From: Bacillota bacterium
Lineage (GTDB): Bacteria; Bacillota; Dethiobacteria; DTU022; UBA8154
DNA: 64,000 nucleotides
Reading direction: 5' to 3'
Assembly: GCA_012798755.1 (NCBI GenBank)
Contig: JAAZMP010000098.1
Location: 89,016 to 153,015 of the forward strand
In this document: positions 1 through 64,000 of the stretch, one piece after another
Layout: each line of letters opens with the position of its first letter
Position numbering within the stretch: the stretch's first letter is position 1
Notes under the pieces: generated by a model
Databases searched by the model: none
What the model was told of the DNA's origin: nothing
What the model saw: only the letters and a program-made list of their open reading frames with translations
Translations under genes and position numbers: made by a program

Positions 1-114
1 ATTTAAGAAGTTTAAATATTTCTTCAAATCACGTTGATAAGACTCTAAGGTATTTTTGGCCAGTCCTCTTTCTACAGAAAGAAAGTAGATAAAATCCTTT
101 AAAGTCCTTTCCAT
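1..114 (-). CDS. xerD: Tyrosine recombinase XerD, N-terminal 38 codons only; the gene runs off the window start
   Basis: Reverse-complement of 1..114 translates MERTLKDFIYFLSVERGLAKNTLESYQRDLKKYLNFLN, a typical XerC/XerD N-terminal SAM-like domain start. ATG at 114..112. Confidence 0.6.
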   Translation of the reverse strand, partial: MERTLKDFIYFLSVERGLAKNTLESYQRDLKKYLNFLN

Positions 115-229
115 CCACTATTATCCCCTTCAACTAAAATCCAACAATTCTTATAACTTATTCCACATACTTATGTAAAACCCTTTTTTTTGAAAAACAA
201 TTTGCCTCCTCAATACAAAATTTTGTTAT

Positions 230-922
230 TTAAACAAGTTTAATTGCCATACGCATAAAAACCGGGGTAATGTATGCTTCCACCAATCCGCCCAGTACAA
301 CTAATATAAGAATAATAAGCATGAAATAGCAATATTCACGATGATATTTATTTCTGTTGACCTGTCTTTGGCCCAACCGATTTTTAAATTTTAAAATAGA
401 TAAAGTTAAAGCTGTTGCTGAAGCCAGAATGTATGCAGGAACCAGAAAAAAATTATGGGGTAATAAAGCCGCCAAAGAAAATACCAATCCTTTCAGTGAA
501 GAACGGTAAACAATAAAAGCAGTAGTAAAACCTAGAGCTATTCCTTTAAGAATTAATACAAAAAGTACGAAAGGAAAACCCAGCCATAAAAAACCTAACA
601 CCCAAACAGTAAAATGAAAAAGAATATTTTTTTTAAAAGAAGCCTTGAACAGATCTCCAGGTAAAAGCAAATCAGAACAGCCATTTTTTAGACTTTCTAA
701 AAAATATGATATGGTTGTACCAAGTTCTATCAGTTGGCTTTCAGCCAAAATCCGTACCAGAACAGAACCCATAATTATTCCTGCCAGAAAAAAGAGCACC
801 ACAAGCGTATATATGCCCAAATTTTCCTTAACATATTCCCAAAAAGCCCTGCGTAGCTGTTTAAACATTTCAAGCGTAACCTCTTCAGTTTGTCCTTTTA
901 ATAATAAATATGTTATAGACAA
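230..922 (-). CDS. spoIIM: Stage II sporulation protein M (SpoIIM), polytopic membrane protein
   Basis: 230 aa multi-TM protein resembling B. subtilis SpoIIM in its central and C-terminal helices. It lies next to xerD, as in Bacilli. Confidence 0.6.
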   Translation of the reverse strand: MSITYLLLKGQTEEVTLEMFKQLRRAFWEYVKENLGIYTLVVLFFLAGIIMGSVLVRILAESQLIELGTTISYFLESLKNGCSDLLLPGDLFKASFKKNILFHFTVWVLGFLWLGFPFVLFVLILKGIALGFTTAFIVYRSSLKGLVFSLAALLPHNFFLVPAYILASATALTLSILKFKNRLGQRQVNRNKYHREYCYFMLIILILVVLGGLVEAYITPVFMRMAIKLV

Positions 923-941
923 GACTAATATGTTTTTTGGG

Positions 942-2021
942 TTAGTTAATTATTTTTTCTGTAAAGCAGGCTGCGCAGATTACCGTGAAGAAGAAAGCGG
1001 GATCCTGTTTGATTCCCCGGCCCATAGTTTGGAGATGTCGATCATTTTTCCAATTTAGTGTCATATTCCTGGGACGGTTGACTATAGTGATTTTATGCTT
1101 TTCCAACAGCCCGGATGTTTTAAGCTGTTCATAAATTATTAACAGTTTAGCCTTATCCAAAGGTGGCAGCGGCAAATGGGCACTTTGTGAAGCGATCTCA
1201 CCTAAGGCTGTTAAAGTATGGTGGCTCAAACCAAAATGTCTCCTCCGCAAATCGCTGAAGCTAATTCTGGGAATAACCACGGGAACACCTTGCATCTTTC
1301 GCACCCTATCAATATGTTCTCCCTGTTCAATGCCACTGTAACCATAACGCGTAGAGGTACCTACCACGCCTGGCCCAGGCGTAAGAAGAATAACATCGGC
1401 TTTAAGTTTGTTTTTAGCGGCAATCAAAGCAGTGTAAATATTTACTGTCTCCAAATCTCCCCCGAAAGCATGTCCGCAGGTTACAGATCCTTCGATTAAA
1501 GAATCATTTTTCAAATGAAACACTGTATTGCTCAAATACAGGGGAAGAGAGGCGCTGTCAGTCATAACATAGGCAATTTTTACATCTGGTTTTAATTTCT
1601 TCAAAGTTAAAATAAAAGGGGCTATCATGCTATGCAATTCACCGATAACAACAGGCGTACCTTTTAATTCCCGGTAGAAATTGTTTGGCGGATGCAACCC
1701 TTTTTCCGCTAATGATTCTTCATAAGTTTTTACTTTGCATTGTAAAGGAGTATATCTTAATTTCATGATATGCCCCCCGGGACTTAAAGATAGTTTTTTA
1801 GATGTACAATTAGCAATCACAAAGTGATACCCGCCACTTCCCAGCCCCAGTTCAACTGCAGTAGTATTTAAAATCACCTCCTGCCCCGGTAAAGCCGTAC
1901 CGGTAAGATAAGGATAGTTTAATGCTTTTTCCTTTTTACCTTCAAACTTTACTTCGAGACATTGAATTCCTTTTCTAAACCAGATGATTCTTTTCACAAT
2001 TCCGGTTTCCGTGCTGATCAT
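942..2021 (-). CDS. DUF3866 family protein
   Basis: 359 aa. Motifs IGELHSMIAPF...YVMTDSASLP...CGHAFGGDLETVN match my recollection of the DUF3866 family, which is common in Clostridia. Confidence 0.45.
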   Translation of the reverse strand: MISTETGIVKRIIWFRKGIQCLEVKFEGKKEKALNYPYLTGTALPGQEVILNTTAVELGLGSGGYHFVIANCTSKKLSLSPGGHIMKLRYTPLQCKVKTYEESLAEKGLHPPNNFYRELKGTPVVIGELHSMIAPFILTLKKLKPDVKIAYVMTDSASLPLYLSNTVFHLKNDSLIEGSVTCGHAFGGDLETVNIYTALIAAKNKLKADVILLTPGPGVVGTSTRYGYSGIEQGEHIDRVRKMQGVPVVIPRISFSDLRRRHFGLSHHTLTALGEIASQSAHLPLPPLDKAKLLIIYEQLKTSGLLEKHKITIVNRPRNMTLNWKNDRHLQTMGRGIKQDPAFFFTVICAACFTEKIIN

Positions 2022-2186
2022 GACAGCGAAAATTACCCTCCTTGCATCCTTGCTACAATGGAAAATCTATAACTTTTTAAAGCATATAAACAAAGATCTG
2101 TCTGGCAGGGTGCTAAGGATTTTTGAGAAATCATAGCATCAAAAATGTTTTACTGCTTCAGACATAATAACAATTCCCAGGATTTT

Positions 2187-2241
2187 GCGCCGGCATTTGA
2201 AACCTCAGCCGCCGGCATTTGACACAACCGCCGCCGGGCGC
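2187..2241. repeat. GC-rich direct repeats GCCGGCATTTGA x2 (23-nt period) plus GCCGCCGGGCGCC, in the intergenic region upstream of the DUF3866 gene
   Basis: The 12-mer occurs at 2189..2200 and 2212..2223, followed by GCCGCCGGGCGCC at 2229..2241. This is a local GC island in an AT-rich intergenic spacer. Confidence 0.5.
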
Positions 2242-2288
2242 CTGGGATAACTGCTTTAATAATACCAGCCGGGCGAAATGTTGGGTAG

Positions 2289-3068
2289 TTATAAACATTC
2301 AACCTTATCTTTTAGCTTTTCCAGGAAAACACTTAAAGAATATTTCTCCAAATAGTAATGCAAAAACAACAACAAAATAATAAACAATGCAATCCAAACT
2401 GTTGTGAACCTAAAAATGAGGGGAAAGCCGAGCGCCCCTCCTAGAAAATAAGCCCCCGCATCTCCAAGCATAACTTTAGCATTAAGTTCCCAAAAAAGGT
2501 AAGTATACAAAACCCCCCAAAGTGGAAACAAAGTAAAACATATTTCCTTAAAAAAAATCATAAAAACCAAAGAAAAAATTAAAAACATTCCGGATGCCCG
2601 AACCGGCCTGGTATCAAGGAAATTAAAAAAATTGGAGAAAAGCGCTAAAAACGTCCCTTTTAAGAGGCATTCCGTCCAGCCTCCCCCCCCTGCCAAAAAA
2701 GAAATTGATATTCCGCAAAAAAACCCGCCGGCAGCTTTGCATAACCCCGTAGAAATCTTCCCTTTTGCCCAAAATTTCCCTAGATGTCCCCGAAAGCCCT
2801 TACATTTGCTGTCGCCCCAAAGATCATCCGCCAAACCCAACATGGTAATTACGCCAAGGTAGATAATCATCAACCCATGGGGGAAAGGCTCTGTTTCTCT
2901 GTAAAATAAATACATCGGCTGGGCAGCACAAAAAGCTGCAAATAATATTATGCCCCCTGATGTTTTTATATTCTTGCCCTGGAAATTTATGGCTACATTC
3001 CTTTCTTTTTTAATAAAAATAGGAACTAAAAAGTGTGCCACTGCCACCGGGACCAGCACCATCGTCAA
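2289..3068 (-). CDS. Glycosyltransferase family 4 (MraY/WecA-like polyprenyl-phosphate sugar-1-phosphate transferase) membrane protein, short form
   Basis: Polytopic protein with an LGLADDLWGD motif and a GDAGAYFLG motif typical of the MraY/WecA family. It contains a G8 homopolymer (C8 on the + strand at 2683..2690). Confidence 0.5.
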   Translation of the reverse strand: MTMVLVPVAVAHFLVPIFIKKERNVAINFQGKNIKTSGGIILFAAFCAAQPMYLFYRETEPFPHGLMIIYLGVITMLGLADDLWGDSKCKGFRGHLGKFWAKGKISTGLCKAAGGFFCGISISFLAGGGGWTECLLKGTFLALFSNFFNFLDTRPVRASGMFLIFSLVFMIFFKEICFTLFPLWGVLYTYLFWELNAKVMLGDAGAYFLGGALGFPLIFRFTTVWIALFIILLLFLHYYLEKYSLSVFLEKLKDKVECL

Positions 3069-3119
3069 AGATAAAACAAGATCATCTGCTATCGCAATGT
3101 ACCTCCTTGAAGATTACTT

Positions 3120-3806
3120 CTATGGTCCGGCCGAAAATAAAAATTTTAGGATATCACAAAATTGTTCTCCCCTATGCAAAAAAGCGCTGTAATCATTTCC
3201 CCTGAAACGATGTTTCATATTTAGGGGGATTTCTTTTATCCGGAACCCTTTTTTTAGGCTTTCAATAGTTAAACTCACCTCCGCGGCGAATCCTTCGGCA
3301 TAAAAATTTATGGATTCCCAAAGAAAACGTTTCATGACGCGTTGACCCGAAAGAGGGGCTGTCATTTTTTTTCCTGTGTGGTACAAAATTCCCCAATAGG
3401 CAAGTAATTTTACCAGCCCCAATCCTGCTTTTTTTGTAGAACTAAACGAGGCTATAGCCATATCGGCCTGGTCTGCTAAAACGCAAGAGATCAGTTCACG
3501 AAACATGACGGCTGTATTTTTCAAATCCGCATCTACAAAAGCTATAAAATCACCTCTTGCCAGCTTTACCCCTTCACGCAATGCCCGGCTTTTGCCTTTG
3601 TTAACAGGGATACGATACACAATGGCTCCCGCATCCAAGGCTTCCGAAAAGGTGTTGTCTGTAGAACCGTCGTCTATTACAATTACTTCTTTTACTTCTT
3701 TCAGTTTATGAAGAGCCTGCACCGTTTTTCCCACCCACCCCTCTTCATTATAAGCGGGAATAATTGCCGACACTGTCATAAATTTATTCTTCAACCTCCT
3801 GAACAT
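3120..3806 (-). CDS. Glycosyltransferase family 2
   Basis: SAIIPAYNEE...VIVIDDGSTDNT...FVDADL are the GT2 (DXD) signature motifs. The true start may be the internal MTVSAIIP at about 3779. Confidence 0.75.
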   Translation of the reverse strand: MFRRLKNKFMTVSAIIPAYNEEGWVGKTVQALHKLKEVKEVIVIDDGSTDNTFSEALDAGAIVYRIPVNKGKSRALREGVKLARGDFIAFVDADLKNTAVMFRELISCVLADQADMAIASFSSTKKAGLGLVKLLAYWGILYHTGKKMTAPLSGQRVMKRFLWESINFYAEGFAAEVSLTIESLKKGFRIKEIPLNMKHRFRGNDYSAFLHRGEQFCDILKFLFSAGP

Positions 3807-4425
3807 CGTATTCCAGTATTAATTCCAGAAGTTTAATTTTGCTGTAGAATTTATCAATATTATAGATTATGGGGAAAGAAACACCGGCACTTGTTACATT
3901 CAAAGTGTTATCTTCATTTGCAACAACAATAATTAGTTTGCCCTGCCTTTTTAAATTTTCCAGTGAAGCTGCTAAAAAATTATCCGGATAACCCGATACT
4001 ATAATTATTTCGGTATCATCAGATACCATAAACGGTTCCTCAAAAGAACTTGCTTCCGTAAAAACAAAAGTAAGAAAAGAACATCCACTTTTTTCTAAAA
4101 AAACCACCAGTTCCTTTTCTACATATTCTTGAGTAACAACTTTTAAATTTGTACCTTTTAACTTATTTTCCAATAATAGGGGGTCCAAATATTTTTTCTC
4201 CAGCGATTCCCAGACAGCAAGTTCCTCTTGCAATCGTGAAAAAGAATGATACTGAGCCTCAATTTGATTCTTGTGGCATGAAATTTCATTTTTTAGCTCT
4301 TCAATAAAGGCAATTTGATGTAAAACAAGGGCTTTTTCCCCCATAGAAGCCCCAATCAAAATTCCAATTCCCAAAGCCAGAAAAACGGCAGCCAAAGAAA
4401 TGATACGATTTTGTTGCTGATCCAT
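3784..4425 (-). CDS. MctB-like (PF11382/DUF3186) membrane-anchored protein, the usual partner of SteA
   Basis: N-terminus IISLAAVFLALGIGILIGAS parallels the mycobacterial MctB start ISLRQHAVSLAAVFLALAMGVVLG. It sits immediately downstream of the steA-like gene. Confidence 0.55.
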   Translation of the reverse strand: MDQQQNRIISLAAVFLALGIGILIGASMGEKALVLHQIAFIEELKNEISCHKNQIEAQYHSFSRLQEELAVWESLEKKYLDPLLLENKLKGTNLKVVTQEYVEKELVVFLEKSGCSFLTFVFTEASSFEEPFMVSDDTEIIIVSGYPDNFLAASLENLKRQGKLIIVVANEDNTLNVTSAGVSFPIIYNIDKFYSKIKLLELILEYDVQEVEE

Positions 4426-4456
4426 TTCTGTTTTAATCCTTTTCTGTTTTAATCCT
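4425..4456. repeat. 16-bp tandem duplication (TTTCTGTTTTAATCCT x2) spanning the ribosome-binding region of the MctB-like gene
   Basis: Minus strand reads AAAGGATTAAAACAGAA AAGGATTAAAACAGAA ATG. The SD-containing unit is duplicated head to tail. Confidence 0.6.
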
Positions 4457-4470
4457 TTTATTAAATTTTT

Positions 4471-5595
4471 TTAACGGAGACCAAACCTCCATGAAAGGAG
4501 GTAGAAAAAGTGTCGTACAAGAGGAGATAGTGCGGCTAAAACAACTACCGGTAAAAGCGCGGCAACAAACAAAATAGATAGATACCGCCACCTTACACCG
4601 CTTTGATACAAATGCGCCAACCCCTTGGCATCTACCAACTTTGCACCTACTTTTAAACGTACCAGAAAAGTAGAGGCCATCCCTTTACGGCCTTTTTCCA
4701 GAAAATCGATCATATGGGAATGTGTACCTACAGCCACAATTAGTTCCGCCTTTTGCTTATAAGCTACCAAAAGTGCAAGATCTTCGCTGGTTCCGGGTGC
4801 CGGTATTATGCTTGCCTTAAGCCCAAGCTTTGTTATACGTTCCATGCCAGGCGCAGTGCCGTCAGGGTAAGCATGAACGATGATCTCATCCGCTTTTCTT
4901 AAAGTGCTGTCTCCTACACTGTCCATATCACCTATTATTATATGGGGCTTAAAACCCAATTCACAAAGGGCATCGCCCCCACCGTCAACGCCAATGAGCA
5001 CAGGCTTTATTTCTTTAATGTACGAACGTATTGTCCATAAGTCTTTTTTATAATTTTTCCCTCTGACCACAATTAATGCGTGTTTGCCGGATAATATGGT
5101 GTTTATTTCGGGTATTTTAAGATGGCCCAAAATTAGATCTTTTTCTTTCCGGGCATATTCCAAAGTATTTTGTACAAACAAATCCAACTGCTGCTTAATA
5201 TTCTTTTCCGCAAGGGAAAAATATTTTTTTAACAGTGTATTTTCCAAAACCCTTCCTTCCGCAAGTTTTTCACCGTTTAAAAAAATGTTTTTCCCGGCAA
5301 TAGTTATAATGCTTCCCTCTGTCACTCTGGAAAATATCTCTTCCCCTACCTTATCTAAAAGAAAAACACCTTTATTCAATAAGTACTTAGCGCCCCTGGC
5401 CGGATAATCTCCACTAAAGGTATTATGGGTATTTATTACTGCTTGAACACCTTTTTCCACGAGATCTTGTGCAGCCAATTCATCGAGATCCTTGTGTGCA
5501 ATAAGAGCTATATCGCCTTTTTCCAACCTTTTGCAAAGATGTTTTGTTTTCCAATCTTTTTTGATGGGGCCAATAAGGCTTCTGTTCATTAACAT
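4471..5595 (-). CDS. steA: Putative cytokinetic ring protein SteA (thiamin pyrophosphokinase-like catalytic domain)
   Basis: 374 aa with a C-terminal membrane anchor. The N-terminal domain resembles the TPK catalytic domain, and it is paired with an MctB-like gene. Confidence 0.55.
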   Translation of the reverse strand: MLMNRSLIGPIKKDWKTKHLCKRLEKGDIALIAHKDLDELAAQDLVEKGVQAVINTHNTFSGDYPARGAKYLLNKGVFLLDKVGEEIFSRVTEGSIITIAGKNIFLNGEKLAEGRVLENTLLKKYFSLAEKNIKQQLDLFVQNTLEYARKEKDLILGHLKIPEINTILSGKHALIVVRGKNYKKDLWTIRSYIKEIKPVLIGVDGGGDALCELGFKPHIIIGDMDSVGDSTLRKADEIIVHAYPDGTAPGMERITKLGLKASIIPAPGTSEDLALLVAYKQKAELIVAVGTHSHMIDFLEKGRKGMASTFLVRLKVGAKLVDAKGLAHLYQSGVRWRYLSILFVAALLPVVVLAALSPLVRHFFYLLSWRFGLR

Positions 5596-5688
5596 ACCCT
5601 CTGTTCTTAAAAAATAAGTTTCTATTTAGGACAAAATAGATCGCTTTCTTTATTAGTATGTATAAATTTGCAAATAAATATTGCAAAT

Positions 5689-5714
5689 AAAAAAAGGCGT
5701 TAACGCCTTTTTTT
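5689..5714 (-). terminator. Rho-independent (bidirectional-type) terminator downstream of spo0A
   Basis: A7-GGCGTTAACGCC-T7: a perfect 4-bp GC stem plus TTAA loop, flanked by A and T runs, about 80 nt after the spo0A stop. Confidence 0.7.
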
Positions 5715-5791
5715 AGCCAATACTAAGATATTGCACGTATATTATATAAAATTTAACCATTTATTATGTTTTTTATGCAATAGTTATTTTT

Positions 5792-6595
5792 TTAAGGAGT
5801 TTTATATTCATATTTTCTGTTTTTCAGGCGAATGCGATCTGCAACAAGAGCAATAAATTCGGAATTCGTTGGTTTCCCTTTTTCGGTATTGATTGTGTAA
5901 CCAAAAAATTTTTTAATGACCTCAATGTTATTTCTGGACCAAGCCACTTCTATGGCATGACGAATGGCTCTTTCCACCCTGCTGGGGGTAGTATCATATA
6001 TATCCGCAATCCGGGGATAAAGTACTTTAGTGACTGCCCCTAAAAGTTCGATCTCTTTCGCAACCATGGAGATTGCTTCTCGCAAATAAAGATATCCTTT
6101 TATATGAGCAGGAACCCCGACTTCGTGGATTATTTGCGTAATTTCTTCTATGTAATCTTCATTTTCCTTTTTTACGGGAGCGCTTTTTATTATATAAGAT
6201 GATGCCACCTTCTGACTTGGAACCTGAACTTTACCCAGCTGACGAATCCTTTCAGCAAGAATTTCCAAATTAAAAGGTTTTAAAATATAATAGGAAGCAC
6301 CTAATTCTACAGCTTTTTGGGTAATATTTTCGTGTCCAAAAGCTGTCAACATGATTATTTTCGGTTTTGGAGACAAATCCATTCTATTAAGTTCTTCCAA
6401 AACCCCAATTCCATCGAGATGAGGCATGATAATATCTAAAAGGACAATATCAGGTTGTTTTGATTTTATCAGCTCAAGAGTTTCCTTACCGTTATAAGCA
6501 TTTCCAACCACCTCCAGATCCTCTTCTTTACTTAGATACTCAGTTAATAATTCATTAAATTCGCGATTGTCATCAGCCACCAAGATGTTCAGCAT
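5792..6595 (-). CDS. spo0A: Stage 0 sporulation protein A, master sporulation response regulator
   Basis: Receiver domain [13 protein letters not shown]...[14 protein letters not shown] plus the Spo0A-specific C-terminal DNA-binding domain ([18 protein letters not shown]). Conserved spoIVB-spo0A synteny. Confidence 0.95.
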
Positions 6596-6638
6596 TTTAA
6601 AAAAAGCCTCCCTTTGTTAGGTATTCACCTTATAATTA

Positions 6639-6645
6639 TTCGACA
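6639..6645 (-). promoter_or_regulatory. Candidate 0A box (TGTCGAA) inside a sigma-H-like promoter upstream of spo0A
   Basis: Minus strand reads AAGGAATT-acttaccaatt-GTCGAAT about 45 nt upstream of the spo0A start codon. TGTCGAA matches the Spo0A box consensus TGNCGAA and overlaps a sigma-H-type -10 (GAAT). Confidence 0.45.
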
Positions 6646-6706
6646 ATTGGTAAGTAATTCCTTCTTTTTTATAAAATATAATTTAAAATAGTTACAACTA
6701 TGTGAA

Positions 6707-8071
6707 TTATGTTTTTAAAAAGCCGGAAATTAGTTCCATTTCTTTTACCATCCACTCAGCATAAATTCCGTATCCTCTGGTGGGATCATTTACAAACACA
6801 TGCGTTACCGCTCCCACAAGGCGGCCATTTTGAATGATGGGGCTACCGCTCATCCCTTGTATAATGCCTCCGGTGATTCTTAGCAAATTTTCATCTACAA
6901 CCCTTATAATCATCCCTTTATCAACAGGTTTGTTCTGATTGGTGATTTTTTCTATTTCGATCTTAAAACTTTGAATCGTGTTTCCTTCAATTACCGTAAG
7001 AATTTCCGCGGGTCCTGTTTCAACCTGAAAAGCCAGGCCTAAAGGAATGGCATCCGGATAGGGCGTAGCACATTTTTCGATATTTCTGATCCTGCCGTAG
7101 ATGCCAAAATTCGTGTTTTTATTGATTGTTCCCAGTATATCTTTTCCCGTTCTGAAAATACCTGCTTTTTCTCCCGGTTGTCCCCTTTCAGCTATTTTAA
7201 CATTGATGATATCAGCCCTTACAATGAGACCTTCATTGATCTCCAACGCTTTATTTGTATCAATATCCGTGATGATATGCCCCAAAGCTCCATAACATTT
7301 CTTTTCATTATCGAAAAAAGTCAAGGTGCCTACTCCTGCAGCCGTATCCCTGATATATAATCCTATTCTTTTTTCATGGCTGTTAGGGCACAAATAAGGT
7401 GTTATCTTTATCTTAAGTACTTCACCGTTTCTGTTTACAGTAAAAATTAGGGGCCCTTTTCCGGATTCAGTTTTGATGATTTCCGCAGCCGTGTCGATAT
7501 CCCTGATTTTTTGTTCGTTGATGGCTGCAACGACATCACCGATTAACACACCACTTTCTTCAGCAGGTGAAAAAAACCCTTTCCCTTTTTCAAGATAAAA
7601 ATACCCTGCAACGATTACACCTTTTTCATGAAGTTTTATGCCGATAGAATGGCCACCCGGAATTAAACGCATTTCCGGTAAAACATCAACGGTAAGCTGC
7701 CTTATTGGTATTAGGCCTTTAAAAAGGCTTAACTCCAGATTTACACTGCCTTTACTCAAACCCTGAAGGGAAATACCTTTCTGGAAAGCCAAACGATTAT
7801 ATTCATCGCAATTTATAGGGTTACCGTTAAGATTTAAAATGCCTTCCTTGTCAGCCCTGATATAAAGATTTAAGGGGAACTTTAGATCAAAGTTTTGTTC
7901 GTCCCCTTCAAAAAGACGAAGGTTTTTATCGAAACCGGCATTTATTTGAAAGTAAAGCAAAACAGCAAATAGTAATATAAAAGCCACCAAGAGGAAAAAT
8001 ATGTTTCTGTTCCTACTGTAATTGCGCATGAATATATAACCTCCCAAGGGCATGAAAATTTTTAAGAGCAA
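6707..8071 (-). CDS. spoIVB: SpoIVB peptidase (S55), the sporulation signalling serine protease
   Basis: PDZ and S55 protease domains. It lies immediately upstream of spo0A, as in B. subtilis. The true start may be the internal MRNYSRN at about 8029. Confidence 0.9.
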   Translation of the reverse strand: MLLKIFMPLGGYIFMRNYSRNRNIFFLLVAFILLFAVLLYFQINAGFDKNLRLFEGDEQNFDLKFPLNLYIRADKEGILNLNGNPINCDEYNRLAFQKGISLQGLSKGSVNLELSLFKGLIPIRQLTVDVLPEMRLIPGGHSIGIKLHEKGVIVAGYFYLEKGKGFFSPAEESGVLIGDVVAAINEQKIRDIDTAAEIIKTESGKGPLIFTVNRNGEVLKIKITPYLCPNSHEKRIGLYIRDTAAGVGTLTFFDNEKKCYGALGHIITDIDTNKALEINEGLIVRADIINVKIAERGQPGEKAGIFRTGKDILGTINKNTNFGIYGRIRNIEKCATPYPDAIPLGLAFQVETGPAEILTVIEGNTIQSFKIEIEKITNQNKPVDKGMIIRVVDENLLRITGGIIQGMSGSPIIQNGRLVGAVTHVFVNDPTRGYGIYAEWMVKEMELISGFLKT

Positions 8072-8350
8072 CTTTAAATTGCCTCTGAGAGATTTTTTTA
8101 TGCCTTATTGATCTATATAATTGTAAAAATAATATTGGGATAAAATAAAGATAACTGCTTGCTTATGTGCAAGGCGACATGCTATTAAAGCTATCATCCT
8201 AGGTGGCGGCAGCCATCTACCTTGAGCACCGGTAGTAGGCTTTAAGGGTTACCTATGTTCAAAGGGATAAAACATTTTTAATGCTGTAGTTTTTTGGATA
8301 CCCCAGCGTTTACCGGATACTGTTTGTGTTTACCCTAAGCAGTCGCAAAT

Positions 8351-8377
8351 AAAAAAAAGCCGGATTTTTTCCGCTTT
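8351..8377 (-). terminator. Probable recN terminator (imperfect hairpin with A/T runs)
   Basis: AAAAAAAAGCCGGA-TTTTTT-CCGCTTT: a bulged stem flanked by A and T tracts, about 180 nt downstream of the recN stop. Confidence 0.35.
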
Positions 8378-8552
8378 GTATGATTTAATGAAATTGCTTA
8401 TAGGTATCCTAAAAATGCTATCCCGGAAAAGCATTGCGAAAGCGCCGCGCTATTCGTTTTTCCGATGATGCCATTGAAAAAGGAGTAGCATGCGTAAAGC
8501 TGATCAGGTTATCATCTTTTTTAAATGCTATCGTATGCCATGTATAACTGAT

Positions 8553-10262
8553 TTATTTTACGTTTAAACGTTTTTTTAGAAGTTCTGCGGCATGTTTTTT
8601 GGTAATTTCACTTGCTGTTCCGCCATTTAGCATCCGGGCAATTTCCATGATTCGTTTTTCTCCTTCAAGGTATTTAACATCAGTTATTGTACGCCCTTCT
8701 GATACGTCTTTAAAAATGTAATACTGGTGATCCGCTACGCTGGCCAATTGAGGACTGTGTGTGACACAGATCACCTGGTGCTTTTTACTCAAGTAAGCCA
8801 TCTTTTCTGCAACTTTTAAAATTGTTTTGCCACCAATCCCACTGTCAATTTCATCAAATATTAATGTGGGAACATAATCCTGTTCTGCCAGTATGCTTTT
8901 TAATGACAGCATTACCCGGGCCATTTCGCCGGCAGAGATAATGCGAACCAAAGGTTTTAGTGGTTCACCCGGGTTTGCAGAAAATAAAAATTCTATTTCC
9001 TCGTTTCCGCGACGGGAAGGTGTTTCCTTTTTTATAAAATTAACGTCAAAGCTTGCATTTTCCATGCCTAGCTCTTCCAAATCATTTTTTACCAGTTTGG
9101 CTAATGCCTGGGCTGTTACATGTCTTTTTTCAGTCAAAAGATTAGCACATCGTTCAATGTTTTGCCAGAGTTTTTTCGATTTTTCCTCCAATTTCAGGGC
9201 TTCTTCCTCGCTATTTTCCAAGTATGCAATTTCTTCCTGGCATTTTTCTGCAAAACGGAGAATTTCTTCTACGGTAGTACCATATTTTCTTTTTAGATGA
9301 CGATAGAGCTCCAGTCGATTTTCTATTTCTTTCATTTCCTCGGGGAAATAAGTAAGGTTGTCCATGTAGTCATAAAGTTCATGGCTAAGTTCCGAAAGGT
9401 TTGAACTTACTTCTCCCAAAACAGCGATAAAGGGAGCCAGTTTGTCGTCAATTTTGAGTAAAGAAGACATTTCCTCTTTTACACTGTTTATTTTATCATA
9501 GGCTGAATCCCGGGCAGCTTTTGGACTACTGTATATTTCGCCATAAGCCTTGTTGGCCATGGAAAGAAGTTTTTCCATGTTGTTTAAAAGTAATTGTCTT
9601 TGGAGAAGATCTTTTTCCTCATCCGAACTCAAAGCAGCCCCGGTGATCTCGTCTCTTTGGTAGCGGAGCAGCTCCAACTGTCTGGCTCTTTCTTGAGGAG
9701 ATACACCCAATGATTTCAATTTTTGCCTGATTTTTTCCCATCTGTCAAAAAGCTTCGCAAGGTGTCTTTTTTCTTTGAGTAGTTCTTCATCACCAAATTC
9801 ATCCAGCAAAAAAAGATGCTGCTCCGTTTTCAAAAGAGATTGATGGCTGTACTGACCATGAAGATCAACGAGAACAGATCCTAATTCCTTAAGTGTTCCC
9901 AGGGTAACAATCCTCCCGTTTACACGGCAAATATTACGGCCATTACGGGTAATTTCCCTGGAGATTATCAGTTCATCCTGGAAATCAAGGCCATTTGCCT
10001 CCATAATCGACTGCAACTGCCTGTAGCCCGGCGAAACAGAAAAAACTGCCTCTATAAGCGCTTGTTTTGAACCGGTTCTAACCTGTTCACTAGAAGCTCT
10101 TTCCCCAATAATAAGATTTATAGCTCCGATAAGTATGGATTTACCTGCGCCTGTTTCACCGGTTAAAACATTCATACCGGGAAACAATTCCAAAGATAAA
10201 TCATCAATCAGGGCAAAATTCTGCATATGCAGATAGGACAACAACCAAAAGCACCCCCACAA
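8553..10262 (-). CDS. recN: DNA repair protein RecN
   Basis: N-terminus LSYLHMQNFALIDDL...GETGAGKSIL (Walker A) and an SMC-like coiled coil. The true start is probably the TTG or ATG about 18-36 nt inside the tracked ORF (MLSYLHMQNFALI). Confidence 0.95.
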   Translation of the reverse strand: MWGCFWLLSYLHMQNFALIDDLSLELFPGMNVLTGETGAGKSILIGAINLIIGERASSEQVRTGSKQALIEAVFSVSPGYRQLQSIMEANGLDFQDELIISREITRNGRNICRVNGRIVTLGTLKELGSVLVDLHGQYSHQSLLKTEQHLFLLDEFGDEELLKEKRHLAKLFDRWEKIRQKLKSLGVSPQERARQLELLRYQRDEITGAALSSDEEKDLLQRQLLLNNMEKLLSMANKAYGEIYSSPKAARDSAYDKINSVKEEMSSLLKIDDKLAPFIAVLGEVSSNLSELSHELYDYMDNLTYFPEEMKEIENRLELYRHLKRKYGTTVEEILRFAEKCQEEIAYLENSEEEALKLEEKSKKLWQNIERCANLLTEKRHVTAQALAKLVKNDLEELGMENASFDVNFIKKETPSRRGNEEIEFLFSANPGEPLKPLVRIISAGEMARVMLSLKSILAEQDYVPTLIFDEIDSGIGGKTILKVAEKMAYLSKKHQVICVTHSPQLASVADHQYYIFKDVSEGRTITDVKYLEGEKRIMEIARMLNGGTASEITKKHAAELLKKRLNVK

Positions 10263-10401
10263 AATCGATAAACCTTAATCTTTAAATCAAAAAGACATTG
10301 ATATGGAAAAGAAACCGGGGATAAATCTATGTATTCCATTTCCCTTACCCGAAAAAAGGGTATAAAAATCAAGCCCCTTGTTAACTGCGTCACAATCGTT
10401 T

Positions 10402-11250
10402 TTATATTAATTTATCATGTAACAATTTATAAAAGTTACTTTCAGGAAAAATTATAACTTTGGTCACACACTCGGCTCTTTTTACTTTAATACAATCGTT
10501 ATAGTTTAAGGCAAAGCCTTCCTGGCCATCTAACGTCAGAAAAATGTCGGCTTTTTTTGTAGTTACCATGACCGTAACCATGTCTTCCTCATTAACAACA
10601 ACAGAACGCTGGTAAAGAAGATGGGGACAGATCGGTGTTATCAAAAGAAGGTTCAGATCCGGATTGACAACAGGGCCCCCTGCCGAAAGGGAATAACCGG
10701 TAGAACCCGTGGGGCTGGCAATAATGACGCCATCGCCGGGATAAGTTTCCAAAAAGTCATCATTTATATAGGTATCCAAATTGATAATCCTGGAAAAAGG
10801 ACCCCTGGAGATGATAACATCATTTAAGGAAATTGAGGAGGCGAAATTTTTCCCTTCTCTTAGCACTTCTGTGTAAAGCATCATTCGTTTTCCCAATTTA
10901 TAATCTTTATCGATCAATTTTTGCAGGGAAACAGCCAACTGATCAACTTCGATCTCAGCCAGGAACCCTTTGTGGCCCAAATTAATTCCCAAAATAGGAA
11001 TGTTGGTATAGGCAAGTTCCCGAGATACTCTCAAAAACGTTCCATCACCGCCTAGAACGATAACAAGGTCTACTTTTTGGGGCCATTTTTGTATTTCTTT
11101 TACCGGCGAAGCAAGGTGCAAAAGGGGCTCCTTTTCAGGAGCAACATATATGGGCACATCATAAGCATCGAAAAATGACTTAATTTCTTCGATTACCCCA
11201 TCAATATTTTCTTTTTGCCAGTTGGGAACCACTCCAATTCCTTTGAACAA
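10402..11250 (-). CDS. nadK: NAD(+) kinase
   Basis: GGDGTFLR, NLGHKGFL and TGSTGYSLSAGGP motifs. Confidence 0.9.
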   Translation of the reverse strand: MFKGIGVVPNWQKENIDGVIEEIKSFFDAYDVPIYVAPEKEPLLHLASPVKEIQKWPQKVDLVIVLGGDGTFLRVSRELAYTNIPILGINLGHKGFLAEIEVDQLAVSLQKLIDKDYKLGKRMMLYTEVLREGKNFASSISLNDVIISRGPFSRIINLDTYINDDFLETYPGDGVIIASPTGSTGYSLSAGGPVVNPDLNLLLITPICPHLLYQRSVVVNEEDMVTVMVTTKKADIFLTLDGQEGFALNYNDCIKVKRAECVTKVIIFPESNFYKLLHDKLI

Positions 11251-11261
11251 ATTGATCCCCC

Positions 11262-12080
11262 TTATCTTAGAGATGAATGGGCACGACTGATCACATCTTT
11301 TATAGATATTTTGGACAGTTTACATTTTTCTATTGCGTTTTGCTTAGTTAGATATAAAAAATATTCGATGTTTCCCTGGGGCCCCTTCAAAGGAGAATAA
11401 GTTGATCCTTTGATTGCATAAAACAGGTCTAGGGCAACTTTGGCTACATTGGTTAATACCTTTTCATGCACATTTTTGTCTTTAACCACACCTTTTTTAC
11501 CAACTTGAGCAGGCAAAGCCTCGAACTGTGGCTTTACCAGGCAGACAACCTCGCAGATATCCAAAGAAGCCACAACTGGAAGAACCTTGGAAAGAGAAAT
11601 AAAAGAAACATCTATCGTAGCCAGATGAGGTTGTTCAGGAAAATCTTCCCTTTTGATATAACGAACGTTTGTACGTTCCATAGTTACAACCCGGGCATCA
11701 TTTCGCAGTTCCCAAGCCAGCTGACCGTAGCCTACATCCAAGGCATAAACCTTTGTAGCACCGTGTTCCAGCGCACAATGGGTAAAACCTCCTGTGGAAG
11801 CTCCAATATCAAGCACAATCTTCCCCGTCAGATCAAGGGCAAATTCTTTAATTGCATGTTTTAACTTCAAGCCGCCCCTGCTGACATAAGGATTTTTGAT
11901 CGCTGAAAGTTTAACGTTAACATCCGGAGAAAACATTTCGCCCGGCTTATCTTTCAATACTCCGTTGACATAAACATTCCCGGCCATTATTTCCGTTTTG
12001 GCTCTGCTTCGCGTGGCTATCAGTTTGTTTTTTACCAATAAAACATCAAGACGCTGCTTACTCTTTTTATCACCGTTCAC
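11262..12080 (-). CDS. tlyA: TlyA-family rRNA 2'-O-methyltransferase (hemolysin A homolog) with an S4 domain
   Basis: S4 RNA-binding N-terminus (RLDVLLVKNKLIATRSRAKTEIMAGNVYVNG) plus a FtsJ-like methyltransferase fold (LDIGASTGGFT). The dxs-tlyA synteny is conserved. Confidence 0.9.
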   Translation of the reverse strand: MNGDKKSKQRLDVLLVKNKLIATRSRAKTEIMAGNVYVNGVLKDKPGEMFSPDVNVKLSAIKNPYVSRGGLKLKHAIKEFALDLTGKIVLDIGASTGGFTHCALEHGATKVYALDVGYGQLAWELRNDARVVTMERTNVRYIKREDFPEQPHLATIDVSFISLSKVLPVVASLDICEVVCLVKPQFEALPAQVGKKGVVKDKNVHEKVLTNVAKVALDLFYAIKGSTYSPLKGPQGNIEYFLYLTKQNAIEKCKLSKISIKDVISRAHSSLR

Positions 12081-13974
12081 TTACATGCACCTTTTCTTTG
12101 GCTTGGCAAATTTTCAACGCTTCTTGTGCAATTCCTTCTCCAGAAAGGTTGTACAAATGTAATATCTCCTCCCTGCTACCCAAACCGGTAAAAGGTCCGG
12201 GAAACCCAAGACGTTTAAATTGCACGTTTTTTAATTCGCCTTCTTCTTCAAGCATTTCCAGAACTGCGCTGCCCAAACCCCCGCACAAAACGTGATCTTC
12301 CACGGTTAGTACCTTCTGACACTTTTTGATCCAATGACAGAGCATTTTTCTATCCAGTGGCTTAATAAAACGTGGATTAATTACACAGCTTCTGATGCCT
12401 TTTTTTAAAAGCAACCCATGTGCCTGAAGAGCCGGCTGAACCATGGAACCTGCTGCCAAAATCAAAAGATCGTTGCCTTCACGCATAAGTTCTCCCTTGC
12501 CTATGGCAAGTTCATAGGCTTTTTCCGGCAGAGAATCCTCGGTTTTTCCCCGGGGGTACCTGATAGCTACAGGGCCATTTTGAGCCAAAGCCGTTTTTAA
12601 CGCTGAAGCAAGCTCTTGCCCGTTACGTGGCGCCATAAGGATTATCTTCGGCAAATGGCGTAAATAAGCAAAATCAAAAAGTCCATTGTGTGTTTCACCG
12701 TCTTCCCCCACTGCACCCGCTCTGTCTATGGAAAACACCACAGGTAAGCCTTGTAAACAGACATCATGCAAAATCTGATCATAGGCTCTTTGTAAAAACG
12801 TGCTATAGATTGCAACAACAGGTTTAAATCCCTCCGTAGCAAAACCGGCAGCCATGGTTACGGCATGTTGTTCAGCAATTCCTACATCAAAAAAGCGTTC
12901 GGGCCATCTTCTAGCAAAACCCTCCAGGCCTGTTCCCCCAGCCATTGCTGCTGTAATAGCCACAATAGACTCGTCTTTTTGGGCCAGGTTTTCAACTGCA
13001 GTGCCAAATACCTCGCTGTAACTGGGGTTTTTGTTGTTTGAAGAAAGCAGTTTACCTGTGTCTTTGTTAAAAGGTCCCACACCGTGAAAAAGCTGGGGTT
13101 CCTTTTCGGCGTACTTATAGCCTTTACCTTTTTTAGTAACAACATGAATCAATACGGGGCCTTTGACACCCTTAGCCTCGCGAAACAGTTCTGTCATCTT
13201 GGGGATAGAATGGCCATCAATCGGCCCTAAATAGGTAAAACCCAGCTCCTCAAAAAGCATCCCCGGAACAAGAAGGTATTTTACACTGCCCTTTAGGCGT
13301 TCTGCCGAGCGCAACATGGCTCGACCGATAGTAGGTATTTTTTCTAAAACTTGTTCCAGATCTTCTTTTAAACGAAAATATTTAGGATCGGTACGTAGTT
13401 TTGCCAGATAAGAAGTCAGTCCTCCCACGTTTTGATCGATGGACATTTCATTGTCGTTTAAAACAACAATTAAATTCGTTTTAATTTCACCAGCATTGTT
13501 AAGGGCCTCAAAAGCCATGCCAGCTGTCATAGCACCATCCCCAATAACGTTAACCACAGAAAAATCATCTTTTCGCAAGTCCCGGGCCAAGGCAATACCA
13601 AGGGACGCTGAAAGGGAAGTACTGCTATGCCCCACGCTAAAAACATCATACATGCTTTCAGTTCTTTTAGGGAAACCGCTGATCCCTTTATAAGAACGAA
13701 TTTTTTCAAACTGTTCCCTACGCCCGGTTAGGATTTTGTGGGCATAGCATTGATGGCCAACATCCCAAACAATCTTATCGTGTGGAGCATCAAAAACAAA
13801 ATGGAGAGCCAAAGTAAGTTCCACGACACCTAAACTGGAAGCAAGATGGCCCCCTCTTTTAGAGATTATTTCGATAATATAATTTCTAATTTCACCGGCA
13901 AGTAATTCCAAGTCTTTAATTTTCAACTGTTTTAAATCTGCCGGGCTGCTGATTGTTTTCAGTAAAGTACCCAA
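12070..13974 (-). CDS. dxs: 1-deoxy-D-xylulose-5-phosphate synthase
   Basis: 634 aa with a TPP-binding GDGAMTAGMAFEALN motif and transketolase-like domains. Confidence 0.97.
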   Translation of the reverse strand: MGTLLKTISSPADLKQLKIKDLELLAGEIRNYIIEIISKRGGHLASSLGVVELTLALHFVFDAPHDKIVWDVGHQCYAHKILTGRREQFEKIRSYKGISGFPKRTESMYDVFSVGHSSTSLSASLGIALARDLRKDDFSVVNVIGDGAMTAGMAFEALNNAGEIKTNLIVVLNDNEMSIDQNVGGLTSYLAKLRTDPKYFRLKEDLEQVLEKIPTIGRAMLRSAERLKGSVKYLLVPGMLFEELGFTYLGPIDGHSIPKMTELFREAKGVKGPVLIHVVTKKGKGYKYAEKEPQLFHGVGPFNKDTGKLLSSNNKNPSYSEVFGTAVENLAQKDESIVAITAAMAGGTGLEGFARRWPERFFDVGIAEQHAVTMAAGFATEGFKPVVAIYSTFLQRAYDQILHDVCLQGLPVVFSIDRAGAVGEDGETHNGLFDFAYLRHLPKIILMAPRNGQELASALKTALAQNGPVAIRYPRGKTEDSLPEKAYELAIGKGELMREGNDLLILAAGSMVQPALQAHGLLLKKGIRSCVINPRFIKPLDRKMLCHWIKKCQKVLTVEDHVLCGGLGSAVLEMLEEEGELKNVQFKRLGFPGPFTGLGSREEILHLYNLSGEGIAQEALKICQAKEKVHVSER

Positions 13975-14058
13975 GGATTATCACTCTCCAGGTGGTTCCA
14001 GCCTGTCCATGCCAAATACTGATAAACCATAAATTAGGATAAAACCAAATAGTTAAAG

Positions 14059-14634
14059 TTAACCGCGGTTTTTTTTCCAAAAGCAAATCTTTTCCAAAGT
14101 GGCCAAAAGGCGCGCTACGAAAAAAACCACATCCGTAGGCTTGTTGATCGCCAGGGATTTTCCTGCAGCTTTGCCTCCCACCGTTACAGCTGAAATAGTT
14201 CCGGCTGCCAGGATGGTAAAATATATTTCATTTATCCCGGGTGATCTTAAAGACAAATTGATAATAATTACCGTCATTATTACTCCGCTGACTATACCAC
14301 TTATATCACCGATCACATCATTGCAAAAGCTGGCGACTTGATCTGCGTGCCTAACTAAATAGATGCCTGTCTTGGCGCCGTAGATTTTCTTGGAAGCTTT
14401 AGCATGGAAAGGTTTTTCTTCCGCGGCTGTTACTGCTGTACCAATCAAGTCAAAGATGATACCAATCAATATAATAAGAATTAAAAGGATGACTGATATA
14501 ATTACTGAGCGTAAATTGTACAATAATAAACGCGACATCCAAGTGAAAACAACAGCCAAAAAAAAAGTCCAAAGGCTGATAAAAATCGTCCATGATGTTT
14601 TTCGGTTTCTTTTGGCCTGTTTATTATGCTTCAA
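14059..14634 (-). CDS. oapA: OLE-associated protein A (OapA)-like small polytopic membrane protein
   Basis: 191 aa with about 4 TM helices. It uses a TTG start preceded by AAGAGGTG, and sits immediately downstream of the structured noncoding RNA and upstream of dxs, exactly the ole-oapA-dxs arrangement known from Bacillus halodurans. Confidence 0.65.
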   Translation of the reverse strand: MKHNKQAKRNRKTSWTIFISLWTFFLAVVFTWMSRLLLYNLRSVIISVILLILIILIGIIFDLIGTAVTAAEEKPFHAKASKKIYGAKTGIYLVRHADQVASFCNDVIGDISGIVSGVIMTVIIINLSLRSPGINEIYFTILAAGTISAVTVGGKAAGKSLAINKPTDVVFFVARLLATLEKICFWKKNRG

Positions 14635-14659
14635 GCTTTAGACACCTCTTGAAGAACAA

Positions 14660-15234
14660 AAAAGACATAGGTGGTAACTCCATGAGTAAACTTTGCGGCT
14701 TAAGGTCCAGCAGGATTTCCCAAATATCCACCTATCTGTCGCCAGGCAGGCAGTTTCCTTTTAAGGATATTTCTGCCGTGTTGCCACCGGCAAGGCTGGA
14801 TTACCACTCAGACCACACTTTAATCCCCACAGAGTCTCCCTTCGGTGGGAACAGCCTAGGAGTTTTCCCCTATGACACAATATCGCTTCCTATCCTCTTT
14901 TGCAGTGCTGGTTTCCTATAGGCCTAAGCCTTTCTCCCCCAGAACCACTCAAGGCAGGCTACACTGTGCACAGATTTGGCCGCACACAGGTTCCTTTCCT
15001 AAGCCGTAACCTTTTGCCATTAAGCAATGCGTCACCAACTTAGGTCTCCACGAAGGCAGGGTCAACGCCTACATGCCTTTGTAGATCGCCCCATCCCTCT
15101 TAACTCCCAGCACCAACCCCCGACTGGGCTTCGGCAGCCAGCACCAGGAACTTCATCGATGTGCCTTTAACGGATTTTTAGCCCCGTTTTCAAAAGCGCT
15201 TGTGCCAACTAGGATACTGCACCACCTACGTCCC
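14660..15234 (-). ncRNA. ole: OLE (ornate, large, extremophilic) RNA candidate, about 570 nt
   Basis: A 670-nt gap between ispA and the small membrane gene has no ORF of 60 aa or more on the minus strand. It is markedly GC-rich relative to the genome and full of short GC stems and tetraloop hairpins (for example GCCGAAGC and UCCCACCGAAGGGAG on the RNA strand), and repeats GGUGCUGG. It has its own near-consensus promoter (see next feature). The synteny ispA-ole-oapA-dxs-tlyA is diagnostic. Confidence 0.7.
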
Positions 15235-15240
15235 GCATAA

Positions 15241-15269
15241 ATTATAGCATATTCCGATTTTTAACTCAA
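15241..15269 (-). promoter_or_regulatory. Sigma-A promoter of the OLE-like RNA (TTGAGT-17-TGcTATAAT)
   Basis: Minus strand reads TTGAGTtaaaaatcggaataTGcTATAATttatGCGGG: -35 at 15264..15269, extended -10 at 15241..15246. The predicted TSS is near 15234, 70 nt after the ispA stop. Confidence 0.6.
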
Positions 15270-15305
15270 TATCTGAAAGGCAAGGCATCTTTATTCCACG
15301 TGCAC

Positions 15306-16223
15306 CTAAAAATCTCTGTAAAAAATAAAACCGGTGAATTCTTTTAGACGAGAACCCCTTTCCCCAAAACCTTCTAACTTTTTTATGGCCTCGCTATAAA
15401 GCCGATCCCTGGCCTTCTTTGTTTCAGCAATACCATAAAGTGAGACAAAGGTGGCCTTATTCCTCTTAGCATCCGCACCCGTAGCCTTGCCCATTTTTTC
15501 CTCATCGCCCTCCACATCCAAAAGATCATCAACGATTTGAAATGCTTGGCCCAACAGATGGCCGTAAGCAGTGATCGTTTCCAGTTCTTGCACAGTTGTT
15601 GCAGCAATTAATGCGCCGGCGCGAACCGAAGCAACGATCAATGCTCCTGTTTTATGTGTATCAATATATTTTAGCGTTTCCTTACTGATGCATTTTCCTT
15701 CGGTATTAAGATCGGCTGTCTGGCCACCTACCATACCTTTTACACCGGCGGATCCGGCAATTTCAAAAATGACGTTGAGTTTCGTTTGGCAATCCACTTC
15801 CTGCCAGTAAGAATTGTCAAAACTACTGTACTTGTTGTTCTGATCTGTTAAAAGTTCAAAAGCCATGGTCAAAAGTGCATCGCCTGCCAATATAGCAATC
15901 CCTTCACCGAATACTTTATGAGAAGATAGACGACCCCTCCGATAGTCATCGTCATCCATAGCCGGCAAATCATCATGGATAAGAGAATATGTGTGGATTA
16001 ATTCCAAAGCACAAGCTGCCGGTAAAGCTTTTTTCCAATCAGAAGTAAAGATTTCTGCCGTCAACAAGGCCAAAAGAGGACGTATTCGCTTACCTCCGGC
16101 AAATACGCTGTAACGCATCGCGCTGTGAATATTCTGTGGGTATTTTTCTTTGGCAGGCAGGTAGTGATTTAGGGCACGATCTATAAGAGCCCTTTTTTCA
16201 GACAACGCCTCATTGATGTTCAT
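15306..16223 (-). CDS. ispA: Farnesyl diphosphate synthase (geranyltranstransferase)
   Basis: Both aspartate-rich motifs of trans-prenyltransferases (LIHDDLPAMDDDDYRRG and the second DDxxD, VDDLLD). xseA-xseB-ispA synteny. Confidence 0.95.
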   Translation of the reverse strand: MNINEALSEKRALIDRALNHYLPAKEKYPQNIHSAMRYSVFAGGKRIRPLLALLTAEIFTSDWKKALPAACALELIHTYSLIHDDLPAMDDDDYRRGRLSSHKVFGEGIAILAGDALLTMAFELLTDQNNKYSSFDNSYWQEVDCQTKLNVIFEIAGSAGVKGMVGGQTADLNTEGKCISKETLKYIDTHKTGALIVASVRAGALIAATTVQELETITAYGHLLGQAFQIVDDLLDVEGDEEKMGKATGADAKRNKATFVSLYGIAETKKARDRLYSEAIKKLEGFGERGSRLKEFTGFIFYRDF

Positions 16224-16251
16224 ACGACCCTCCTGTAGGTCTTAGTAGAAG

Positions 16252-16488
16252 TTAGGCCTCCCCCATTTCCTTAAGTTCAAGATATTTCCCGTCTTCTAGA
16301 ATCATTTCCACCTTGTGCTCCGCCTCTGTCAACAATTTGCGGCAGTGGTGTGTAAGCTTCATACCCTCTTCAAAGTGGTGTAATGACTCCTCCAGCGAAG
16401 GTTCTTCCTTTTCCATTTTTTCGATTATCATTGTCAATTTTTTTAATGCCTCTTCGAAAGGCAACTTAGAAATATCTTTTTCAGACAT
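16252..16488 (-). CDS. xseB: Exodeoxyribonuclease VII small subunit
   Basis: 78 aa, coiled-coil, directly downstream of xseA. Confidence 0.85.
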   Translation of the reverse strand: MSEKDISKLPFEEALKKLTMIIEKMEKEEPSLEESLHHFEEGMKLTHHCRKLLTEAEHKVEMILEDGKYLELKEMGEA

Positions 16489-16490
16489 AT

Positions 16491-17729
16491 TTAAATCCTC
16501 TTTTCGTCGGCCGTCAAGTGTTTCTTTTTGATTTTCTTAACCCGGCAAGCTGCTTCACCATCATGAAAAATTACGTTGATTTCCTGTTCTTCTTTTAGAC
16601 AATTAGCGCTGCCGATGATCCCGTCTTTTTCATCGGTAACAAAAGCATATCCCCTGCTCATAATTTTTAAAGGGCTTAAAACCTGTAATTTTTCCTCGAT
16701 GTTACCAAGAAGGCTTTCTTTTAATTTTAAGTTATAACTAAAATTACGGCTTAACCGTTGCCAAATTTCATCGATCTGTTGATACCCCTGGTTAATTTTG
16801 TCCCGGGGATGGTAGATAGAAAGGGAACGCGAAAAATTATCCAAAACAAGTTTCTTTTGTTGCAACCTGGTTTTCAAAAAATTTTTGAGGCGCCGTTCTT
16901 GTACTTTCAGATATCGCAGCAATTCATCCCTTTCTGGCGTGATCATTTCTGCCGCAGCAGTGGGTGTGGAAGCCCTTCGATCAGCAACAAAATCCGCAAT
17001 GGTAAAATCCGTTTCATGACCTACCGCACTAACGACAGGGGTTTCCATTTCAAAGATAGCCCTGGCTAGATTTTCATCGTTAAAAGGCCATAGCTCTTCC
17101 AGGGAACCTCCTCCTCTGGTAATTACCACAACATCAACAGATTTCAACCTGTCCATCTTTTTAAGGGCATCGGTAATCTGCACAGATGCTTCCTTGCCTT
17201 GCACTGCTACAGGGCAAATGAGTACGTGGACATTTGGGAATCTTCTTTCTATGGCCGTTATAAAGTCTTTTATGGCTGCCCCGGATGGAGAGGTGATCAA
17301 CCCAATACACCGGGGAATTGCAGGCAAGGTTTTTTTGTGTTCAACAGCAAAAAGACCTTGGGATTTTAGCTTTTCTTTTAATTGTTCAAAAGCATAATAA
17401 AGATCTCCTACGCCTTCCGGTTTTATTTCCTTTACATAAAGCTGGTAGTTCCCGCTGCGTTCATAAAGCGATATATTCCCCCTAGCTACTACGCTCATTC
17501 CCTCAGCAGGGACAAATTTGGACTCTCTGTTTCTGCTAAGGAAGAAAACGCAACGTATTATACTGCCTTCGTCTTTCAAGGTAAAATACATATGGCCGGA
17601 AGGTTTGTGCAACTTAAAGTTAGATATCTCGCCCAGCACAAAGATATCCTGAAGAACACTATCCTTTAACAACAGATTTTTTAAATAATGATTGGCTTGA
17701 GATACGGTATAGATACTAAAATTTTTCAT
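16491..17729 (-). CDS. xseA: Exodeoxyribonuclease VII large subunit
   Basis: 412 aa with an OB-fold N-terminus and the ExoVII large-subunit catalytic region. Confidence 0.9.
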   Translation of the reverse strand: MKNFSIYTVSQANHYLKNLLLKDSVLQDIFVLGEISNFKLHKPSGHMYFTLKDEGSIIRCVFFLSRNRESKFVPAEGMSVVARGNISLYERSGNYQLYVKEIKPEGVGDLYYAFEQLKEKLKSQGLFAVEHKKTLPAIPRCIGLITSPSGAAIKDFITAIERRFPNVHVLICPVAVQGKEASVQITDALKKMDRLKSVDVVVITRGGGSLEELWPFNDENLARAIFEMETPVVSAVGHETDFTIADFVADRRASTPTAAAEMITPERDELLRYLKVQERRLKNFLKTRLQQKKLVLDNFSRSLSIYHPRDKINQGYQQIDEIWQRLSRNFSYNLKLKESLLGNIEEKLQVLSPLKIMSRGYAFVTDEKDGIIGSANCLKEEQEINVIFHDGEAACRVKKIKKKHLTADEKRI

Positions 17730-17937
17730 ATTAAAAACATCTTCTTCGTCGGCAGCCTATTTTTAAAAACAAAATGTTAACCCCTTACGAGAATATTCCA
17801 GGGGACATTCCTTCCCGCCTAAAAAAGTTAGGTTTGTCCCCTGTATCAATTTAAAAAAACTATACTCACTTAATAACCAAGCTTGAACAAGCCTGTTTCA
17901 AAATAGGCAAGCTTAGCAGCTATGTGCCGCGGTATTT

Positions 17938-18822
17938 CTATTTTTCGCTGAGCCTGATCGCAGATTCAACAGTATTATGAAGAAGCATAGTAACCGTCAT
18001 CGGGCCTACACCACCGGGAACAGGGGTAATAAACGAAGCTTTTTCAGCAACCGGTTCATAATCTACATCCCCGGCCAAGCGGTATCCTCTTTTTCTGGAG
18101 GAATCAGGAACTCTGTTAACACCGACATCAACAACTACAGCACCTTCTCTTACCATGTCCGCCGTGATTGCTTCCGGCCTGCCCATAGCCGCTACTAAGA
18201 TATCCGCCTGCTTTGTGTAATAGGCAATGTCTATAGCTCCGGTGTGCACTACCGTCACTACAGCGTTAGCACCTTCAGCCTTTTGCATCAAGATTGCCGC
18301 CAGCGGTTTGCCCACGATATTGCTGCGGCCACAAATAACAACATTTTTTCCCGAGGGATCATTGCCGGAACGAACTAAAAGTTGCTGTACACCATGAGGA
18401 GTGCAGGGTAAGGGGCAGGGTTCCCCCCTTAAAAGTTTGCCCAAGTTGACTGGATGGAAACCATCTACGTCTTTTTCCGGAGAAATATAGCTGATAACGT
18501 TTTCTACACTAATGTGATCCGGTAGGGGAAGTTGAACTAAAATGCCACTATATTTGGGATCCTTGTTTAAGTTATCAATAACCTTAAGTACTTCATCCTC
18601 CGGCACATCTTCCGGCAAACGGATCGTTTCTTCAAACATGCCAATTTCCTTAGAACCTTTTGCTTTGCTTGTTACATAAGATATTGAAGCCGGATCTTCC
18701 CCAACAAGAACAACTCCCAAACCCGGGACGATGCCCTTTTCCTTTAGTTCTGCAACCCTGGTTTTTAGTTCCGCTCTGATTTCTGCTGCCACTTCATTAC
18801 CAGAAATAACTTTTGCTGCCAT
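17938..18822 (-). CDS. folD: Bifunctional methylenetetrahydrofolate dehydrogenase/cyclohydrolase
   Basis: 294 aa with the conserved YVTSKAK...VQLPLP...GKNVVICGRSNIVGKP motifs. Confidence 0.95.
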   Translation of the reverse strand: MAAKVISGNEVAAEIRAELKTRVAELKEKGIVPGLGVVLVGEDPASISYVTSKAKGSKEIGMFEETIRLPEDVPEDEVLKVIDNLNKDPKYSGILVQLPLPDHISVENVISYISPEKDVDGFHPVNLGKLLRGEPCPLPCTPHGVQQLLVRSGNDPSGKNVVICGRSNIVGKPLAAILMQKAEGANAVVTVVHTGAIDIAYYTKQADILVAAMGRPEAITADMVREGAVVVDVGVNRVPDSSRKRGYRLAGDVDYEPVAEKASFITPVPGGVGPMTVTMLLHNTVESAIRLSEK

Positions 18823-19016
18823 GTGGTTACCTCCTTGATTTTTTGGTATACAAAAAACTTACGCTGAACATAGCCAAAAGCAAAAACAAGAAACCTTAAT
18901 GAATATAAACAAATATAAACACCATTAATAAACTTAAAACAAATAGTCAGTCATTCAACCAATTATATTTTTAAAATACTTACTGGTATATTATATAAAT
19001 CAGCAGCGCCTGTACG

Positions 19017-20435
19017 TTATAATGTTTGCAGGTAGCGATCCATGGCCCTAGCAGCTTTCTTCCCTGCTCCCATGGCCAAAATAACTGTTGCTGCTCCCGT
19101 GACGATATCACCGCCGGCAAAAATTCCTTTTCGGGAGGTTGCCCCCTCCTCGTCTGTTTTTATTGTATTTTTCCAACCAAGTTCCAAACCGGAAGTAGTT
19201 TGTGGAATAAGCGGGTTGGGGCTGTTGCCAATAGCGATGACTACTGTTTCCACATCAAAAACATATTCGGAACCCTCAATGGGAATTGGACGGGCACGCC
19301 CGGATTCATCGGGTTCACCCAATTCCATTTTGATACATTCCATCCCTTTTACCCAACCATCATCATCACCAAAAATCTTCACAGGGTTGGTCAATAAATT
19401 AAAGATTACGCCCTCTTCTTTAGCATGTTCAATTTCCTCGGCACGTGCCGGCATTTCTTTGTCCGAACGGCGGTAAACAATATGGACTTCTTCAGCACCC
19501 AATCGTAAGGCAGTACGGGCGGAATCCATGGCCACGTTGCCAGCACCGACAACAGCAACTTTTTTGCCAAGTTTGATAGGAGTATCCCAGTCCGGAAACA
19601 AGTAAGCTTTCATTAAGTTGGTTCTGGTCAAAAATTCGTTAGCTGAGTACACCCCATTCAGGTTTTCACCCGGTATGCCCTGGAACTGGGGAAGCCCGGC
19701 ACCAGAACCGATAAATACAGCCTGGAATCCTTCTTCAAACAGCTCGTCTACGGTTATGGTTTTTCCGACAACTACGTTTGTTCTTATCTCCACGCCCAGG
19801 CTGGCGATGTAATCAACCTCACGCTGCAATACCTTTTCCTTGGGCAAACGGAATTCAGGGATCCCATAACGGAGAACCCCTCCGGTGGCATGAAAAGCTT
19901 CAAAGAGTACTACTTCATGACCCATTCTGGCAAGATCACCTGCTGCCGTAAGTCCTGCGGGGCCGGAGCCGACAATGGCCACACGTTTGCCTGTTGATTT
20001 AGGTCTGGGTGGGGTTTCTACACCCTTTTCCAGTTCATAATCTGCTAAAAAGCGTTCCAACCTCCCTATAGCAACAGGCTCCGCTCTTTTGCCCCTTATG
20101 CAAAACGCTTCACACTGAGCTTCCTGGGGACAAACTCTTCCGCAAACCGCCGGGAGGTTGTTTTTTTCTTTAAGTTTTTTAATGCCTTCATCAAATTTTT
20201 TTTCTGCAATAAGTTTAATAAATGCAGGTATATCTACTTCCACAGGACACCCTTCCACACATTCAGCTTTCTTGCACTGGAGACAGCGCGTTGCTTCTTT
20301 AACTGCTGTTTCGGCATCATATCCAAAAGGGACTTCATCAAAATTTTTAATGCGTTCCTTAGGATCTTGCTCAGGCATAGGGTGCTTTTCTTTCATTCTC
20401 CGCAGCTGTCTAACTTGCTCCTTATCCAATGGCAT
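19017..20435 (-). CDS. nfnB: NADH-dependent reduced ferredoxin:NADP+ oxidoreductase large subunit (NfnB/SudA/GltD-like; two [4Fe-4S] clusters plus FAD)
   Basis: 472 aa with N-terminal Cys clusters (CLQCKKAECVEGCP...CGRVCPQEAQCEAFC), then GltD-like FAD/NADPH-binding domains (VAIVGSGPAGL). Confidence 0.85.
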   Translation of the reverse strand: MPLDKEQVRQLRRMKEKHPMPEQDPKERIKNFDEVPFGYDAETAVKEATRCLQCKKAECVEGCPVEVDIPAFIKLIAEKKFDEGIKKLKEKNNLPAVCGRVCPQEAQCEAFCIRGKRAEPVAIGRLERFLADYELEKGVETPPRPKSTGKRVAIVGSGPAGLTAAGDLARMGHEVVLFEAFHATGGVLRYGIPEFRLPKEKVLQREVDYIASLGVEIRTNVVVGKTITVDELFEEGFQAVFIGSGAGLPQFQGIPGENLNGVYSANEFLTRTNLMKAYLFPDWDTPIKLGKKVAVVGAGNVAMDSARTALRLGAEEVHIVYRRSDKEMPARAEEIEHAKEEGVIFNLLTNPVKIFGDDDGWVKGMECIKMELGEPDESGRARPIPIEGSEYVFDVETVVIAIGNSPNPLIPQTTSGLELGWKNTIKTDEEGATSRKGIFAGGDIVTGAATVILAMGAGKKAARAMDRYLQTL

Positions 20436-21286
20436 TAATTTCCACCTCCAGATATGCGTTCTTGTTCAAAATTTTCCAGGGCTATCTTTTCTTCTTCGAG
20501 ATATGTGTGGGAACGCCTTGTCAGTTCTTCAAAATCGACTTGGTGAGCATCAAATACAGGGCCATCTACACAGCTAAACTTTGTTTCGCCGCCTACCGTA
20601 ACGCGGCAGCAACCACACATTCCGGTTCCATCTACCATGATCGGGTTTAAGCTAACCAAGGTCTTGACATCATAAGACTTGGTCAGGTTAGAAACAGCCT
20701 GCATCATGGGCAGGGGACCAACAGCAACAATTTCATCGATCTCTTTACCTTTTTCTTCCAGTATATTTTTCAGAACATCTGTTACAAAACCGTGATGGCC
20801 TTTTGTGCCATCATCTGTACATACATGCAGTTCCTTGCTAACAGCACGCATTTCATCCTCAAGGATCAAAAGATCAGCTGTTTGTGCCCCTATGATGGAA
20901 ATGACTTCCATACCGGCATTATGCAATGCTTTCACTTTGGGATAAACAGGGGCAATACCCACTCCGCCTCCCACTGCCACAACCCGACCCGAGGCTGAAG
21001 GAAGTTCCATGGCCTTTCCCAGGGGTCCGACAAAGTCACACAGGTGATCTCCTGCTTCCAGGGTTCCCAACTCTTTCGTTGTTTTGCCCACTTCTTGATA
21101 AATAATAGTGATTGTGCCCTTTTCTTTGTCGCTATCTGCTATGGTGAGAGGAATTCTTTCCCCGTTTTCGTGAACACGCAGAATAATAAACTGGCCCGGC
21201 TCTGCCTTTCGCGCCACCAACGGTGCCTCAACTTCCATAAGTTTATTTACTTCAGATAGTACTTTCTTTGTAACAATTTTGAACAT
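20435..21286 (-). CDS. nfnA: NfnA/SudB-like small subunit (PyrK-type FAD/[2Fe-2S] ferredoxin-NADP reductase)
   Basis: 283 aa PyrK-like protein with a C-terminal Cys cluster (MCGCCRV...FSCVDGPVF). It overlaps the nfnB start by one base, giving the nfnA-nfnB order. Confidence 0.85.
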   Translation of the reverse strand: MFKIVTKKVLSEVNKLMEVEAPLVARKAEPGQFIILRVHENGERIPLTIADSDKEKGTITIIYQEVGKTTKELGTLEAGDHLCDFVGPLGKAMELPSASGRVVAVGGGVGIAPVYPKVKALHNAGMEVISIIGAQTADLLILEDEMRAVSKELHVCTDDGTKGHHGFVTDVLKNILEEKGKEIDEIVAVGPLPMMQAVSNLTKSYDVKTLVSLNPIMVDGTGMCGCCRVTVGGETKFSCVDGPVFDAHQVDFEELTRRSHTYLEEEKIALENFEQERISGGGN

Positions 21287-21420
21287 GCAAGAACCTACCT
21301 CCCCCTGTATCTGTGTAATATTTTTAATAACTAATAACGCTTAAAACTTCGCCATTATTGAAGAGAAATCCTTTTAAATTTCACATGCGAGATAATATTC
21401 GCCAATTCAGAAAATTGCTA

Positions 21421-22365
21421 TTAAATCGCCTCCCAGGTCCCCAACAAAGCAGCACCAACGGCATTGTCCCCCACAAAAGAAGGTTCCGGAAAAAAGAAAT
21501 TTAAAAAAGGCAAACCCTCGGCAAGGTATTTTTTAATATACGTGTTTGCCGCAACACCTCCTGTTACCAACACATTTTGTATTTTTTTTTCTTCAAAAGC
21601 TTTTCGTGTTACTTTTAAGAAAGACTGGGCTATACAGGTTTCTACCCCCCTGGCTGCTTCCTCCGGAGCAGCCCCTTTGTCAAGGGCTCTTTCTATAAAA
21701 GTGGTCGGGCCGGAAAAGCTGGTGTGATAGCCTTTGACAGAAACAGGGACTATCAGACCGCCTTTTTTACTTTGGGCGGCGAGTTTTTCCAATTCCTTGC
21801 CGGCTGGGAAAAAAAAGCCTAATTTTACGCCGATCCGATCCACAAATTGACCAGCGTTAAGATCAGTGGTCCCCCCTAAAAGCTCAATGTCTAATTTTCC
21901 CTTTGAAAAAACTACCTGTAAGATTTCCGTAGTGCCTCCGGAAAGGTGTAACGCCAGAAATTTTTCAGCAAAACATTTTGCGGACCAAATTCCTGCTGCA
22001 ATATGACCATCTTGGTGACTACAACCATAAAAGGGAACATCAAGCAGGAAGGCCGCACTTTGCCCAAAACTTTTTCCTATTTGAAAAACGGGCATATAAG
22101 AATCTTCAATATTACGTGGTTTAACAGAAGCAGCGATACCACACAATTTGTGTCCCGGCAAATTAGATAGCGCTTCCTCCCATAACAAAGGCATATTTTT
22201 CAGATGTTGAAAAACAGCTTCGCTTTGCCTTAGTCCTCTATTTCCTTTGGGTACCTTTAATCCTATCCTTTGTTCCCAAAGCAAATTATGGTCACCATCT
22301 GCTCCAGTTTCGACGATAGCCATGGAAGTAACATAATTTGAAGTATCTATTCCAAGAAAAAACAT
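21421..22365 (-). CDS. Kae1/TsaD/YgjD-family (ASKHA, M22) protein, divergent short paralog
   Basis: N-terminus MFFLGIDTSNYVTSMAIVE parallels the TsaD start MRVLGIETSCDDTGVAI. A partial metal-binding motif SHQDGH stands where TsaD has HHxEGH, and there is a C-terminal VLVTGGVAAN motif. Only 314 aa. Confidence 0.5.
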   Translation of the reverse strand: MFFLGIDTSNYVTSMAIVETGADGDHNLLWEQRIGLKVPKGNRGLRQSEAVFQHLKNMPLLWEEALSNLPGHKLCGIAASVKPRNIEDSYMPVFQIGKSFGQSAAFLLDVPFYGCSHQDGHIAAGIWSAKCFAEKFLALHLSGGTTEILQVVFSKGKLDIELLGGTTDLNAGQFVDRIGVKLGFFFPAGKELEKLAAQSKKGGLIVPVSVKGYHTSFSGPTTFIERALDKGAAPEEAARGVETCIAQSFLKVTRKAFEEKKIQNVLVTGGVAANTYIKKYLAEGLPFLNFFFPEPSFVGDNAVGAALLGTWEAI

Positions 22366-22371
22366 TTTGTA

Positions 22372-22782
22372 TTAATCGTCCTTTACACTGCTTTTTCTGA
22401 TCTTGTCCAAAATACCGTTAACAAAACGTGCTGCCTCATGACCCTGATATTTTTTAGCCAGCTCTATAGCCTCATTAATGGAAACCAGCGGGGGAATACT
22501 TTCATCATAGAGCATCTCATAAAGGGCAAGACGCAATATGCTACGTACAGTAGCCGCTATTCTGGCAAATTGCCAGTTAACAAGATGGTCGGAAAGTATT
22601 TTGTCGAGCTCTTTTTCTTTGCTCATGACACCTTCTACAATACTTGTACAATAAGAATGTTCCCGCGAGGCAAGATCGGTGTTTTCCAAAACATAATTTA
22701 AGGCTCCTTCCTGATTGTTGTTGCCCTGATCAATCATAAAAAGAGCCTTAAAAGCACATTCCCTTGAGAACCGTCTTTTCAA
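22372..22782 (-). CDS. nusB: Transcription antitermination factor NusB
   Basis: 136 aa, ARFVNGILDKI C-terminal signature, upstream of folD as in Bacilli. Confidence 0.9.
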   Translation of the reverse strand: MKRRFSRECAFKALFMIDQGNNNQEGALNYVLENTDLASREHSYCTSIVEGVMSKEKELDKILSDHLVNWQFARIAATVRSILRLALYEMLYDESIPPLVSINEAIELAKKYQGHEAARFVNGILDKIRKSSVKDD

Positions 22783-22854
22783 AATATCAAACCCTTTCGT
22801 TATCTGAAAAATAAAAAACCCCTTTTATGAGGTTGTTGAAGTTGTTTTATACTT

Positions 22855-23079
22855 TTAAAATCGTTCCCAAAAAAAGCGGATTTTGTCAAGCAAGCCCTGC
22901 ATACCTTCATGTTTTTCTGCTTTGGCACCAATAAATATTCCGGCTAAAATACAGATGATAATAAAGATCCCTTTCCAGAAGCCAAATGCCACAATAATTA
23001 ATGCCACAAGCAGCCCTAAAAAACCGCCTAAAACCTTGCCGAGATTTTCGTTAAGAATTTTTAAGAGGTTATTTCTCAA
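22855..23079 (-). CDS. DUF2273 small membrane protein (Asp23-operon associated)
   Basis: 74 aa with 2 TM helices, downstream of amaP and asp23. This is the conserved trio. Confidence 0.6.
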   Translation of the reverse strand: MRNNLLKILNENLGKVLGGFLGLLVALIIVAFGFWKGIFIIICILAGIFIGAKAEKHEGMQGLLDKIRFFWERF

Positions 23080-23091
23080 TATTTCACACCC

Positions 23092-23640
23092 TTAACGAAC
23101 GTTTTTCTTTATTATTTCCTGTGCTATATCTTCAATCAAAATTTTTATTTCAGCCACGCCCGATCCACATATTTCCTCAACATAATCTTTAACAGTAGCC
23201 TGCAATTTGCTTGTCAGTTCAGGAATAACAATATCAGGGAGAACCTTGATCCGCAGGTAGATAACCAAACCTTGCTCGGTGTAGCTGATACGCGTACTTA
23301 CCTCCCTGATACCCTTTACTTTTCGAGAAGCAGCCAGAACCATGTTTTCTATGGCTTTGAAAGAAATGCGCACCTCTCCTATTTCTGTAAAACTGACAAT
23401 GGTGCCCCCTTCTTTTCTTTCTGCTGACTGCATAGAAAAAGCCAAAAGAATCACGCCTATGAGCAAAATAACAAAACCTAAAACTGTGTATTGCAAATTT
23501 CCCGTAATGCGATAAAGTTTAAAAACAGAGAAAAGTGCAGTTCCATCAAGGACACCAAGAGTAGCCAAAATTAGAAACACGCTACATAACAAAGCTAAAA
23601 TACCCAGGACAGCAAGTATGAAACGCTTTCCGGCTCCCAT
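23092..23640 (-). CDS. amaP: Alkaline shock response membrane anchor protein AmaP (Asp23 family with an N-terminal TM)
   Basis: 182 aa with an N-terminal TM segment plus an Asp23/Gls24-like domain, adjacent to asp23. Confidence 0.6.
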   Translation of the reverse strand: MGAGKRFILAVLGILALLCSVFLILATLGVLDGTALFSVFKLYRITGNLQYTVLGFVILLIGVILLAFSMQSAERKEGGTIVSFTEIGEVRISFKAIENMVLAASRKVKGIREVSTRISYTEQGLVIYLRIKVLPDIVIPELTSKLQATVKDYVEEICGSGVAEIKILIEDIAQEIIKKNVR

Positions 23641-23758
23641 AGAAACTTATCTCCTTTCCTGCAACATTGAGCATAGGTTGGCAAAAGCCGGCCTCGCTCA
23701 TCCCACACTCAAGATTACTACTGCTTGGGAATAATGTGATCTTTATCTCCGGTGTCCC

Positions 23759-24145
23759 TTATTTTGTTGCCTCTTCGTCGTTTTTTTGTTGTGGAAAGCT
23801 TACTCCTTGTACATGAACATTCACACGTACGACTTTCAAACCGGTCATATTTTCGATCGCCTTTTTTACATTTTCTTGAACCGCCCAAGCTACATCCGGT
23901 ATGCGCGATCCAAAACGAACAATTAAGGACAGGTCCACCCCTGCTTCCTCTTTGCCAACTTCAACTTTTACTCCCTTTGACAGGTTTTTGCGCCCCAAAG
24001 CTTCAGCAAGCCCTCCGACGATGCCTCCACTCATACTTGCTACTCCATCAATTTCTATGGCCGCCAGCCCGGCTATAACCGAAACCACTTCATCGGCTAT
24101 ATGGATTGCTCCAAGTTCTGAAGAAAGACTGCGTTCTTCGTTCAT
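23759..24145 (-). CDS. asp23: Asp23/Gls24 family alkaline shock protein (YqhY-like)
   Basis: 128 aa with an Asp23 fold signature (GVASMSGGIVGGLAEALGRKNLSKGVKVEV), upstream of nusB as yqhY is in B. subtilis. Confidence 0.8.
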   Translation of the reverse strand: MNEERSLSSELGAIHIADEVVSVIAGLAAIEIDGVASMSGGIVGGLAEALGRKNLSKGVKVEVGKEEAGVDLSLIVRFGSRIPDVAWAVQENVKKAIENMTGLKVVRVNVHVQGVSFPQQKNDEEATK

Positions 24146-24232
24146 ATTCTTTCCCCCTAAGAGAAAAATATAATAAAATTACCATTTTTGTCTATTTATT
24201 ATACCAGATCATACCTCTTCATTTCAATAACA

Positions 24233-24943
24233 TTAGGTATTACCTGTAATTTTTTTATTTTGCAAAAGATCCGGCCTTCGTTTCAAAGTGCGTTTAAAAG
24301 CCTTTTCAGCACGCCATTTCCTGATTTTTTCGTGATCTCCTGATAATAGTATCTCCGGAACATGCATTCCTTCGTATTCGCGGGGCCGCGTAAATTGGGG
24401 ATACTCCAACAGGCCTTTAGAAAATGATTCTTCTTCCAGAGACGAAACATTTAAGACACCCGGTATCAGGCGGATGAGCGCATCCGCTATTACCATAGCC
24501 GGTATTTCTCCTCCGGTTAAAATATAGTCTCCAATAGATATTTCTTCATCCACTAGATATTTCCTTACGCGTTCATCTATACCTTCATAATGACCACAAA
24601 GTAAGATTATATTTTTTTCTTTGCTGAGTTCCTTTAACTTATTTTGTGTAAGCAGCAGCCCCTGGGGAGACATAAGAATTACTTTTCCTTTGGGCGGGTA
24701 TTTCTTTTGGATTGTTTTCACTGCTTTAAAAAAAGGTTCCGGTTTCATAACCATGCCCGCACCGCCGCCATAAGGGTAGTCATCAACCCGGCGATGCCGA
24801 TCATCAGAGAAATCCCGGAGATCGTGAATCCTGATTCTAACCAGATCTTTTTCCTGAGCTATTTTAATCATGCTTTCATCAAAGACGCTCTGAAATAATC
24901 CGGGGAAAGCAGAAACAATATTGATCAGCACTGTATCGCACAC
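24233..24943 (-). CDS. trmD: tRNA (guanine37-N1)-methyltransferase
   Basis: SPOUT knot motifs ([12 protein letters not shown]...[13 protein letters not shown]). Confidence 0.95.
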
Positions 24944-24972
24944 CTTGTCTTGCTTACTTTCAAAAAAACATT

Positions 24973-25521
24973 TTAAACATCTTCCAGGAGCCCCGCCGGA
25001 GGATCAAGTAATAAATAGCCTTTCCTAAGATTTATTTCCTTAACCACGCTTTTTAAAGCAGGAATAAGAATTTCTTTGTTGCCTTTCTTATTTTTTTTCT
25101 GAGTGACATCGCTCTCCGGGTTTATTATATAAACATCGTTACTGCCGGTTTTAAGTATGTCTTGGATTTGGCCTATTTTTTTACCTTCTACAGTAAATAC
25201 ATCCAGGCCAACAAGTTGATCAATGTAATAGCTTCCCGGAGGCAGCGGCACTCTTTGGGAAGAAGGTATGTTAACAAGCGAACCTCTCAATTTTTGGGCA
25301 TCTTCCCTGGTATGGCAGTCTTCAAATTTTAATATCCAGATATTTTTGTGTATGAAGGCCTTTTGGACATTCTTGGATTGGTGGATGCTTCCCCTTTTAA
25401 GTTGGACTTTTTTTAAAAGATAACAACGATCCAAAAAATCTGAATAAGGAAATACCTTCACCTCTCCTTTTATGCCAAAAGGAGCTATTATTTTTCCGAT
25501 AGTTGTAATCTGAGAGACCAT
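24973..25521 (-). CDS. rimM: 16S rRNA processing protein RimM
   Basis: 182 aa with PRC-barrel and RimM N-terminal domains, in the conserved rpsP-khpA-rimM-trmD cluster. Confidence 0.9.
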
Positions 25522-25532
25522 TTGGTTTCTCC

Positions 25533-25763
25533 CTATTGGATTATTTCTACCATAACCCGCTTATTTTCTTTTACCGCGGCCGCATTTACTACTGTTCTGA
25601 TTGCTTTGGCAATACGGCCCTGTCTGCCAATGACCTTGCCCATATCTTCTGAGGCAACCTTGAGTTCAAGTATAACAGAACGTTCTCCCTCCACCTGCGT
25701 CACATCTACTTGTTCGGGAAAGTCAACCAGTGCTTTGGCAATATATTCTACAAGTTCTTTCAT
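25533..25763 (-). CDS. khpA: KH-domain RNA-binding protein KhpA (YlqC)
   Basis: 76 aa with a KH GxxG motif ([12 protein letters not shown]). Confidence 0.85.
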
Positions 25764-25859
25764 TGTTTTTTTTACTCCTCCTTAACCGCAGTTGTTTTTC
25801 TGAGATATTACAAGGTGGTTTCACGTTTGTAAAGTGGTGGAAGAGGCCATACCCTGCTG

Positions 25860-26111
25860 TTATTCTTCATTTTGTAACTCTGCTTTATTAAGCAAAGTTT
25901 TAACGGTATCAGATGGTTGTGCACCTTTTGAAATCCATTCCCGGGCCCTTTCTGCATCAATTTTTATTGTTGTCGGCGAAGTAGTAGGATTGTAGTAGCC
26001 TATTTCCTCAATAAACCTTCCATCCCTGGGAGCACGGGAATCAGCTACAACAATACGGAAAAAAGGCTTTTTTTTAGCTCCCATTCTCTTTAGACGAATA
26101 CGAACAGCCAT
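25860..26111 (-). CDS. rpsP: 30S ribosomal protein S16
   Basis: [35 protein letters not shown] is a canonical S16 sequence. Confidence 0.97.
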
Positions 26112-26135
26112 TTTAATACACCCCTTGCTTTGATT

Positions 26136-27473
26136 TTAAAAAGGGAACATTCCCTTATGTTTTATTTTTCCTTTTTCCAAGGAACTAACTTGTTTTAAGA
26201 TCTTTTTCATCTGCCCAAATTGTTTCAGAAGTCTGTTGACATCCTGTACGGTCGTACCGCTGCCTGAGGCGATACGGCGCCTTCTGCCACTGTTGATTAT
26301 TTCCGGCCTAAGTCGTTCTTTTTTAGTCATTGAGCTGATAATGGCTTCTGTTTTTACCAACTGTTTATCACTAAGTGAAATGTTTTTAAACTGCCTGGCT
26401 GCCTTGTTAAATCCGGGTATCATACCCATAATATTTTCTAAAGGCCCCATTTGTTTGATCTGTTGCAACTGCTCCAAAAAATCCTCCAAGGTCAAGGTCT
26501 GTTCACGCAATTTTTTTTCCAAGACCCGGCTTTTTTCTTCATCTACTACCTGCTGCGCTTTTTCCACTAAGGAAAGCACATCGCCCATACCCAATATGCG
26601 GGAGGCCATCCTGTCGGGATAAAAATATTCTAAAGCATCCACTTTTTCCCCGACACCAACAAATTTGATCGGGCAATCTGTTACAGCTTTGACGGAAAGA
26701 GCGGCCCCACCTCTGGTATCGCCATCCAGTTTGGTAAGAATTACTCCTGTAAGCCCCAACTGCTCATGGAAGGAACTGGCCACATTGACGGCATCTTGGC
26801 CGGTCATAGCATCCACTACCAGAAGGATTTCCAACGGGTTTAGTTTTTCTTTGAGTCTGCGAAGTTCTGTCATCAGTTCTTCATCAATATGAAGCCGTCC
26901 TGCAGTATCCAAAATGACATAGTCGTTTCCTTCCCTGCCGGCTTTCTTTAGTGCCTGCAATCCAATATTTACAGGATCATCTTTTCCTTTAGCGAAAACA
27001 GGAATGTTCGTTTCTTTTCCCAAAAACTCAATTTGTTCGATTGCAGCCGGCCGATAAACATCTGCAGCAACCAGCATAGGTTTACGGCCTTTTTTCCGCA
27101 ATAAATAAGCCAACTTAGCCGCAGTAGTAGTTTTACCGGAACCCTGCAACCCCACCAGCAATATCACTCCCGGGGGATCCTGCAACGAAGAAATTTTACT
27201 TTGGGTTTTTCCCATCAACTCGACCAGCTCTTCATAGACAATTTTAGTAACCTGCTGGCCGGGGGTAAGGCTTTTTAGAACCTCTGCTCCAAGGGATCTT
27301 TCTTTTAGCTGGGAAATAAAATTTCTTACAACTTTATAATTAACGTCAGCTTCAAGCAAGGCGAGGCGTACCTCGCGCAAGGCCTGGTCTACGTCTTTTT
27401 CCCTGAGCTTGCCTTTCCCCTTCAACTTACGAAAAGTTTCCTGCAATTTTTCGGATAATGAATTAAAAAACAA
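26136..27473 (-). CDS. ffh: Signal recognition particle protein Ffh
   Basis: N, G (GLQGSGKTTT, DTAGR, TKLD) and M domains. Confidence 0.97.
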   Translation of the reverse strand: MFFNSLSEKLQETFRKLKGKGKLREKDVDQALREVRLALLEADVNYKVVRNFISQLKERSLGAEVLKSLTPGQQVTKIVYEELVELMGKTQSKISSLQDPPGVILLVGLQGSGKTTTAAKLAYLLRKKGRKPMLVAADVYRPAAIEQIEFLGKETNIPVFAKGKDDPVNIGLQALKKAGREGNDYVILDTAGRLHIDEELMTELRRLKEKLNPLEILLVVDAMTGQDAVNVASSFHEQLGLTGVILTKLDGDTRGGAALSVKAVTDCPIKFVGVGEKVDALEYFYPDRMASRILGMGDVLSLVEKAQQVVDEEKSRVLEKKLREQTLTLEDFLEQLQQIKQMGPLENIMGMIPGFNKAARQFKNISLSDKQLVKTEAIISSMTKKERLRPEIINSGRRRRIASGSGTTVQDVNRLLKQFGQMKKILKQVSSLEKGKIKHKGMFPF

Positions 27474-27731
27474 AGTTACGCCCGGTAAAAATCCAGGGCT
27501 GCCTCCTTATTTTAAAATTACGCAAGCAAAAAACAAAACATTTGTGAAAACAGTACAGAAAAAGTCCCGAATCCTGTCATTTTGAAATTTCATAAACATA
27601 ACATTTATACACTATTCCAGCCCTAAAGTAAACACCTTGCCGCAACTTTGCTTCAAAAACGGTAACTGCTGCACCAGAAGTGGCAGGCCGGCAGTTCAAC
27701 CCCCTGGCAATTTGTGCATTGCCCTTAACAA

Positions 27732-28637
27732 TCAAGAAAAAAGGGCTTCTACAAACTTTGGAGCATTAAAGGCCTGCAGATCCTCTTTTTTTTCCCCCAC
27801 TCCCACTAATTTTAAAGGAATTCCCGTCAAATCTTTTACAGCAAGTACAATCCCGCCCCGTGCCGTTCCATCAAGTTTAGTAAGGATCAAACCGGAAACA
27901 GGTACGGCATCTTGAAAATAACGCGCTTGGGATATCGCATTTTGGCCGGTAATTGCATCCAGTACCAGTAAAATTTCATGTGGTGCATGGGGAAGAGTTT
28001 TATTAATCACCCTATGAATCTTTTTTACTTCCTCCAACAAATTTGCTTTGGTATGCAGCCGTCCCGCAGTATCACAGAGCAAAATATCTGCCTTGCGTGC
28101 TATAGAAGCATTCACGGCATCATAGATAACAGCTGAGGGATCTCCGCCCCCTTGGTGTTTAATTACTTCTGCCCCCACAATGTTTGACCATTCATCCAGC
28201 TGTTCTATGGCAGCGGCTCGAAAAGTATCACCGGCAGCCAGCAAAACTTTTTTCCCTTCCTGGGTAAACCGGTACGCCATTTTGGCAATGCTTGTCGTTT
28301 TACCTACACCATTCACACCCAAAATCAAAAAAATTGTTGGTGGTTCCGGCGCCAAAACAAGATCGGTATTATGTTGACTATTTAATATTTCCACCAGAAG
28401 ATCCTTAAGAATATCTTGGGCGGTAGAGCGTTTGTTTACCTTTAGTTTTTTTAAGCGATCCTTTAATGAGTCGATTATTTTCATTGTTGTCTCTACGCCA
28501 ACATCGGCTGTCAATAGGATTTCTTCCAATTCATCGTAAAATTCATGATTAATTTCCTTATTCCCAAAAAGAGAACCGAATCTGCTTTTAAAAGCCTCCC
28601 TGGTTCTAAGTAAACCTTTAAGAAATTTATCTAACAT
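27732..28637 (-). CDS. ftsY: SRP receptor FtsY (NG domains only; no acidic A domain)
   Basis: GVNGVGKTTS, DTAGR and TKLDG motifs in a 301-aa short Clostridial-type FtsY. Confidence 0.95.
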   Translation of the reverse strand: MLDKFLKGLLRTREAFKSRFGSLFGNKEINHEFYDELEEILLTADVGVETTMKIIDSLKDRLKKLKVNKRSTAQDILKDLLVEILNSQHNTDLVLAPEPPTIFLILGVNGVGKTTSIAKMAYRFTQEGKKVLLAAGDTFRAAAIEQLDEWSNIVGAEVIKHQGGGDPSAVIYDAVNASIARKADILLCDTAGRLHTKANLLEEVKKIHRVINKTLPHAPHEILLVLDAITGQNAISQARYFQDAVPVSGLILTKLDGTARGGIVLAVKDLTGIPLKLVGVGEKKEDLQAFNAPKFVEALFS

Positions 28638-28655
28638 AGCCCACCCTCATCCCTG

Positions 28656-31600
28656 TCAACCTGCTTTTTCATTCAAGTCTAAAGATACCACCTTGGATAT
28701 CCCTTGTTCTTCCATCGTTATTCCATATAAAAAATCGGCTTCTTCCATTGTCTTTCGACGGTGTGTAATAACGACAAACTGAGTGGCAGCAGCATATTTT
28801 TTAAGAAAATGTACGTATTTGGAAAGATTACTTTCATCTAAAGAAGAGTCGATTTCATCGAGTACGCAAAAGGGTACCGGCTTATACTGCAGCACGGCAA
28901 AAAGAAGTGCAATAGCCGTCAAAGCTTTTTCACCACTGGAAAGCAAAGAAATGCTTTGCAATTTCTTACCCGGCGGTTGCGCAATAATTTCTATTCCGGA
29001 TTCAAGAATATTTTCCGGATCGGTTGGCTTTAAAAAGGCCTGGCCACCGCCAAACAATTGAGCAAATATATCTTTAAAATTTTTCTTAATTGCCTCTAGG
29101 GCCTGTAGAAATTTTCCCTCCATATGTTCGTCCAGTTCTTCAAGAACTTTTCGGATTCCTTTTTCCCCGCTTTGCAAGTCGCAACGCTGCTTTTCCAGAA
29201 AGGTAATTCTATTTTGTAACCTTTCATATTCATCTATAGCCCCCAGATCTACCTCTCCCAACAACTGGATTTTGTTTTCCAGAAGTTCTTTTTCTTCCAG
29301 CAAAACATCTTCCGGCTTAGCAGCCTGCAAATCAATAGAAGTTTCTCCGGGGTCAAACCCAAATTTCTCCAAAAGGCTTTCCTTTAAATATTTTTCGGCC
29401 TCTTGCCTTTTTATAAGTTCAATGTTTGTATTTTGTTGCTGTCTTTCAGCTCTCTGCAGAGCTTTCAGTTCTTTTTCCGTTTCAACATGCAACTTTTCTG
29501 TTGCCTGTTTATAATGGTCTAAATCGTTACCTATGGTATCCAGAGTGTTTTTTAGATCTTGAATTTCCTTTTTTCCTTCTTCCAATGTTTTTGTCATGCT
29601 TTCAGCTGTCGCTTTCAGCTTGTTTAACTCTTCCTGTATATGTTTTTTTTCTTCGGCATGGCGGGTATAGATCTCTTTTAGACGTTCTTTTTCCTGAGTT
29701 TGCTTGTGGAAGATCCCCTGCAGGGAGCTTTCCTTTTCCTGTAGCGCCGAAAATTTAATTCTTATTTCCACCAGTTTTTCTTCCAAACTTTGATAATGTT
29801 TTTCATCAACTTCTACCTGGATGCTTAAATTTTCTAATTCAGAATTTAGTTTTTCCAAGGATTTAGCTAGAAGCTTATGACTTTTTTCCGCCCCGGCAAT
29901 TTGTTCGGAAAGCTCGTGCCGTTTACTTAAGAGCTCTGTTTTTTCCAGGCTCAGATGTGTTATTTCCTTTTGAATCCTGCTTTTTTCTACTTCGATTCTG
30001 GCAAGATTGGTCTGGATACCATTTCTTTCTTTTTCTATTTTTTTACTTTCCAAATCTAGCCCGGCAAAGTTTTTCAGGAGTTCCGATATATTTTTATTGA
30101 TTTTTTCCAATTCCATGCTTTTTTGCCCGCTAATCTTCTGAATTTCAACTATTTTTGTTTCAAGATTTTTTAATTCTCTTTTACGTTGCAAAAAACCGCT
30201 GCGTTCTTCCGGCTGATACCCCCCTGATATGGCACCGCCTGGCGTAATCATTTCTCCGTCAGGGGTAACTATTCTCCAGCCTGCCTTGTTGTTGCGGGCC
30301 AGCTTGAGCGCGGCTTCCAAGTTTTTGGCTATCAGCACACCGCCAAGCAGATTTTCTACAACTTTTTTAAATTTTGTCTGTGTTTCTACTAATTGGGAAG
30401 CTATCCCAAAGATCTCTTTTTTATCGGAGGCAGAGATTTTTTTTCCGAAAGATGGTTTTAACAGTGTCAAGGGTAAAAATGTAGCCCGGCCGGCTTTTTT
30501 TTCTTTTAAAAATTCAATTGCTTTTCGTGCAGAACCATCATCGGAAACAACAATAAATTGTATCCTTGCTCCAAGTGCCACCTCCAGCGCTTTTTCAAAT
30601 AGCTGGGGAACACTTATAAGATTAGCAACCGGCCCAAAAATGCCTTTATCCGAAGGGTTTTTGATATAATTGTTCATGACAGCTCTTACGCCTCTGGCAT
30701 AAAAGCTTAGTTCATCTTCGCTTTCTTTTAGAAATTTTAAACGGGATTTGTTTTTTTGCAAATCTTTTTCCAAACCCTGCAGTTCATTTTTCCGTGTTTC
30801 CTGCTTCCTATAGAGATCTTTTTGACGTTGTTGCAGCAACTCTTGCTCTTTCGTCAGATCCAAACTATCCCATTCTAGTTTTTGCAGTAAAGCAAGAGCT
30901 TTCTTTTCCTTTTTTTGCAAAGAATCCAGTTCTGATTTTTTTGCTTTTTCGCGTTCCTCGCTTTCTTCTATTCTACCACATAGTTCTTTATAACGCAGCT
31001 TACTGCTTTTAAGCAGCTGTTCTAAGGCAGCCTTTTGCATATTTTTTTCTGCAATTTGTTGCTTCAATTTATCAAGGGCTGCCAAATTGCTTTTTTTTTG
31101 GAGAGTTTCCCGTGATTCCTTCAGCTTTGTTGCCTTGCCCCCAAGTAGTTTTTGTTCCTGAAAGATATTTTTCAATGAGGATTCATTTTTCCTGCATGAT
31201 TCCTCCAGTCCCAAGATTCGGGCTTGGACTTCTTTGCAAGATTCATCTTTAGTTGAAATTTTTTCCAAGAAGTGTCTTCTTTGTTCGCGAATAAGGTTTA
31301 GTTGGCTTGAAATTTTCTCCAGTTTCTCCCTTTGTTTCTGAAAAAGCTCTTTTATTTTGTTTGTCTCTGCTATTTTTAACTTTTCTTCATGTTTAACTGT
31401 GCTTGTCCTGTTTTTCAGTCTTTTTAAAATGGTTTCTTTTTCCTGTATGACAATGGAATTTTTTTTAAGCTTTTCTTCAATTTTTTGCAGCCGGCTGTTA
31501 TTTTTCCACCACTTCTTGAAAAGTATCGTTTTTTCTATTTCTTGCAGTTCTGAAGTAAATGCCCTGTATTTGCTAGTTATAGCGGCTGCTTCGCAAAGGG

Positions 31601-32210
31601 GCAAGGATTGATTTTTAAGTTCAGTCAAAATGTCTTCAACCCTTAACAGGTTTTTATTCATTTCAGCCAACCGGATCATCGTTTCTTTTTTTCTCTGCTT
31701 GTATTTATGTATTTCTGCTGCTTCTTCGAAAAGCTCTCTGTTTTCTTCCGGCTTGGCATTGATCAATTTTTCTACACGGCCCTGACCTATTAAAGAATAG
31801 GCTTCCCTACCAATGCCAGTATCCCAAAAAAGTTCTGCGATATCCTTAAGCCTGCAAAGGGTTTTATTAAGATAGTATTCCCCTTCCCCGGAGCGGTACA
31901 TTCTTCGTGTTACTATTATTTCTTGATAATCGATTGGCAAGTGTTTATCTGCTCTGTCAAAGGTTAATGATACTTCGGCAAAGTTTAAAGCTTTACGGTG
32001 AACTGTTCCATTAAAGATCAAATCATCCATTTTGGAACCGCGTAACAATTTTGCACTTTGTTCGCCAAGGGCCCAACTGATAGCATCTACAAGGTTGCTT
32101 TTACCGCAACCGTTAGGGCCTACAATGGCAGTGATACCTGAAGAAAATTTTAACTGGGTTTTCTCAGGGAAAGACTTAAAACCCGTTATATCTAAAGATT
32201 TAAGATGTAT
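28656..32210 (-). CDS. smc: Chromosome segregation protein SMC; the N-terminus as reconstructed extends the tracked ORF by 54 codons to a non-canonical ATA codon
   Basis: The tracked ORF starts at an internal TTG (LLRGSKMDD). The same frame continues upstream through IHLKSLDITGFKSF...GITAIVGPNGCGKSNLVDAISWALGEQSAK (Walker A) up to an in-frame TAA at 32213..32211. The C-terminus carries the signature and Walker B motifs (LSGGEKALTAIALLFA...LDEIDSSLD). Confidence 0.9.
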   Translation of the reverse strand: MHLKSLDITGFKSFPEKTQLKFSSGITAIVGPNGCGKSNLVDAISWALGEQSAKLLRGSKMDDLIFNGTVHRKALNFAEVSLTFDRADKHLPIDYQEIIVTRRMYRSGEGEYYLNKTLCRLKDIAELFWDTGIGREAYSLIGQGRVEKLINAKPEENRELFEEAAEIHKYKQRKKETMIRLAEMNKNLLRVEDILTELKNQSLPLCEAAAITSKYRAFTSELQEIEKTILFKKWWKNNSRLQKIEEKLKKNSIVIQEKETILKRLKNRTSTVKHEEKLKIAETNKIKELFQKQREKLEKISSQLNLIREQRRHFLEKISTKDESCKEVQARILGLEESCRKNESSLKNIFQEQKLLGGKATKLKESRETLQKKSNLAALDKLKQQIAEKNMQKAALEQLLKSSKLRYKELCGRIEESEEREKAKKSELDSLQKKEKKALALLQKLEWDSLDLTKEQELLQQRQKDLYRKQETRKNELQGLEKDLQKNKSRLKFLKESEDELSFYARGVRAVMNNYIKNPSDKGIFGPVANLISVPQLFEKALEVALGARIQFIVVSDDGSARKAIEFLKEKKAGRATFLPLTLLKPSFGKKISASDKKEIFGIASQLVETQTKFKKVVENLLGGVLIAKNLEAALKLARNNKAGWRIVTPDGEMITPGGAISGGYQPEERSGFLQRKRELKNLETKIVEIQKISGQKSMELEKINKNISELLKNFAGLDLESKKIEKERNGIQTNLARIEVEKSRIQKEITHLSLEKTELLSKRHELSEQIAGAEKSHKLLAKSLEKLNSELENLSIQVEVDEKHYQSLEEKLVEIRIKFSALQEKESSLQGIFHKQTQEKERLKEIYTRHAEEKKHIQEELNKLKATAESMTKTLEEGKKEIQDLKNTLDTIGNDLDHYKQATEKLHVETEKELKALQRAERQQQNTNIELIKRQEAEKYLKESLLEKFGFDPGETSIDLQAAKPEDVLLEEKELLENKIQLLGEVDLGAIDEYERLQNRITFLEKQRCDLQSGEKGIRKVLEELDEHMEGKFLQALEAIKKNFKDIFAQLFGGGQAFLKPTDPENILESGIEIIAQPPGKKLQSISLLSSGEKALTAIALLFAVLQYKPVPFCVLDEIDSSLDESNLSKYVHFLKKYAAATQFVVITHRRKTMEEADFLYGITMEEQGISKVVSLDLNEKAG

Positions 32211-32395
32211 TTAGATCACCTGCTTGTTGCAAAAACCGTTTTTACTTTTTTAATAAATGCCTGGACTTCTGCAGCACAATTTTGTTTTGGCTGAATCGTT
32301 ACCCGAAACATTTTGCCAAACAGCGCCTAAACTTCTGCTTCAAAGTTGTAATTCACCTTTATAGAAATATTTTCCTGCACGCCCGTGAAAATTTA

Positions 32396-33094
32396 TCATA
32401 GTTCTATAAGTTCCCAGGCGGCTTTGGCCGCAGATTGCTCCGCTTCTTTTTTACTTTTTCCGGTACCTACACCTTTTATTTTACTGTCCAACTTAACAAC
32501 GGCTTCGAAAGCCTTGTCGTGGGGCGGGCCATATTCTGCGGTTATCTGATAAACGGGGGGTTTGCTGCCCTTGGATTGACATATTTCCTGTAGCATGGTT
32601 TTATAGTCCATTAAAGGAAAATTACCCTGTTTTACGGCTTTAAGAACGGGCTTAAAAAGATCGATTACCAAAGGAACAGATGCTTGATAACCTTGATCTA
32701 AAAAGAGCGCCCCAATCAAAGCCTCCAAGGCATCCGCCAGCACTGATGCCTTTTCTGCCCCACCGCTTAAAAATTCCCCTTTTCCCAATTTTATATACAT
32801 ACCTAAATTTATATCCCGAGCGATCTTGGCCAGGGTTTTTTCGTTAACCACATTGTGGCGCATCAAAGTAAGCCTGCCCTCAGAAGCATCTGGAAACATT
32901 TCAAAAAAATATGCTGACATGATCAGCTCCAGTGCGGCATCGCCCAGGAATTCCAAACGTTCGTTGCTGCATAGCCCTTCTATTTCATAAGCGTAAGAGG
33001 AATGGGTCAAAGCCTCCTGGTATAATTCCTCATTTTGTACCGGCCAACTGAGAAATTTTAGCAGTTTGGCAGTATTCTTATAGGGTGTCGCCAA
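32396..33094 (-). CDS. rnc: Ribonuclease III
   Basis: RNase III signature ERLEFLGDA plus a C-terminal dsRBD. rnc-smc-ftsY synteny. Confidence 0.95.
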   Translation of the reverse strand: MATPYKNTAKLLKFLSWPVQNEELYQEALTHSSYAYEIEGLCSNERLEFLGDAALELIMSAYFFEMFPDASEGRLTLMRHNVVNEKTLAKIARDINLGMYIKLGKGEFLSGGAEKASVLADALEALIGALFLDQGYQASVPLVIDLFKPVLKAVKQGNFPLMDYKTMLQEICQSKGSKPPVYQITAEYGPPHDKAFEAVVKLDSKIKGVGTGKSKKEAEQSAAKAAWELIEL

Positions 33095-33111
33095 ATTTTT
33101 CCCCTTTCACG

Positions 33112-34341
33112 TTAATGTTTTTTCACAATAAGGCAGGCATTTGTTCCCCCAAAACCAAAAGAGTTGGACATGGCCACTTTAAATTTTTTTGTTATTGCTT
33201 TGTTGGGCACATAAAATAGATCGCAGTCGGGATCTTCGTGTTCGTAATTAATCGTCGGGGGTATGATCCCATGCTGCATACTTAATAAAATGGCGATCAT
33301 TTCCACACCCCCGGCGGCACCCAGTAGGTGTCCCAACATTGATTTGGTTGAACTGATCGGAATGTTGTAGGCATATTTGCCAAAAACCCTTTTAATGGCC
33401 AGGGTTTCTATTTTGTCATTGTATTCGGTTGAAGTTCCATGTGCATTAATATATTCTACATCCGTCGGTGAAAGACGAGCATCGTTTAGTGCCCTTTCCA
33501 TGCAAAGATAGGCCCCTTGGCCTTCCGGTTCCGGTGCCGTAATATGGTAACCGTCCCCGGACATACCATAACCGATGACTTCTCCGTAAATGTAAGCATT
33601 CCTGTTTAATGCATGTTCCAGTGTCTCTAAGATTAAAACGCCGGCACCCTCACCCATTACAAAGCCGTCACGTTTTTTATCAAAGGGACGGGAGGCTTTT
33701 TCGGGTTGATCGTTACGGGTAGACATAGCACGGGATGCACTAAAACCGGCAAAAGCTATACAGGTCAAGGGAGCTTCAGCTCCACCGGCGATCATGACAT
33801 CCGCTTCTTTTCTTTGCAGTATGCGAAATGCCTCACCGATAGCATTGGTTCCGCTGGCACAAGCTGTTACTGTAGTTGAATTAGGCCCTTTAAATCCGTA
33901 GTTAATAGAAATGTAACCGGAGGCCATGTTGGCAATAAGCATAGGTACCAAAAAAGGGCTTACGCGGCGGGGTCCCTTTTCCAACAAGATTTTAAATTGT
34001 TTTTCTATAGTGTCAAGCCCTCCAATGCCTGAACCAATGATAACGCCAATCCTTTCCTTATCTTCATTTTCTAAATCCAAAGCAGCATCTTCAATAGCCA
34101 TTTTGGCTGCTGCATGGGCAAACTGGGTAAAGCGATCTGTTTTTTTTACGTCTCTTTTCGCCATGTATGATTGGGGATCAAAATCATCAATTTTTGCGGC
34201 AATGCAGGTGGAATAATCGCGGAAACGATCCATGGCTTTGATACCGCTACGGCCGGTTTTTAGGCCATCCCAGTATGCCTCCTTGCCAATTCCAATAGGC
34301 GTAACAACCCCCATCCCCGTAACTACCACTTTAGGGTACAC
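33112..34341 (-). CDS. fabF: 3-oxoacyl-ACP synthase II
   Basis: 409 aa with an active-site Cys (TACASG) and His residues (HGTST...GHLLGAAG). Confidence 0.95.
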   Translation of the reverse strand: MYPKVVVTGMGVVTPIGIGKEAYWDGLKTGRSGIKAMDRFRDYSTCIAAKIDDFDPQSYMAKRDVKKTDRFTQFAHAAAKMAIEDAALDLENEDKERIGVIIGSGIGGLDTIEKQFKILLEKGPRRVSPFLVPMLIANMASGYISINYGFKGPNSTTVTACASGTNAIGEAFRILQRKEADVMIAGGAEAPLTCIAFAGFSASRAMSTRNDQPEKASRPFDKKRDGFVMGEGAGVLILETLEHALNRNAYIYGEVIGYGMSGDGYHITAPEPEGQGAYLCMERALNDARLSPTDVEYINAHGTSTEYNDKIETLAIKRVFGKYAYNIPISSTKSMLGHLLGAAGGVEMIAILLSMQHGIIPPTINYEHEDPDCDLFYVPNKAITKKFKVAMSNSFGFGGTNACLIVKKH

Positions 34342-34427
34342 CTGGCCTCACCTCCTTATAAACCTTATGCTAAATATAAAGCCCCGCAAAGAAGCAGGGC
34401 TCCTTTATTTAAAGCTTTATTTTTTCA

Positions 34428-34691
34428 TTAAATAATTTCTTCTATGTGGTTGATTATATCGGCAACCGTTTTAATATTTTCAACTGCCTCATCGGCAATT
34501 TCAATGTCAAATTCTTCTTCAATGGCCATAACCAGTTCTACCACATCCAGTGAGTCAGCATCGATCTCTTCGAAGGTGGTCTCCGGGCTTATCTTATCTT
34601 CGTCGATATCCAGCTGTTCTGACATTAAGGATCTCACTTTTTCAAAAACGTCCAATTTTAATTCACCTCCCTTAAAAATACCTGCTTCCAC
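34428..34691 (-). CDS. acpP: Acyl carrier protein
   Basis: DSLDVVELVMAIEEEF contains the phosphopantetheine Ser. The true start is probably internal, about 75-77 aa, near 34655. Confidence 0.9.
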   Translation of the reverse strand: MEAGIFKGGELKLDVFEKVRSLMSEQLDIDEDKISPETTFEEIDADSLDVVELVMAIEEEFDIEIADEAVENIKTVADIINHIEEII

Positions 34692-34693
34692 AT

Positions 34694-35437
34694 TTATAGT
34701 GAAAGTCCCCCGTCCACCGTTATAACTGAACCGGTTATATAGTTTGCACTTTTTGCCAAAAATAAAACTGCTTCGGCCACTTCTTCTGGTTTTCCAAACC
34801 TTTCCAATGCAATGCGGGGTAACACAGATTCCCTTAACTGTTGTGGCAAACTTTCCGTCATATCTGTTTGGATAAAACCAGGGGCTATGGAATTAACAGT
34901 AATTTTCCTTCTACCTAACTCTTTGGCCAGCGATTTGGAAAAAGCAATTACCCCTGCTTTGGCGGCAGCATAATTGGTCTGCCCGCTATTTCCGTATATA
35001 CCGGCCATAGAAGCTATGTTGATTATTTTGCCACCACTTTTTTGTTTTAACAGGGGCCTCATAATTGCCTTGCAACAATTAAAAACACCTTTAAGGTTGG
35101 TATCCATGACTTCTTCCCAGTCTTCAGTTTTCATTAAAGCTAGAATATTGTCCCTACGGATACCAGCATTATTAATAAGTATATCAATTCTGCCAAAATG
35201 TTCAAGTACAGCTTTAACCATTTTTTCACATTCTTGCAGCTGCGTTACATCTGCCTTGCAAAGTAAACCTTTGACACCAAGTTTGTTTACTTCATTTAAA
35301 ACAACCTTTGCATCATCATCTCTTTTCCGATAATTAATGGCCACATCCGCTCCGGCTGCAGCTAAAGCCAGAACAATTTCACGGCCTATGCCTCTTGAGC
35401 CTCCTGTTACCAATGCTACCTTTGTGTGTAAAGTCAA
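34694..35437 (-). CDS. fabG: 3-oxoacyl-ACP reductase
   Basis: SDR motifs TGGSRGIG...NNAG...YAAAKAG. Confidence 0.95.
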   Translation of the reverse strand: MTLHTKVALVTGGSRGIGREIVLALAAAGADVAINYRKRDDDAKVVLNEVNKLGVKGLLCKADVTQLQECEKMVKAVLEHFGRIDILINNAGIRRDNILALMKTEDWEEVMDTNLKGVFNCCKAIMRPLLKQKSGGKIINIASMAGIYGNSGQTNYAAAKAGVIAFSKSLAKELGRRKITVNSIAPGFIQTDMTESLPQQLRESVLPRIALERFGKPEEVAEAVLFLAKSANYITGSVITVDGGLSL

Positions 35438-36375
35438 GCCTTCACCTCCTCCAAAATTTTCAATAGGCGGTACAGTGTCAGCTTGTCTTCAACATGAGTA
35501 GCCCGAACATTTTTGTCAATCCTTTTCATAAATCCGGTTAAAACTCTCCCGGGGCCGGTTTCTATAAACAGATTGCAGCCGTCGCCAATCAAAAGTTTCA
35601 TGGAATCCTCCCATAAAACAGGGGTATAGGACTGTTCAACCAACGATTGTCTGATATCTTCGGGATTTTTCAAATATCTGGCACTAGTATTTGCAACAAA
35701 AGAAAAAATGGGTGCATTTATTGATATTTTTCCCAACATAGAAATCATATCTTTTTTAATTGGCTGCAAAAGTTTACTGTGGAAGGGCACACTTACAGAA
35801 AGCATTCTGGCTTTTGCTTTTTTTTCGCTTGCCAGCCTGCATGCTTCTTCCAAAGCTTCTTTGTGGCCAGCGATTACTACCTGTCCGGGGCAGTTATAAT
35901 TTGCCGGTTCAACATGGCCAAAAGGCAAGCTTTTGTTACAAATATTTTTTACTTCTTCGGGGGTCAACCCCAAAATTGCAGCCATTCCCCCTTTACCAAA
36001 AGGGATCAGCTCCTGCATCAATTGGGCTCTTTTTTGGACCAACAGGATAGCATCGCTGAAATGAAGTGCTTTTGCACATACAAGCGCGCTGTATTCCCCT
36101 AAGCTTAGCCCGGCCACTGCATCCGGCTTTAAGCCTTCTTTTTCCAAAACTGAAGAAATTGCCACGCTTGTCGTTAGTACTGCCGGCTGGGTAACCTCTG
36201 TTTTATAAAGCATTTCATCGTCGCCTTGGAAAATTATCCGACTTAAATTGTAGCCAAGTATCTCATCGGCTTCCTGAAATATTTTACCGGCTTCAGGATA
36301 TTCACTTGCCAGTTCCTTACCCATTCCTACAAACTGCGCACCCTGACCCGGAAATATAAATGCATACTTTGTCAT
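35434..36375 (-). CDS. fabD: Malonyl-CoA:ACP transacylase
   Basis: GQGAQ...GLSLGEYSAL active-site motifs. Confidence 0.95.
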   Translation of the reverse strand: MTKYAFIFPGQGAQFVGMGKELASEYPEAGKIFQEADEILGYNLSRIIFQGDDEMLYKTEVTQPAVLTTSVAISSVLEKEGLKPDAVAGLSLGEYSALVCAKALHFSDAILLVQKRAQLMQELIPFGKGGMAAILGLTPEEVKNICNKSLPFGHVEPANYNCPGQVVIAGHKEALEEACRLASEKKAKARMLSVSVPFHSKLLQPIKKDMISMLGKISINAPIFSFVANTSARYLKNPEDIRQSLVEQSYTPVLWEDSMKLLIGDGCNLFIETGPGRVLTGFMKRIDKNVRATHVEDKLTLYRLLKILEEVKA

Positions 36376-36391
36376 GTAAGTCCCCCTTGAT

Positions 36392-37390
36392 CTACCACTT
36401 TAGTACAGCAGCACCCCAGGTAAGCCCTGCTCCAAAGGAGACCATAGCTATAAGATCACCGCTTTGGAATTTTCCTTGTTCCACTGCCTCGTCTAACATA
36501 ATAGGGATGCATGCCGAGGACATATTACCGTATCGATTGATATTGAGTAAAACCTGTTCCGGTTTTAAACCCATTTTCTTATAGGCAAGGTTGATTATTC
36601 GTTCATTTGCCTGGTGAGGTATCAGGTAATCCAATTCTGCAGGGGTTTTTCCACACATTTCTAAAACTTGCAATGTAGAATCGATCATTACTGTTACTGC
36701 AAATTTAAAAATTTCAGGGCCGCTCATTTTTATGTAATGCATTCTTTCCTTTACGGTTCGCATCGTCGCCGGACGAACTGATCCGCCGGCGGGAATGTAG
36801 AGTAGATCTGCTCTGGTTCCATCTGAAAACATCTTGCTGGCCAATACCCCGCTTCCGTCTTCTACTTTCCCCAATACGACAGCCCCGGCACCATCACCAA
36901 AAAGTACGGCGGTGTTCCGATCCCGCCAATCGACAACAGGGGAAAGGGTGTCAGCCCCAATAAGCAAAATGTTTTTTGCAGCATTGTTCTTGATGTACTG
37001 TTCAGCAACGTTTAACCCATAGAGAAAACCCGTGCAGCCTGCAACGAGATCAAAAACAGCGGCGTTACAAGCATCAAGCTCGGCCTGAACCAAACAAGCC
37101 GTGGAGGGTAAAGTCAAATCCGGGGTGACTGTTGCCACAATGAGCAGGTCAATATCTTGAGGAGTAAGGTTAGCTCTTTCCAAAGCTATCCGGGAGGCAC
37201 GGGTACAAAGCTTTGAATTGGTTTCATCATTGGTAATAATGCGCCTCTCCTCAATGCCTGTTCTGGCTTTGATCCACCGGTCGCTGGTATCCATAATTTC
37301 TTCAAGATCAAAATTTGTAACGCGACTAACAGGTAGCGCTCTCCCCGTGGAAATGATGCCGGCCGCATTTTTAGATGTCACAATGTTCAT
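36392..37390 (-). CDS. fabH: 3-oxoacyl-ACP synthase III
   Basis: 332 aa with the AGCTGF catalytic Cys and a C-terminal GFGAGLTWG motif. Confidence 0.95.
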   Translation of the reverse strand: MNIVTSKNAAGIISTGRALPVSRVTNFDLEEIMDTSDRWIKARTGIEERRIITNDETNSKLCTRASRIALERANLTPQDIDLLIVATVTPDLTLPSTACLVQAELDACNAAVFDLVAGCTGFLYGLNVAEQYIKNNAAKNILLIGADTLSPVVDWRDRNTAVLFGDGAGAVVLGKVEDGSGVLASKMFSDGTRADLLYIPAGGSVRPATMRTVKERMHYIKMSGPEIFKFAVTVMIDSTLQVLEMCGKTPAELDYLIPHQANERIINLAYKKMGLKPEQVLLNINRYGNMSSACIPIMLDEAVEQGKFQSGDLIAMVSFGAGLTWGAAVLKW

Positions 37391-38439
37391 CCTTTCGAAT
37401 AGGAATCCTGCTTTAAAGCCTTTTCAATTTTTTGGTTGATATTCTTATGGACGAAGGGGTAAACTTGTTTTAGTATAGCTTGCATGATTGCTCTTTCCCG
37501 GGAGGAACCGTGACACTTAAAGCATACACCCCTTACGCCGATCAGTAAACTCCCCCCGTATTCGGATTCATCCAAAACAGCGCGTGCTCTTTGGAAAACG
37601 GGGAGCACCATGGGAGAAGCCAGCCATGCTTTAAAATCTTTGGCTATTTCTTGCCGAATATAATCAAAAATATCCCGGGAAAAACCTTCGATGGCTTTTA
37701 ATAACACGTTGCCAACAAACCCATCGCAGACAAGTACATTTGCCGGGTTTCTGAAAAGTTCTGTGGCCTCTACATTCCCCACAAAATTAATATCCTGCCC
37801 CGCAAATAATTGATAGGCGTTTTTAATTTGTGTATTGCCTTTATTCCCTTCGCTTCCTACATTTAAAAGAGCAACGCTGGGGTTTTCCTTTCCCAGCATT
37901 TCCCGGGCATATACTCTTCCCATCAGAGCATACTGCAACAGATGCTCCGGCTTGGCATCCATATTCGCACCAATATCCAACAATACTGTTCCCCCGCCTT
38001 GGAGTGCCGGAATTATTGTCAACAGCGCCGGGCGTTTGATCCCTTTTATTCTTTTCAAAAAAAGCAATCCGCCGCCCATGAGGGCGCCGGTGTTTCCGGC
38101 ACTGATCACAGCATCGGCTTTTCCATGGCAGACCAGGTGCATAGCAGTCATCATGGAGGAATTTCTTTTCGATCGAATAGCCAGGCCCGGATCCTCATCC
38201 CCGGCAATCACTTCCTGCGTATTGATTATTCGGATTCGCGGATCATTTATTTTGTTGCCAACGCTTTTCTTGATCGAATCTCGGGAACCTACCAATAATA
38301 CTTCCAGGTTTTCCATTTTGTTAACGGCAGAAACAACGCCTTTTACAATTTCTGCCGGTGCATGATCGCCTCCCATGGCATCTACGGCCACGCGTAACAC
38401 ATTTTCGCCCTCCTTAAAAACCAAAACGTCGTTAAACAA
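37387..38439 (-). CDS. plsX: Phosphate:acyl-ACP acyltransferase PlsX
   Basis: RVAVDAMGGDHAP N-terminal signature. The tracked ORF is probably 10-15 codons too long at its 5' end. No fapR gene lies between rpmF and plsX. Confidence 0.93.
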   Translation of the reverse strand: MFNDVLVFKEGENVLRVAVDAMGGDHAPAEIVKGVVSAVNKMENLEVLLVGSRDSIKKSVGNKINDPRIRIINTQEVIAGDEDPGLAIRSKRNSSMMTAMHLVCHGKADAVISAGNTGALMGGGLLFLKRIKGIKRPALLTIIPALQGGGTVLLDIGANMDAKPEHLLQYALMGRVYAREMLGKENPSVALLNVGSEGNKGNTQIKNAYQLFAGQDINFVGNVEATELFRNPANVLVCDGFVGNVLLKAIEGFSRDIFDYIRQEIAKDFKAWLASPMVLPVFQRARAVLDESEYGGSLLIGVRGVCFKCHGSSRERAIMQAILKQVYPFVHKNINQKIEKALKQDSYSKG

Positions 38440-38498
38440 AACAAACCCTAGGAAAATGCATAGAGCAAACCCCAGGTATAAAGAAAATAAAACATATT

Positions 38499-38678
38499 TT
38501 ATTTTTTTGTTTTATCAACAGCCAACCTTCCCTTGTAATATCCACAATGAGGGCAAACCCGATGGGGCAATTTTACTTCATGGCACTGTGGGCATTCGGA
38601 AAATCCTGGTGCAACCAATTTCCAGTTAGCCCTTCTTTTATTTCTTTTCGACTTAGACGTTCTTCTTTTAGGTACTGC
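38499..38678 (-). CDS. rpmF: 50S ribosomal protein L32
   Basis: [17 protein letters not shown]...[20 protein letters not shown] is the L32 zinc ribbon. The tracked ORF 38499..38738 over-extends upstream. Confidence 0.9.
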
Positions 38679-38790
38679 CAAAAACAAAACACCTCCCGGA
38701 AGGCATAAACAACTTGCCCTATTAATATATTTTACCATATTAGCATTTTTAAAACACTTTTTGGCGGGGACGATTTTGCACTTAAAAGGT

Positions 38791-39309
38791 TCACAACTCT
38801 TTTTTTATTTTTTTCAATGCTGCCCAACGTGGATCCATATCTTCCTGAACACAACGACATTGTTCTTTATTTTTATTGACTCCACAGACAGGGCAAAGCC
38901 CCTTACAGTCGCTTCGGCAAAGAATTTTCAAAGGCTGGGACATTAAAAAAGATTGCCGGAAAAATTCCGTTAAATCAAGCGATTCACCTTTGAAAGTGAG
39001 CAATTCTCCATTGCCCTGCTCGATCACTTCCTCAAATCCTTCCTGTTCCATGGATCCTTGCTGGTGAATAAATTCTTCCTGGAAATTTTCCCCTAGATGA
39101 TAAGAAAAATTCTCCAGGCATCGGCTACACTCTCCGTCTAGATCTACTTGCCAATTTCCTTCTAATATAACACGATCAGATAGATATGCAGCCCGCAGGT
39201 TAACGACCATTATAACACTTTCTTCTTTACTAACCTTCAGTTTGAAAGAATCACTGAAAGAAACGTAGTTACCTTCTTCTTTTTTTAGATCGCGAATGTA
39301 CAATCGCAT
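38791..39309 (-). CDS. yceD: YceD/DUF177 family protein (large ribosomal subunit accumulation factor)
   Basis: 172 aa with two CxxC pairs (ECSRCLE...CKGLCPVCG), immediately upstream of rpmF. Confidence 0.8.
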
Positions 39310-39445
39310 ATAGCTATGCCTCCAAAACTAAGCCTAATTATATATGAGTGCTCGCTTTTTTGTCAAGAATAACCGTTGATCACATAATTTGAAGACCTCA
39401 GACAGAGGTCTTCAAAAAATCCCGGTTTACGATGTCAGTCCTTTC

Positions 39446-39865
39446 TTAGTAGGTAACCCCATCTACCCCGTCCAACTTCTTATCGCTGAATGAAATTATG
39501 ATGCGATTGGGAACACAGACGATGCTTTGATAGTTGCGGCTTATCCATCCCGTATGTGCGCAAATCCCTCTAGGACACAGTTTAGGATCCAGGGGAAGCA
39601 TGCGCACCCTTCCTTCGTTGATTTCTAAAACGGCATGATGCTTGCCGTTTTCCCCGAAAGGAAAGCTCACGGTTTGTTCTGTTTGATCGTTAAAAGATAA
39701 TTCCATGACAAATTCGTTATCAACGTGCACCGTAACATACTTTTGCCCTGCGGATGCATCAAGGTGAAAATTTGACATAAAAATGATCAGACCAACAGCC
39801 AAAATACAAACAACAAATAATTTGTCATAGAAAGTCAGCTGTATTTTTATATTAACCACGCCCAC
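39446..39865 (-). CDS. NusG domain II-containing (DUF1312-like) membrane-anchored protein
   Basis: 139 aa with an N-terminal TM segment and a beta-rich C-terminal domain resembling the NusG_II family common in Clostridia. Confidence 0.4.
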   Translation of the reverse strand: MGVVNIKIQLTFYDKLFVVCILAVGLIIFMSNFHLDASAGQKYVTVHVDNEFVMELSFNDQTEQTVSFPFGENGKHHAVLEINEGRVRMLPLDPKLCPRGICAHTGWISRNYQSIVCVPNRIIISFSDKKLDGVDGVTY

Positions 39866-39952
39866 TTAAACTTTTGATGATACCAAATATTATTATATCA
39901 CAGCCGGTAGCAGTTAAAAAATATTTCCCTTAGCATAGGTAACGCGGGATTC

Positions 39953-40414
39953 TTACTCATTTAGGAAAATTTTAACGGTCGCACTGCCTTGGGCTACCAT
40001 TTCATTTTCACAATAAATACGGGCCTGTCCAAAGGTTACCGTCCCCCGACAGTGTATTATTTCTCCTTCTGCCACGACGACTCCCCCGGTTACAGCTTTG
40101 AAATAATTCACCTTCAGTTCCAAAGTGGCAATTCCTTTGACCTCTTTTTTGCTCAACAAAGCACTTCCTAAAGCAGCATCTACTAAGGAAGAAATTACTC
40201 CCCCATGTAAAGTTCCCATAGGGTTTACCAATTTTTCGTTTAAGGCAAGGGTCAGCCGGCAATGGGGATAAATGGCTTTTTCTACCTTTATTCCTAAAAG
40301 TTCTAAAAAGGGTGAAGGCGTTATGCTTTTGGTTTTATCCATAAATTGTCGACTCCTGGTATATTTAGATATTTTTCGACTTAATTCGTCAAGTCCCTTC
40401 TCTTTCTGCAACAA
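39953..40414 (-). CDS. PaaI-family hotdog-fold acyl-CoA thioesterase
   Basis: 153 aa with a NPMGTLHGGVISSLVDAALG motif typical of PaaI/4HBT-II thioesterases. Confidence 0.8.
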   Translation of the reverse strand: MLQKEKGLDELSRKISKYTRSRQFMDKTKSITPSPFLELLGIKVEKAIYPHCRLTLALNEKLVNPMGTLHGGVISSLVDAALGSALLSKKEVKGIATLELKVNYFKAVTGGVVVAEGEIIHCRGTVTFGQARIYCENEMVAQGSATVKIFLNE

Positions 40415-40442
40415 GCCGTCTATCAGGATAAATATAAAATAC

Positions 40443-40880
40443 TTATTTTACTATTAGTACTGAATTTTTGGCACAATGGGCAACCCTGTTGCTTACACTG
40501 CCCAATAACAGTTCTTTTACACCTCCAAGCCCTCTGCTTCCCATAACAATAAAATCAAACCTGCCTTCTTCAGCAATCTGGCAGATTAATTCCGCCGGGT
40601 GCCCAGATTTAAAAACTGTGTTTACCTCCAGTCCCTGTTTGTTGAATAGATCCTTCACCTTTTCTAAAACTTCTTTAGCCGCATTTTCCGCCCTTTCCTG
40701 GAAATTTTGTTGTACCAAAACAAGGTGCTCAGTAGCCATACCTTCATGATAAAAAGGTATATCCTGGACAACAGATAGGGCAGTAACATCAGCATCCATG
40801 CTTTTCGCCAATTTGATTGTTTTATTTACAGCTTTAAAAGAATTATCAGAACCATCAACAGCCAGCAATATTTTAAACAT
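40443..40880 (-). CDS. Universal stress protein (UspA family)
   Basis: 145 aa with ILLAVDGS...VMGSRGLGG...AHCAKNSVLIV motifs. Confidence 0.85.
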   Translation of the reverse strand: MFKILLAVDGSDNSFKAVNKTIKLAKSMDADVTALSVVQDIPFYHEGMATEHLVLVQQNFQERAENAAKEVLEKVKDLFNKQGLEVNTVFKSGHPAELICQIAEEGRFDFIVMGSRGLGGVKELLLGSVSNRVAHCAKNSVLIVK

Positions 40881-41025
40881 TGTAATACCCCCAATTTTTC
40901 AAATTTCCAGGAATCGTCCCTTGTAATATTCTTTTTTTTGATTTTAAAATCCTTTCTATCTTGAAATATAAATTTTTAGCAGCCTTGCAAAGGTATTTTT
41001 TTGTTTCTTTCAATCATAGATTGCA

Positions 41026-41568
41026 TCAGTTGTCCACAATTTTTTGCAGGGAATTTTTATAAACAGCCAAATCCTTTGCTCCAAAAAGAACAAACCGGAC
41101 CAGTTTTGGTTTAGCATGTTCCTCCAAAAACTTGATTACGGTTCTTATGGATATTTCGGCTGCTTCTTCTAAAGGATAGCCAAAAATCCCCGTACTGATT
41201 GCCGGGAAGGAAATACTATTCAGATCATGTTCTACGGCCAGGGAAAGGCTGTTAAAATAACAGTTTTCCAGATCCTTAGCGTTCTGGGGTGTATTGTCGT
41301 ATACAGGGCCCACCGTATGAACCACGAAGCGAGCCGCTAAATTATAACCGGAAGTTATTTTAGCCTCCCCCGTTTCACATCCACCCAGCTTTTTGCATTC
41401 TTCCCAAAGCCCCGGCCCGGCGGCCTTATGTATTGCACCGGCCACCCCGCCACCAGGGGCAAGTTTTTTGTTGGCAGCATTGACAATGGCATCCGTTTGT
41501 TGCTTTGTTATATCGCCTTTAACTATTTCCAACGTGCAATCCCCTATTTTGTAACCTGTTTTCCCCAA
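41026..41568 (-). CDS. Macro domain protein (O-acetyl-ADP-ribose deacetylase / ADP-ribose binding, YmdB-like)
   Basis: 180 aa with VNAANKKLAPGGGVAGAIHKAAG and a C-terminal ISTGIFGYP motif. Confidence 0.85.
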   Translation of the reverse strand: MGKTGYKIGDCTLEIVKGDITKQQTDAIVNAANKKLAPGGGVAGAIHKAAGPGLWEECKKLGGCETGEAKITSGYNLAARFVVHTVGPVYDNTPQNAKDLENCYFNSLSLAVEHDLNSISFPAISTGIFGYPLEEAAEISIRTVIKFLEEHAKPKLVRFVLFGAKDLAVYKNSLQKIVDN

Positions 41569-41643
41569 ATTGGTTTTCTCCTTTCAAATTTTTTATTTTG
41601 CCCTACTATAGATATTTTATAATCAAACGTTGATTTTACCCAA

Positions 41644-43020
41644 CTAAATCACCAGATCTTCATTAAGATGACTGCAGTTGGTAGCTATAGCATTCATGGC
41701 GGCAGCGTTTATTGGATAGGCAATAGGTGATGGTGAAACCAAAGGATGTGTTGCTGCTTGGAAAGTGTTAAGTTCAGTTGCCGTAGTATCTTTTTGAATA
41801 GCTAGACTTAAAATGTTATTAATTTCAGAAACCGTATCTCCACCGGAAATTTGGGCTCCAAGGATAATACCGGAGCACTTGGAAAATATCAATTTTATGT
41901 TAATTTCCTGGGCACCGGGCAAAGTGCCAGGGTGACGATCCATAGTTTTAAATTCACCGACCATAAGGCTGAAACCCTCTTGTTTTGCCCTGGTTTCTGT
42001 AAGACCGGCCGCTGCGAATGTTTTGCCTGTAATTTTCGTAGAAAACGTGCTAATTGTACCTTTGTTGGCACGTATCAACCTTAACTGAAAGGCATTGCTG
42101 CCTGCTACCTTAGCTTCCATTGCTGCAGTTGAAGCTAAAAGCAACGGTACGTCTTTCCCAGTGAAAAAACATTTCTTTTCCGCGCAGTCACCTACGGCAA
42201 AAATGTCAGGATCGCTGGTTCTCATATATTGATCAACTATGATAGCACCCTTAGTATTTATTTTTATACCACATTCTTTTGCTAAGTCACCATTGGGATT
42301 CACTCCCAATCCCAAGATTACCATGTCTGCGGGAACAACCTGGCCATTTTCCACTTCAACGGCTCTCACAGATTTTTCGCCCGTTATTTTTTTTACCTTG
42401 GTGTTTGTCATCACACTGATTCCTTTAGCGGATAAAAGGGACTCAATATCATCCGTATATTTTTTGTCAAAGGCCTGCCACAAACAGGAATCAGCCATTT
42501 CGATTAACGCAACTTCCTTGTCCAATTCCCTGATTTGTTCCGCAAATTCTACCCCGATGAATCCCCCTCCGATTACAACAACATTCTGAGCAGATTCTAA
42601 TTTATTAAAGATTTTACCAAGATGCTCTTCATCTTTCATTACCGGAAACACGTTATCAAGATCATGGCCCGGAATGAATGTGGGGATTATAGGTAGTGAA
42701 CCGGTAGCAATAACCAATTTTTTATAACTAAAAACCCCACTTTTCTTTGTTGTTACCGTTTTCTGTTCCTTATTTATTTTTAGTGCACTGTCAATAACTA
42801 AGTTGATATTGGCATTATGCAACACGGCATCCGGAATAATATTCTTCTTCAAATCCCGCAAGGTGCCATAAATGTATGGAATACCGCATGGCACCATAAC
42901 CGTTTCGGTTTCGCGGATCAAGGTAATTTCAAGATCGTCCCCATAAGATTTCCGCGCCATCGTGGCAGCCAGGATCCCACCTGCACTTCCCCCAATTACC
43001 AGCAGATCCGTTTTTTTCAT
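41644..43020 (-). CDS. FAD-dependent pyridine nucleotide-disulfide oxidoreductase (CoA-disulfide reductase / NADH oxidase family)
   Basis: 458 aa with a GGSAGG FAD motif, a redox Cys in VPCGIPY, and a second Rossmann motif (VVVIGGGFIG). Confidence 0.75.
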   Translation of the reverse strand: MKKTDLLVIGGSAGGILAATMARKSYGDDLEITLIRETETVMVPCGIPYIYGTLRDLKKNIIPDAVLHNANINLVIDSALKINKEQKTVTTKKSGVFSYKKLVIATGSLPIIPTFIPGHDLDNVFPVMKDEEHLGKIFNKLESAQNVVVIGGGFIGVEFAEQIRELDKEVALIEMADSCLWQAFDKKYTDDIESLLSAKGISVMTNTKVKKITGEKSVRAVEVENGQVVPADMVILGLGVNPNGDLAKECGIKINTKGAIIVDQYMRTSDPDIFAVGDCAEKKCFFTGKDVPLLLASTAAMEAKVAGSNAFQLRLIRANKGTISTFSTKITGKTFAAAGLTETRAKQEGFSLMVGEFKTMDRHPGTLPGAQEINIKLIFSKCSGIILGAQISGGDTVSEINNILSLAIQKDTTATELNTFQAATHPLVSPSPIAYPINAAAMNAIATNCSHLNEDLVI

Positions 43021-43058
43021 TTTACTCCTCCTTATGTACTTTTGTAAAAAAATTTCCC

Positions 43059-43625
43059 TTATTTCAGTATTCCGTTCAAAATGATATCGGAATATAATCT
43101 TGCTATTTCCTCCGGCTTCAAACGTCCGTCAGGTTTATACCAATGATACAGCCAATTACACATACCGATTATGGCATAGACAGTGGGGAGGATATCGTTA
43201 TCCTTAAAAATGTTTTTCTTTATGCCTTCTTCTAAAACACTTGCGATTTTGTTTTCATATTTTCTTTCCCTGATATTAATAGCTTTAAGATTTTCAGGAA
43301 GCAAATTGGCCTTTTCGCTAAAGAATATGGCAATGTTAGGCATTTCATCAATAAAAGCCATTATTTGATTATAAATAATTTTATGGATCAGTTGTTCAAC
43401 GGGCATTTTTTGCCCCATTAAATTTTTCAAACGCAATTCGGCTGTTGTCATAGCGTGATCGAATATTTCATAAAGAATTTCCTCCTTGCTCGAAACATAA
43501 TAGTATAAAGCAGCCTTGGTAACATTTAAAGCATCTGCAATATCTTGAACGCTTGTCGCGGAAAAACTTTTTTCATTGAACAAACGGACAGCTGTTTGAA
43601 TTATCTTTTGTTTGGTTAAACTCAT
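43059..43625 (-). CDS. TetR/AcrR family transcriptional regulator
   Basis: N-terminal HTH FSATSVQDIADALNVTKAALYYYVSSKEEIL. An SD (GGAGGG) precedes the ATG. Confidence 0.9.
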   Translation of the reverse strand: MSLTKQKIIQTAVRLFNEKSFSATSVQDIADALNVTKAALYYYVSSKEEILYEIFDHAMTTAELRLKNLMGQKMPVEQLIHKIIYNQIMAFIDEMPNIAIFFSEKANLLPENLKAINIRERKYENKIASVLEEGIKKNIFKDNDILPTVYAIIGMCNWLYHWYKPDGRLKPEEIARLYSDIILNGILK

Positions 43626-43675
43626 CTTTACCCTCCAGTATCCCTGTACGGTTTTGTACCAGATATAGTTTTTCT

Positions 43676-43689
43676 ATAGTGTACACTAT
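43676..43689. promoter_or_regulatory. Perfect 14-bp palindrome ATAGTGTACACTAT, a candidate TetR operator
   Basis: An exact inverted repeat about 50 nt upstream of the tetR start codon, in the tetR 5' region. Confidence 0.55.
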
Positions 43690-43807
43690 TCCCCCTATTA
43701 CGACAACTATTCTAACACATAGAAATACCTTCCCTTCAAACAGAAAGGTTGTTGTAGTTTACACCTCCCGGTGTATTAACAATACCAAGGAATTTGAACA
43801 TAATAAT

Positions 43808-43846
43808 TTGTAGGCACTGGCGGTATTATCCTCAGTGCCTACAAAT
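43808..43846 (-). terminator. Long perfect hairpin (13-bp stem TTTGTAGGCACTG / CAGTGCCTACAAA with a 13-nt loop), probable terminator of the ligase-transporter operon
   Basis: Seen directly. On the minus strand it is followed by AUUAUUAUG. It lies between the small ORF and tetR. Confidence 0.5.
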
Positions 43847-43955
43847 CCTGTGAAACATTTTAGAAGCTTATGCCAAGGTTCTACATTGATGAAAATAATA
43901 AAAGTGCTATATTATAGAGTTGTTTTTGGCTGTCATGTAGTTAATCTATCAATTC

Positions 43956-44141
43956 TCAGTCGGTATATTGTTCATACTCAAGATCAAGATCGCTGGTTAG
44001 CTGCCACACAACGCTAAGTGCCCGACGTGCATTATAATAAATAGCAGGAAAGTCTTCCACTTCACATAATTCCTTTAGTAAATTATAGACATGCTGAACC
44101 TTTTCTTTTACCAATTCGGGATTTTTTTGATAGGACAACAC
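43956..44141 (-). CDS. Small acidic hypothetical protein (61 aa) immediately downstream of the CoA ligase
   Basis: The ORF starts 16 nt after the ligase stop and has no recognisable domain. The call rests on tight operon placement only. Confidence 0.3.
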   Translation of the reverse strand: MLSYQKNPELVKEKVQHVYNLLKELCEVEDFPAIYYNARRALSVVWQLTSDLDLEYEQYTD

Positions 44142-44157
44142 TTTAAAACCCCCTAAA

Positions 44158-45492
44158 TTATTTTTTAGTGCGCAAATCTCGGAACCTACGTGATTTTAGT
44201 TCATACTTTGGCAGAGCCCCTGGTTCCGCTATTTCAACATTGAAGGATAAACGATGCGCTTCATACAGTTTTTTTGATACTATTTTTTGCAAGTGTTGAT
44301 TTCTCCTGGGGAAATATTCCGGGAATAGTTCTATTTTTACTTTGACTTGATCAATGTCTTTTTCTTTGTAAATTATTATTTGAAATTCGTCAACTTCTTT
44401 AAATTCCCTGACTATGTCTTCAATGGCTGAGGGAAAAATATTTACTCCCCTCACATGTTTCATATCATCTGCTCTTCCTATTATCCCACCTTTGAAAAGA
44501 TCGAATGTTCTTCCACAGGAACAAAAACTGCTTTCAACACGTTCTACCAAATCGCCGGTTCGGTAGCGAATAAGTGGAAAGGCCCCCCTTCCAAAGGAAG
44601 TGATCACTAGTTCCCCCCGTTGACCGTAAGATAAATTATCTGCTGTCAAAGGATCGATAACTTCTTGTATATAATGGTCCTCTATAATATGGATCCCATC
44701 ACTTTGTTCGTTGCATTCGTAACAGGTTATGCCTCCTGTTTCAGACATTCCGGTAAAATCAGCTACTTTGGCGCCCCAAGTATCTTCCAACATTTTTTTC
44801 GTCCCAGGAATACTGCCCCCAGGTTCACCGGAATTAACTATATATTTTACTTTAGAGTCTTGGGCCAAATCAATACCCATTTCCCCGGCTACTTGAGCAA
44901 GCCTTATAGCATAGGTTGGTGTTGTGATAAGAGTCGTCACTTCCAACTCCATTATTTTATCGATACGTTCCTCACTGGACATTCCCCCTGTAGGTATAGT
45001 CAATGCACCAATTTTTTCACAAGCATAATGCGCAAGCCAAAAACCAATAAAAGTTCCATAACCTGAAGCTATCATGCATATATCTGTATCCCTGATGCCA
45101 AAAGCGTATAATCCATAACACCACATCTCCGACCCCCATTCCCAATCTTTCCTTCCATCCAAAATGCGTAAAGGGCCTTTTCCTGATGTTCCAGAGGTTT
45201 GGTGATACCTCACTGCTTGTTTATCATTAACGGTCATGAATTCCCCAAAAAGGGGATTTTCCAGCTGGGACTCACTTAACTCTTCCCTTGTCAAAAAGGG
45301 TATTTTTTTGATGTCTTCCAGGGATTTAATATCGCCTGGTTCAAAACCTACTGCATCAAGTTTCCCCTTCCATAAAGGGCTATTGTTATAAGCCCAGTCC
45401 ACAAGTACTTTTAACTTTTTTAGTTGGATTTTTCCTAAACCGTCCCTCGACATTAATTCCGTTTTTGGATTCCAATAATTTTGATTCTTCAT
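44158..45492 (-). CDS. Phenylacetate-CoA ligase (PaaK) family adenylate-forming enzyme (coenzyme F390 synthetase-like)
   Basis: 444 aa. An N-terminal PaaK-type domain (GKIQLKKLKVLVDWAYNNSPLWKGKL...IKKIPFLTREEL) is followed by an AMP-binding core (TSGTSGKGP) and a C-terminal domain. Confidence 0.8.
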   Translation of the reverse strand: MKNQNYWNPKTELMSRDGLGKIQLKKLKVLVDWAYNNSPLWKGKLDAVGFEPGDIKSLEDIKKIPFLTREELSESQLENPLFGEFMTVNDKQAVRYHQTSGTSGKGPLRILDGRKDWEWGSEMWCYGLYAFGIRDTDICMIASGYGTFIGFWLAHYACEKIGALTIPTGGMSSEERIDKIMELEVTTLITTPTYAIRLAQVAGEMGIDLAQDSKVKYIVNSGEPGGSIPGTKKMLEDTWGAKVADFTGMSETGGITCYECNEQSDGIHIIEDHYIQEVIDPLTADNLSYGQRGELVITSFGRGAFPLIRYRTGDLVERVESSFCSCGRTFDLFKGGIIGRADDMKHVRGVNIFPSAIEDIVREFKEVDEFQIIIYKEKDIDQVKVKIELFPEYFPRRNQHLQKIVSKKLYEAHRLSFNVEIAEPGALPKYELKSRRFRDLRTKK

Positions 45493-45539
45493 GATCTCCC
45501 TCCCCAGATCAGATGTTTTTTAACACTTCCGAAAACTAT

Positions 45540-47039
45540 TTAGCTTTCGTACACTTCATCAAACACCGTGAATATATTTTCAGTATTTAGCTTTGGTGCC
45601 GGTCTGGTAATCAGTGATACTGCTACCATTAGCACTACAGAAAGTATAAACCCGGGCGCAGCATAATGTGTGCCAAATGTAGTCCATTCCGGCAACACAT
45701 GAAAGGCCCACAGGGCAACACTGGTAACTCCTATAATCGAGGAAACAATAACCCCCCATTTGCTGGCCCGTTTCCAGTAAAGACAACCGAAATACGCGGG
45801 AAAAAGGGTGGCAAATCCCGCAAAAGAAAATTCCGCTATAGCCAGGATAGTAGCTGGTCTTACTAAAACCAACAAATATACTACTATTGCCACAATTAAA
45901 ATAAATATCCGGCTTAAATAGCTATCCTGTTTAGACGAAAGTTTTGTACCTCCTTTTTCTAAAATTGGTTTAACTATATCATCAGAAAAAATGGAAGATA
46001 CCACTAAAAGCATTCCATGCAAAGAAGAAAGAATAGCTGCCAAAATACCTGCCCCCAGGAGCCCGGTCATCCAAGGAGGCGCATATATTTCAGCTAACAT
46101 TGGCATTACATCGTCAACTGATGCACCAACTAAGCCAGGCACACCTACGCTTCCCCATACACCCAGGGTTATGGCCATAAACATAAATATCGTCATAAGG
46201 ATTGGGTATATAACCACATTCAGTTGGATAGCACGAGGAGATTCAGCAGACATGTTTCTTACTAGTATGTGGGGTACAACTCCATTGGAAATGCCTGTGC
46301 ACAACAAACTAAAGGGTATCCAATAGCCCAAGCGTTGCACTCCTTTGCCTCCCAAGGAAAGCATTTCATCCGGTAATTTTGCGATGATTTGTGTGCCTTT
46401 TCCCAACGCGTTGTATACTATGAACATCATGAAAACCAAGACACCGATCATCAAGATTCCCTGGAAAATATTTGTCCAGGCAGTTCCACGCATTCCTCCT
46501 GAATATGCTATATAGGTACTTGCCAATAAAATGACAAGGGCTCCCAACCAATAAGGAATTATTCCTTTAGTCACCGCTGATATGGCAATCCCCGAACCTA
46601 TTCCGCAGATTAAAATATAGGGTATGGTTAACAATATTTGCAAAGCTGCAACAACAAATCTTGGGGAATCATTTCCAAACCTGCTTTCACCCAAAAATTG
46701 TACTGGAGTTACAAAATTGTATCTCGCTGCAAGAAGCCATGCACGATATCCAATCAGGTAAAAACCAGCAGCAGATGCAAAATTGGCCATACCCTGTAAG
46801 TACCCTAGAGTTGAAAATCCTAATTCATACGCAGCGCCGGGTGCCCCCAGCATACCAAAAGCAGTAATTTGTGATCCGAAAATTGCAAAAACAAGTGCAA
46901 TAAAGCCTAAAGATCTGTTGGCAGTAAAAAGATCCGAAGGTGTAACCTTCATAACACGGGATGCCCAATAGCCAATCAGAATTGTGATCGCTAAATACAA
47001 AATAAGAATAGTGGTTGTAAGTAAGACGTTAACAGGCAT
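45540..47039 (-). CDS. Sodium:solute symporter (SSS family) permease
   Basis: 499 aa with about 13 TM helices and SSS family sequence features. It is paired with an upstream DUF4212 gene. Confidence 0.8.
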   Translation of the reverse strand: MPVNVLLTTTILILYLAITILIGYWASRVMKVTPSDLFTANRSLGFIALVFAIFGSQITAFGMLGAPGAAYELGFSTLGYLQGMANFASAAGFYLIGYRAWLLAARYNFVTPVQFLGESRFGNDSPRFVVAALQILLTIPYILICGIGSGIAISAVTKGIIPYWLGALVILLASTYIAYSGGMRGTAWTNIFQGILMIGVLVFMMFIVYNALGKGTQIIAKLPDEMLSLGGKGVQRLGYWIPFSLLCTGISNGVVPHILVRNMSAESPRAIQLNVVIYPILMTIFMFMAITLGVWGSVGVPGLVGASVDDVMPMLAEIYAPPWMTGLLGAGILAAILSSLHGMLLVVSSIFSDDIVKPILEKGGTKLSSKQDSYLSRIFILIVAIVVYLLVLVRPATILAIAEFSFAGFATLFPAYFGCLYWKRASKWGVIVSSIIGVTSVALWAFHVLPEWTTFGTHYAAPGFILSVVLMVAVSLITRPAPKLNTENIFTVFDEVYES

Positions 47040-47073
47040 TGGCTGTTCCTCCTGTTTTTCAATTCCTTTTCAT

Positions 47074-47340
47074 TTACTTTTTTAACGTTTTATATTCCTT
47101 CGGCAAAGGCCAACTAAATATTTGGATAATATAGTTAAAAGCCGAATAGCCTACAGATATTAACAAGGTACGATATAAATACTCCCCGGGTATCCAACCA
47201 AAATAAATGTTTTGTTTTCCCCAATTCCAAAAGTCAACATGCAAGATCAGCGCAAAAACAAACATTATCATAATAAAAATCAATGAACCACTGGTGGTTT
47301 TAAAATAATTTGTGAGACTTTTCACCTTGCCGCTCAACAT
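47074..47340 (-). CDS. DUF4212 small membrane protein (putative SSS transporter small subunit)
   Basis: 88 aa with 2 TM helices and the conserved FWNWG...YFGW pattern of DUF4212. It always accompanies an SSS permease. Confidence 0.7.
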   Translation of the reverse strand: MLSGKVKSLTNYFKTTSGSLIFIMIMFVFALILHVDFWNWGKQNIYFGWIPGEYLYRTLLISVGYSAFNYIIQIFSWPLPKEYKTLKK

Positions 47341-47572
47341 CAGTTCGCACCCCCTTTCTTTAGTGTTAAATTCTTTGCCGGTGTAAAAATTACGACAAGA
47401 CTTTTTGAAACTTTAGCTGTTTATGTAACATTTTTATAATTTAGATAAATATGGTTTGGAATATCTAGTGAAAATGAGCAAAAATTATAGTGTGAAGGAA
47501 ACTCGAAGTAAAATTGCAGCAATGTTTGTATGCAAATGCATTACCTATCAAAAGCGCTAATCGCCCGTTCTT

Positions 47573-47595
47573 TACTTACCGCCTAGTAAATTATA
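47573..47595 (-). promoter_or_regulatory. Putative promoter -10 (TATAAT, 47590..47595) plus TACT-N8-AGTA operator for the DUF4212-SSS-ligase operon
   Basis: Minus strand reads ttatcaagtgaacctatctaatTATAATtTACTaggcggtaAGTA. It has the same -10/operator geometry as the other two island promoters. Confidence 0.45.
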
Positions 47596-47654
47596 AATTA
47601 GATAGGTTCACTTGATAATACATTCACAAGGCGGACATATTTATAATAGTTACC

Positions 47655-49214
47655 CTATTTTCGTTTCCACAGTTCAAAGGCGCCTTTCGGACTTTTGAAG
47701 TGGAAACTTGAAACTTTGGGCTGCAGGCTCAACTTATCTATAAGTTCCAGTATTGGCATATCACGTGTGGAGAATTTCATAAATTTGCTGCCGCGCTCCT
47801 CAATGGCTTTGTACATGGTATCTATTTCGTCTTGACCCTTCATAAGATAGCGTAATATGAACTCTTCATCGGAAAGATGAACGGCATCAAGTTGCTTTCT
47901 TACCTCTTTAACAGTTAAGTACTGTGTCACCTTTTTATGATGTTCCCATTCTTTTTGCAGCTCCTTTGCCCTAGGCATGCTCAAAAATTTGTCCTTTAAG
48001 TTTGGTTCCATTTCCAAATATCCGGAATCCTCTGAAAAACAACCTATAGCAACTTTAAGCATTTCATCAACAACCGCCTTATAACGCTCACCCGTAGCTA
48101 CATTAAGTGCGGCTTGGGTGCAAACAAATTGCGAATAAGGAGTAATCATATGCGGATGGCCGGTTTCTTCGCATATTTTTATTACCTCTTCTGCAACTTC
48201 GTCTATCCTGCCTGTAAGATTTAATTCCTTTAGCTGGTGCACTGTATTAGATATAACGCCACCGGGGATTTTGTGTTTGTAGAGATACAAATTATAGCGC
48301 GTGGGCCCGAAATAAGTCGGCATAGGATAGTCCCCCACTGCCCTTACAGCATCTTTTGGGCCCACCTGTTTCGCCATAGCATATATACACTCAGAAACTC
48401 TTTGGATCCGTTCCAAGTCAAGATTTATTTCCAGGCCAAGGTGTTTACAATTATCCGCGACGTTAAAAACACTTGGCTGCGCCGTCCCCTCAGCCATAGG
48501 AGGGGTTGCAACATGGAAGATCCGGCATCCCATTTTCATCGCTTCCACATAAACAACATCGGCCATGCCTGTGGTACAGTGACTATGAAGTTCAATAGGT
48601 AAACCCTTTGAATGTTTTTGAACAATCGGCAACACTTTTCTAATTGAGTCCACGTCCAGCAATCCCCCGGCATCCTTTATATACATAGAAGTGGGTTCGT
48701 AAGCGGCCATAAGTTTTGTTTTGTCTTCAAAATAGCCCTCGGCCTGGTGTCTCGGGGATATGTAATAACAAACAGCAAAATTGATGCCTAGACCCAATTT
48801 TTTAATCAAGGGGATAAACCATTCGTAACGTTCTGTACCATAGATGTTGCCCATGACCTGGACACGTTGCAGTGCTCCATAATTTACAAGCAGCGTTAAA
48901 AACAATTCTATTATTGAACGGGGAGTGTCCCACATATCCCAGGGATTAATGCCCGGTTCGTACATTATACCTTTTTTAGTTTTAGTTTGACCGAACATTC
49001 TTACCATTTCCCAAATATCTTCCCTTAAGTCACGGGTATACTTTTTAAAATTTGGAGTAACGTAGGGAGCATCAATGTAAGCGTAACCAGCTTTATCAAT
49101 ATCTTCGAGTATTTCTTTCATCATACCGGCCGGCATGCCTGATGCCCAGTTGCTCTGGGCTCCATCACGCATTGTAGTATCAACAAAATTGACAATCTTT
49201 TTCATAATTTTCAC
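47655..49214 (-). CDS. PycB/OadA-like carboxyltransferase (HMGL-like DRE-TIM barrel; transcarboxylase 5S-type) without a biotinyl domain
   Basis: N-terminal VDTTMRDGAQS and metal-site LHSHCTTGMA motifs match the pyruvate carboxylase subunit B / oxaloacetate decarboxylase alpha carboxyltransferase domain. The 519-aa protein ends ...FELWKRK with no AMKM biotin attachment motif. Confidence 0.65.
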   Translation of the reverse strand: MKIMKKIVNFVDTTMRDGAQSNWASGMPAGMMKEILEDIDKAGYAYIDAPYVTPNFKKYTRDLREDIWEMVRMFGQTKTKKGIMYEPGINPWDMWDTPRSIIELFLTLLVNYGALQRVQVMGNIYGTERYEWFIPLIKKLGLGINFAVCYYISPRHQAEGYFEDKTKLMAAYEPTSMYIKDAGGLLDVDSIRKVLPIVQKHSKGLPIELHSHCTTGMADVVYVEAMKMGCRIFHVATPPMAEGTAQPSVFNVADNCKHLGLEINLDLERIQRVSECIYAMAKQVGPKDAVRAVGDYPMPTYFGPTRYNLYLYKHKIPGGVISNTVHQLKELNLTGRIDEVAEEVIKICEETGHPHMITPYSQFVCTQAALNVATGERYKAVVDEMLKVAIGCFSEDSGYLEMEPNLKDKFLSMPRAKELQKEWEHHKKVTQYLTVKEVRKQLDAVHLSDEEFILRYLMKGQDEIDTMYKAIEERGSKFMKFSTRDMPILELIDKLSLQPKVSSFHFKSPKGAFELWKRK

Positions 49215-49310
49215 CTCAGCATTTTTTATAAGTTTTACTGAATTTATTTATGCTCATCATTAACTATTAAGAATATACTTATAACATCTAAAGGATAGCC
49301 CTTACTAACT

Positions 49311-49348
49311 GTTTAGTAGATTATAAAACAAACTTACCCCTTTGTCAA
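49311..49348 (-). promoter_or_regulatory. Consensus sigma-A promoter (GTATTGACAAA-17-TATAAT) with an overlapping TACTAAACAGTTAGTA inverted repeat, upstream of the carboxyltransferase gene
   Basis: -35 at 49343..49348 and -10 at 49320..49325. The inverted repeat TACT-N8-AGTA at 49303..49318 starts 1 nt after the -10. Confidence 0.6.
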
Positions 49349-49426
49349 TACATTCTCAAATATTTATATATTATACCTATGCAAACTATTATGTGTAGAG
49401 CAACTAATCTGCAGATAAATTTTAAT

Positions 49427-49451
49427 CAAAAAAAACACCCCGTGAGGGGTG
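49427..49451 (-). terminator. Rho-independent terminator of the molybdoenzyme operon
   Basis: Minus strand reads CACCCCUCACGGGGUG followed by UUUUUUUUGAUU, about 80 nt after the large-subunit stop. Confidence 0.8.
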
Positions 49452-49527
49452 ACCAAATTAAAATATAAGAGTTTTGCTTTTACATACACCTTGCTAAAGG
49501 AACTTTTAACTACTTAAAATAATGGTG

Positions 49528-51891
49528 CTATTCTTTTTTATCCATAAAGGCTTGGAGCACTCTTTCAGGGGTTAAGGGAAGTTCTTTTATCCTTAGACCG
49601 GTTGCATCATAGACAGCATTTGCTATTGCTGCTATTGCCGCCGAGCGGGAAGATTCACCTACTTCCTTGGCCCCAAATGGTCCTTTTGGATCATTGGTAA
49701 TTATATGGTTAACATTTATTTCCTCGGGTATATCCAACGTTCCGGGGATCTTATAATCAGTCAATGTAGGATTGACTATTCGTCCATTTTCAATAATAAT
49801 TTGCTCAAATAAAGCATCCCCAAGCCCTTGGACGGCCTGGCTTTCTACTTGGCCCTCTACAGCCAGCGGGTTTATAGGGTACCCACAGTCCTCCGCACTG
49901 GTAAGTTTGAGCACTTTAACTTTTCCTGTTTCTTTGTCCACCTCAACTTCTGCAATGATGATGGAAAAAGTGTAGGCATTGGTCCAGCGCCCTGTTCCTT
50001 TAGAAAGACTTGGGTAAAACTCAACTTCCGGCACAGGTTTGCAGAACCCTTTTCCCAAGATAGGATCGCCGTTGCGCGCCTGAATGCTGTTTATCATCAA
50101 TTCAGCAAAGGTCATCGCCTTTTCCGGATCACTTTTGGCATAAACTTTGCGATCCTTAAGCACCAGATCATCTTCCTTAACTTCCAGCCACCCTGATGCA
50201 AAATCCAGAATTTGTTCCCTTACGTTAACAGCAGCTTTCCTGACAGCCTCCCCGGTAACGAAAATACCGCCGCTGAGCCAGTTTCCATGATCAATGGGGC
50301 ACAACTCTGAATCCGCAGAAACCAAAATTATGTCGTCTAAACCCACACCTAGTTCTTCAGCAGCTATTTGTGACATAGCAGTATCCGATCCCTGCCCAAA
50401 TTCAATAGCACCGCAAAACAAGGTAAAAGTTCCATCAGGATTAAGTTTCATTGTTGCTGCGGCTCCAAAGGGATAGTACTGGGCACCATTAAACATAGCA
50501 GCAACCCCAATACCGATGCCGCGATTTTTGTCCCTGCCTTTGCCTCGTTTTTCCTTCCAACCACTTACCTCCATAGCCTTTTGGATACCTTCCGCAAGCC
50601 CGCAACTATGCAAAGTATCCCCGTTAGGTAGAACATCGCCTTTTTTTCTAAAATTTTTGAGTCTAAGTTCTGCCGGATCCAGGCCCAAATCTTCAGCAAT
50701 TTGATCTAGTTGAGATTCGACAGAAAAAGACATCTGGGGTGAACCGTGGCCCCTTCTGGGCATACAGATCGACTTATTGGTATAAACCCCGATCCCTTCG
50801 TGCTTGGCATTTGGTATGTTATATATCGGGCGTCGGAAACCATGTGTAAGAAAAAGAACAACGGGAGAACTACCCCGGTAAGCCCCGGGATCATCAATAG
50901 CTTTAATTTCCTGGGCCATAATAGTGCCGTCTTTTTTGACGCCTGTTTTTACATTTATTATAAAACGGTGGCTTAACCGGCACGCTATAAAAACTTCTTC
51001 ACGCGTCAATGATATTTTTACTGGTCGCAGTGTCATCCTGGAAAGAAAAGCCGCCAAAAACTCATAGGAAAATGGATCGATTTTACCGCCAAAAGCGCCA
51101 CCTACATAGGCTTTACGAACTCTGACCCTGCTTATAGGAACATCGAGAGCCCGGGCCAACCAGTAGCGTTTTACTTCATAGCCCATATGTGTAAGCCAAA
51201 CATCAAATTTTTGGAAGGACGGATCCCAGTTTGCCAGCGCCACATGGGGTTCCATGGCCATATGCGATGTAGATGGAATATAAAATTTATCTTCCCGGAT
51301 ATACTCTGATTCTTTAAAACCTTTTTCAATATCGCCGTGCCCTTGTTGGCTTATGGCACAAATATTGTTTTCAGCTTTATAGGATCTGGCTTTTCTGGCC
51401 ACCCCCCAATCTTCCCAAGCGCAAGGCCTGTCAGGGACAATTTCATCGTGTATTTCTGGTGCACCATCCTGCATCGCTTCTTCCGGATCAAAAACAGCTG
51501 GCAGCTCCTCATATTCTACCTTAATCAAAGATAAAGCCTCATCAGCTATATCTTTGCTGGTTGCAGCTACAGCAGCTACTTCTTCACCAATATAGCGTAC
51601 TTTGTCTGTTGCCAAAACTAACTGATCAGCCGGATATCTTGGAGTGTCCACAAATCCATATCTTACCGGCCCGATATCTTTGGCTGTAATTACTGCCTTG
51701 ACCCCGGGCAATTTTTTAGCTTCGCTGGTATCAATATTTATAATTTTGGCATGGGGGTAAGGACTGCGGAGAATTCTACCCCATAGCATATTAGGAAGTT
51801 CCATATCATAAGTAAATTTTGCTCGTCCCGTAGCCTTAGCTATTCCATCCACCCTGGTTAAAGACTTGCCAACTACAGAATGTTTTTTCAT
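49528..51891 (-). CDS. Xanthine dehydrogenase / aldehyde oxidoreductase-family molybdopterin-binding large subunit (CoxL-like)
   Basis: 787 aa with the a/b hammerhead N-terminus (GKSLTRVDGIAKATGRAKFTYD) and Mo-cofactor domains. Confidence 0.85.
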   Translation of the reverse strand: MKKHSVVGKSLTRVDGIAKATGRAKFTYDMELPNMLWGRILRSPYPHAKIINIDTSEAKKLPGVKAVITAKDIGPVRYGFVDTPRYPADQLVLATDKVRYIGEEVAAVAATSKDIADEALSLIKVEYEELPAVFDPEEAMQDGAPEIHDEIVPDRPCAWEDWGVARKARSYKAENNICAISQQGHGDIEKGFKESEYIREDKFYIPSTSHMAMEPHVALANWDPSFQKFDVWLTHMGYEVKRYWLARALDVPISRVRVRKAYVGGAFGGKIDPFSYEFLAAFLSRMTLRPVKISLTREEVFIACRLSHRFIINVKTGVKKDGTIMAQEIKAIDDPGAYRGSSPVVLFLTHGFRRPIYNIPNAKHEGIGVYTNKSICMPRRGHGSPQMSFSVESQLDQIAEDLGLDPAELRLKNFRKKGDVLPNGDTLHSCGLAEGIQKAMEVSGWKEKRGKGRDKNRGIGIGVAAMFNGAQYYPFGAAATMKLNPDGTFTLFCGAIEFGQGSDTAMSQIAAEELGVGLDDIILVSADSELCPIDHGNWLSGGIFVTGEAVRKAAVNVREQILDFASGWLEVKEDDLVLKDRKVYAKSDPEKAMTFAELMINSIQARNGDPILGKGFCKPVPEVEFYPSLSKGTGRWTNAYTFSIIIAEVEVDKETGKVKVLKLTSAEDCGYPINPLAVEGQVESQAVQGLGDALFEQIIIENGRIVNPTLTDYKIPGTLDIPEEINVNHIITNDPKGPFGAKEVGESSRSAAIAAIANAVYDATGLRIKELPLTPERVLQAFMDKKE

Positions 51892-51895
51892 TGTG

Positions 51896-52414
51896 TTACT
51901 TGCCTCCTTTTGTTGCTGTTTTATTTTCCTGCATCATTTCCTGGCTGGCTGCAAGTACCGCATCTAAAATTCTAACATAACCGGTACACCGGCAAAGCAC
52001 TCCCTCCATTGCTTCCTTTGTTTCCATTCTTGTTGGTTTGGGGTTTTTTTCCAGAAAGGATTTAGCTGCCAAGATCATCCCCGGGGTGCAAAAACCGCAC
52101 TGAATGGCCCCATGATCTACAAAAGCCTTTTGAAGCGGGTGTAATTTTTCCCCTTCGGCAACACCTTCGATAGTTAATATATCTTTGCCATTTGCATCTA
52201 CAGCTAACACCAAACAGGAGTTGACCGGTTTGCCATCAAGAATTACTAAGCAGTTTCCACATTCTCCGGTACCGCAGGATTCTTTAGCGCCTGTCAGCCC
52301 GGCCTCTTCTCTGATAACTTCCACCAAGGTTCTCCAGGGTTCTACATTGAATTCATAATGTTCTCCATTAATTGTTAGTTCAATTCGTTTTTTCATGAAA
52401 TTTATACCCCCCAT
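51896..52414 (-). CDS. Mo-hydroxylase [2Fe-2S] small subunit (CoxS-like)
   Basis: A plant-type cluster (CGTGECGNC) and a second cluster (CGFCTPG...CRCTGY). The start is probably the internal MKKRIELTING at about 52396. Confidence 0.9.
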   Translation of the reverse strand: MGGINFMKKRIELTINGEHYEFNVEPWRTLVEVIREEAGLTGAKESCGTGECGNCLVILDGKPVNSCLVLAVDANGKDILTIEGVAEGEKLHPLQKAFVDHGAIQCGFCTPGMILAAKSFLEKNPKPTRMETKEAMEGVLCRCTGYVRILDAVLAASQEMMQENKTATKGGK

Positions 52415-52499
52415 ATAATGTTTTTAAAACCAGTTAAAACTTTCGGCACCTTCCCCTTGAGAAAGATGGAACAAAAGATTTTTTGGTTAAAAGGTTTTG

Positions 52500-53381
52500 T
52501 TAGATTGTTGCTTGTTTTATAGCCCGTATAGTTAAAACCCGTACCAATTCCCGTTTATAGTCGGGGCGGGTACGAGGCTTGGCTTCTTTGGAAGCAGCCA
52601 GTGCTGCTTTTTCTATGAGTTCCTGATCAAGAGTCTTTCCTTTGATTGTATTTTCCGCTTTGTGGGCACGCATAGGGGTAGGAGCTGTGGCCCCCAAAAC
52701 AATTTTGGCATCAACAACTTTAGCACGTTTTGCATCCATTGTAATAACAGTGCCAACACTGACCACAGCTACATCGGTAACCGACCTTTCGGGGTTCTTT
52801 AAATACACCCCAGCACTGTTGTCAGGTAAAACGGGCACCTGTATTTCTGTAACCATTTCACCATTTTGAAGAGCATTGACTTTCGAATCCACAAAAAAAT
52901 CCTCAACAAGCATAGTCCTGCTTCCTTCGACCCCTTGAATTTTTACCTTTGCCCCCAAGCAAATTAATAGCGGTGCTGAATCGGCTGCAGGCAAAGCATT
53001 GCAAAGATTGCCGGCCATGGTTGCCACATTGCGAGTTGTAGGCAATCCGGATTTTTCGGCAGCCTCAGCAACCAAAGGGAATTTTTCCTTAACTATTTTT
53101 GCGTCTTTTATTTCATTAAGAGTAGCCAGTGCACCTATCTGCAAAAGGCCTTCACCATTGTAACGGATATAATTAAGATCGGGAATCGTTTTGATGTTCA
53201 CTAAATATTTGGGACTTATTTCCCGCTTTTTCATGGAAACCAAAAGATCTGTTCCCCCAGCCAGGACCATAGCATCACCTTTGTACTTATGAAGAAGCGA
53301 ACAAGCTTCTTCAATTGTCTTTGGTTCAAAATATTCGAACTTTGGCAAATTCATTAAGTACCTCAAATCCGATGAATTCAT
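52500..53381 (-). CDS. Mo-hydroxylase FAD-binding medium subunit (CoxM-like)
   Basis: 293 aa with an FAD-binding PCMH-type domain (AGGTDLL...). The gene order medium-small-large is the coxMSL type. Confidence 0.85.
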   Translation of the reverse strand: MNSSDLRYLMNLPKFEYFEPKTIEEACSLLHKYKGDAMVLAGGTDLLVSMKKREISPKYLVNIKTIPDLNYIRYNGEGLLQIGALATLNEIKDAKIVKEKFPLVAEAAEKSGLPTTRNVATMAGNLCNALPAADSAPLLICLGAKVKIQGVEGSRTMLVEDFFVDSKVNALQNGEMVTEIQVPVLPDNSAGVYLKNPERSVTDVAVVSVGTVITMDAKRAKVVDAKIVLGATAPTPMRAHKAENTIKGKTLDQELIEKAALAASKEAKPRTRPDYKRELVRVLTIRAIKQATI

Positions 53382-53429
53382 TTCTCACAGCTCCTTTTCA
53401 AGTAATTTTTTAGAAACAATCTACTGTCC

Positions 53430-53468
53430 GTTTAGTAAAATCATATTAGAAATAATCCTTTTTGTCAA
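53430..53468 (-). promoter_or_regulatory. Consensus sigma-A promoter (GTATTGACAAA-17-TATGAT) with an overlapping TACTAAACGGACAGTA inverted repeat, upstream of the Mo-hydroxylase operon
   Basis: -35 at 53463..53468 and -10 at 53440..53445. TACT-N8-AGTA begins 2 nt after the -10. Confidence 0.6.
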
Positions 53469-53507
53469 TACCTTTAAAAGATTTTCTGAATTCTTCCTGG
53501 CAAAATT

Positions 53508-53535
53508 GGAAAAAATGCGCGCTAACGCGCGCTTA
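53508..53535 (-). terminator. Rho-independent terminator downstream of icd
   Basis: A GCGCGC/GCGCGC stem with a uaac loop, followed on the minus strand by AUUUUUUCC. Confidence 0.75.
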
Positions 53536-53671
53536 TGAAACTTGGGTTCGGGAAAAACGCACCATTTTCTCTTGTCATAACAGACAAGCCGAAAACGAAC
53601 TAGCTGTCAAATTTCTTAAAGATTCCCGCCAAGCATTATGATGAAGCTTTTCTATATGTTTATACCATATC

Positions 53672-54667
53672 TTACAATTTTTCTATAATCGCTTGTGTCA
53701 TCTGGGAAGTTGTTGCATCTCCACCCAGATCATAGGTAACAACTTTCCCCTCTGCTATTACGGCAGCCAGCGCTGTTTGTATCTTTTGTGCAATTTCTTC
53801 CTCTCCTATGTGCTGCAGCAGCATAACTGCCGAAAGGATAGTAGCCGTAGGGTTTACCCTATCTTGTCCGGCATATTTCGGTGCACTGCCGTGCACGGGT
53901 TCAAAAATAGCTATTTCTTCCCCAAAATTGGCACCGGGAGCAACCCCCAGGCCTCCAACCAGACCGGCACAAATATCGGAAATAATATCACCATAAAGAT
54001 TCAGCGTGACCATGACATCATAAAGTTCCGGCTTTACAACCAACTGCATGGACATATTATCAACAATGCGGTCTTCAAATTCTATATCAGGGTAATCTTT
54101 GGAAATTTCCCTGGCTACGGACAGGAAAAGGCCATCGGTATACTTCATAATGTTAGCCTTATGTACAGCAGTTACTTTCTTACGCTCATATTTACGCGCA
54201 TATTCGAAAGCAAACCGAACGATGCGCTCCGATCCTTTACGCGTAATAATTTTTATACTTTCCGCAGCATCATCACCAACCATATGCTCTATGCCGGCAT
54301 ATAGATCTTCTGTATTTTCTCTTACGATGACCAGATCGATGTTTTCATAACGGCTGTTAATACCTTTATAAGATCTGGTTGGCCTTAAATTAGCATATAG
54401 ATCAAGTTCCCTGCGCAGGGCAACATTTACACTGCGAAATCCTTCGCCTATGGGGGTGGTAAGCGGGCCTTTAAGAGCTACCTTGTTTTGCCTGATGGAT
54501 TCCAGGACATTTTCCGGCAGTACGCTGCCAACCCTTTCATAGGCTTTCAGACCTGCTTCTCTGATTTCCCAATTAATAGGCACCGCAGCGGCCTTAAAGA
54601 TCTCCTTTACAGAAGAAGTAAGTTCTGGTCCCGTTCCATCTCCGGGTATTAAAGTAACTTGGTACAT
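53672..54667 (-). CDS. icd: NAD(P)-dependent isocitrate / isopropylmalate dehydrogenase family enzyme (short, roughly 330-aa type)
   Basis: [16 protein letters not shown]-terminus and the NLYGDIISD motif. The tracked ORF starts 19 codons too early. Confidence 0.8.
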
Positions 54668-54748
54668 ATATATATCCTCCTGTCTCTTGGTTTGAACAAT
54701 GACTGGTTTTAGGGGCATTAACATTCGTTCCAGCTTATACCGTAAGTG

Positions 54749-55306
54749 TTATTTTGTTTGATAAATTTGTTGATAGCGCTTATAAGTCTTATCTACCTTT
54801 AGAACAAAAAACCGAGTTTCCGGGAAAGGGATATTGCCCAGTTCGTTTTTGGTACCATCCCACAGACCACTTTTTAGCCATCTGCTTACGTAGGTTCTCC
54901 CACCATTATAAGCTGCCAGGGCAGCATATTTATTACCATCGAATTGGCAAAAAAGATCTTGCAAATACCATGTCCCAATCGTGATATTTACCAGGGGATC
55001 GTATAACTTTTCTTCAGCAAAAGCTTCCATTCCGATTTGTTCGGCTACCCATAAACCCGTTTCGGGCATTATTTGCATCAATCCCAGGGCTCCTTTGGAG
55101 GATTTGGCTTTTTTGTCAAAACCACTTTCCACCCGCACAACAGCTGCAATAAAAAGGGGTTCAAGTCCATTTTTATGAGCTTCTTGAGTAATAATTTCGC
55201 TATAATGAAAAGGATATACCAAACGAGCAACAAAATTAGCCCGGGTGATAAACAGATACAAAAACAATAAAAATATAGCCAGGTAAACAATTTTAGATGG
55301 CTTCAA
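54749..55306 (-). CDS. Lytic transglycosylase (SLT domain) with an N-terminal signal/anchor
   Basis: Catalytic ES motif (VRVESGF) and the KGALGLMQIMPETG motif. Confidence 0.85.
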   Translation of the reverse strand: MKPSKIVYLAIFLLFLYLFITRANFVARLVYPFHYSEIITQEAHKNGLEPLFIAAVVRVESGFDKKAKSSKGALGLMQIMPETGLWVAEQIGMEAFAEEKLYDPLVNITIGTWYLQDLFCQFDGNKYAALAAYNGGRTYVSRWLKSGLWDGTKNELGNIPFPETRFFVLKVDKTYKRYQQIYQTK

Positions 55307-55455
55307 AAGACAAACACACCTTCGACAATATTAAAGAATTTGTCTGTTTTAATTGCTCATGCCAGTTACCCCATTTTAGCATAGGGTACCATGTTGTTCA
55401 GGGGAAATGCCGCAGCTGAAGTTAGTAAAAACATAACCAACAAGAGTAAGTACTT

Positions 55456-56106
55456 TTATATTTTGATCCTTTTCAGTTTTTCCCATAACACATCTATTTG
55501 TTTTTCTAAAAATTCCTTTGTACAGGCATTGTATAAGACATAATCTGCCGCCCTTACTTTTATCTCTAGATCGAGCTGCGATTTGATGCGCCTAAGTGCC
55601 TCATCTTCTGACAATCCGTCCCTATCTTTGAGCCTTTGAATTTGATCTTCCCGGTCAGAGGCAACCACAATAATATAATCCACAGCATCTTCATATCCGG
55701 CTTCAAAAAGAAGCGGAATGTCCCATATTTGAATTTTATTGGGATGGAGCTTTTCTAATTCTTTGCTTCTGGTGTGAAGCAGTTCTTCTACACGGGGATG
55801 CACGATTTTGTTTAATTTTTCCAGGGCCTGGTTGTTGTTAAAAACTATACCGGCGATTTTCCGGCGGTTTAGGCTGCTGTCAGCAGTTAAAACATCCTCT
55901 CCCAACCAAGATACTATTTCTTTCCAGGCCGGCTTTTTCGGTTCTACCACTTCCTTGGCCAGTTGATCCACATCGAGCAACAATGCTCCTTTGGCAGTCA
56001 ACATCTGCGCGACAGTTGACTTCCCGCAAGCTATGCCACCGGTTAAACCCGCCCTGAACAATGTTTCATCTCCTTTTCCGTTGAATAGCATGGCGATCTC
56101 ATGCAT
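55456..56106 (-). CDS. coaE: Dephospho-CoA kinase
   Basis: GLTGGIACGKSTV P-loop. The tracked ORF (to 56193) over-extends into mutM. The start is probably one of the internal Met codons between 56091 and 56133. Confidence 0.85.
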   Translation of the reverse strand: MHEIAMLFNGKGDETLFRAGLTGGIACGKSTVAQMLTAKGALLLDVDQLAKEVVEPKKPAWKEIVSWLGEDVLTADSSLNRRKIAGIVFNNNQALEKLNKIVHPRVEELLHTRSKELEKLHPNKIQIWDIPLLFEAGYEDAVDYIIVVASDREDQIQRLKDRDGLSEDEALRRIKSQLDLEIKVRAADYVLYNACTKEFLEKQIDVLWEKLKRIKI

Positions 56107-56171
56107 AACTGGATGTTTACAAACATATAACATATTTCTAACACACTTAATAAGGTTAAAACCCCAGGAAA

Positions 56172-56996
56172 TTATTTCTGACAGTAAGGGCAAAAATACG
56201 TTCCACGGCCGGAAACAACTATGCGTTCTATATTGTTACTGCATTTCGGACAGGCTGCACCTTTTTTTCTGTAAACCTGAAGTTTGTTTTGAAAATTTCC
56301 TGCAACCCCCTCCAGATTCCGGTAATCGGAGATGCTGGTGCCTCCTAAAGCAACCGCTTCCCGTAAAATATCGTTTATAGTTTCAAAAAGATATTTTTTT
56401 TCTTCCGCACCGAGGCTTCCTGTTCTTTTTTCCGGATGTATCCCTGCTCTGAAAAGAGTCTCATCAGTATAGATATTTCCCATCCCCATTATATTTTTCT
56501 GATCCAGAAAAAAGGTTTTTATTTTACTTCTTGGTTTTTTTTCCAACATCTGCAGAAATAAGTCTAAAGTAAAGTCGTCCTGCAAAGGATCGGGGCCTAA
56601 ACAAAAGGGTGCCGCCTTGTATAGCTCCTTTTCATCCCACAGTTTAAACGTGGCAAACTTGCGTATGTCCAGAAAATGAAGTTGGGATCCTCCATCAAAA
56701 TAAAAAACAACACCGGTATGCTTTTCCGGTCTGGTAGGCCCGGGATAAAAAGAAAAGCGCCCCGTCATACGCAAATGAACCTCCAAAACTTTGCCCCCGC
56801 TCAAATAAAAAAGAATATATTTACCCCTTCTTTTTACCTGTTTGATAATCAGCCCACAAATTTGGCCGGTGAATTCACTGACCGCTACACCGGCAAGCAT
56901 CCTTTCAAAAAAGAATTCCAGTCCAACGATTTTTTTTCCTGTTACAAGGTAATTTAAACCCCGCACTATACATTCTACCTCCGGTAGTTCCGGCAA
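56172..56996 (-). CDS. mutM: Formamidopyrimidine-DNA glycosylase
   Basis: MPELPEVE N-terminus (catalytic Pro2) and a C-terminal zinc finger (CPKC...CPYC). Confidence 0.95.
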   Translation of the reverse strand: MPELPEVECIVRGLNYLVTGKKIVGLEFFFERMLAGVAVSEFTGQICGLIIKQVKRRGKYILFYLSGGKVLEVHLRMTGRFSFYPGPTRPEKHTGVVFYFDGGSQLHFLDIRKFATFKLWDEKELYKAAPFCLGPDPLQDDFTLDLFLQMLEKKPRSKIKTFFLDQKNIMGMGNIYTDETLFRAGIHPEKRTGSLGAEEKKYLFETINDILREAVALGGTSISDYRNLEGVAGNFQNKLQVYRKKGAACPKCSNNIERIVVSGRGTYFCPYCQK

Positions 56997-57002
56997 AAAA
57001 AC

Positions 57003-59837
57003 CTAACCTCCCTTTAAAGGTTCTAAATGGTACCAATCCCGGCCCACTTTTAAATCTACTTTCAAAGGAACCGTTAAGGGAAATACATCTTCCATCAAGT
57101 TTTTAACCTTGAAAGCGACTTCTTTTAGCTCATCCGCTGGGATTTCAAAAATAAGTTCGTCGTGGACCTGCAACAACATGGTTGCCCCAAAGCCTTTTGC
57201 TTCAAGTTCCCTATCTATGAGAATCATTGCAGCTTTGATTATATCAGCAGCGGAGCCTTGAATCGGTGTGTTGCGTGCAATACGTTCTGCAAAACTACGC
57301 CGGGGAAATTTGGGATGATTAATATCGGGAAGGTAACGCCTTCTACCCATGACAGTAGTTACATAACCTTTCTTTTTTGCTGTTTTTATACATTCATCTA
57401 CATATTTTTTTACCCCTGTATAGCGCTTAAAATAATTTTCAATATATTTTCTGGCCTCGGCACGGGAAATTTGTAGATCTTGAGAAAGTCCATAGTCACT
57501 GATGCCATAGATTATACCAAAGTTAACAGCCTTGGCCCTACCGCGCATTAAAGGGGTGACTTCTTCCAAGGAAACGCCAAAGACCTCGGAAGCTGTACGA
57601 ATATGAACATCCTGGTCCTTTAAAAAAGCATCAACCAGGTTGGGATCGCGGGAAAGATGAGCCATGATCCGAAGTTCAATCTGCGAATAGTCGGCTGCCA
57701 ACAAAAAGCTATTTTCGTTTGAGGGAATAAATGCCTGCCGTAAACGCCTGCCTTCTTCCAACCTGATAGGTATGTTTTGCAAATTAGGATCCTTGCTGCT
57801 GAGCCTTCCGGTGGCAGTGACGGCCTGGTTAAAAGTAGTATGGATTTTTCCCGTTTCCGGGTTAATGAGAGGGCGTAGCCCCTCTAAATAGGTAGTCTTA
57901 AGTTTCATTACGGTACGGTATTCCATGACTTTAACAGCTATCGGGTGGTAGGCCGACAACTCCTGTAACACACGGGCATCAGTTGAAAATCCGGTTTTTG
58001 TACGACGTACAACGGGCAGCTTTAATTTTTCAAACAGAATATGACTCAACTGCTGGGGTGAATTAAGGTTAAAATTTTCTCCAGCAAGTTCCATAATTTC
58101 TTTTTCCAGCGAAATCATGCTTTTATTCATTTCGGCAGCTAACCTATCCCAGGCATCTTCCCTGACTTTTATCCCCTTAAGTTCCATTTTGGCTAAAATT
58201 TCAACCAGGGGCAGCTCCAGTTTAAAATAAAGATCTTTTAGATGTCTCGTCTCCATACTTTTTGACAAGATATCTTCAAGGGCAAAAAGGTGGCGGGTGC
58301 AAATACCCGCAAAAAGGATCCTTTGTTGAAATATTTCTTCTTCAGGCAGGCCTTTTTCCGGTTCGGCAACAGATAGTCCAAGGTATTCCTCATACATTAC
58401 GGGAAGGTGGTATGCCGGACGTTCTGCCTCTAGCAGGTAAGCCGCCAGAAGGGTATCAAAAAAAGAACAGCGGGGTTTGATACCGCATTTTTTTGCTTCT
58501 TTCAGTAAAGGCTTAAGATCATGGGTTATCAGGGTTTTACCAGGGGTTTCCATTACTGTTTTAAGCGTTTTAAAAACATAGGATGGCGCTAGAGAGTCAT
58601 CGTTGCCGAAAGGTATATAGTAAACTTCCCTGTCCCCTGCTGCACAAGCTATACCCAAAAATAAAGAATTCGTGGCGGATCCGGAACCGGCATCCAAAAG
58701 TATTGCCAGCTTTCCGCTTTTTTGCAGATGACTGCTAAGTTTCTCCAGCTCTTTCTTATTTGCTACAAAATGAATTCCTTCGCTTTTGAATGCATCATCA
58801 ACATTGGCAACGGAACTTTCACTTCCCCCTGTTTTTACGGCATAATCGCTTGAAAAAAGAGTGAATTGCTTTGGAGTCGCAGGGGGGATTACACCAATGG
58901 TGTTAGATGATACCCTGCTGTTTCTTTTTTTTATACCTGCCAGTTCCGGGATCTTATCCAGAAGAGCATTGAACTCCAGTTTCTTAAATAAATCATACAG
59001 CAATTCCCAGTTAGCTTCTCTTACCCGGCATTCCTCCGGGTGCAGGTTAACCGGCACATCACTTTTAATCGTAGCCAACTTTTTGCTGAGTAAAGCCTGT
59101 TCCGCATATTTTTGAAGGTTTTCCCCCATTTTCCCTGAAATATCATTGCTGTGCCTGAGAATTTCTTTTAATGAATCAAACCTTTTTAGAAGCTGCGTGG
59201 CTCTTTTTTCCCCAATGCCGGGTACCCCCGGAATGTTATCGGAACTATCGCCTTTCAGTGCTTTAAAATCAACCCATTGGCGGGGAGCAAGCCCGTAGCG
59301 TTCATGCATCTCTTCGACACCAAATTTTTCCAGATCGGTGATACCTCTACGCGTAATCAATACATTTGTACTGGAAGAAAGCAGTTGGTAGGTATCGGCA
59401 TCTGCTGTAACAATGAAAGGGCTAAGGCCTGCTTTTTCTCCTTTCAAAGCCAGCGTGCCAATAATATCATCAGCTTCATAACCCTCCAACTCGGAGATAG
59501 TAATATTAAAGGCCCTTAAAATTTTTTTAATTATAGGCAGCTGCTCTTTCATTTCTGCCGGGGTTTTTTCCCTGGTAGCTTTATATTCGCTGTAGATTTT
59601 ATGCCGAAATGTTGGCGCCGGATAATCAAAAGTAGCCACCAAATAATCCGGCAATTCATCCTTTAACAAACGCAATAGCATATTTATAAAACCTAAAATA
59701 GCGTTTGTATGCAAGCCTTTTTTGGTTTTAAGTTCCAACGGTAGGGCAAAAAAGGCTCTATAGGCAAGACTGTGACCATCTAAGATCAAAAACTTGCCAT
59801 CGTTTTTTTCCTTTTTCATCTCAATCCTCCACTGCAT
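57003..59837 (-). CDS. polA: DNA polymerase I
   Basis: A 5' nuclease domain (LILDGHSLAYRAFFAL), a 3'-5' exo-like region and a family A polymerase domain. The probable start is MKKEKNDGK at about 59819. Confidence 0.97.
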   Translation of the reverse strand: MQWRIEMKKEKNDGKFLILDGHSLAYRAFFALPLELKTKKGLHTNAILGFINMLLRLLKDELPDYLVATFDYPAPTFRHKIYSEYKATREKTPAEMKEQLPIIKKILRAFNITISELEGYEADDIIGTLALKGEKAGLSPFIVTADADTYQLLSSSTNVLITRRGITDLEKFGVEEMHERYGLAPRQWVDFKALKGDSSDNIPGVPGIGEKRATQLLKRFDSLKEILRHSNDISGKMGENLQKYAEQALLSKKLATIKSDVPVNLHPEECRVREANWELLYDLFKKLEFNALLDKIPELAGIKKRNSRVSSNTIGVIPPATPKQFTLFSSDYAVKTGGSESSVANVDDAFKSEGIHFVANKKELEKLSSHLQKSGKLAILLDAGSGSATNSLFLGIACAAGDREVYYIPFGNDDSLAPSYVFKTLKTVMETPGKTLITHDLKPLLKEAKKCGIKPRCSFFDTLLAAYLLEAERPAYHLPVMYEEYLGLSVAEPEKGLPEEEIFQQRILFAGICTRHLFALEDILSKSMETRHLKDLYFKLELPLVEILAKMELKGIKVREDAWDRLAAEMNKSMISLEKEIMELAGENFNLNSPQQLSHILFEKLKLPVVRRTKTGFSTDARVLQELSAYHPIAVKVMEYRTVMKLKTTYLEGLRPLINPETGKIHTTFNQAVTATGRLSSKDPNLQNIPIRLEEGRRLRQAFIPSNENSFLLAADYSQIELRIMAHLSRDPNLVDAFLKDQDVHIRTASEVFGVSLEEVTPLMRGRAKAVNFGIIYGISDYGLSQDLQISRAEARKYIENYFKRYTGVKKYVDECIKTAKKKGYVTTVMGRRRYLPDINHPKFPRRSFAERIARNTPIQGSAADIIKAAMILIDRELEAKGFGATMLLQVHDELIFEIPADELKEVAFKVKNLMEDVFPLTVPLKVDLKVGRDWYHLEPLKGG

Positions 59838-59867
59838 AAGAATCCAAAATCACAAATTTGTTTCTTC

Positions 59868-60335
59868 CTAACCAATTTTTTTAAGCAAGTTGACCATTTC
59901 AATAGCTCCAAGGGCAGCATCCCATCCTTTGTTACCCGCTTTTGTACCAGCCCTTTCTATGGCCTGTTCGAGGTTATCACTGGTAATTATTCCGAACATT
60001 ACTGGTATTTCAGTTTCCAATCCCACCAAAGCAACACCTTTGGCTACTTCGGAGGCAACATATTCAAAATGTGGGGTATCGCCCCTGATTACAGCTCCAA
60101 GACATATAACAGCATTATAGCGCCCGCTTTTTGCCGCTTTTTTTGCTGCAAGTGGGATTTCAAATGAACCCGGTACCCATAAAACTTCTATATCTTCTTC
60201 AGCTGCTCCATGCCTTACTAATGCATCCAAAGCCCCGGTAAGAAGTTTACTGGAAATAAACTCATTAAAACGGCCAACCACTAAGCCAAAACTAAACCCT
60301 TTAGCGTTTAGATGTCCTTCCAGATGTTTAACCAA
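59868..60335 (-). CDS. ribH: 6,7-dimethyl-8-ribityllumazine synthase
   Basis: 155 aa with [12 protein letters not shown] and [18 protein letters not shown] motifs. Confidence 0.95.
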
Positions 60336-60351
60336 TTATTATACACCACCC

Positions 60352-61578
60352 CTAGCTCTGTTTTGCAGCGTTTTCCATTGTTAAAAAGTGCCCCAGTTTA
60401 TCCTTTTTGGTTTTTAAATAGCGGCTATTATAAACACCGGGTGTTATTTCAATCGGTACACGCTCCACGACGGTAAGTCCATAGCCTTCCAGACCCTTTA
60501 TTTTCCGGGGGTTATTGGTAAGCAATCGCATTTTCCTTACCCCCAAATCAACCAGGATCTGGGCCCCCATTCCATAATCACGAAGATCGGCCGGAAAACC
60601 CAAATCCTCGTTGGCCTCTACTGTATCTCTGCCACAATCCTGTAATTGGTAGGCCTTAACTTTGTTTAACAGTCCAATGCCACGACCTTCTTGCCGCATA
60701 TATACGAGAACGCCGGAACCTTCTTCGTTAATCTGCTTAAGAGCCTGATCCAACTGCTTCCCACAATCACAACGTAAAGAACCCAAAACATCGCCGGTGA
60801 AACATTCAGAATGTACCCTTACCAAAACCGGTACGTCCTTGTCAATCTTTCCTTTGACCAAAGCCAGATGCGTTTTTTGATCTACAGAATTATCATAAGC
60901 AATAAGCTTAAATTCCCCACGGGCAGTGGGCAACATTGTTTCTGCTACCCGGCTAACCAACTTTTCTATTTTTGTGCGATAGTGGATCAGATCAGCTATA
61001 GTGATAATTTTCATTTCATGCTTTTTGGCAAATTCCATCAGTTCCGGAACCCTGGCCATCGTTCCATCTTCATTCATGATTTCACAGAGAACGCCGGCGG
61101 GATAAAGCCCGGCTAATCTTGCCAAATCAATAGTAGCTTCAGTATGGCCGGCTCTACGCAGCACTCCTCCTTCTTTAGCTATGAGAGGAAAGATATGGCC
61201 TGGCCGGGTAAAATCTGCGGGGCCCACCTCCGGATCAATCATCTTTTCTATCGTCAGCGCCCTTTCAAATGCAGAAATCCCCGTAGAAGTGCCTTTGGCA
61301 TCGATCGAAACTGTAAATGCGGTTTCACGGCTGTCTGTGCTATGGCTGACCATAGGGGGCAGATCCAGTTCTTTTGCACGTTCGCCCGTAAGGGGAACAC
61401 AGATCAAACCACGCCCAAAGCGAGCCATGAAATTTACAGCTTCCGCCGTAGACATTTCCGCGGCCATCACCAGATCCCCTTCATTTTCTCTGTCCTCATC
61501 ATCTACAACGATAATCATTTTGCCTTTTTTGAAATCCCCAATGGCCTCTTCGATGGTATTAAAAGCATATTGTCCCAA
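60352..61578 (-). CDS. ribBA: Bifunctional 3,4-dihydroxy-2-butanone-4-phosphate synthase / GTP cyclohydrolase II
   Basis: A DHBP synthase N-terminal half ([11 protein letters not shown]) and a GTP cyclohydrolase II half with CxxC (CDCG). Confidence 0.95.
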
Positions 61579-61666
61579 CGATATTAGCCTCCTTTTCTAA
61601 ACAGCGAAATTATTAATTATAAAACACTGTGGCTGCATCGTGTCAGCAAAAATTTATGCACATTCA

Positions 61667-62332
61667 TTAAATAAAACCTTTGTTTTTTAAAAGGGTATAT
61701 GTTAATCCTTTGTCACCTTTGGATGGAAACAAATTTTTGTCAGCGGATTCCAAAAAAAATTTTTCTACATATTTGCCAAGCATATCAGCTTCCAGGTTTA
61801 CTTTATCCCCCGGTTTTTTAAAACCCAACGTGGTAACCTTTGTTGTATGCGGAATAAGAGAAATGTCAAAGTAATTTTTACTTACGTTGTAAGCAGTAAG
61901 GCTTACACCATCTACAGCGATCGAGCCTTTTTCAATAAGATAACGAATAATTTCACGCGATGCACTTATCCGCAGAACTTGGGCATTACCTTCTTTTTTT
62001 TCTGTTAAAATCGTACCGGTGCCGTCTACATGACCGCTGACAAAATGCCCGCCAAATCGTCCGTTTGCCGGTAATGCTCTCTCTAAGTTTACCTTATCTC
62101 CTTTTTTAAGTTCGTATAAGCCGGTTTTGCGCAAGGTTTCCGGCATTACGTCGGCATAGAATGCAGTGGTATCAACGTCGGTCACTGTCAGGCAGACACC
62201 ATTTACCGCAATACTGTCACCAACTTTTAAATCATCTAAGACAAGGCTTCCTCTTATTACCAGGGAAATATTGTTTCCTTTACGTTGCTGATTTAATATT
62301 TCCCCCAACTCTTCCACTATCCCTGTGAACAA
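61667..62332 (-). CDS. ribE: Riboflavin synthase alpha subunit
   Basis: MFTGIVEELG start and the two lumazine-binding repeats. Confidence 0.93.
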   Translation of the reverse strand: MFTGIVEELGEILNQQRKGNNISLVIRGSLVLDDLKVGDSIAVNGVCLTVTDVDTTAFYADVMPETLRKTGLYELKKGDKVNLERALPANGRFGGHFVSGHVDGTGTILTEKKEGNAQVLRISASREIIRYLIEKGSIAVDGVSLTAYNVSKNYFDISLIPHTTKVTTLGFKKPGDKVNLEADMLGKYVEKFFLESADKNLFPSKGDKGLTYTLLKNKGFI

Positions 62333-63440
62333 CCTGTTCCCTCCTCACAGGATAACCGATGACAAGCAAGTCATTATCCAGCTGTTTTACTTCCATATTT
62401 TCCACCGACCAGGATCTTTTTAGTTCGCTAACCCCGGTTCCTCCCAAGGGAGAAGGAGCATTTTCCCCGCCAAAAAGCAAGGGAGCAATAAAGAAATAAA
62501 TTTTATCGATGATGTTTTCGTTTAAAAGGGAATAATTCAACGTTCCCCCGCCTTCTACCAAAAGTGAGGTGATTCCCATGGCCCCAAGGGCGGACATTAG
62601 TTTTTGTAAGCTTACCTGCTTTTTTTTCTGCGGCAGCATCAATATTTCCACCCCTGATGATTCCAGCACTTTTATTTTATCAGGCCTAACAGATTCTGTG
62701 GTAGCAAGAACGGTTTTAATTTCAGAAGCTGTCTTGACGATCTTGCTGTCTAGGGGCAATCTTCCCTTGCTGTCAACAATTATCCGAACCGGGCCAGGGC
62801 TTTTCACTCCATCAAAACGAGCTGTAAGCAGGGGATCATCCTGTAAAGCGGTATTGATACCCACCATAATTCCATCAGTAACGGAACGAAGACGGTGGAC
62901 AAACTTTCGGGATCTTTCGCCGCTGATCCAGCGAGATTCACCTGAGCTGGTAGCAATTTTGCCGTCTAAGGTCATAGCTGTCTTAACAATGACAAAAGGT
63001 TTTTGGGTAGTTATATATTTAAAATATACTTCGTTTAAACGCTTTGCTTTATCTTCTAAAACACCTAATTTGATCTTGATGCCGGCTTTCTCAAGCCTGC
63101 GAATACCTTTTCCGGAAACTAAAGGATTAGGATCTATAACAGCGATGACTACCTTACGGACCCCGGCCCGAATGATTGCCTCAGTACACGGCGGTGTTTT
63201 TCCATAATGACAGCAGGGCTCCAGATTTATATACAATGTGGCCGCCCGGGCCTTTTCAGCTGCATCTTGGAGGGCAATGATCTCTGCATGGCGATCCCCC
63301 GCCTTTTTATGGAAACCAGTGCCTACAACCTCTCCATCTTTAACCAAAATTGCTCCCACTAAAGGATTGGGACTGGTTTTACCCCGTCCCTGACGAGCAA
63401 GATCCAGAGCCATCCACATATATCGTTCATCTGAATCCAT
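62280..63440 (-). CDS. ribD: Bifunctional riboflavin biosynthesis deaminase/reductase RibD
   Basis: A deaminase zinc motif (HAEI...PCCHYGKTPPC) plus the reductase domain. The start is probably the internal MDSDERYMWMALDLA at 63440. The 3' end overlaps ribE by about 50 nt. Confidence 0.9.
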   Translation of the reverse strand: MDSDERYMWMALDLARQGRGKTSPNPLVGAILVKDGEVVGTGFHKKAGDRHAEIIALQDAAEKARAATLYINLEPCCHYGKTPPCTEAIIRAGVRKVVIAVIDPNPLVSGKGIRRLEKAGIKIKLGVLEDKAKRLNEVYFKYITTQKPFVIVKTAMTLDGKIATSSGESRWISGERSRKFVHRLRSVTDGIMVGINTALQDDPLLTARFDGVKSPGPVRIIVDSKGRLPLDSKIVKTASEIKTVLATTESVRPDKIKVLESSGVEILMLPQKKKQVSLQKLMSALGAMGITSLLVEGGGTLNYSLLNENIIDKIYFFIAPLLFGGENAPSPLGGTGVSELKRSWSVENMEVKQLDNDLLVIGYPVRREQVVHRDSGRVGGNIKSAT

Positions 63441-63509
63441 CTTAATTATATCACCTCGCTGAAATTTGAAATACGGTTCCAATTCATTATAACACAAAGA
63501 AAGGCCCCA

Positions 63510-64000
63510 TTAAACGTTTCTTTGTTTCTTCGGTAGCATCTTAAAGGCCTTAATGACTTTTTGCGGCTTAGTAGCGTTAAACAGCGCTGAACCGGCTACA
63601 AGTATATCTGCCCCCGCACCAACCGCCAGGGCAGCTGTGTCTTCATTAATGCCACCATCAACCTGAATTTCAAAAAAAAGGTTCCGCCTTCTCCTTTCTT
63701 CAGCCAAGGCGCTGATCTTCCTAACAACTCCGGGAATAAAATCCTGACCTGCAAAACCCGGATTTACAGACATAATCAAAACTAAGTCCAAATCTGTCAG
63801 AATATACTCCAAACAATCAAGAGGTGTTGCCGGGTTTAAGGCAACACCCGCCTTGCAGCCGTTTTTTTTGATCATTTGCACTACCCTGTGGAGATGATTA
63901 CAAGCCTCAGCATGAACCGTAAGCAGTTGTGCCCCGGCCTGTGAAAAAGCCCTCAAAAACTTTTCGGGATGCTCTATCATGAGATGAACATCCAAAAAAA
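63510..64000 (-). CDS. rpe: Ribulose-phosphate 3-epimerase, C-terminal part; the N-terminus lies beyond the window
   Basis: DVHLMIEHPEKF...MSVNPGFAGQ...DGGIN motifs. The 161 aa seen is missing about 55 N-terminal residues. Confidence 0.9.
   Translation of the reverse strand, partial: FLDVHLMIEHPEKFLRAFSQAGAQLLTVHAEACNHLHRVVQMIKKNGCKAGVALNPATPLDCLEYILTDLDLVLIMSVNPGFAGQDFIPGVVRKISALAEERRRRNLFFEIQVDGGINEDTAALAVGAGADILVAGSALFNATKPQKVIKAFKMLPKKQRNV

Follow-up and report, generated by a model that had tools for sequence, protein, structure and literature searches.

The locus carries an ole-oapA cassette, in which a promoter at 15269-15241 would drive an OLE RNA that is closed by helix P1 and is about 573 nt long, with read-through into oapA and formation of a membrane ribonucleoprotein as in other bacteria. 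We put the probability of this reading at about 0.95. The analysis covered a 64-kb stretch of DNA (64,000 nucleotides, hereafter the window), and the features described lie on its minus strand unless noted. The window RNA is a genuine OLE and a typical syntenic copy. A scan of the whole window with Rfam 15 gave a match to RF01071 (OLE) at 15241..14655 with a score of 466.2 bits, against a gathering threshold of 50, and an E-value of 1.2e-133. The match covers model positions 1-616 and is untruncated, so the OLE RNA of the original prediction was recovered over the full model. No other Rfam family reached its gathering threshold in the 64-kb window, and no tRNA or tmRNA was found in it.

The consensus structure was projected on the window copy. 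Standard pairs were formed at 129 of the 144 positions (100 Watson-Crick and 29 G-U), and the 15 non-standard pairs cluster at the tips of variable hairpins. Covariation was analyzed in an alignment of the window copy with 20 OLEs from named genomes, which together represent 21 species. A standard pair was formed in 90.6% of the alignment cells, compared with 39-48% when the 3′ partners were slid by 1-3 columns; since the paired structure was projected from the window row, it has some bias over the slid controls, but this margin and the compensatory changes on both sides of 93 of the 142 pairs far exceed that bias. The observed pairing values were reached by none of 500 shuffles. Three long-range helices that are absent from the Rfam consensus line (P1, P2, and P3/P3.1) also covary. 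P1 and P3/P3.1 together show compensatory changes in 26 of 28 pairs and 84.9% pairing, compared with 40-52% in the slid controls.

Gene neighbourhood, promoter and predicted transcript

The order of genes along the minus strand, as assigned with Pfam and NCBIfam, is nusB, a TsaD-like gene, an NfnAB-like pair, folD, xseA, xseB, ispA, the RNA, the gene for a 191-aa protein, dxs, tlyA, nadK, recN, spoIVB, and spo0A. All of these genes share one orientation and form an operon-like array, and the order xseA-xseB-ispA-RNA-membrane protein-dxs-tlyA is the one that had been proposed. The stop codon of ispA (15306) and the TTG start of oapA (14634) are separated by a gap of 671 bp, which contains no minus-strand ORF of at least 50 aa. 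Its GC content is 0.48-0.52, compared with 0.38-0.46 in the flanks. The GC-rich, ORF-free segment of about 670 bp between ispA and dxs that was described earlier thus corresponds to the stretch measured up to the oapA start. On the plus strand, antisense to the RNA, there is a mechanical ORF of 109 aa (14592..14921), which is not evidence of a gene.

A proximal sigma-A-type promoter of ole was located at 15241..15269. It consists of a −35 element TTGAGT (15269-15264), a 17-nt spacer, and an extended −10 element TGcTATAAT (15249-15241), with TG at 15249-15248 and TATAAT at 15246-15241. Ten of the twelve hexamer positions match, and the TG is present. The region contained two promoter-like sites, compared with 2.3 expected from shuffles, and thus showed no excess. 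Because the motif count alone stands at the level of shuffles, what supports this promoter is that relatives conserve it at the corresponding position. The closest relatives have the arrangement at this position, TTGAGT-17-TGcTATAAT being found in L004 and L005, and 57 of 66 OLE loci have a promoter match of at least 9/12 immediately before the conserved core, in most cases with an extended −10. The near-perfect promoter that had been noticed at this site is therefore conserved as well as well matched.

The mature RNA is predicted to extend from 15234 to 14662, so that P1 provides both its first and its last nucleotide, and the Rfam match includes flanks on both sides of it. The predicted length of 573 nt follows from the coincidence of the first nucleotide of P1 with the transcription start predicted from the promoter and from the last nucleotide of P1, 14662. 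The earlier estimates of a start near 15234 and a size of about 570 nt agree with the covarying P1 (15234..15222 with 14674..14662), both ends being predicted. In B. halodurans, the proximal promoter raises OLE more than 100-fold, and the 5′ RACE ends map near the start of P1 (PMC3413148).

The Shine-Dalgarno sequence of oapA, AGAGGTG, lies at 14643..14649, 8 nt before the TTG codon, and the end of P1 is 27 nt from this codon on the same strand. As had been stated, the RNA is predicted to end just before these signals, and the arrangement is kept in related loci. On the minus strand, no canonical terminator hairpin was found between ole and oapA or after oapA. A U-run, CUUUUUUGUU, starts within the last bases of the P1 3′ strand and extends to 14655; the long-range P1 and P12 strands are the only ones that adjoin it, with no hairpin of its own. 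As there is no terminator-like hairpin before oapA, the gene is probably co-transcribed with OLE, and transcription would most likely continue from the RNA into oapA (14634..14059) and perhaps into dxs.

The RNA and the mRNA are thus probably one primary transcript, within an array of genes on one strand, and this could suit a cis-acting element, either a riboswitch-like leader of oapA-dxs or the 3′ UTR of ispA, in place of a free-standing RNA. We regard such an explanation as extremely unlikely. The segment matches the OLE model at full length, a dedicated and conserved promoter lies directly upstream of it, and the predicted start site coincides with P1, the helix that closes the molecule. 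Moreover, the OLE of B. halodurans is transcribed from its own promoter and accumulates as a single, very stable band (PMC3413148).

Architecture of the OLE RNA and its short P9 arm

OLE positions are numbered here from 15241. The 5′ strand of P1, GGGACGUAGGUGG (15222..15234, OLE 8-20), pairs with the 3′ strand CCACCUAUGUCUU (14662..14674, OLE 568-580), and 12 of the 13 pairs change on both sides among the 21 species. The 5′ strand of P2, CCUAG (15209..15213, OLE 29-33), has a palindromic CUAG core and pairs with CUAGG (14859..14855, OLE 383-387). At its variable pair, 51 loci have U-A, 14 have C-G, and 4 have U-G, and none is unpaired. The palindromes that bind OapA were mapped "in or near P2 and P4a" (PMC12265935), and the P2 palindrome of the window may be such a site. 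The 5′ strand of P3/P3.1 (15192..15207, OLE 35-50) pairs with 14890..14873 (OLE 352-369) to form 15 bp with an internal loop; changes on both sides were observed in 14 of the 15 pairs. This helix encloses domain 1 (P4-P9), and a published model proposes that P3 spans the membrane (PMC12265935).

Domain 1 begins with the P4 hairpin (15169..15188; helix 1, 99% paired), whose A-rich loop, CUAAAAAU (15182-15175), contains the invariant residues A64-A67. This loop forms the A-A dimer contact in the published structures (PMC12286853, PMC12265935). The J4a/5 k-turn strand CACAUCGAUGAAG (15164-15152), which consists of invariant columns, precedes P5, and the k-turn and the OapC site were mapped by P5 (PMC9723947, PMC12286853). 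The long P5/P5.1 helix (15104..15150; helix 2, 94% paired) ends in the loop GCCCA (15129-15125) with invariant columns. It is followed by P6/P6.1 (15052..15099; helices 3 and 4) with the loop AAGGCA (15079-15074) and then by J6/7, GUGGAGA (15051-15045). The P6.1 loop, whose sequence complements that of loop P5.1 in the partner RNA, has a kissing-loop role (PMC12265935). In the 21-species alignment, CUAAAAAU, GCCCA, and AAGGCA fall in invariant or nearly invariant columns. The variable hairpin P7 (15000..15044; helix 5) is of ordinary length, with about 50 nt between the flanking anchors by hand count, compared with group medians of 48-49 nt. With 20 nt (median 27), P8 (14964..14989) is one of the shorter P8 arms in the family.

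Domain 2 (14676..14870) comprises P10 (14870-14860), P11 (14850-14837), and P12-P15 (14836-14676). These elements correspond to helices 10-17, which are 82-100% paired and mostly compensatory. The putative OapB-binding hairpin P13 (14773..14793) is made up, in the projected structure, of 5 bp, a bulged G at 14788, 3 bp, and the GNRA loop GCAA (14784-14781). OapB binding needs a GNRA loop and a one-nucleotide bulge in P13 (PMC7936274), and the sequence of the window copy has both. The GCGA loop of P14.1 (14742-14739) is retained. The dense local stems of the original prediction stood in part. UCCC-ACCGAA-GGGA is a real hairpin (P11). The proposed separate stem GCCGAAGC was rejected, as its CCGA forms pairs with a UCGG on the other side of the conserved P5.1 loop, GCCCA, and GGUGCUGG, which was taken for a repeat, comes from P5, a single long helix with two G-U-rich strands.

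The main departure from the usual architecture is found in P9 (14893..14955), in which a minimal distal hairpin of 17 nt, AGGC-UUAG-GCCU (14933-14917), replaces the long arch with its GGCC kissing loop. The span between the conserved flanks of P9 is bimodal over 69 loci: it amounts to 34-43 nt in nine of them and to 71-86 nt in the other 60. With about 40 nt, the window belongs to the short group, together with L004-L008, L010, L011, and L062, and a 39-nt insert of the model at P9 is reduced to 4 in the window copy. A central palindrome is present in 58 of the 60 long arms (GGCC in 57 and AGCT in one). Through the GGCC-type palindrome, two OLE molecules make a symmetric kissing loop, described as bridge B3 in the cryo-EM study (PMC12286853) and as the "fourth dimerization center" at the tip of the arch (PMC12265935). 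The short P9 hairpin of the window also contains an 8-nt palindrome, UAGGCCUA. It was considered as a retained kissing loop and rejected, since the relatives have a plain covarying hairpin with non-palindromic loops. The distal stem is GGC/GCC, GGGA/UCCC in L004, and GGU/ACC in L005; because the stem covaries with that of these two loci, GGCC in the window is part of a stem and not a loop. The long arch with the symmetric kissing loop is thus absent from the window OLE, and the Rfam model does not require it.

The window OLE shares with the full-length OLEs of Halalkalibacterium halodurans, Clostridium acetobutylicum, and C. botulinum the full model match, P1-P15 with covariation, its own proximal promoter, oapA directly downstream, and the usual ispA/dxs neighbourhood. 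It also keeps the P4, P5.1, and P6.1 loops, the k-turn strands J4a/5 and J6/7, the GNRA loop and bulge of P13, and the GCGA loop of P14.1. In contrast to them, its P9 has about 40 nt instead of 71-86 and lacks the palindrome of bridge B3, and its P8 is short. Another known type, "variant 1", has shorter P7, P8, and P9, often lacks the OapB-binding end of P13, and is common in the TANB77 clade (Fernando & Breaker 2024, PMC11332333). It occurs mostly in hosts described as having highly reduced genomes (PMC11332333). The window RNA resembles variant 1 in its short P9 and shortish P8, but the normal length of P7 and the intact GNRA loop and bulge of P13 set it apart from the published description. 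Moreover, the window, within its 64 kb, has sporulation genes and an ordinary housekeeping neighbourhood. Judged from its sequence, the window OLE looks like the full-length type minus the P9 arch only.

The truncation of P9 raises the question of whether the RNA is a decaying, non-functional remnant, as proposed for the reduced variants in gut symbionts with shrunken genomes. The half-length P9 without a kissing loop would fit such a loss of function, and the score of 466 bits is near the bottom of the scores of 20 loci (449-578). We nevertheless consider decay very unlikely. All columns that are invariant in the 21-species alignment are kept in the window copy (by definition, as it is one of the aligned sequences), 90% of the consensus pairs form in it, and the promoter and oapA are intact and conserved. 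The short P9 is common to nine distinct lineages, and their stems, including the short distal P9 hairpin, keep compensating, which indicates continuing selection. In addition, spo0A, spoIVB, and a full housekeeping neighbourhood are present in the window, so the host genome is not obviously reduced.

The eight relatives with a short P9 are seven Dethiobacteria-like or "Syntrophomonadaceae"-labelled MAGs and one Thermovenabulum MAG. Together with the window, they may form a distinct natural OLE subtype, which is otherwise full-length, with the OapB site and a normal P7, and is devoid of the P9 arch. The fourth dimer contact would then be dispensable in bacteria that, judged by the sporulation and housekeeping genes observed, do not resemble reduced symbionts, or the assembly would be different (a looser dimer, a monomer, or another higher-order lattice with OapA). 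This proposal is tentative, and we give it slightly less than an even chance. If OLE dimerises in this bacterium, it would depend on the three contacts that are retained, namely the A-rich loop of P4 and the two pairs of P5.1 and P6.1 loops. A natural OLE with a minimal P9 and all its other conserved elements, in a spore-forming anaerobe, could serve to test the need for the P9 arch and its kissing loop in dimerisation, membrane assembly, and function. In itself, the short P9 is a minor and partly precedented structural variation.

The OapA protein and its linkage to ole

The product of 14059..14634 is a 191-aa helical membrane protein, and its assignment to the OapA family is supported by the published hallmarks: a DxxxD motif, a weak CNNM likeness without CBS or CorC domains, and a position 3′ of ole. 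The DxxxD motif corresponds to D106-V-I-G-D110 and was invariant in all 14 aligned homologues. The sole Pfam match was PF01595 (CNNM), with a score of 21.5 bits, which is below the cut-off of 28.4; Pfam showed no CBS or CorC_HlyC domain, and the protein ends at residue 191. There is no OapA model in Pfam or NCBIfam, and the latter gave a spurious 16-bit match. Hydropathy analysis revealed clear segments at about 17-37, 42-66, and 108-130, together with a fourth, weaker one. The AF2 model (pLDDT 75) has long helices at 2-40, 44-73, 97-130, and 134-164, compatible with four transmembrane helices. Both termini are rich in Lys and Arg. Absence of the proline that is conserved in CNNM domains is expected of OapA proteins; the family has an invariant proline of its own, P75.

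The protein thus resembles the BH2780 family, with which it was compared by description, in its size of about 190 aa, helical membrane character, DxxxD, basic termini, weak CNNM likeness, and gene position 3′ of ole. The OapA identity that had been proposed for it was upheld in this comparison. In the case of the CNNM Mg2+ transporters (MpfA, CorB, and CorC), the likeness may lie in the fold: the helical model appears to resemble the transmembrane domains of CorB and CorC (7m1u, 7cfg), which would be in line with the published idea of a distant CNNM relationship. A search of solved structures with a profile of the OapA alignment gave a best E-value of 0.23, to an unrelated chain. In a published comparison, OapA proteins formed the next-best cluster below true CNNM proteins and differed from them by DxxxD (PMC11332333).

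Such a likeness could also be expected of a truncated Mg2+ exporter of the MpfA/CorC type that lies beside OLE by chance. CNNM is the only Pfam similarity of the protein, the modelled fold may resemble the CorB and CorC transmembrane domains, and some database sources label its homologues "CBS domain containing-hemolysin-like protein" or "CNNM domain-containing protein". This origin is nonetheless highly improbable. The CNNM score stays under the Pfam cut-off, the tandem CBS and CorC_HlyC domains that follow CNNM in such transporters are absent, and the invariant DxxxD is absent from CNNM domains (PMC11332333). Moreover, the members of the family are all about 190 aa long, and they have OLE upstream as described below. 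With its DxxxD and its linkage to an RNA partner, the protein behaves as a dedicated OapA and is not a member of the MpfA/CorB/CorC group.

Genomic linkage to ole is the strongest test of OapA identity. It was assessed in 80 homologue loci from GTDB species representatives, taken from the matches listed by a pattern-based search. In all 20 loci tested with Rfam, a full OLE directly precedes the gene in the same orientation, and nhmmer detected OLE upstream in 75 of the 80. In three of the loci missed by nhmmer, there was too little upstream DNA; among the loci with enough DNA to judge, OLE was found upstream in 77 of 78. This count includes L060, which has a reduced OLE of 481 nt that nhmmer missed, and L009, matched by nhmmer, in which the OLE copy is cut at the 5′ end by the contig. 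The sole locus with a full flank and without OLE was L046.

Among the matches listed in GTDB species representatives, the best identity to the window OapA was 65%. A MAG of an uncultured "Firmicutes bacterium" encodes a hypothetical protein with 100% identity to it, and the same OapA occurs on metagenome contigs from biogas fermenters. The contigs identified belong to GCA_040364275.1, ERZ925066 (run SRR3184554), and ERZ27280802. The nearest named relatives are Dethiobacter and Dethiobacteria. The presence of spo0A and spoIVB, which are sporulation genes, points to a Dethiobacteria-like spore-former from biogas reactors. It accords with the expected OLE-bearing anaerobe, within the anaerobic or extremophilic Bacillota. 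The host is represented by an uncultured Dethiobacteria-like biogas MAG and is thus no cultured extremophile.

Proposed role of the ole-oapA pair

The abundance, membrane localisation, dimerisation, protein binding, and physiology of OLE at this locus are inferred from the literature on other bacteria (PMC3413148, PMC7936274, PMC9723947, PMC12286853, PMC12265935). OLE RNAs are characterised as abundant and very stable transcripts of ~600 nt that localise to the membrane. By analogy with Halalkalibacterium halodurans and with the cryo-EM structures from Clostridium, the 573-nt RNA made from the proximal promoter would fold into two domains, which the long helix P3 links. OapA binds OLE cooperatively and localises it to the membrane, according to Block et al. 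2011 as cited in PMC12265935. The window OapA, a putative CNNM-like transporter of divalent cations, would likewise recruit the RNA to the membrane, while OapB may also bind it through P13 and OapC through the k-turn next to P5, and the RNA may dimerise. As in the known systems, the particle could help the cell withstand cold, alcohol, poor carbon sources, and an excess of Mg2+, and modulation of an ion pathway of the CNNM type is one possible means.

OLE has been catalogued in 2,846 assemblies (PMC11332333). The locus described here is one more syntenic ole-oapA pair of this catalogued class and adds nothing new on the role of OLE. A search of the literature on OLE in Dethiobacter returned only a soda-lake metatranscriptome with bulk OLE reads (PMC6704655). 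The occurrence of OLE-OapA systems extends to organisms of biogas reactors, where alcohols and solvents abound, in keeping with the alcohol tolerance known as an OLE phenotype.

Promoter, long-range helices and predicted 3' end of the OLE RNA

The long-range helices P1, P2 and P3/P3.1 are formed on the minus strand between positions 15234-15192 and 14890-14662 of the window. They are not included in the structure line of the Rfam consensus, yet they covary strongly. The first nucleotide of P1 coincides with the transcription start site predicted from the promoter. In the comparison loci with OapA homologues (L004-L083), an extended -10 promoter (TGnTATAAT-like) was found upstream of OLE in most cases, in both Bacilli and Clostridia, and it is often accompanied by a TTGAGx -35 element. 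In many OLE loci, this promoter is separated from the conserved GUGGUGCAG core by a gap of ~15-20 nt. In 57 of the 66 loci, the sequence upstream of OLE agrees with the promoter hexamers at 9 or more of the 12 positions. At the other end of the RNA, a U-run, CUUUUUUGUU, occupies positions 14655-14664 (minus strand) and starts inside the last bases of the P1 3' strand. A U-run with the same placement is present in several relatives (L005, L006, L007, L008 and L014). No local terminator hairpin was found at the U-run (14655-14664), which might play a role in 3'-end formation or in pausing upon closure of P1 or P12.

A group of loci with a short P9 arm

The P9 arm of the window (14893-14955, minus strand) is of half length. 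It measures 34-43 nt in the window and in L004-L008, L010, L011 and L062, and 71-86 nt in 60 other loci. The same nine P9 arms lack the central GGCC-type palindrome, through which the two RNAs of the OLE dimers solved by cryo-EM form a kissing loop with each other (PMC12286853, PMC12265935). In contrast to the published reduced type, "variant 1" (PMC11332333), this group (the window and eight loci) keeps P7 and the predicted OapB site in P13.

Exceptional comparison loci

A strongly reduced OLE of 481 nt (211 bits) lies upstream of oapA in an uncultured Clostridium sp. gut MAG (L060:2005-2485), and it probably corresponds to published reduced variants. In L046, an uncultured Bacilli MAG from human gut, neither nhmmer nor Rfam found OLE in the 2.5 kb upstream flank of the OapA homologue, the sole one without an upstream OLE among the 78 assessable loci listed. 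The RNA may be encoded elsewhere in this genome or may have been lost. In L006, with the record title "uncultured Desulfovibrionaceae bacterium", the OLE-oapA pair is of Bacillota type and closely resembles that of the window; this MAG contig has probably been mislabelled taxonomically or misbinned.

Neighbouring and antisense reading frames

The minus strand carries spo0A and spoIVB downstream (5792-8071) and, adjoining nusB, two Asp23-family genes upstream (23092-24145). Spore formation is probable for the host, and a correlation of sporulation genes with OLE has been reported (PMC11332333). Between folD and a TsaD-like gene, an NfnAB-like pair (19017-21286, minus strand) encodes proteins of 472 aa (Fer4_20 and Pyr_redox_2) and 283 aa (DHODB_Fe-S_bind and NAD_binding_1), which is consistent with an anaerobic lifestyle. 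The 109-aa ORF on the plus strand (14592-14921), which runs opposite to OLE and to the first part of oapA, is a mechanical ORF within a structured RNA gene, and gene finders could miscall it as a protein.

Follow-up and report, generated by a model that had tools for sequence, protein, structure and literature searches.

Gene content and organization of the locus

The genes considered here lie in a 64-kb stretch of DNA, hereafter the window, that derives from an anaerobic Firmicute present in samples from biogas fermenters and reactors. All the genes of the block are encoded on the minus strand (Table 1). Those for a PaaK-like ligase, a sodium:solute symporter family transporter (SSS), a carboxyltransferase (CT) and, in the order M-S-L, the medium, small and large subunits of a xanthine dehydrogenase (XDH)-family molybdenum enzyme were all found where an earlier note on this DNA had placed them, with the same gene content and coordinates. 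The flanking genes are also as described there, with polA, fpg, coaE, SLT and icd on one side and CoADR-like, Macro, USP, 4HBT, YceD, plsX and fabH on the other, so that the block is located between the icd/polA and fab neighbourhoods. The gene call for the [2Fe-2S] subunit matches that in locus L168. The TetR gene falls within the region covered by the earlier note and was not named in it.

Possession by the block of its own promoters and terminators was confirmed. The two best terminator-like hairpins follow icd and the Mo large subunit gene, and the two top-scoring promoters are those upstream of the CT (12/12) and the FAD subunit (11/12). The hairpin after icd sets the block apart from the housekeeping genes that precede it, and the block itself consists of three transcription units, not a single operon. 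The same gene order is present in independent assemblies from several samples and the arrangement is therefore not an assembly artefact. There is no support for describing the block as an island if a mobile element is meant, as no tRNA, flanking repeat or GC anomaly was found for it.

Table 1. Genes, promoter/operator elements and hairpins of the block (positions in the window)
Feature	Position	Strand	Details
TetR-family regulator	43059-43625	-	Pfam TetR_N + TetR_C_24
Conserved 61-aa ORF directly after ligase	43956-44141	-	homologous 63-aa ORF at same position in L084
PaaK-like acyl/aryl-CoA ligase, 444 aa	44158-45492	-	AMP-binding_C_2
SSS family transporter, 499 aa	45540-47039	-	Pfam SSF, 136 bits
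88-aa small membrane protein upstream of symporter	47074-47340	-	no Pfam/NCBIfam family
P_sss element	47572-47618	-	TTATCA-17-TATAAT, 47590-47618; operator palindrome TACTAGGCGGTAAGTA, 47573-47588
Stand-alone CT, PycB/OadA-like, 516 aa	47655-49205	-	Pfam HMGL-like + PYC_OADA
P_ct element	49302-49348	-	TTGACA-17-TATAAT, 12/12, 49320-49348; operator palindrome TACTAAACAGTTAGTA, 49303-49318
Terminator-like hairpin after Mo large subunit	49436-49451	-	CACCCCTCACGGGGTG then T8
Molybdopterin-binding large subunit, 787 aa, HcrA-like	49528-51891	-	Pfam Ald_Xan_dh_C + MoCoBD_1 + MoCoBD_2
[2Fe-2S] small subunit, 166 aa as called	51896-52396	-	Pfam Fer2 + Fer2_2; ORF reaches 52414
FAD-binding medium subunit, 293 aa	52500-53381	-	Pfam FAD_binding_5 + CO_deh_flav_C
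P_xdh element	53421-53468	-	TTGACA-17-TATGAT, 53440-53468; operator palindrome, 53422-53437
Terminator-like hairpin after icd	53517-53532	-	GCGCGCGTTAGCGCGC then T-run

A common putative operator at three promoters

A palindrome, TACTA-N2-C-N-G-N2-AGTA, is positioned directly after the sigma-70-like promoter of each transcription unit. The copies lie 1-3 nt downstream of the -10 box in the minus-strand promoters of the FAD subunit, CT and 88-aa/SSS genes, and the three 60-nt promoter/operator regions align without gaps. The pattern TACTANNCNGNNAGTA occurs exactly three times in the 64 kb and was not generated in 100 shuffles. When 173 loci were searched, L084 and L120 alone, copies of this contig aside, had the exact pattern. 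It comes after a TTGACA-17-TATAAT promoter upstream of a ligase-XDH operon in L084, where dctP is preceded by a similarly placed copy with two mismatches, and it is upstream of the FAD subunit gene in L120. Both operator-bearing loci have an orthologue of the TetR regulator, adjoining the Mo-enzyme module. In L088 (86% identity) and L089 (64%), a TetR orthologue is encoded immediately downstream of the large subunit gene. The TetR protein is presumably the repressor of the three operators, to which we infer that it binds. A different palindrome (43675-43690) is present upstream of the TetR gene itself.

The molybdenum enzyme

The Pfam domains of all three Mo-enzyme subunits score above their cut-offs. 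The large subunit has a GGAFGGK sequence and a GAKEVGE motif, in which the Glu is at the position expected for the catalytic Glu of the family and is invariant in the large-subunit alignment. With its FAD_binding_5 domain, double [2Fe-2S] signature, MoCoBD domains and this Glu, the enzyme is a member of the XDH/Mo-hydroxylase superfamily. A regular expression search of the large subunit for AYxCSFR gave no match and its TIGR02416 score is 321 bits, with a cut-off of 991, eliminating an aerobic CO dehydrogenase (CoxL form I). Nothing that the earlier note regarded as contrary to its reading was observed: this motif is absent, the large subunit does not fall in any well-characterised clade, and the CT has no biotinyl domain.

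The closest solved structure to the large subunit is the alpha subunit of 4-hydroxybenzoyl-CoA reductase (4-HBCR; 1RM6_A, 442 bits, the next being 294). The best PDB matches of the FAD subunit are of the CutM/CoxM type. The large subunit scores 649.1 bits against TIGR03194 (cut-off 994.55) and sister groups, in L128, L145 and L124, also reach just 651-681 bits; the FAD subunit scores 114 bits against TIGR03195 (4-HBCR beta; cut-off 404.55), with the match in two separate pieces. A Cys-rich [4Fe-4S] insertion of ~45 aa, present in HcrB (1RM6_B) and in L128, L145 and L124, is absent from the FAD subunit encoded in the window, which has three Cys residues. The loop was undetected in all 29 loci in which large-subunit identity reached 55%, the loop region having been read directly in 17 and the other 12 having mostly short subunits of 288-313 aa, and was found in 33 of the 36 loci in which this identity was 54% or less. 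Below both 4-HBCR cut-offs and lacking the Cys-rich loop, the enzyme is not a bona fide 4-HBCR and, as judged from sequence, falls in a sister clade of 4-HBCR that is uncharacterised and has no extra [4Fe-4S] cluster.

Like HcrABC of Thauera aromatica (PDB 1RM6), the window enzyme belongs to the XDH family and has three subunits. The large subunits match over their full length, and the genes of each enzyme are accompanied by one for a CoA ligase, implying that the substrate is a CoA thioester. The two differ in gene order, M-S-L in the window and S-L-M for Hcr, in that the window ligase is of the PaaK type, and in the NCBIfam equivalog cut-offs and Cys-rich loop, and these differences are common to the whole clade at 55% identity and above. 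The window large subunit also has an additional ~18-residue insertion relative to HcrA. The low alpha and beta scores, the divided beta match, the insertion, the ligase not being of the benzoate-CoA-ligase type and the absence of the loop, which defines the inverted electron flow of 4-HBCR, make it distinctly unlikely that the block is a genuine 4-hydroxybenzoate module, in which 4-hydroxybenzoate would be converted to 4-hydroxybenzoyl-CoA and then by a 4-HBCR orthologue to benzoyl-CoA, the CT being irrelevant. Such a module would be consistent with 4-HBCR alpha being the top NCBIfam and PDB match of the large subunit, with the JGI annotation of several large-subunit homologues as 4-HBCR (hcrA, not hmfA) and, as a minimal transporter/ligase/reductase set feeding a central pathway, with the absence of further pathway genes.

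Lack of the loop need not indicate an oxidative enzyme. The urolithin C dehydroxylase UcdCFO of Enterocloster, likewise an M/S/L enzyme of the XDH family from anaerobic Firmicutes without the HcrB [4Fe-4S] loop, catalyses a reductive aryl dehydroxylation that is stimulated by NAD(P)H (PMC11760930), and the enzyme encoded in the window could therefore be a reductase. The likeness is in subunit make-up and the missing loop, not in measured sequence relatedness. The substrate of Ucd is a free polyphenol instead of a CoA ester, and no ligase is linked to it.

Ligase, transporter and conserved neighbourhoods

A PaaK-like ligase gene adjoins relatives of the large subunit gene in 30 of the 84 loci fetched, and a class-I AMP-binding ligase gene does so in 14 more. 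The Mo enzyme and CoA ligase are a real functional pair, and the core conserved elsewhere consists of a carboxylate transporter, PaaK-like ligase and M-S-L molybdoenzyme. L084 (large subunit 79% identical) has the order TetR, DctPQM, ligase (74% identical to that in the window), 63-aa ORF, FAD, FeS and Mo subunits, and L086 and L087 (large subunit 63%) have DctPQM, response regulator, ligase, FAD, FeS and Mo subunits. TRAP DctPQM genes occupy the position equivalent to that of the symporter in L084, L086, L100 and L109. No consistent downstream pathway was seen in the neighbourhoods of the Mo-enzyme clade.

The ligase is PaaK-like only, not a PaaK equivalog, scoring 273 bits against TIGR02155 (cut-off 646.3) and 279 against NF041878 (cut-off 700). 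It has the short adenylate-forming architecture of PaaK, with AMP-binding_C_2, and its best PDB match is Bacteroides thetaiotaomicron PaaK (239 bits), although it is almost as similar to 2-hydroxyisobutyryl-CoA synthetase (211 bits). With HcrA as the closest structure and the ligase linkage, an aromatic-type CoA thioester is the best reading for the substrate of the Mo enzyme, but it is not proven to be aromatic because PaaK-like ligases also activate aliphatic acids, 2-hydroxyisobutyrate for example. The earlier proposal of a Mo-hydroxylase and ligase acting on an aromatic CoA ester thus holds as regards the pairing and the affinity to HcrA, and fails as regards 4-HBCR itself.

The symporter scores below every NCBIfam equivalog cut-off, including 80.5 bits against TIGR03648 (VC_2705 family; NCBIfam Na_symport_lg, symporter large subunit), for which the cut-off is 320.75. 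The 88-aa ORF upstream, which independent assemblies also annotate as a gene, encodes one strong and one weaker hydrophobic segment and has no match to DUF4212 even at E <= 10. The assignment of DUF4212 in the earlier note is thus incorrect, and a two-component SSS/DUF4212 symporter of the VC_2705 type is not supported. The sole match of the 61-aa ORF, to DUF6052, is sub-threshold.

The carboxyltransferase

The CT belongs to a widespread family of stand-alone CTs from three-component biotin carboxylases, for which the usual operon is CT-BCCP-biotin carboxylase (BC). BCCP and/or BC genes adjoin the CT gene in 57 of 78 family loci, and 13 of the 78 have clear orphan CTs, many in genomes that contribute several CT loci. 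Within this family the window CT is in a separate, uncharacterised subfamily, 41-57% identical to members from Bacillaceae, Oscillospiraceae, Pseudonocardia and Betaproteobacteria. The motifs DTTMRDGAQS, IKDAGG, HSHCTTG and ITPYSQ, which supply the metal ligands and biotin-facing Thr, are aligned and conserved, and the Thr of T-P-x-S-Q is invariant across the family, orphans included.

Pyruvate carboxylase B, OadA and transcarboxylase 5S have the same TIM-barrel fold, and the metal ligands (Asp, Lys and His-x-His) and catalytic Thr are retained. Similarity to them is, however, just ~110-116 bits, over CT residues 1-392, the best score of the CT is 208.5 bits vs 402 (PRK09282), all equivalogs are far below cut-off, and the family has a distinct ~120-aa C-terminal tail, in the window CT weakly resembling the N-terminal segment of BCCP. 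At the position of the Arg in the LLRGxN motif of pyruvate carboxylase, the window CT has YEPGIN. We take this Arg to be R621 of Rhizobium etli pyruvate carboxylase, which binds the carboxylate of the 2-oxo acid, pyruvate. With scores below the NCBIfam cut-offs and this Arg missing, the CT is not of the 5S type, and what had been regarded as an unusual orphan 5S-type enzyme is a member of a large three-component family.

The earlier suggestion of a 2-oxo-acid substrate is also disfavoured, as the pyruvate-binding Arg is not conserved and the enzymes of the wider family that have been characterised, HpeCBA from Rhodococcus rhodochrous GD02 (PMC9618137) and AcvCDE from Sphingobium SYK-6 (bioRxiv 10.1101/2022.04.28.489975), have been shown experimentally to carboxylate aryl methyl ketones. 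Alignments of the window CT with the CTs of L171, L172 and L173 cover 95-99% of its length and show 26-33% identity (E 1e-53 to 1e-80). Clusters of this type are Hpe/Acv-like, with kinase, BCCP, BC, CT and phosphatase genes, and those inspected are on plasmids; from cluster composition, L171 and L172 are probably orthologous to HpeB and AcvE. For Aromatoleum aromaticum EbN1, a 4-hydroxyacetophenone pathway has been proposed in which an XccABC carboxylase, a CoA ligase and Hcr act in sequence. HpeCBA, AcvCDE and XccABC likewise have a stand-alone PycB-like CT of ~490-520 aa with separate BCCP and BC, whereas the window CT has no kinase, phosphatase, BCCP or BC in cis. Among the genes annotated from 36392 to 55306, the aryl-ketone kinases and phosphatases (HpeHI/HpeD, AcvAB/AcvF) have no dikinase, Tm-1-like or HAD counterpart, and no thiolase, aryl-ketone kinase or phosphatase was found in the window. 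Enzymes that process beta-keto acids are encoded in the Bacillaceae CT-family loci surveyed, namely BKACE, CoA-transferase with thiolase and, in some, a PaaK-like ligase.

The CT has no Biotin_lipoyl or biotinyl domain in Pfam searches, in agreement with the earlier note, and tblastn detected no BCCP or biotin carboxylase in the 64-kb window. A carrier is encoded elsewhere in the same MAG. The CT (NMB41614.1) is 84% identical to a paralogue (GX996_02060; NMB40704.1), assigned to the same MAG by metagenomic binning, that is encoded in a ligase-CT-BCCP context, and in the orthologue of this paralogous locus (L175) a biotin carboxylase gene is next after BCCP. The two CTs have diverged with dN/dS of 0.05 at dS of ~1.5, and therefore under long-term purifying selection. 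The window CT is thus an orphan paralogue under selection, with its partner subunits apparently encoded elsewhere in the genome. It is very improbable that it works alone and independently of biotin, either decarboxylating an oxaloacetate-like or beta-keto-acid intermediate, an option raised in the earlier note, or cleaving it as a C-C lyase. The isolated CT domains of pyruvate carboxylases do slowly decarboxylate oxaloacetate, the HMGL-like barrel is common to C-C lyases, with weak matches to HMG-CoA lyase and 4-hydroxy-2-oxovalerate aldolase, and no BCCP or BC is within 64 kb. But the residues of biotin-linked carboxyl transfer are invariant even in orphans, orphans recur in multi-CT genomes, some with a complete set, such as the Betaproteobacteria MAG of L026, L031 and L038, and both the BCCP-associated paralogue and the weak resemblance of the tail to BCCP point to biotin.

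Whether the CT belongs with the Mo enzyme is a separate matter. It was found in none of the 84 Mo-enzyme loci, so that the neighbourhood comparison called for earlier upholds the pairing of Mo enzyme and ligase and not that of Mo enzyme and CT, and no orthologous Mo enzyme was found beside CT-family members in the CT loci surveyed. The CT is therefore outside the conserved Mo-enzyme module, yet in this organism it is under the promoter/operator cassette of that module, which the earlier note had not recognised, and since the two families never co-occur elsewhere, their coupling depends only on the operator shared in this lineage. If the CT were a duplicate that had hitch-hiked to its place between the Mo-enzyme and transporter-ligase operons and took no part in the pathway, this would explain that distribution, the CT's own promoter with a terminator before it, and why in L088 and L089, the closest relatives, TetR comes straight after the large subunit gene. 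We consider this unlikely, given that the CT promoter shares its operator, and the register of that operator, with the other two promoters, that the CT has been under long-term purifying selection and that the arrangement recurs in several independent assemblies.

Least probable is a Trudgill-type heteroaromatic route, in which an acid such as 2-furoate would be activated, Mo-hydroxylated and ring-opened to a 2-oxo acid (CoA) that the CT would carboxylate, as a 2-oxoglutarate carboxylase would, and icd would reduce. 2-Furoyl-CoA dehydrogenase is an XDH-family enzyme that acts on a CoA ester, the absence of the reductase-type cluster makes the ordinary hydroxylase direction plausible, and biogas fermenters, from which the samples came, are a lignocellulose-fed setting. 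The icd gene is directly upstream of the block, but is separated from it by the strong terminator and belongs to a housekeeping run (SLT, coaE, fpg, polA). The CT family lacks the carboxylate-binding Arg, its characterised relatives use ketones, JGI homologues of the large subunit are hcrA and not hmfA, and there is no lactonase or hydrolase gene in the block.

A proposed regulon for acid uptake, activation and modification

We favour, with moderate confidence, a TetR-controlled catabolic regulon of three units that provides for organic-acid uptake, CoA activation, modification by the Mo enzyme and a recruited CT with partners in trans. TetR would bind the 16-bp palindrome overlapping the start region of the three near-identical sigma-70-type promoters and would be released by a ligand, probably the acyl-CoA. 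By homology, a carboxylic acid would be imported by the sodium:solute symporter with its small membrane partner and converted to a CoA thioester by the PaaK-like ligase. Homology and conserved gene linkage suggest that the heterotrimeric Mo enzyme, with FAD, two [2Fe-2S] clusters and Mo-pterin, would then hydroxylate, or reductively dehydroxylate, an aromatic-type acyl-CoA. The CT, without partners in cis, would be expected to borrow BCCP and biotin carboxylase from the paralogous ligase-CT-BCCP-BC operon in the same genome. Its position under the operator of the regulon suggests a role feeding the same pathway and, in the most economical model, the methyl-ketone analogue of the acid would be carboxylated to a beta-keto acid and so yield the same aroyl-CoA, mirroring the order of carboxylase, CoA ligase and Hcr proposed for 4-hydroxyacetophenone in A. 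aromaticum. A neutral ketone, however, needs no ion-coupled carboxylate importer.

More tentatively, and we regard this as doubtful, strict anaerobes may possess a new class of aroyl-CoA (de)hydroxylases in the form of the cluster-less HcrA-like clade, the member of which in this Firmicute would be wired through one TetR operator to a swappable CT of a biotin-dependent ketone carboxylase. If so, the clade could catalyse one of the reductive reactions that have long been unassigned, such as 3-hydroxybenzoyl-CoA dehydroxylation or 4-aminobenzoyl-CoA deamination. Several CTs, each specific for its own substrate and belonging to a different regulon, would share one BC/BCCP pair, and the same CoA ester would be formed from an aromatic acid and from its methyl-ketone analogue.

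Gene content and genomic setting

Every gene of the block at 43059-53381 lies on the minus strand (Table). Housekeeping genes (icd, SLT, coaE, fpg and polA) form one flank, and the other carries genes for a pyridine-nucleotide disulfide oxidoreductase, Macro and USP proteins, a 4HBT thioesterase and YceD, followed by plsX and fabH. The earlier note had placed here a PaaK-like ligase, a symporter, a PycB/OadA-like carboxyltransferase (CT) and an XDH-type trio, and all are present. A DUF4212 small subunit, also claimed, was not recovered: the 88-aa ORF beside the symporter has no Pfam match at E ≤ 10 and no NCBIfam match, and the symporter misses, by a wide margin, the cut-off of VC_2705, a family named by NCBIfam as a symporter large subunit. 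The source MAG is labelled 'Firmicutes bacterium' (locus-tag prefix GX996). Several biogas and digester samples, assembled independently, give the same gene order, and the arrangement is therefore not chimeric. Within the window, no tRNA, meaningful flanking direct or inverted repeats or GC deviation were found as signs of a mobile island.

Features of the block and its immediate surroundings, in window coordinates
Feature	Position	Strand	Remark
Terminator-like hairpin after icd	53517-53532		one of the two best
Operator palindrome upstream of FAD subunit	53422-53437		TACTAAACGGACAGTA
FAD subunit	52500-53381	-	
[2Fe-2S] subunit	51896-52396	-	
Molybdopterin large subunit	49528-51891	-	
Terminator-like hairpin after large subunit	49436-49451		one of the two best
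Operator palindrome upstream of CT	49303-49318		TACTAAACAGTTAGTA
PycB/OadA-like CT	47655-49205	-	real start is the ATG giving 516 aa
Operator palindrome upstream of 88-aa ORF/symporter genes	47573-47588		TACTAGGCGGTAAGTA
Second promoter-like site	47484-47512		inside the untranslated leader
Untranslated leader of 88-aa ORF	47341-47572		~230 nt
88-aa membrane ORF	47074-47340	-	
Sodium:solute symporter	45540-47039	-	
PaaK-like ligase	44158-45492	-	
61-aa ORF	43956-44141	-	conserved; absent from the earlier note's list
16-bp palindrome	43675-43690		AATAGTGTACACTATA
TetR regulator	43059-43625	-	
Disulfide oxidoreductase	41644-43020	-	458 aa
4HBT-fold thioesterase	39953-40342	-	

The 61-aa ORF has a 63-aa counterpart, ~60% identical by eye, at the same position (8230-8421) in the homologous locus L084. 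Neither has a family match, DUF6052 being below threshold in both (E 0.03 and 0.06), and the sequence of the 61-aa ORF is compatible with a small helical protein. The disulfide oxidoreductase gene (Pyr_redox_2 and Pyr_redox_dim domains, resembling CoA-disulfide reductase/NADH oxidase) begins 38 nt past the TetR gene, so that co-transcription is possible; it is missing downstream of the TetR gene in the related loci L088 and L089. The thioesterase gene lies 2.7 kb downstream of the block, past the Macro and USP genes, with no operator upstream, and its product could serve CoA-ester housekeeping or proofreading.

Three promoters with a common operator

The two best promoter matches are TTGACA-17-TATGAT, before the FAD subunit gene, and TTGACA-17-TATAAT (12/12), before the CT gene; a third, TTATCA-17-TATAAT, starts 37 nt beyond the CT stop codon. 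When the intergenic regions were compared, a palindrome was found 1-3 nt after each of the three -10 boxes, and the 60-nt regions of the three promoters align gap-free in the same register. The pattern TACTANNCNGNNAGTA, which was built from these three sites, matches exactly these three in the 64 kb and has 0 matches in 100 shuffles; other loci provide the independent test. Among the 173 loci compared, only L084 and L120 match, besides copies of the same contig. L084 has the pattern after TTGACA-17-TATAAT, upstream of a ligase-XDH operon, and a copy with 2 mismatches after an identical promoter, upstream of dctP. In L120 a TATAAT box precedes it, and the FAD subunit gene lies downstream. As both loci also carry an orthologue of the TetR of the window, we conclude from these sequence matches that the three transcription units form one TetR-type regulon, with TetR as the predicted operator-binding protein.

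The third promoter leaves a long untranslated leader ahead of the 88-aa ORF, within which there is a second promoter-like site. There is no terminator between the CT gene and the 88-aa ORF/symporter unit, making read-through from the CT promoter possible. The long intergenic regions have no Rfam match, to a riboswitch or other known RNA, at E ≤ 0.1. A further palindrome, ~50 nt upstream of the TetR start, has one mismatched outer pair around a perfect 14-bp core (ATAGTGTACACTAT), is unique in the window and is unlike the regulon operator; it may be the site of another regulator or an autoregulatory site.

The molybdenum enzyme belongs to a cluster-less clade

The large subunit of the molybdenum enzyme is nearest to the alpha subunit of 4-hydroxybenzoyl-CoA reductase (4-HBCR) but below the equivalog cut-off: this is its best NCBIfam model (649 bits, cut-off 994.55), followed by XdhA (556 bits, cut-off 780). 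Among solved structures, 4-HBCR alpha (1RM6_A) matches over the full length with 442 bits; 6-hydroxypseudooxynicotine dehydrogenase, quinoline oxidoreductase and CO dehydrogenase come next at 294 bits. The AYxCSFR motif is absent from the subunit, and the Glu of GAKEVGE, at the position expected for the catalytic Glu of the family, is invariant in 20 relatives.

The FAD subunit is CutM/CoxM-like, has 3 cysteines in all and, in contrast to HcrB of 4-HBCR, lacks the ~45-residue Cys-rich loop that binds an extra [4Fe-4S] cluster. We compared 84 related loci, of which a metagenome scan supplied 80 and contig look-ups the other 4. The loop was detected in none of the 29 with a large subunit at least 55% identical to that of the window, the loop region being read directly in 17 and the other 12 having mostly short subunits. 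Among the 36 loci with a large subunit at most 54% identical, 33 have the loop. Loop-bearing sister groups are likewise below the HcrA and HcrB equivalog cut-offs. The urolithin dehydroxylase UcdCFO has no such loop, yet works reductively with NAD(P)H (PMC11760930), and the missing cluster is therefore no guide to redox direction.

The neighbourhood of the enzyme is conserved. L084, 79% identical, has the order TetR, TRAP transporter DctPQM, PaaK-like ligase (74%), 63-aa ORF, FAD, FeS and Mo subunits, and two Desulfobacteraceae loci (L086 and L087, 63%) have DctPQM, a response regulator, ligase, FAD, FeS and Mo subunits. A PaaK-like ligase is encoded in 30 of the 84 loci and a class-I ligase in 14 more, many of the contigs being short. 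Given this linkage, the substrate of the molybdenum enzyme is very probably a CoA thioester, which the ligase would form from a carboxylate taken up by the cell. Pfam domains of 107 neighbour proteins, scanned as one pool, gave a mixed picture with no consistent downstream pathway for the clade, the matches including ETF in 5, BcrAD/HGD-D in 2, ABC transporters and response regulators.

In the related locus L085 (3876-12015), the orthologous large subunit gene (75%) is followed by HdrD-like, HdrA-like, FlpD/MvhD, NuoE-like and NuoF-like genes, a set reminiscent of electron-bifurcating complexes and a hint of coupling to low-potential electrons in this clade. The literature yielded no relevant earlier description of a module of PaaK, XDH and TRAP genes. 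An indoleacetate (iaa) analogy was dropped, as the published account holds no information on a molybdenum enzyme. The proteins induced in the aniline/4-aminobenzoate proteome of Desulfatiglans anilini include CODH-like subunits, TRAP binding proteins and a ligase of the PaaK type; this is a lead that goes by protein descriptions.

A carboxyltransferase family of three-component carboxylases

The CT has only HMGL-like and PYC_OADA domains and scores far below every PycB, OadA and 5S model. Its homologues form a large family of 490-520 aa proteins, mostly annotated as 'hypothetical' or 'oxaloacetate decarboxylase alpha', in Bacillaceae, Oscillospiraceae, Desulfosporosinus, Desulfosarcina, Pseudonocardia, Betaproteobacteria and Rhodospirillales. 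Of 78 genome loci, 57 encode a ~180-aa biotin carrier (BCCP) and/or a ~450-aa biotin carboxylase (BC) beside the CT, CT-BCCP-BC being the usual order. Another 13 are clear orphans, with 3 kb or more of sequence to either side, and many of these belong to genomes that contribute several CT loci. In the Bacillaceae loci surveyed, the neighbours (beta-keto-acid cleavage enzyme, CoA-transferase A/B with thiolase, thioesterase and, in some, PaaK-like ligase) are all ways to process a beta-keto acid.

Characterised analogues are HpeCBA of Rhodococcus rhodochrous GD02 (PMC9618137) and AcvCDE of Sphingobium SYK-6 (bioRxiv 10.1101/2022.04.28.489975), and XccABC of Aromatoleum aromaticum is a proposed one. 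All three are three-component biotin-dependent carboxylases with a PycB-like CT, converting (phosphorylated) 4-hydroxyacetophenone or acetovanillone to a beta-keto acid. By tblastn against plasmids, CTs 26-33% identical to that of the window over 95-99% of its length are found in gene clusters of Rhodococcus oxybenzonivorans (dikinase, BCCP, BC, CT, thiolase, phosphatase) and Sphingobium yanoikuyae (thioesterase, BKACE, Tm-1-like protein, BCCP, BC, CT, HAD phosphatase). These matches are full length, with E values of 1e-53 to 1e-80, whereas those to PycB, 5S and OadA are much poorer (~1e-31) and cover only residues 1-392. The metal ligands are retained, as is the threonine of T-P-x-S-Q. The whole family lacks the LLRGxN arginine with which pyruvate carboxylase binds the carboxylate of pyruvate, R621 of the R. 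etli enzyme. Its absence argues against a classical 2-oxo-acid substrate. No relevant description of a BKACE-linked biotin carboxylase was found in the literature.

The EAMKM at aa 221-225 (48531-48545) is identical to the canonical biotinylation motif; it was rejected as a biotinylation site on three grounds: its position is within the TIM barrel, the family has EAMKLG as consensus, and the CT has no Biotin_lipoyl domain. The last ~33 residues of the family (aa 484-516 here, 47655-47756; L-I/L-D-x-L-S-x-Q-P-x-I-x-x-V-x...) resemble the N-terminal segment of partner BCCPs (LIDKLEESSFNYLKLEN..KIVIGK, in L001, L017 and others), although hhalign pairs the two weakly (E 0.017, probability 2.7%); the segment is a possible assembly element. 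Among named homologues, 'PycB4' is the closest (67% identical; loci L004/L006, Desulfosarcina variabilis chromosome 8.61-8.64 Mb); it is encoded in a CT-BCCP-BC-AMP-ligase operon with four transposase genes (IS66, IS1595, IS110, rve) within ~9 kb upstream, which suggests that the operon is mobile there.

An orphan carboxyltransferase probably recruited into the regulon

No remnant of a BCCP or BC gene is present in the 315-nt gap after the CT gene or anywhere in the window. The same MAG has a second CT, NMB40704.1, 84% identical to that of the window (NMB41614.1) and encoded with a PaaK-like ligase and a BCCP; in L175, which has its orthologue (89% identical), the biotin carboxylase comes next. 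With a dN/dS of 0.05 and a dS of ~1.5, the two CTs are an old duplication retained under purifying selection, and homology between the two loci is limited to the CT gene. None of the 84 molybdenum-enzyme loci has a CT. L088 and L089, the closest relatives, have the TetR orthologue directly after the large subunit gene, and the position of the CT and transporter-ligase unit is therefore variable. Orphan CT subunits sharing one BC-BCCP are known from actinobacterial acyl-CoA carboxylases. From the paralogue evidence, the variable position and the shared operator, the CT of the window looks like a substrate-specific subunit recruited into the regulon, and is predicted to need BCCP and BC in trans.

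An XDH-family trio within 10 kb is also present at 3 of the 13 clear orphan CT loci (L037, L049 and L052, Betaproteobacteria MAGs); it is non-orthologous, the large subunit being 28-33% identical to that of the window. Among the 57 partnered loci, only L007 has any XDH-family matches, and these are partial, to FAD and FeS subunits alone. Chance may explain the co-occurrence, catabolic regions being gene-dense, or the association may be a recurrent one.

Proposed pathway

TetR-repressed promoters would control uptake of a carboxylic acid, which the PaaK-like ligase would join to CoA, and the molybdenum enzyme would then hydroxylate or dehydroxylate the resulting aromatic-type CoA ester. The CT would serve an auxiliary branch converging on this route. 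In the most economical version, modelled on the 4-hydroxyacetophenone logic of A. aromaticum EbN1, carboxylation of a ketone would give a beta-keto acid, and the beta-ketoacyl-CoA formed from it would be cleaved to an aroyl-CoA for the molybdenum enzyme to process, the presumed link between this enzyme and the CT product.

Significance

Both enzyme families have characterised relatives and so this is no new kind of system. What is new is a coherent cluster-less HcrA-like clade, an uncharacterised CT subfamily, and the joining of the two under one operator in this lineage. Both families are common among anaerobes and have hardly been studied: one is a clade of 4-HBCR-like molybdoenzymes that lack the additional iron-sulfur cluster and are closely linked to PaaK-like ligases and carboxylate transporters, the other a large set of stand-alone CTs of three-component biotin carboxylases, whose sole characterised relatives date from 2022 and function in lignin-ketone catabolism. 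The orphan CT paralogues suggest that Firmicutes biotin carboxylases are modular, with such paralogues sharing one BC/BCCP pair. The window offers a compact, testable regulon, made up of one TetR regulator, a predicted operator and four functions in catalysis or transport, and with it a route to inducer and substrate. The identity of the substrate would help mend the labels '4-hydroxybenzoyl-CoA reductase', 'pyruvate carboxylase subunit B' and 'oxaloacetate decarboxylase alpha' on the many mislabelled genes in digester, sediment and groundwater metagenomes.

Follow-up and report, generated by a model that had tools for sequence, protein, structure and literature searches.

[quoted passage not shown] In Azoarcus sp. 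CIB, four promoters of the anaerobic 3-methylbenzoate cluster carry palindromic operators for the TetR repressor MbdR. These operators overlap the transcription starts or the -10/-35 elements, including those of an internal promoter for the CoA ligase, and the inducer is the aryl-CoA formed by the ligase of the cluster (PMC4424350). AibR of Myxococcus xanthus controls a biosynthetic operon, binds isovaleryl-CoA, and binds DNA only in its acyl-CoA-bound state (PMC5389471). The PaaR repressor is released by phenylacetyl-CoA (PMC4424350), and PaaR (Thermus, Corynebacterium) and KstR2 (mycobacteria) are both TetR repressors released by the CoA thioester of their pathway.

The window, i.e., the whole 64-kb stretch of DNA that was analyzed, contains exactly three matches to the palindrome TACT-N8-AGTA (O1 to O3, Table 1), while the expected count is 0.5 and 3 out of 100 shuffles reach three matches. 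As claimed in the initial annotation, all three stand 1-2 nucleotides past a TATAAT or TATGAT hexamer, and the composite pattern TAT[AG]AT-N1-2-TACT-N8-AGTA is observed three times for an i.i.d. expectation of 0.007 per window. Alternative spacings (N6, N7, N9, and N10) return 0-1 sites in the window, none located at promoters, and the housekeeping part of the window (~50 kb) is free of further sites. The common -35 context and 17-bp spacers described for the first two promoters are also found: GTATTGACAAA is shared by P1 and P2 and absent from the rest of the window, both have TACTAAAC in common as well, and the P3 spacer has the same length. A promoter scan of a 14.5-kb region gives P1 (11/12) and P2 (12/12) the two best scores, P3 being one among several 10/12 matches. 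The units behind P1 and P2 are separate transcription units, since clear intrinsic terminators precede the first two sites. O3 is located ~230 nucleotides upstream of the first gene of its operon, with a second promoter-like site (47512-47484) in between.

Table 1. Regulatory features and genes of the island (window positions; sequences are those of the coding strand).
Feature	Position	Strand	Description
Intrinsic terminator	53517..53532	-	After the isocitrate dehydrogenase gene; isolates P1
P1	53440..53468	-	TTGACA (53468-53463), 17-bp spacer, TATGAT (53445-53440); 11/12
O1	53422..53437	.	TATGAT-tt-TACTAAACGGACAGTA; 2 nt past the -10 hexamer of the promoter for Mo-hydroxylase M-S-L
Mo-hydroxylase operon (M-S-L)	49528..53381	-	4-hydroxybenzoyl-CoA-reductase-like
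FAD subunit	52500-53381	-	
2Fe-2S subunit	51896-52414	-	
Mo subunit	49528-51891	-	
Intrinsic terminator	49436..49451	-	After the Mo subunit gene; isolates P2
P2	49320..49348	-	TTGACA, 17-bp spacer, TATAAT; perfect consensus, 12/12
O2	49303..49318	.	TATAAT-c-TACTAAACAGTTAGTA; 1 nt past the -10 hexamer of the promoter for the carboxyltransferase-like gene
Carboxyltransferase-like protein	47655..49205	-	HMGL-like + PYC_OADA, without biotin domain; monocistronic behind P2/O2
P3	47590..47618	-	TTATCA, 17-bp spacer, TATAAT; 10/12
O3	47573..47588	.	TATAAT-t-TACTAGGCGGTAAGTA; 1 nt past the -10 hexamer of the promoter for the operon small membrane protein-SSS-ligase-sORF
Uptake/activation operon	43956..47340	-	Behind P3/O3
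88-aa membrane protein	47074-47340	-	First gene behind P3/O3
SSS transporter	45540-47039	-	P3/O3 operon
PaaK-like CoA ligase	44158-45492	-	P3/O3 operon
61-aa sORF	43956-44141	-	Conserved; P3/O3 operon
TetR-family regulator	43059..43625	-	TetR_N + TetR_C_24, 188 aa; proposed binder of O1-O3

The Mo (alpha) subunit has TIGR03194 as its best NCBIfam match, with 649 bits under a cut-off of 994.55, and the NCBIfam equivalog score for 4-hydroxybenzoyl-CoA reductase (HcrABC/HbaBCD) is not reached; its best PDB match is 1RM6_A (E 5e-131 vs 1.7e-86 for the next). The FAD subunit (293 residues) is best matched by XdhB-type models (219 bits) and is not of the HcrB type, TIGR03195 covering its N-terminal part only with 114 bits against a cut-off of 404.55. 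HcrB contains an extra [4Fe-4S] insertion and comprises about 320 residues. In some orthologous clusters, the FAD subunit counts 328-338 residues. Among the earlier gene labels, those of the Mo-hydroxylase subunits, the biotin-less HMGL-like + PYC_OADA protein, the SSS transporter, and the ligase, here assigned as PaaK-like, stand. The label "DUF4212" of the 88-residue ORF is dropped, as this ORF does not return any Pfam DUF4212 match even at E up to 10, nor any with NCBIfam. It is hydrophobic, has a weak DctQ-like match only (E 0.004), and occupies a position equivalent to that of a DUF4212 protein, the small subunit of VC_2705-type Na+/solute symporters.

The TetR encoded in the island comprises an N-terminal HTH (PF00440, E 6e-15, residues 8-53) and a C-terminal ligand/dimerisation domain (PF17932, E 3.4e-29), and PfmR is its closest relative of solved structure (E 3.6e-34, aligned over residues 3-186, i.e., its full length). 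The upstream region of tetR in the window has its own promoter and no copy of the motif (best matrix score <8.5 bits). Therefore, autoregulation, which is seen in most relatives, tetR there belonging to the M-S-L operon or having a motif site upstream, is absent or different here. A perfect 14-bp palindrome, ATAGTGTACACTAT, is found near tetR at 43676-43689.

In other metagenomic genomes, the TetR orthologues (50-87% identity) always adjoin the same Mo-hydroxylase and/or PaaK-like ligase genes, as assessed in the loci with such an orthologue and enough sequence. Indeed, M-S-L and/or the ligase with its sORF lie beside tetR in L086, L088, L090, L092, L093, L094, L096, L172, L173, and L174. The orthologous promoters carry the same palindrome, with the consensus TACTAACCGGTTAGTA, which is also the very site of L088; the sites read TACTAACCGGTCGGTA in L090 and TACTAAACGGTTAGTA in both L093 and L172. 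Two sites are present in L096 (before the ligase and before MoM) and in L173 (before the ligase-sORF-MSL genes and before the divergent region of the TRAP transporter and tetR). The motif accompanies the TetR orthologue despite differing gene orders and transporters between loci. A matrix built from eight foreign sites only, none from the window, ranks O2 (23.0 bits), O1 (17.9 bits), and O3 first to third in the whole window, the next-best score being 8.5 bits, and its maximum on 1.32 Mb of control loci is 14.6 bits. O3, the weakest of the three, departs from the cross-genome consensus at three positions and scores 11.1 bits, a level that control DNA reaches by chance approximately once every 150 kb; being weak by score, it draws its case from position and context.

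Among distant homologues (30-40% identity), 26 of the 75 loci have a match of 12 bits or more in the 500 bp preceding tetR, most often the sole match in the locus, and the presence of the motif upstream of tetR tracks the sequence of the recognition helix. With the helix [ST]KAALY[HY]Y, 13 of the 14 loci having at least 300 bp of upstream sequence match at 11 bits or more. The motif is also found upstream of tetR in all eight loci with the helix QKGSLYHY (QKASLYHY in one), and in none of the ~30 loci with LKGSLYYY, SRVTLYRY, or SKVTLY. The promoter layout recurs in distant loci, such as TTGACA-17-TATAAT-5-TACCAAACGGTCGGTA in L101; distant loci also have the motif overlapping the -10 region or standing in its place, or at a distance of 70-310 bp ahead of tetR.

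The motif is directly observed, as are its position, conservation, and co-variation with the recognition helix, and the three palindromes are probably the operators of the PfmR-related TetR repressor of the island itself, the link between regulator and motif being a correlative one. The earlier predictions of a repressor operator over the transcription start and of one small regulon made of three units are supported. We infer physical binding of the TetR, the identity of its effector, and the direction in which the latter acts. Bound from 1-2 nucleotides past the -10 hexamer (roughly -5 to +12), a TetR dimer would block RNA polymerase at all three sigma-A-type promoters, and the transporter and PaaK-like ligase operon, the Mo enzyme operon, and the carboxyltransferase-like gene would be off together. 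[quoted passage not shown] A block at the transcription start that the ligase product relieves is likely since the relatives PfmR, AibR, and KstR2 are described as acyl-CoA sensors; PfmR and KstR2 respond to acyl-CoAs. The predicted regulon, as defined within the 64 kb scanned, includes, besides a CoA ligase, an enzyme most similar to one with an aryl-CoA substrate, which also favors a CoA-thioester effector. The direction of the ligand effect should not be assumed, given the DNA-binding behavior of AibR; in a catabolic regulon such a polarity would be unusual, yet it may apply here.

The palindrome could instead be the operator of another regulator encoded elsewhere, for example of the GntR/FadR type, the local TetR binding ATAGTGTACACTAT; we consider this unlikely. 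The initial annotation had suggested such a second regulator from the difference between the motif and the tetR-proximal palindrome, and the tetR promoter is indeed devoid of TACT-N8-AGTA while having that perfect palindrome of its own. The Bacillus subtilis GntR operator, ATACTTGTATACAAGTAT, exhibits the TACT-N8-AGTA geometry too. However, the sites here have an A/C-C-G-G centre, without the GT-N-AC core typical for GntR-family sites, and a GntR domain is found neither among the 48 window ORFs scanned nor among the genes called in the orthologous loci. No second transcription factor is encoded in the island, Spo0A being the only other one found among these 48 ORFs of the whole window, and ATAGTGTACACTAT is not conserved upstream of tetR in any orthologous locus. 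Moreover, the motif follows the local TetR orthologues through rearranged loci, precedes tetR in distant homologues depending on their helix class, and matches the PfmR operator (PMC7022988), all of which speaks against a regulator from elsewhere.

It is very improbable that the sites work as RNA, forming a stem-loop at the 5' end of the three mRNAs that controls their stability or translation. They would be located at or near the transcript 5' ends and each is able to form a short hairpin, but the folding is weak (-2.6 to -3.4 kcal/mol) and two of these hairpins are indistinguishable from shuffles, and it is the sequence that is conserved across genomes, in the two arms as well as the CCGG centre, and not pairing through compensatory changes. 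Neither do the positions of the motif in distant loci, over or instead of the -10 or well upstream of tetR, fit such a role, and an Rfam search of 40000-56000 with E up to 1 reports no family. We give just as little credence to a chance resemblance or a promoter-duplication remnant, i.e., a strong-promoter cassette copied within the island without regulatory meaning: the sequences common to P1 and P2 and the pairing of the sites as 21-26-nucleotide repeats by the repeat finder would suit it, but P1 and P2 differ in their 17-bp spacers and retain the functional elements, unrelated metagenomic genomes have the same palindrome at promoters of independent arrangement, and the chance expectation of the composite pattern is minute. 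A generic discriminator sequence was rejected, as the housekeeping DNA of the window has no other sites and the motif recurs at orthologous promoters elsewhere.

Control by the local TetR would turn an unannotated MAG island into a testable unit, in which one repressor acts through three operators on a defined set of genes, namely a transporter, a CoA ligase with its small partner protein, a Mo enzyme, and a carboxyltransferase. The sequence evidence indicates a one-repressor switch of an ordinary kind for a small uncharacterised aromatic-acid/CoA pathway; the regulatory principle is already textbook. It also illustrates regulon growth: M-S-L and tetR are adjacent in close relatives, and here MoL and tetR are separated by two additional units that both have a promoter and an operator of their own. 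The cross-genome matrix is a tool for predicting regulons of the PfmR-like TetR branch in uncultured anaerobes, and it could help to find the pathway substrate, since the effector should be the ligase product. A wider joint reading is possible, and we hold it tentatively. The helix [ST]KAALY[HY]Y (or QKGSLYHY) and its operator TAC(T/C)(A/G)A-N4-T(T/C)(A/G)GTA may form a single pair whose conservation extends from Thermus PfmR to Firmicutes and on to GC-rich metagenomic lineages, while ligand domains and targets diversify, the latter being aryl-CoA Mo-hydroxylases in one branch and acyl-CoA mutase operons in another. Promoter and operator cassettes would recently have brought the biotin-less carboxyltransferase and a new transporter into the regulon. 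The pathway might then be an undescribed anaerobic aryl-CoA route made up of the PaaK-like ligase, its 61-residue partner, a 4-hydroxybenzoyl-CoA-reductase-like enzyme without the HcrB Fe-S insertion, and the carboxyltransferase.

Among the described systems, KstR2 is a detectable relative of the window TetR (E 5e-16), and the operator sequences of PaaR (CNAACGNNCGTTNG) and KstR2 (AnCAAGnnCTTGnT), as well as their target pathways, differ from those here. AibR (PDB 5K7F/5K7H/5K7Z) is the third-best solved relative (E 5e-24), and its operator oligonucleotide GCTACCTACCGGTCGGTAGGT has a TACCGGTCGGTA core in common with the sites here (PMC5389471). MbdR (PDB 4UDS) is distantly related (E 3e-06) and follows the same logic of one TetR acting at several promoters within one catabolic cluster, but its 18-bp operator, ATAC-N10-GTAT, differs from the 16-bp palindrome, and it autoregulates via this operator, unlike the motif-less tetR of the window. 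PfmR and the window TetR have near-identical DNA-binding regions (TKAALYYY vs SKAALYHH), and PfmR likewise recognizes 16-bp pseudo-palindromic operators situated in promoter regions. Its consensus aligns in register with TACTAACCGGTTAGTA and agrees at 10 of the 13 specified positions, although the equivalence of half-site spacing is uncertain since a later REPSA consensus, of the CTGACCGATCGGTCAG type, is centred differently (PMC7022988). The arms read TACTAA in this low-GC lineage and TACCGA in PfmR, whereas the sites of L090 and nine high-GC loci (TACCAAACGGTCGGTA) fit the PfmR consensus at all positions. The targets here, a Mo-hydroxylase, a PaaK-like ligase, and a carboxyltransferase, differ from those of PfmR. 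Lastly, the HTH, the C-terminal domain, a palindromic operator of about 15-18 bp over the promoter, a related operator sequence, and the joint occurrence and co-variation of regulator and operator across genomes together place the window TetR in the PfmR/KstR2-like branch.

The palindrome TACT-N8-AGTA has three matches in the 64-kb window (operators O1, O2 and O3), each placed after the -10 box of a promoter (P1, P2 and P3, respectively) on the minus strand, which carries all annotated genes of the region. P1 precedes the M-S-L operon, encoding the FAD, 2Fe-2S and Mo subunits (MoM, MoS and MoL) of a Mo-hydroxylase, P2 a carboxyltransferase-like gene, and P3 an operon comprising an 88-aa ORF, an SSS transporter, a PaaK-like ligase and a 61-aa ORF (sORF). 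Shuffled windows contain a mean of 0.5 such palindromes and reach three in 3 out of 100 cases, and the composite TAT[AG]AT-N1-2-TACT-N8-AGTA, observed three times, is expected 0.007 times per window (analytic value from base composition). The common promoter/operator architecture proposed in the initial annotation is therefore confirmed, as are the identical -35 context and 17-bp spacer length of P1 and P2, both seen on the minus strand; these two promoters also have the left operator half in common, and their 17-bp spacers differ. A repeat finder pairs the three sites independently, and arm spacings N6, N7, N9 and N10 return no matches at promoters of the window. A neutral promoter scan (41000-55500) reports P2 (12/12) and P1 (11/12) as the top two sigma-70-type matches, and P3 scores 10/12. 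The top two terminator-like hairpins of this interval are located directly upstream of sites 1 and 2, which therefore belong to separate transcription units. O3 is weak and lies ~230 nt ahead of the transporter operon's first gene; the intervening leader (47341-47572) returns no Rfam match and includes another promoter-like site, TTTACT-17-TATAAT (47512-47484), devoid of operator. A fourth candidate, TATAATTTACT at 44077, was rejected for its location inside the sORF and its lack of palindromic symmetry. No paper on the exact 16-mer was found in the literature.

Features of the window and operator-like sites or sORF homologues in homologous loci (L numbers; positions there are locus coordinates)
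Feature	Position	Strand	Sequence
Site 1 (O1/P1)	53422-53437 (palindrome)	-	GTATTGACAAA-(17-bp spacer)-TATGAT-tt-TACTAAACGGACAGTA
Site 2 (O2/P2)	49303-49318 (palindrome)	-	GTATTGACAAA-(17-bp spacer)-TATAAT-c-TACTAAACAGTTAGTA
Site 3 (O3/P3)	47573-47588 (palindrome)	-	GTATTATCAAG-(17-bp spacer)-TATAAT-t-TACTAGGCGGTAAGTA
FAD subunit, xanthine-dehydrogenase-family Mo enzyme	52500-53381	-	
2Fe-2S subunit of Mo enzyme	51896-52414	-	
Mo subunit of Mo enzyme	49528-51891	-	
HMGL-like + PYC_OADA protein, without biotin domain	47655-49205	-	
88-aa hydrophobic ORF	47074-47340	-	
SSS transporter	45540-47039	-	
PaaK-like CoA ligase	44158-45492	-	
61-aa ORF (sORF)	43956-44141	-	
tetR-proximal perfect 14-bp palindrome	43676-43689		ATAGTGTACACTAT
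TetR regulator, TetR_N + TetR_C_24	43059-43625	-	
CoA-disulfide-reductase-like flavoprotein	41644-43020	-	
L088, before MoM			TACTAACCGGTTAGTA (perfect palindrome)
L090, before MoM			TACTAACCGGTCGGTA
L093 and L172, before MoM			TACTAAACGGTTAGTA
L096, before ligase			TACTAACCGGTTAATA
L096, second site, before MoM			AATTAACCGGTTAGTT
L173, before ligase			TACTAACCGTTTAGTA
L173, second site, divergent dctP/tetR region			AACTAACCAGTCAGTA
sORF homologue, L096	~3296		
sORF homologue, L173	~4835		
sORF homologue, L174	~1345		

The source MAG is a Firmicutes from a biogas reactor. Outside the region listed above, the window holds housekeeping genes: rib genes, polA, mutM, coaE and icd to one side, and a stretch from yceD-plsX-fab-rnc-smc-ftsY-ffh as far as spo0A to the other. 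Besides TetR, Spo0A is the only transcription factor found in the window. The best solved relative of the Mo subunit is the 4-hydroxybenzoyl-CoA reductase (4-HBCR) alpha subunit (E 5e-131; next 1.7e-86), which is also its best NCBIfam model, below the equivalog cut-off. The FAD subunit is XdhB-like and is devoid of most of the HcrB-specific match, and hence the enzyme is, as judged from its sequence, 4-HBCR-like rather than a demonstrated 4-HBCR. The PaaK-like ligase is nearest to phenylacetate-CoA ligases. Directly 3' of it, the sORF returns only a faint DUF6052 match, is kept with the ligase in other genomes (52-71% identity) and appears to be a small partner dedicated to ligases of this kind. 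Downstream of the sORF, a long hairpin, TTTGTAGGCACTG...CAGTGCCTACAAA (43800-43850, minus strand), probably terminates the transporter-ligase operon and sets it apart from tetR. The 88-aa ORF had been labeled DUF4212, a name that neither Pfam nor NCBIfam bears out, the only match being a weak DctQ-like one (E 0.004).

The carboxyltransferase-like protein served as one anchor for comparison. Its alignment (A1), run against 185,579 species genomes, yielded 79 loci, the source MAG not being among them; the cluster is conserved in none of these, their contexts are unrelated and the motif is not enriched, and they were used as 1.32 Mb of control DNA. A paralogue (84% identity) is found on short contigs (L001-L003) apparently of the same MAG (NCBI name of P0002, locus-tag prefix GX996), with no operator motif upstream. 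On its 5' side are a 34-aa ORF and a PaaK-like ligase, the latter distant (29%). Its 3' neighbor encodes a separate biotin-carrier protein of 181 aa, which suggests that the window's biotin-less protein may use a carrier from another locus.

Identity to the window TetR declines gradually among its orthologues, from 87% to ~50%, and these adjoin the same genes in every locus with enough sequence. The order is M-S-L-tetR, as one operon, in L088, L090, L092 and L094, tetR then M-S-L in L093 and L172, tetR-ligase-sORF-M-S-L in L096, and M-S-L, Mo-cofactor genes and tetR in L086. In L173, a TRAP transporter operon and ligase-sORF-M-S-L adjoin a divergent tetR, and L174 reads ligase-sORF-binding protein-M-S-L-ABC transporter-tetR. 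In all cases in which the sequence upstream of these operons is available, the palindrome directly follows a -10-like box. A position weight matrix built from eight of these foreign sites alone (L088, L090, L093, L172, and two each from L096 and L173) ranks O2 (23.0 bits), O1 (17.9) and O3 (11.1) first to third over the 64 kb, the next match scoring 8.5; its maximum in the control loci is 14.6 bits. Sequence comparison thus shows the palindrome to be conserved together with the TetR orthologue across genomes, and the view of the three units as one regulon is judged right. Upstream of a 72%-identical tetR in L086 (~9890-9910) and L087, TTTACTATAAAATAGTAAA is a TACT-N7-AGTA palindrome, one base shorter than the operator, and either coincidental or perhaps an operator variant. 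In L092 (MoL 90%, TetR 87%) and L094, the closest relatives, tetR lies directly 3' of the Mo subunit gene. The two genes are separated in the window by the carboxyltransferase unit and by the transporter-ligase-sORF unit, both equipped with a promoter and an operator of their own. The short MoL-tetR spacer of L092 (2740-2770) carries ATACTTTCCGGGATAAAAAGTAT, an inverted repeat with TACT...AGTA arms, a CCGG core and N13 spacing, perhaps a variant operator or one that has decayed.

A metagenome search based on the TetR alignment yielded mostly distant homologues (75, of 30-40% identity) and just five close orthologues. In 26 of the 75 distant loci, the 500 bp preceding tetR hold a match of at least 12 bits, usually the sole one of the locus. 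Its presence follows the recognition helix: with [ST]KAALY[HY]Y, the class of the window TetR (TKAALYYY), the motif is found in 13 of the 14 loci with enough upstream sequence, and with QKGSLYHY (one QKASLYHY) TACCAAACGGTCGGTA is found in 8/8, while the motif occurs in none of the distant loci with LKGSLYYY, SRVTLYRY or SKVTLY. The distant loci have the promoter layout of the window, as in L101 (TTGACA-17-TATAAT-5-TACCAAACGGTCGGTA). This co-variation is the strongest non-experimental argument for TetR itself reading the motif. The distant regulators adjoin acyl-CoA mutase operons and acyl-CoA synthetase genes. In five loci (L119, L138, L147, L160, L165), TetR homologues (36-39%, ~250 aa) are divergent from methylmalonyl-CoA-mutase-like/B12-binding/MeaB operons and have the same operator, often with a second, weaker repeat ~8 nt downstream, as in L160 (TTACTAAATAGTTAGTAAaatttattAACTAGTTAATAA).

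The initial annotation considered a second regulator, perhaps encoded elsewhere, as the motif differs from the tetR-proximal palindrome. Indeed, ATAGTGTACACTAT, which follows a TGnTAGAAT-type extended -10 and precedes the start codon of tetR, is unrelated to TACT-N8-AGTA, and the tetR upstream region of the window holds no operator copy, degenerate form included. However, ATAGTGTACACTAT is found upstream of tetR in none of the orthologous loci, and the linkage to TetR orthologues with the matrix result, the helix-site co-variation and the likeness to PfmR all disfavor a second factor; the regulator is most probably the neighboring PfmR-like TetR. Action of the palindrome as an RNA hairpin is also disfavored, by the weak folds, the conservation of sequence rather than pairing and the site positions in distant loci; no Rfam match to a leader RNA is reported in 40000-56000 at E up to 1. 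The statistics and the recurrence across genomes rule out both chance and neutral duplication. Bound to the palindrome (~-5 to +12), a TetR dimer would block open-complex formation or promoter escape. The inducer would be the product of the PaaK-like ligase, a CoA thioester, and basal substrate uptake and activation would, in the usual arrangement, switch on the whole gene set. This system is mainly of value as an entry point to an uncharacterised aryl-CoA pathway and as an operator model transferable within this TetR branch.

Among solved structures, the TetR is closest to 3VPR (E 3.6e-34), followed by AibR and KstR2. PfmR and KstR2 sense acyl-CoAs. The window TetR and PfmR have near-identical DNA-binding regions (ATSVQDIADALNVTKAALYYYVSSKEEILYEI vs ATSVQDLAQALGLSKAALYHHFGSKEEILYEI). 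3VPR is PfmR (TTHB023) from Thermus thermophilus (PMC10636190). The PfmR consensus from in-vivo targets, 5'-TACCGACCGNTNGGTN-3', exactly fits the GC-rich sites of this comparison and is in register with TACTAACCGGTTAGTA, but the later in-vitro consensus is centered differently, so that the spacing may not be exactly equivalent (PMC7022988). AibR, which binds isovaleryl-CoA, has an operator with a TACCGGTCGGTA core in common with the sites described here (PMC5389471), although its ligand polarity is opposite to the proposed release by a CoA thioester. A close functional precedent is MbdR of Azoarcus, a single TetR whose operators are found at four promoters within an anaerobic aromatic cluster; its inducer is the aryl-CoA product of the ligase encoded in that cluster (PMC4424350). 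The type of switch is itself well known, and this instance of it is new.
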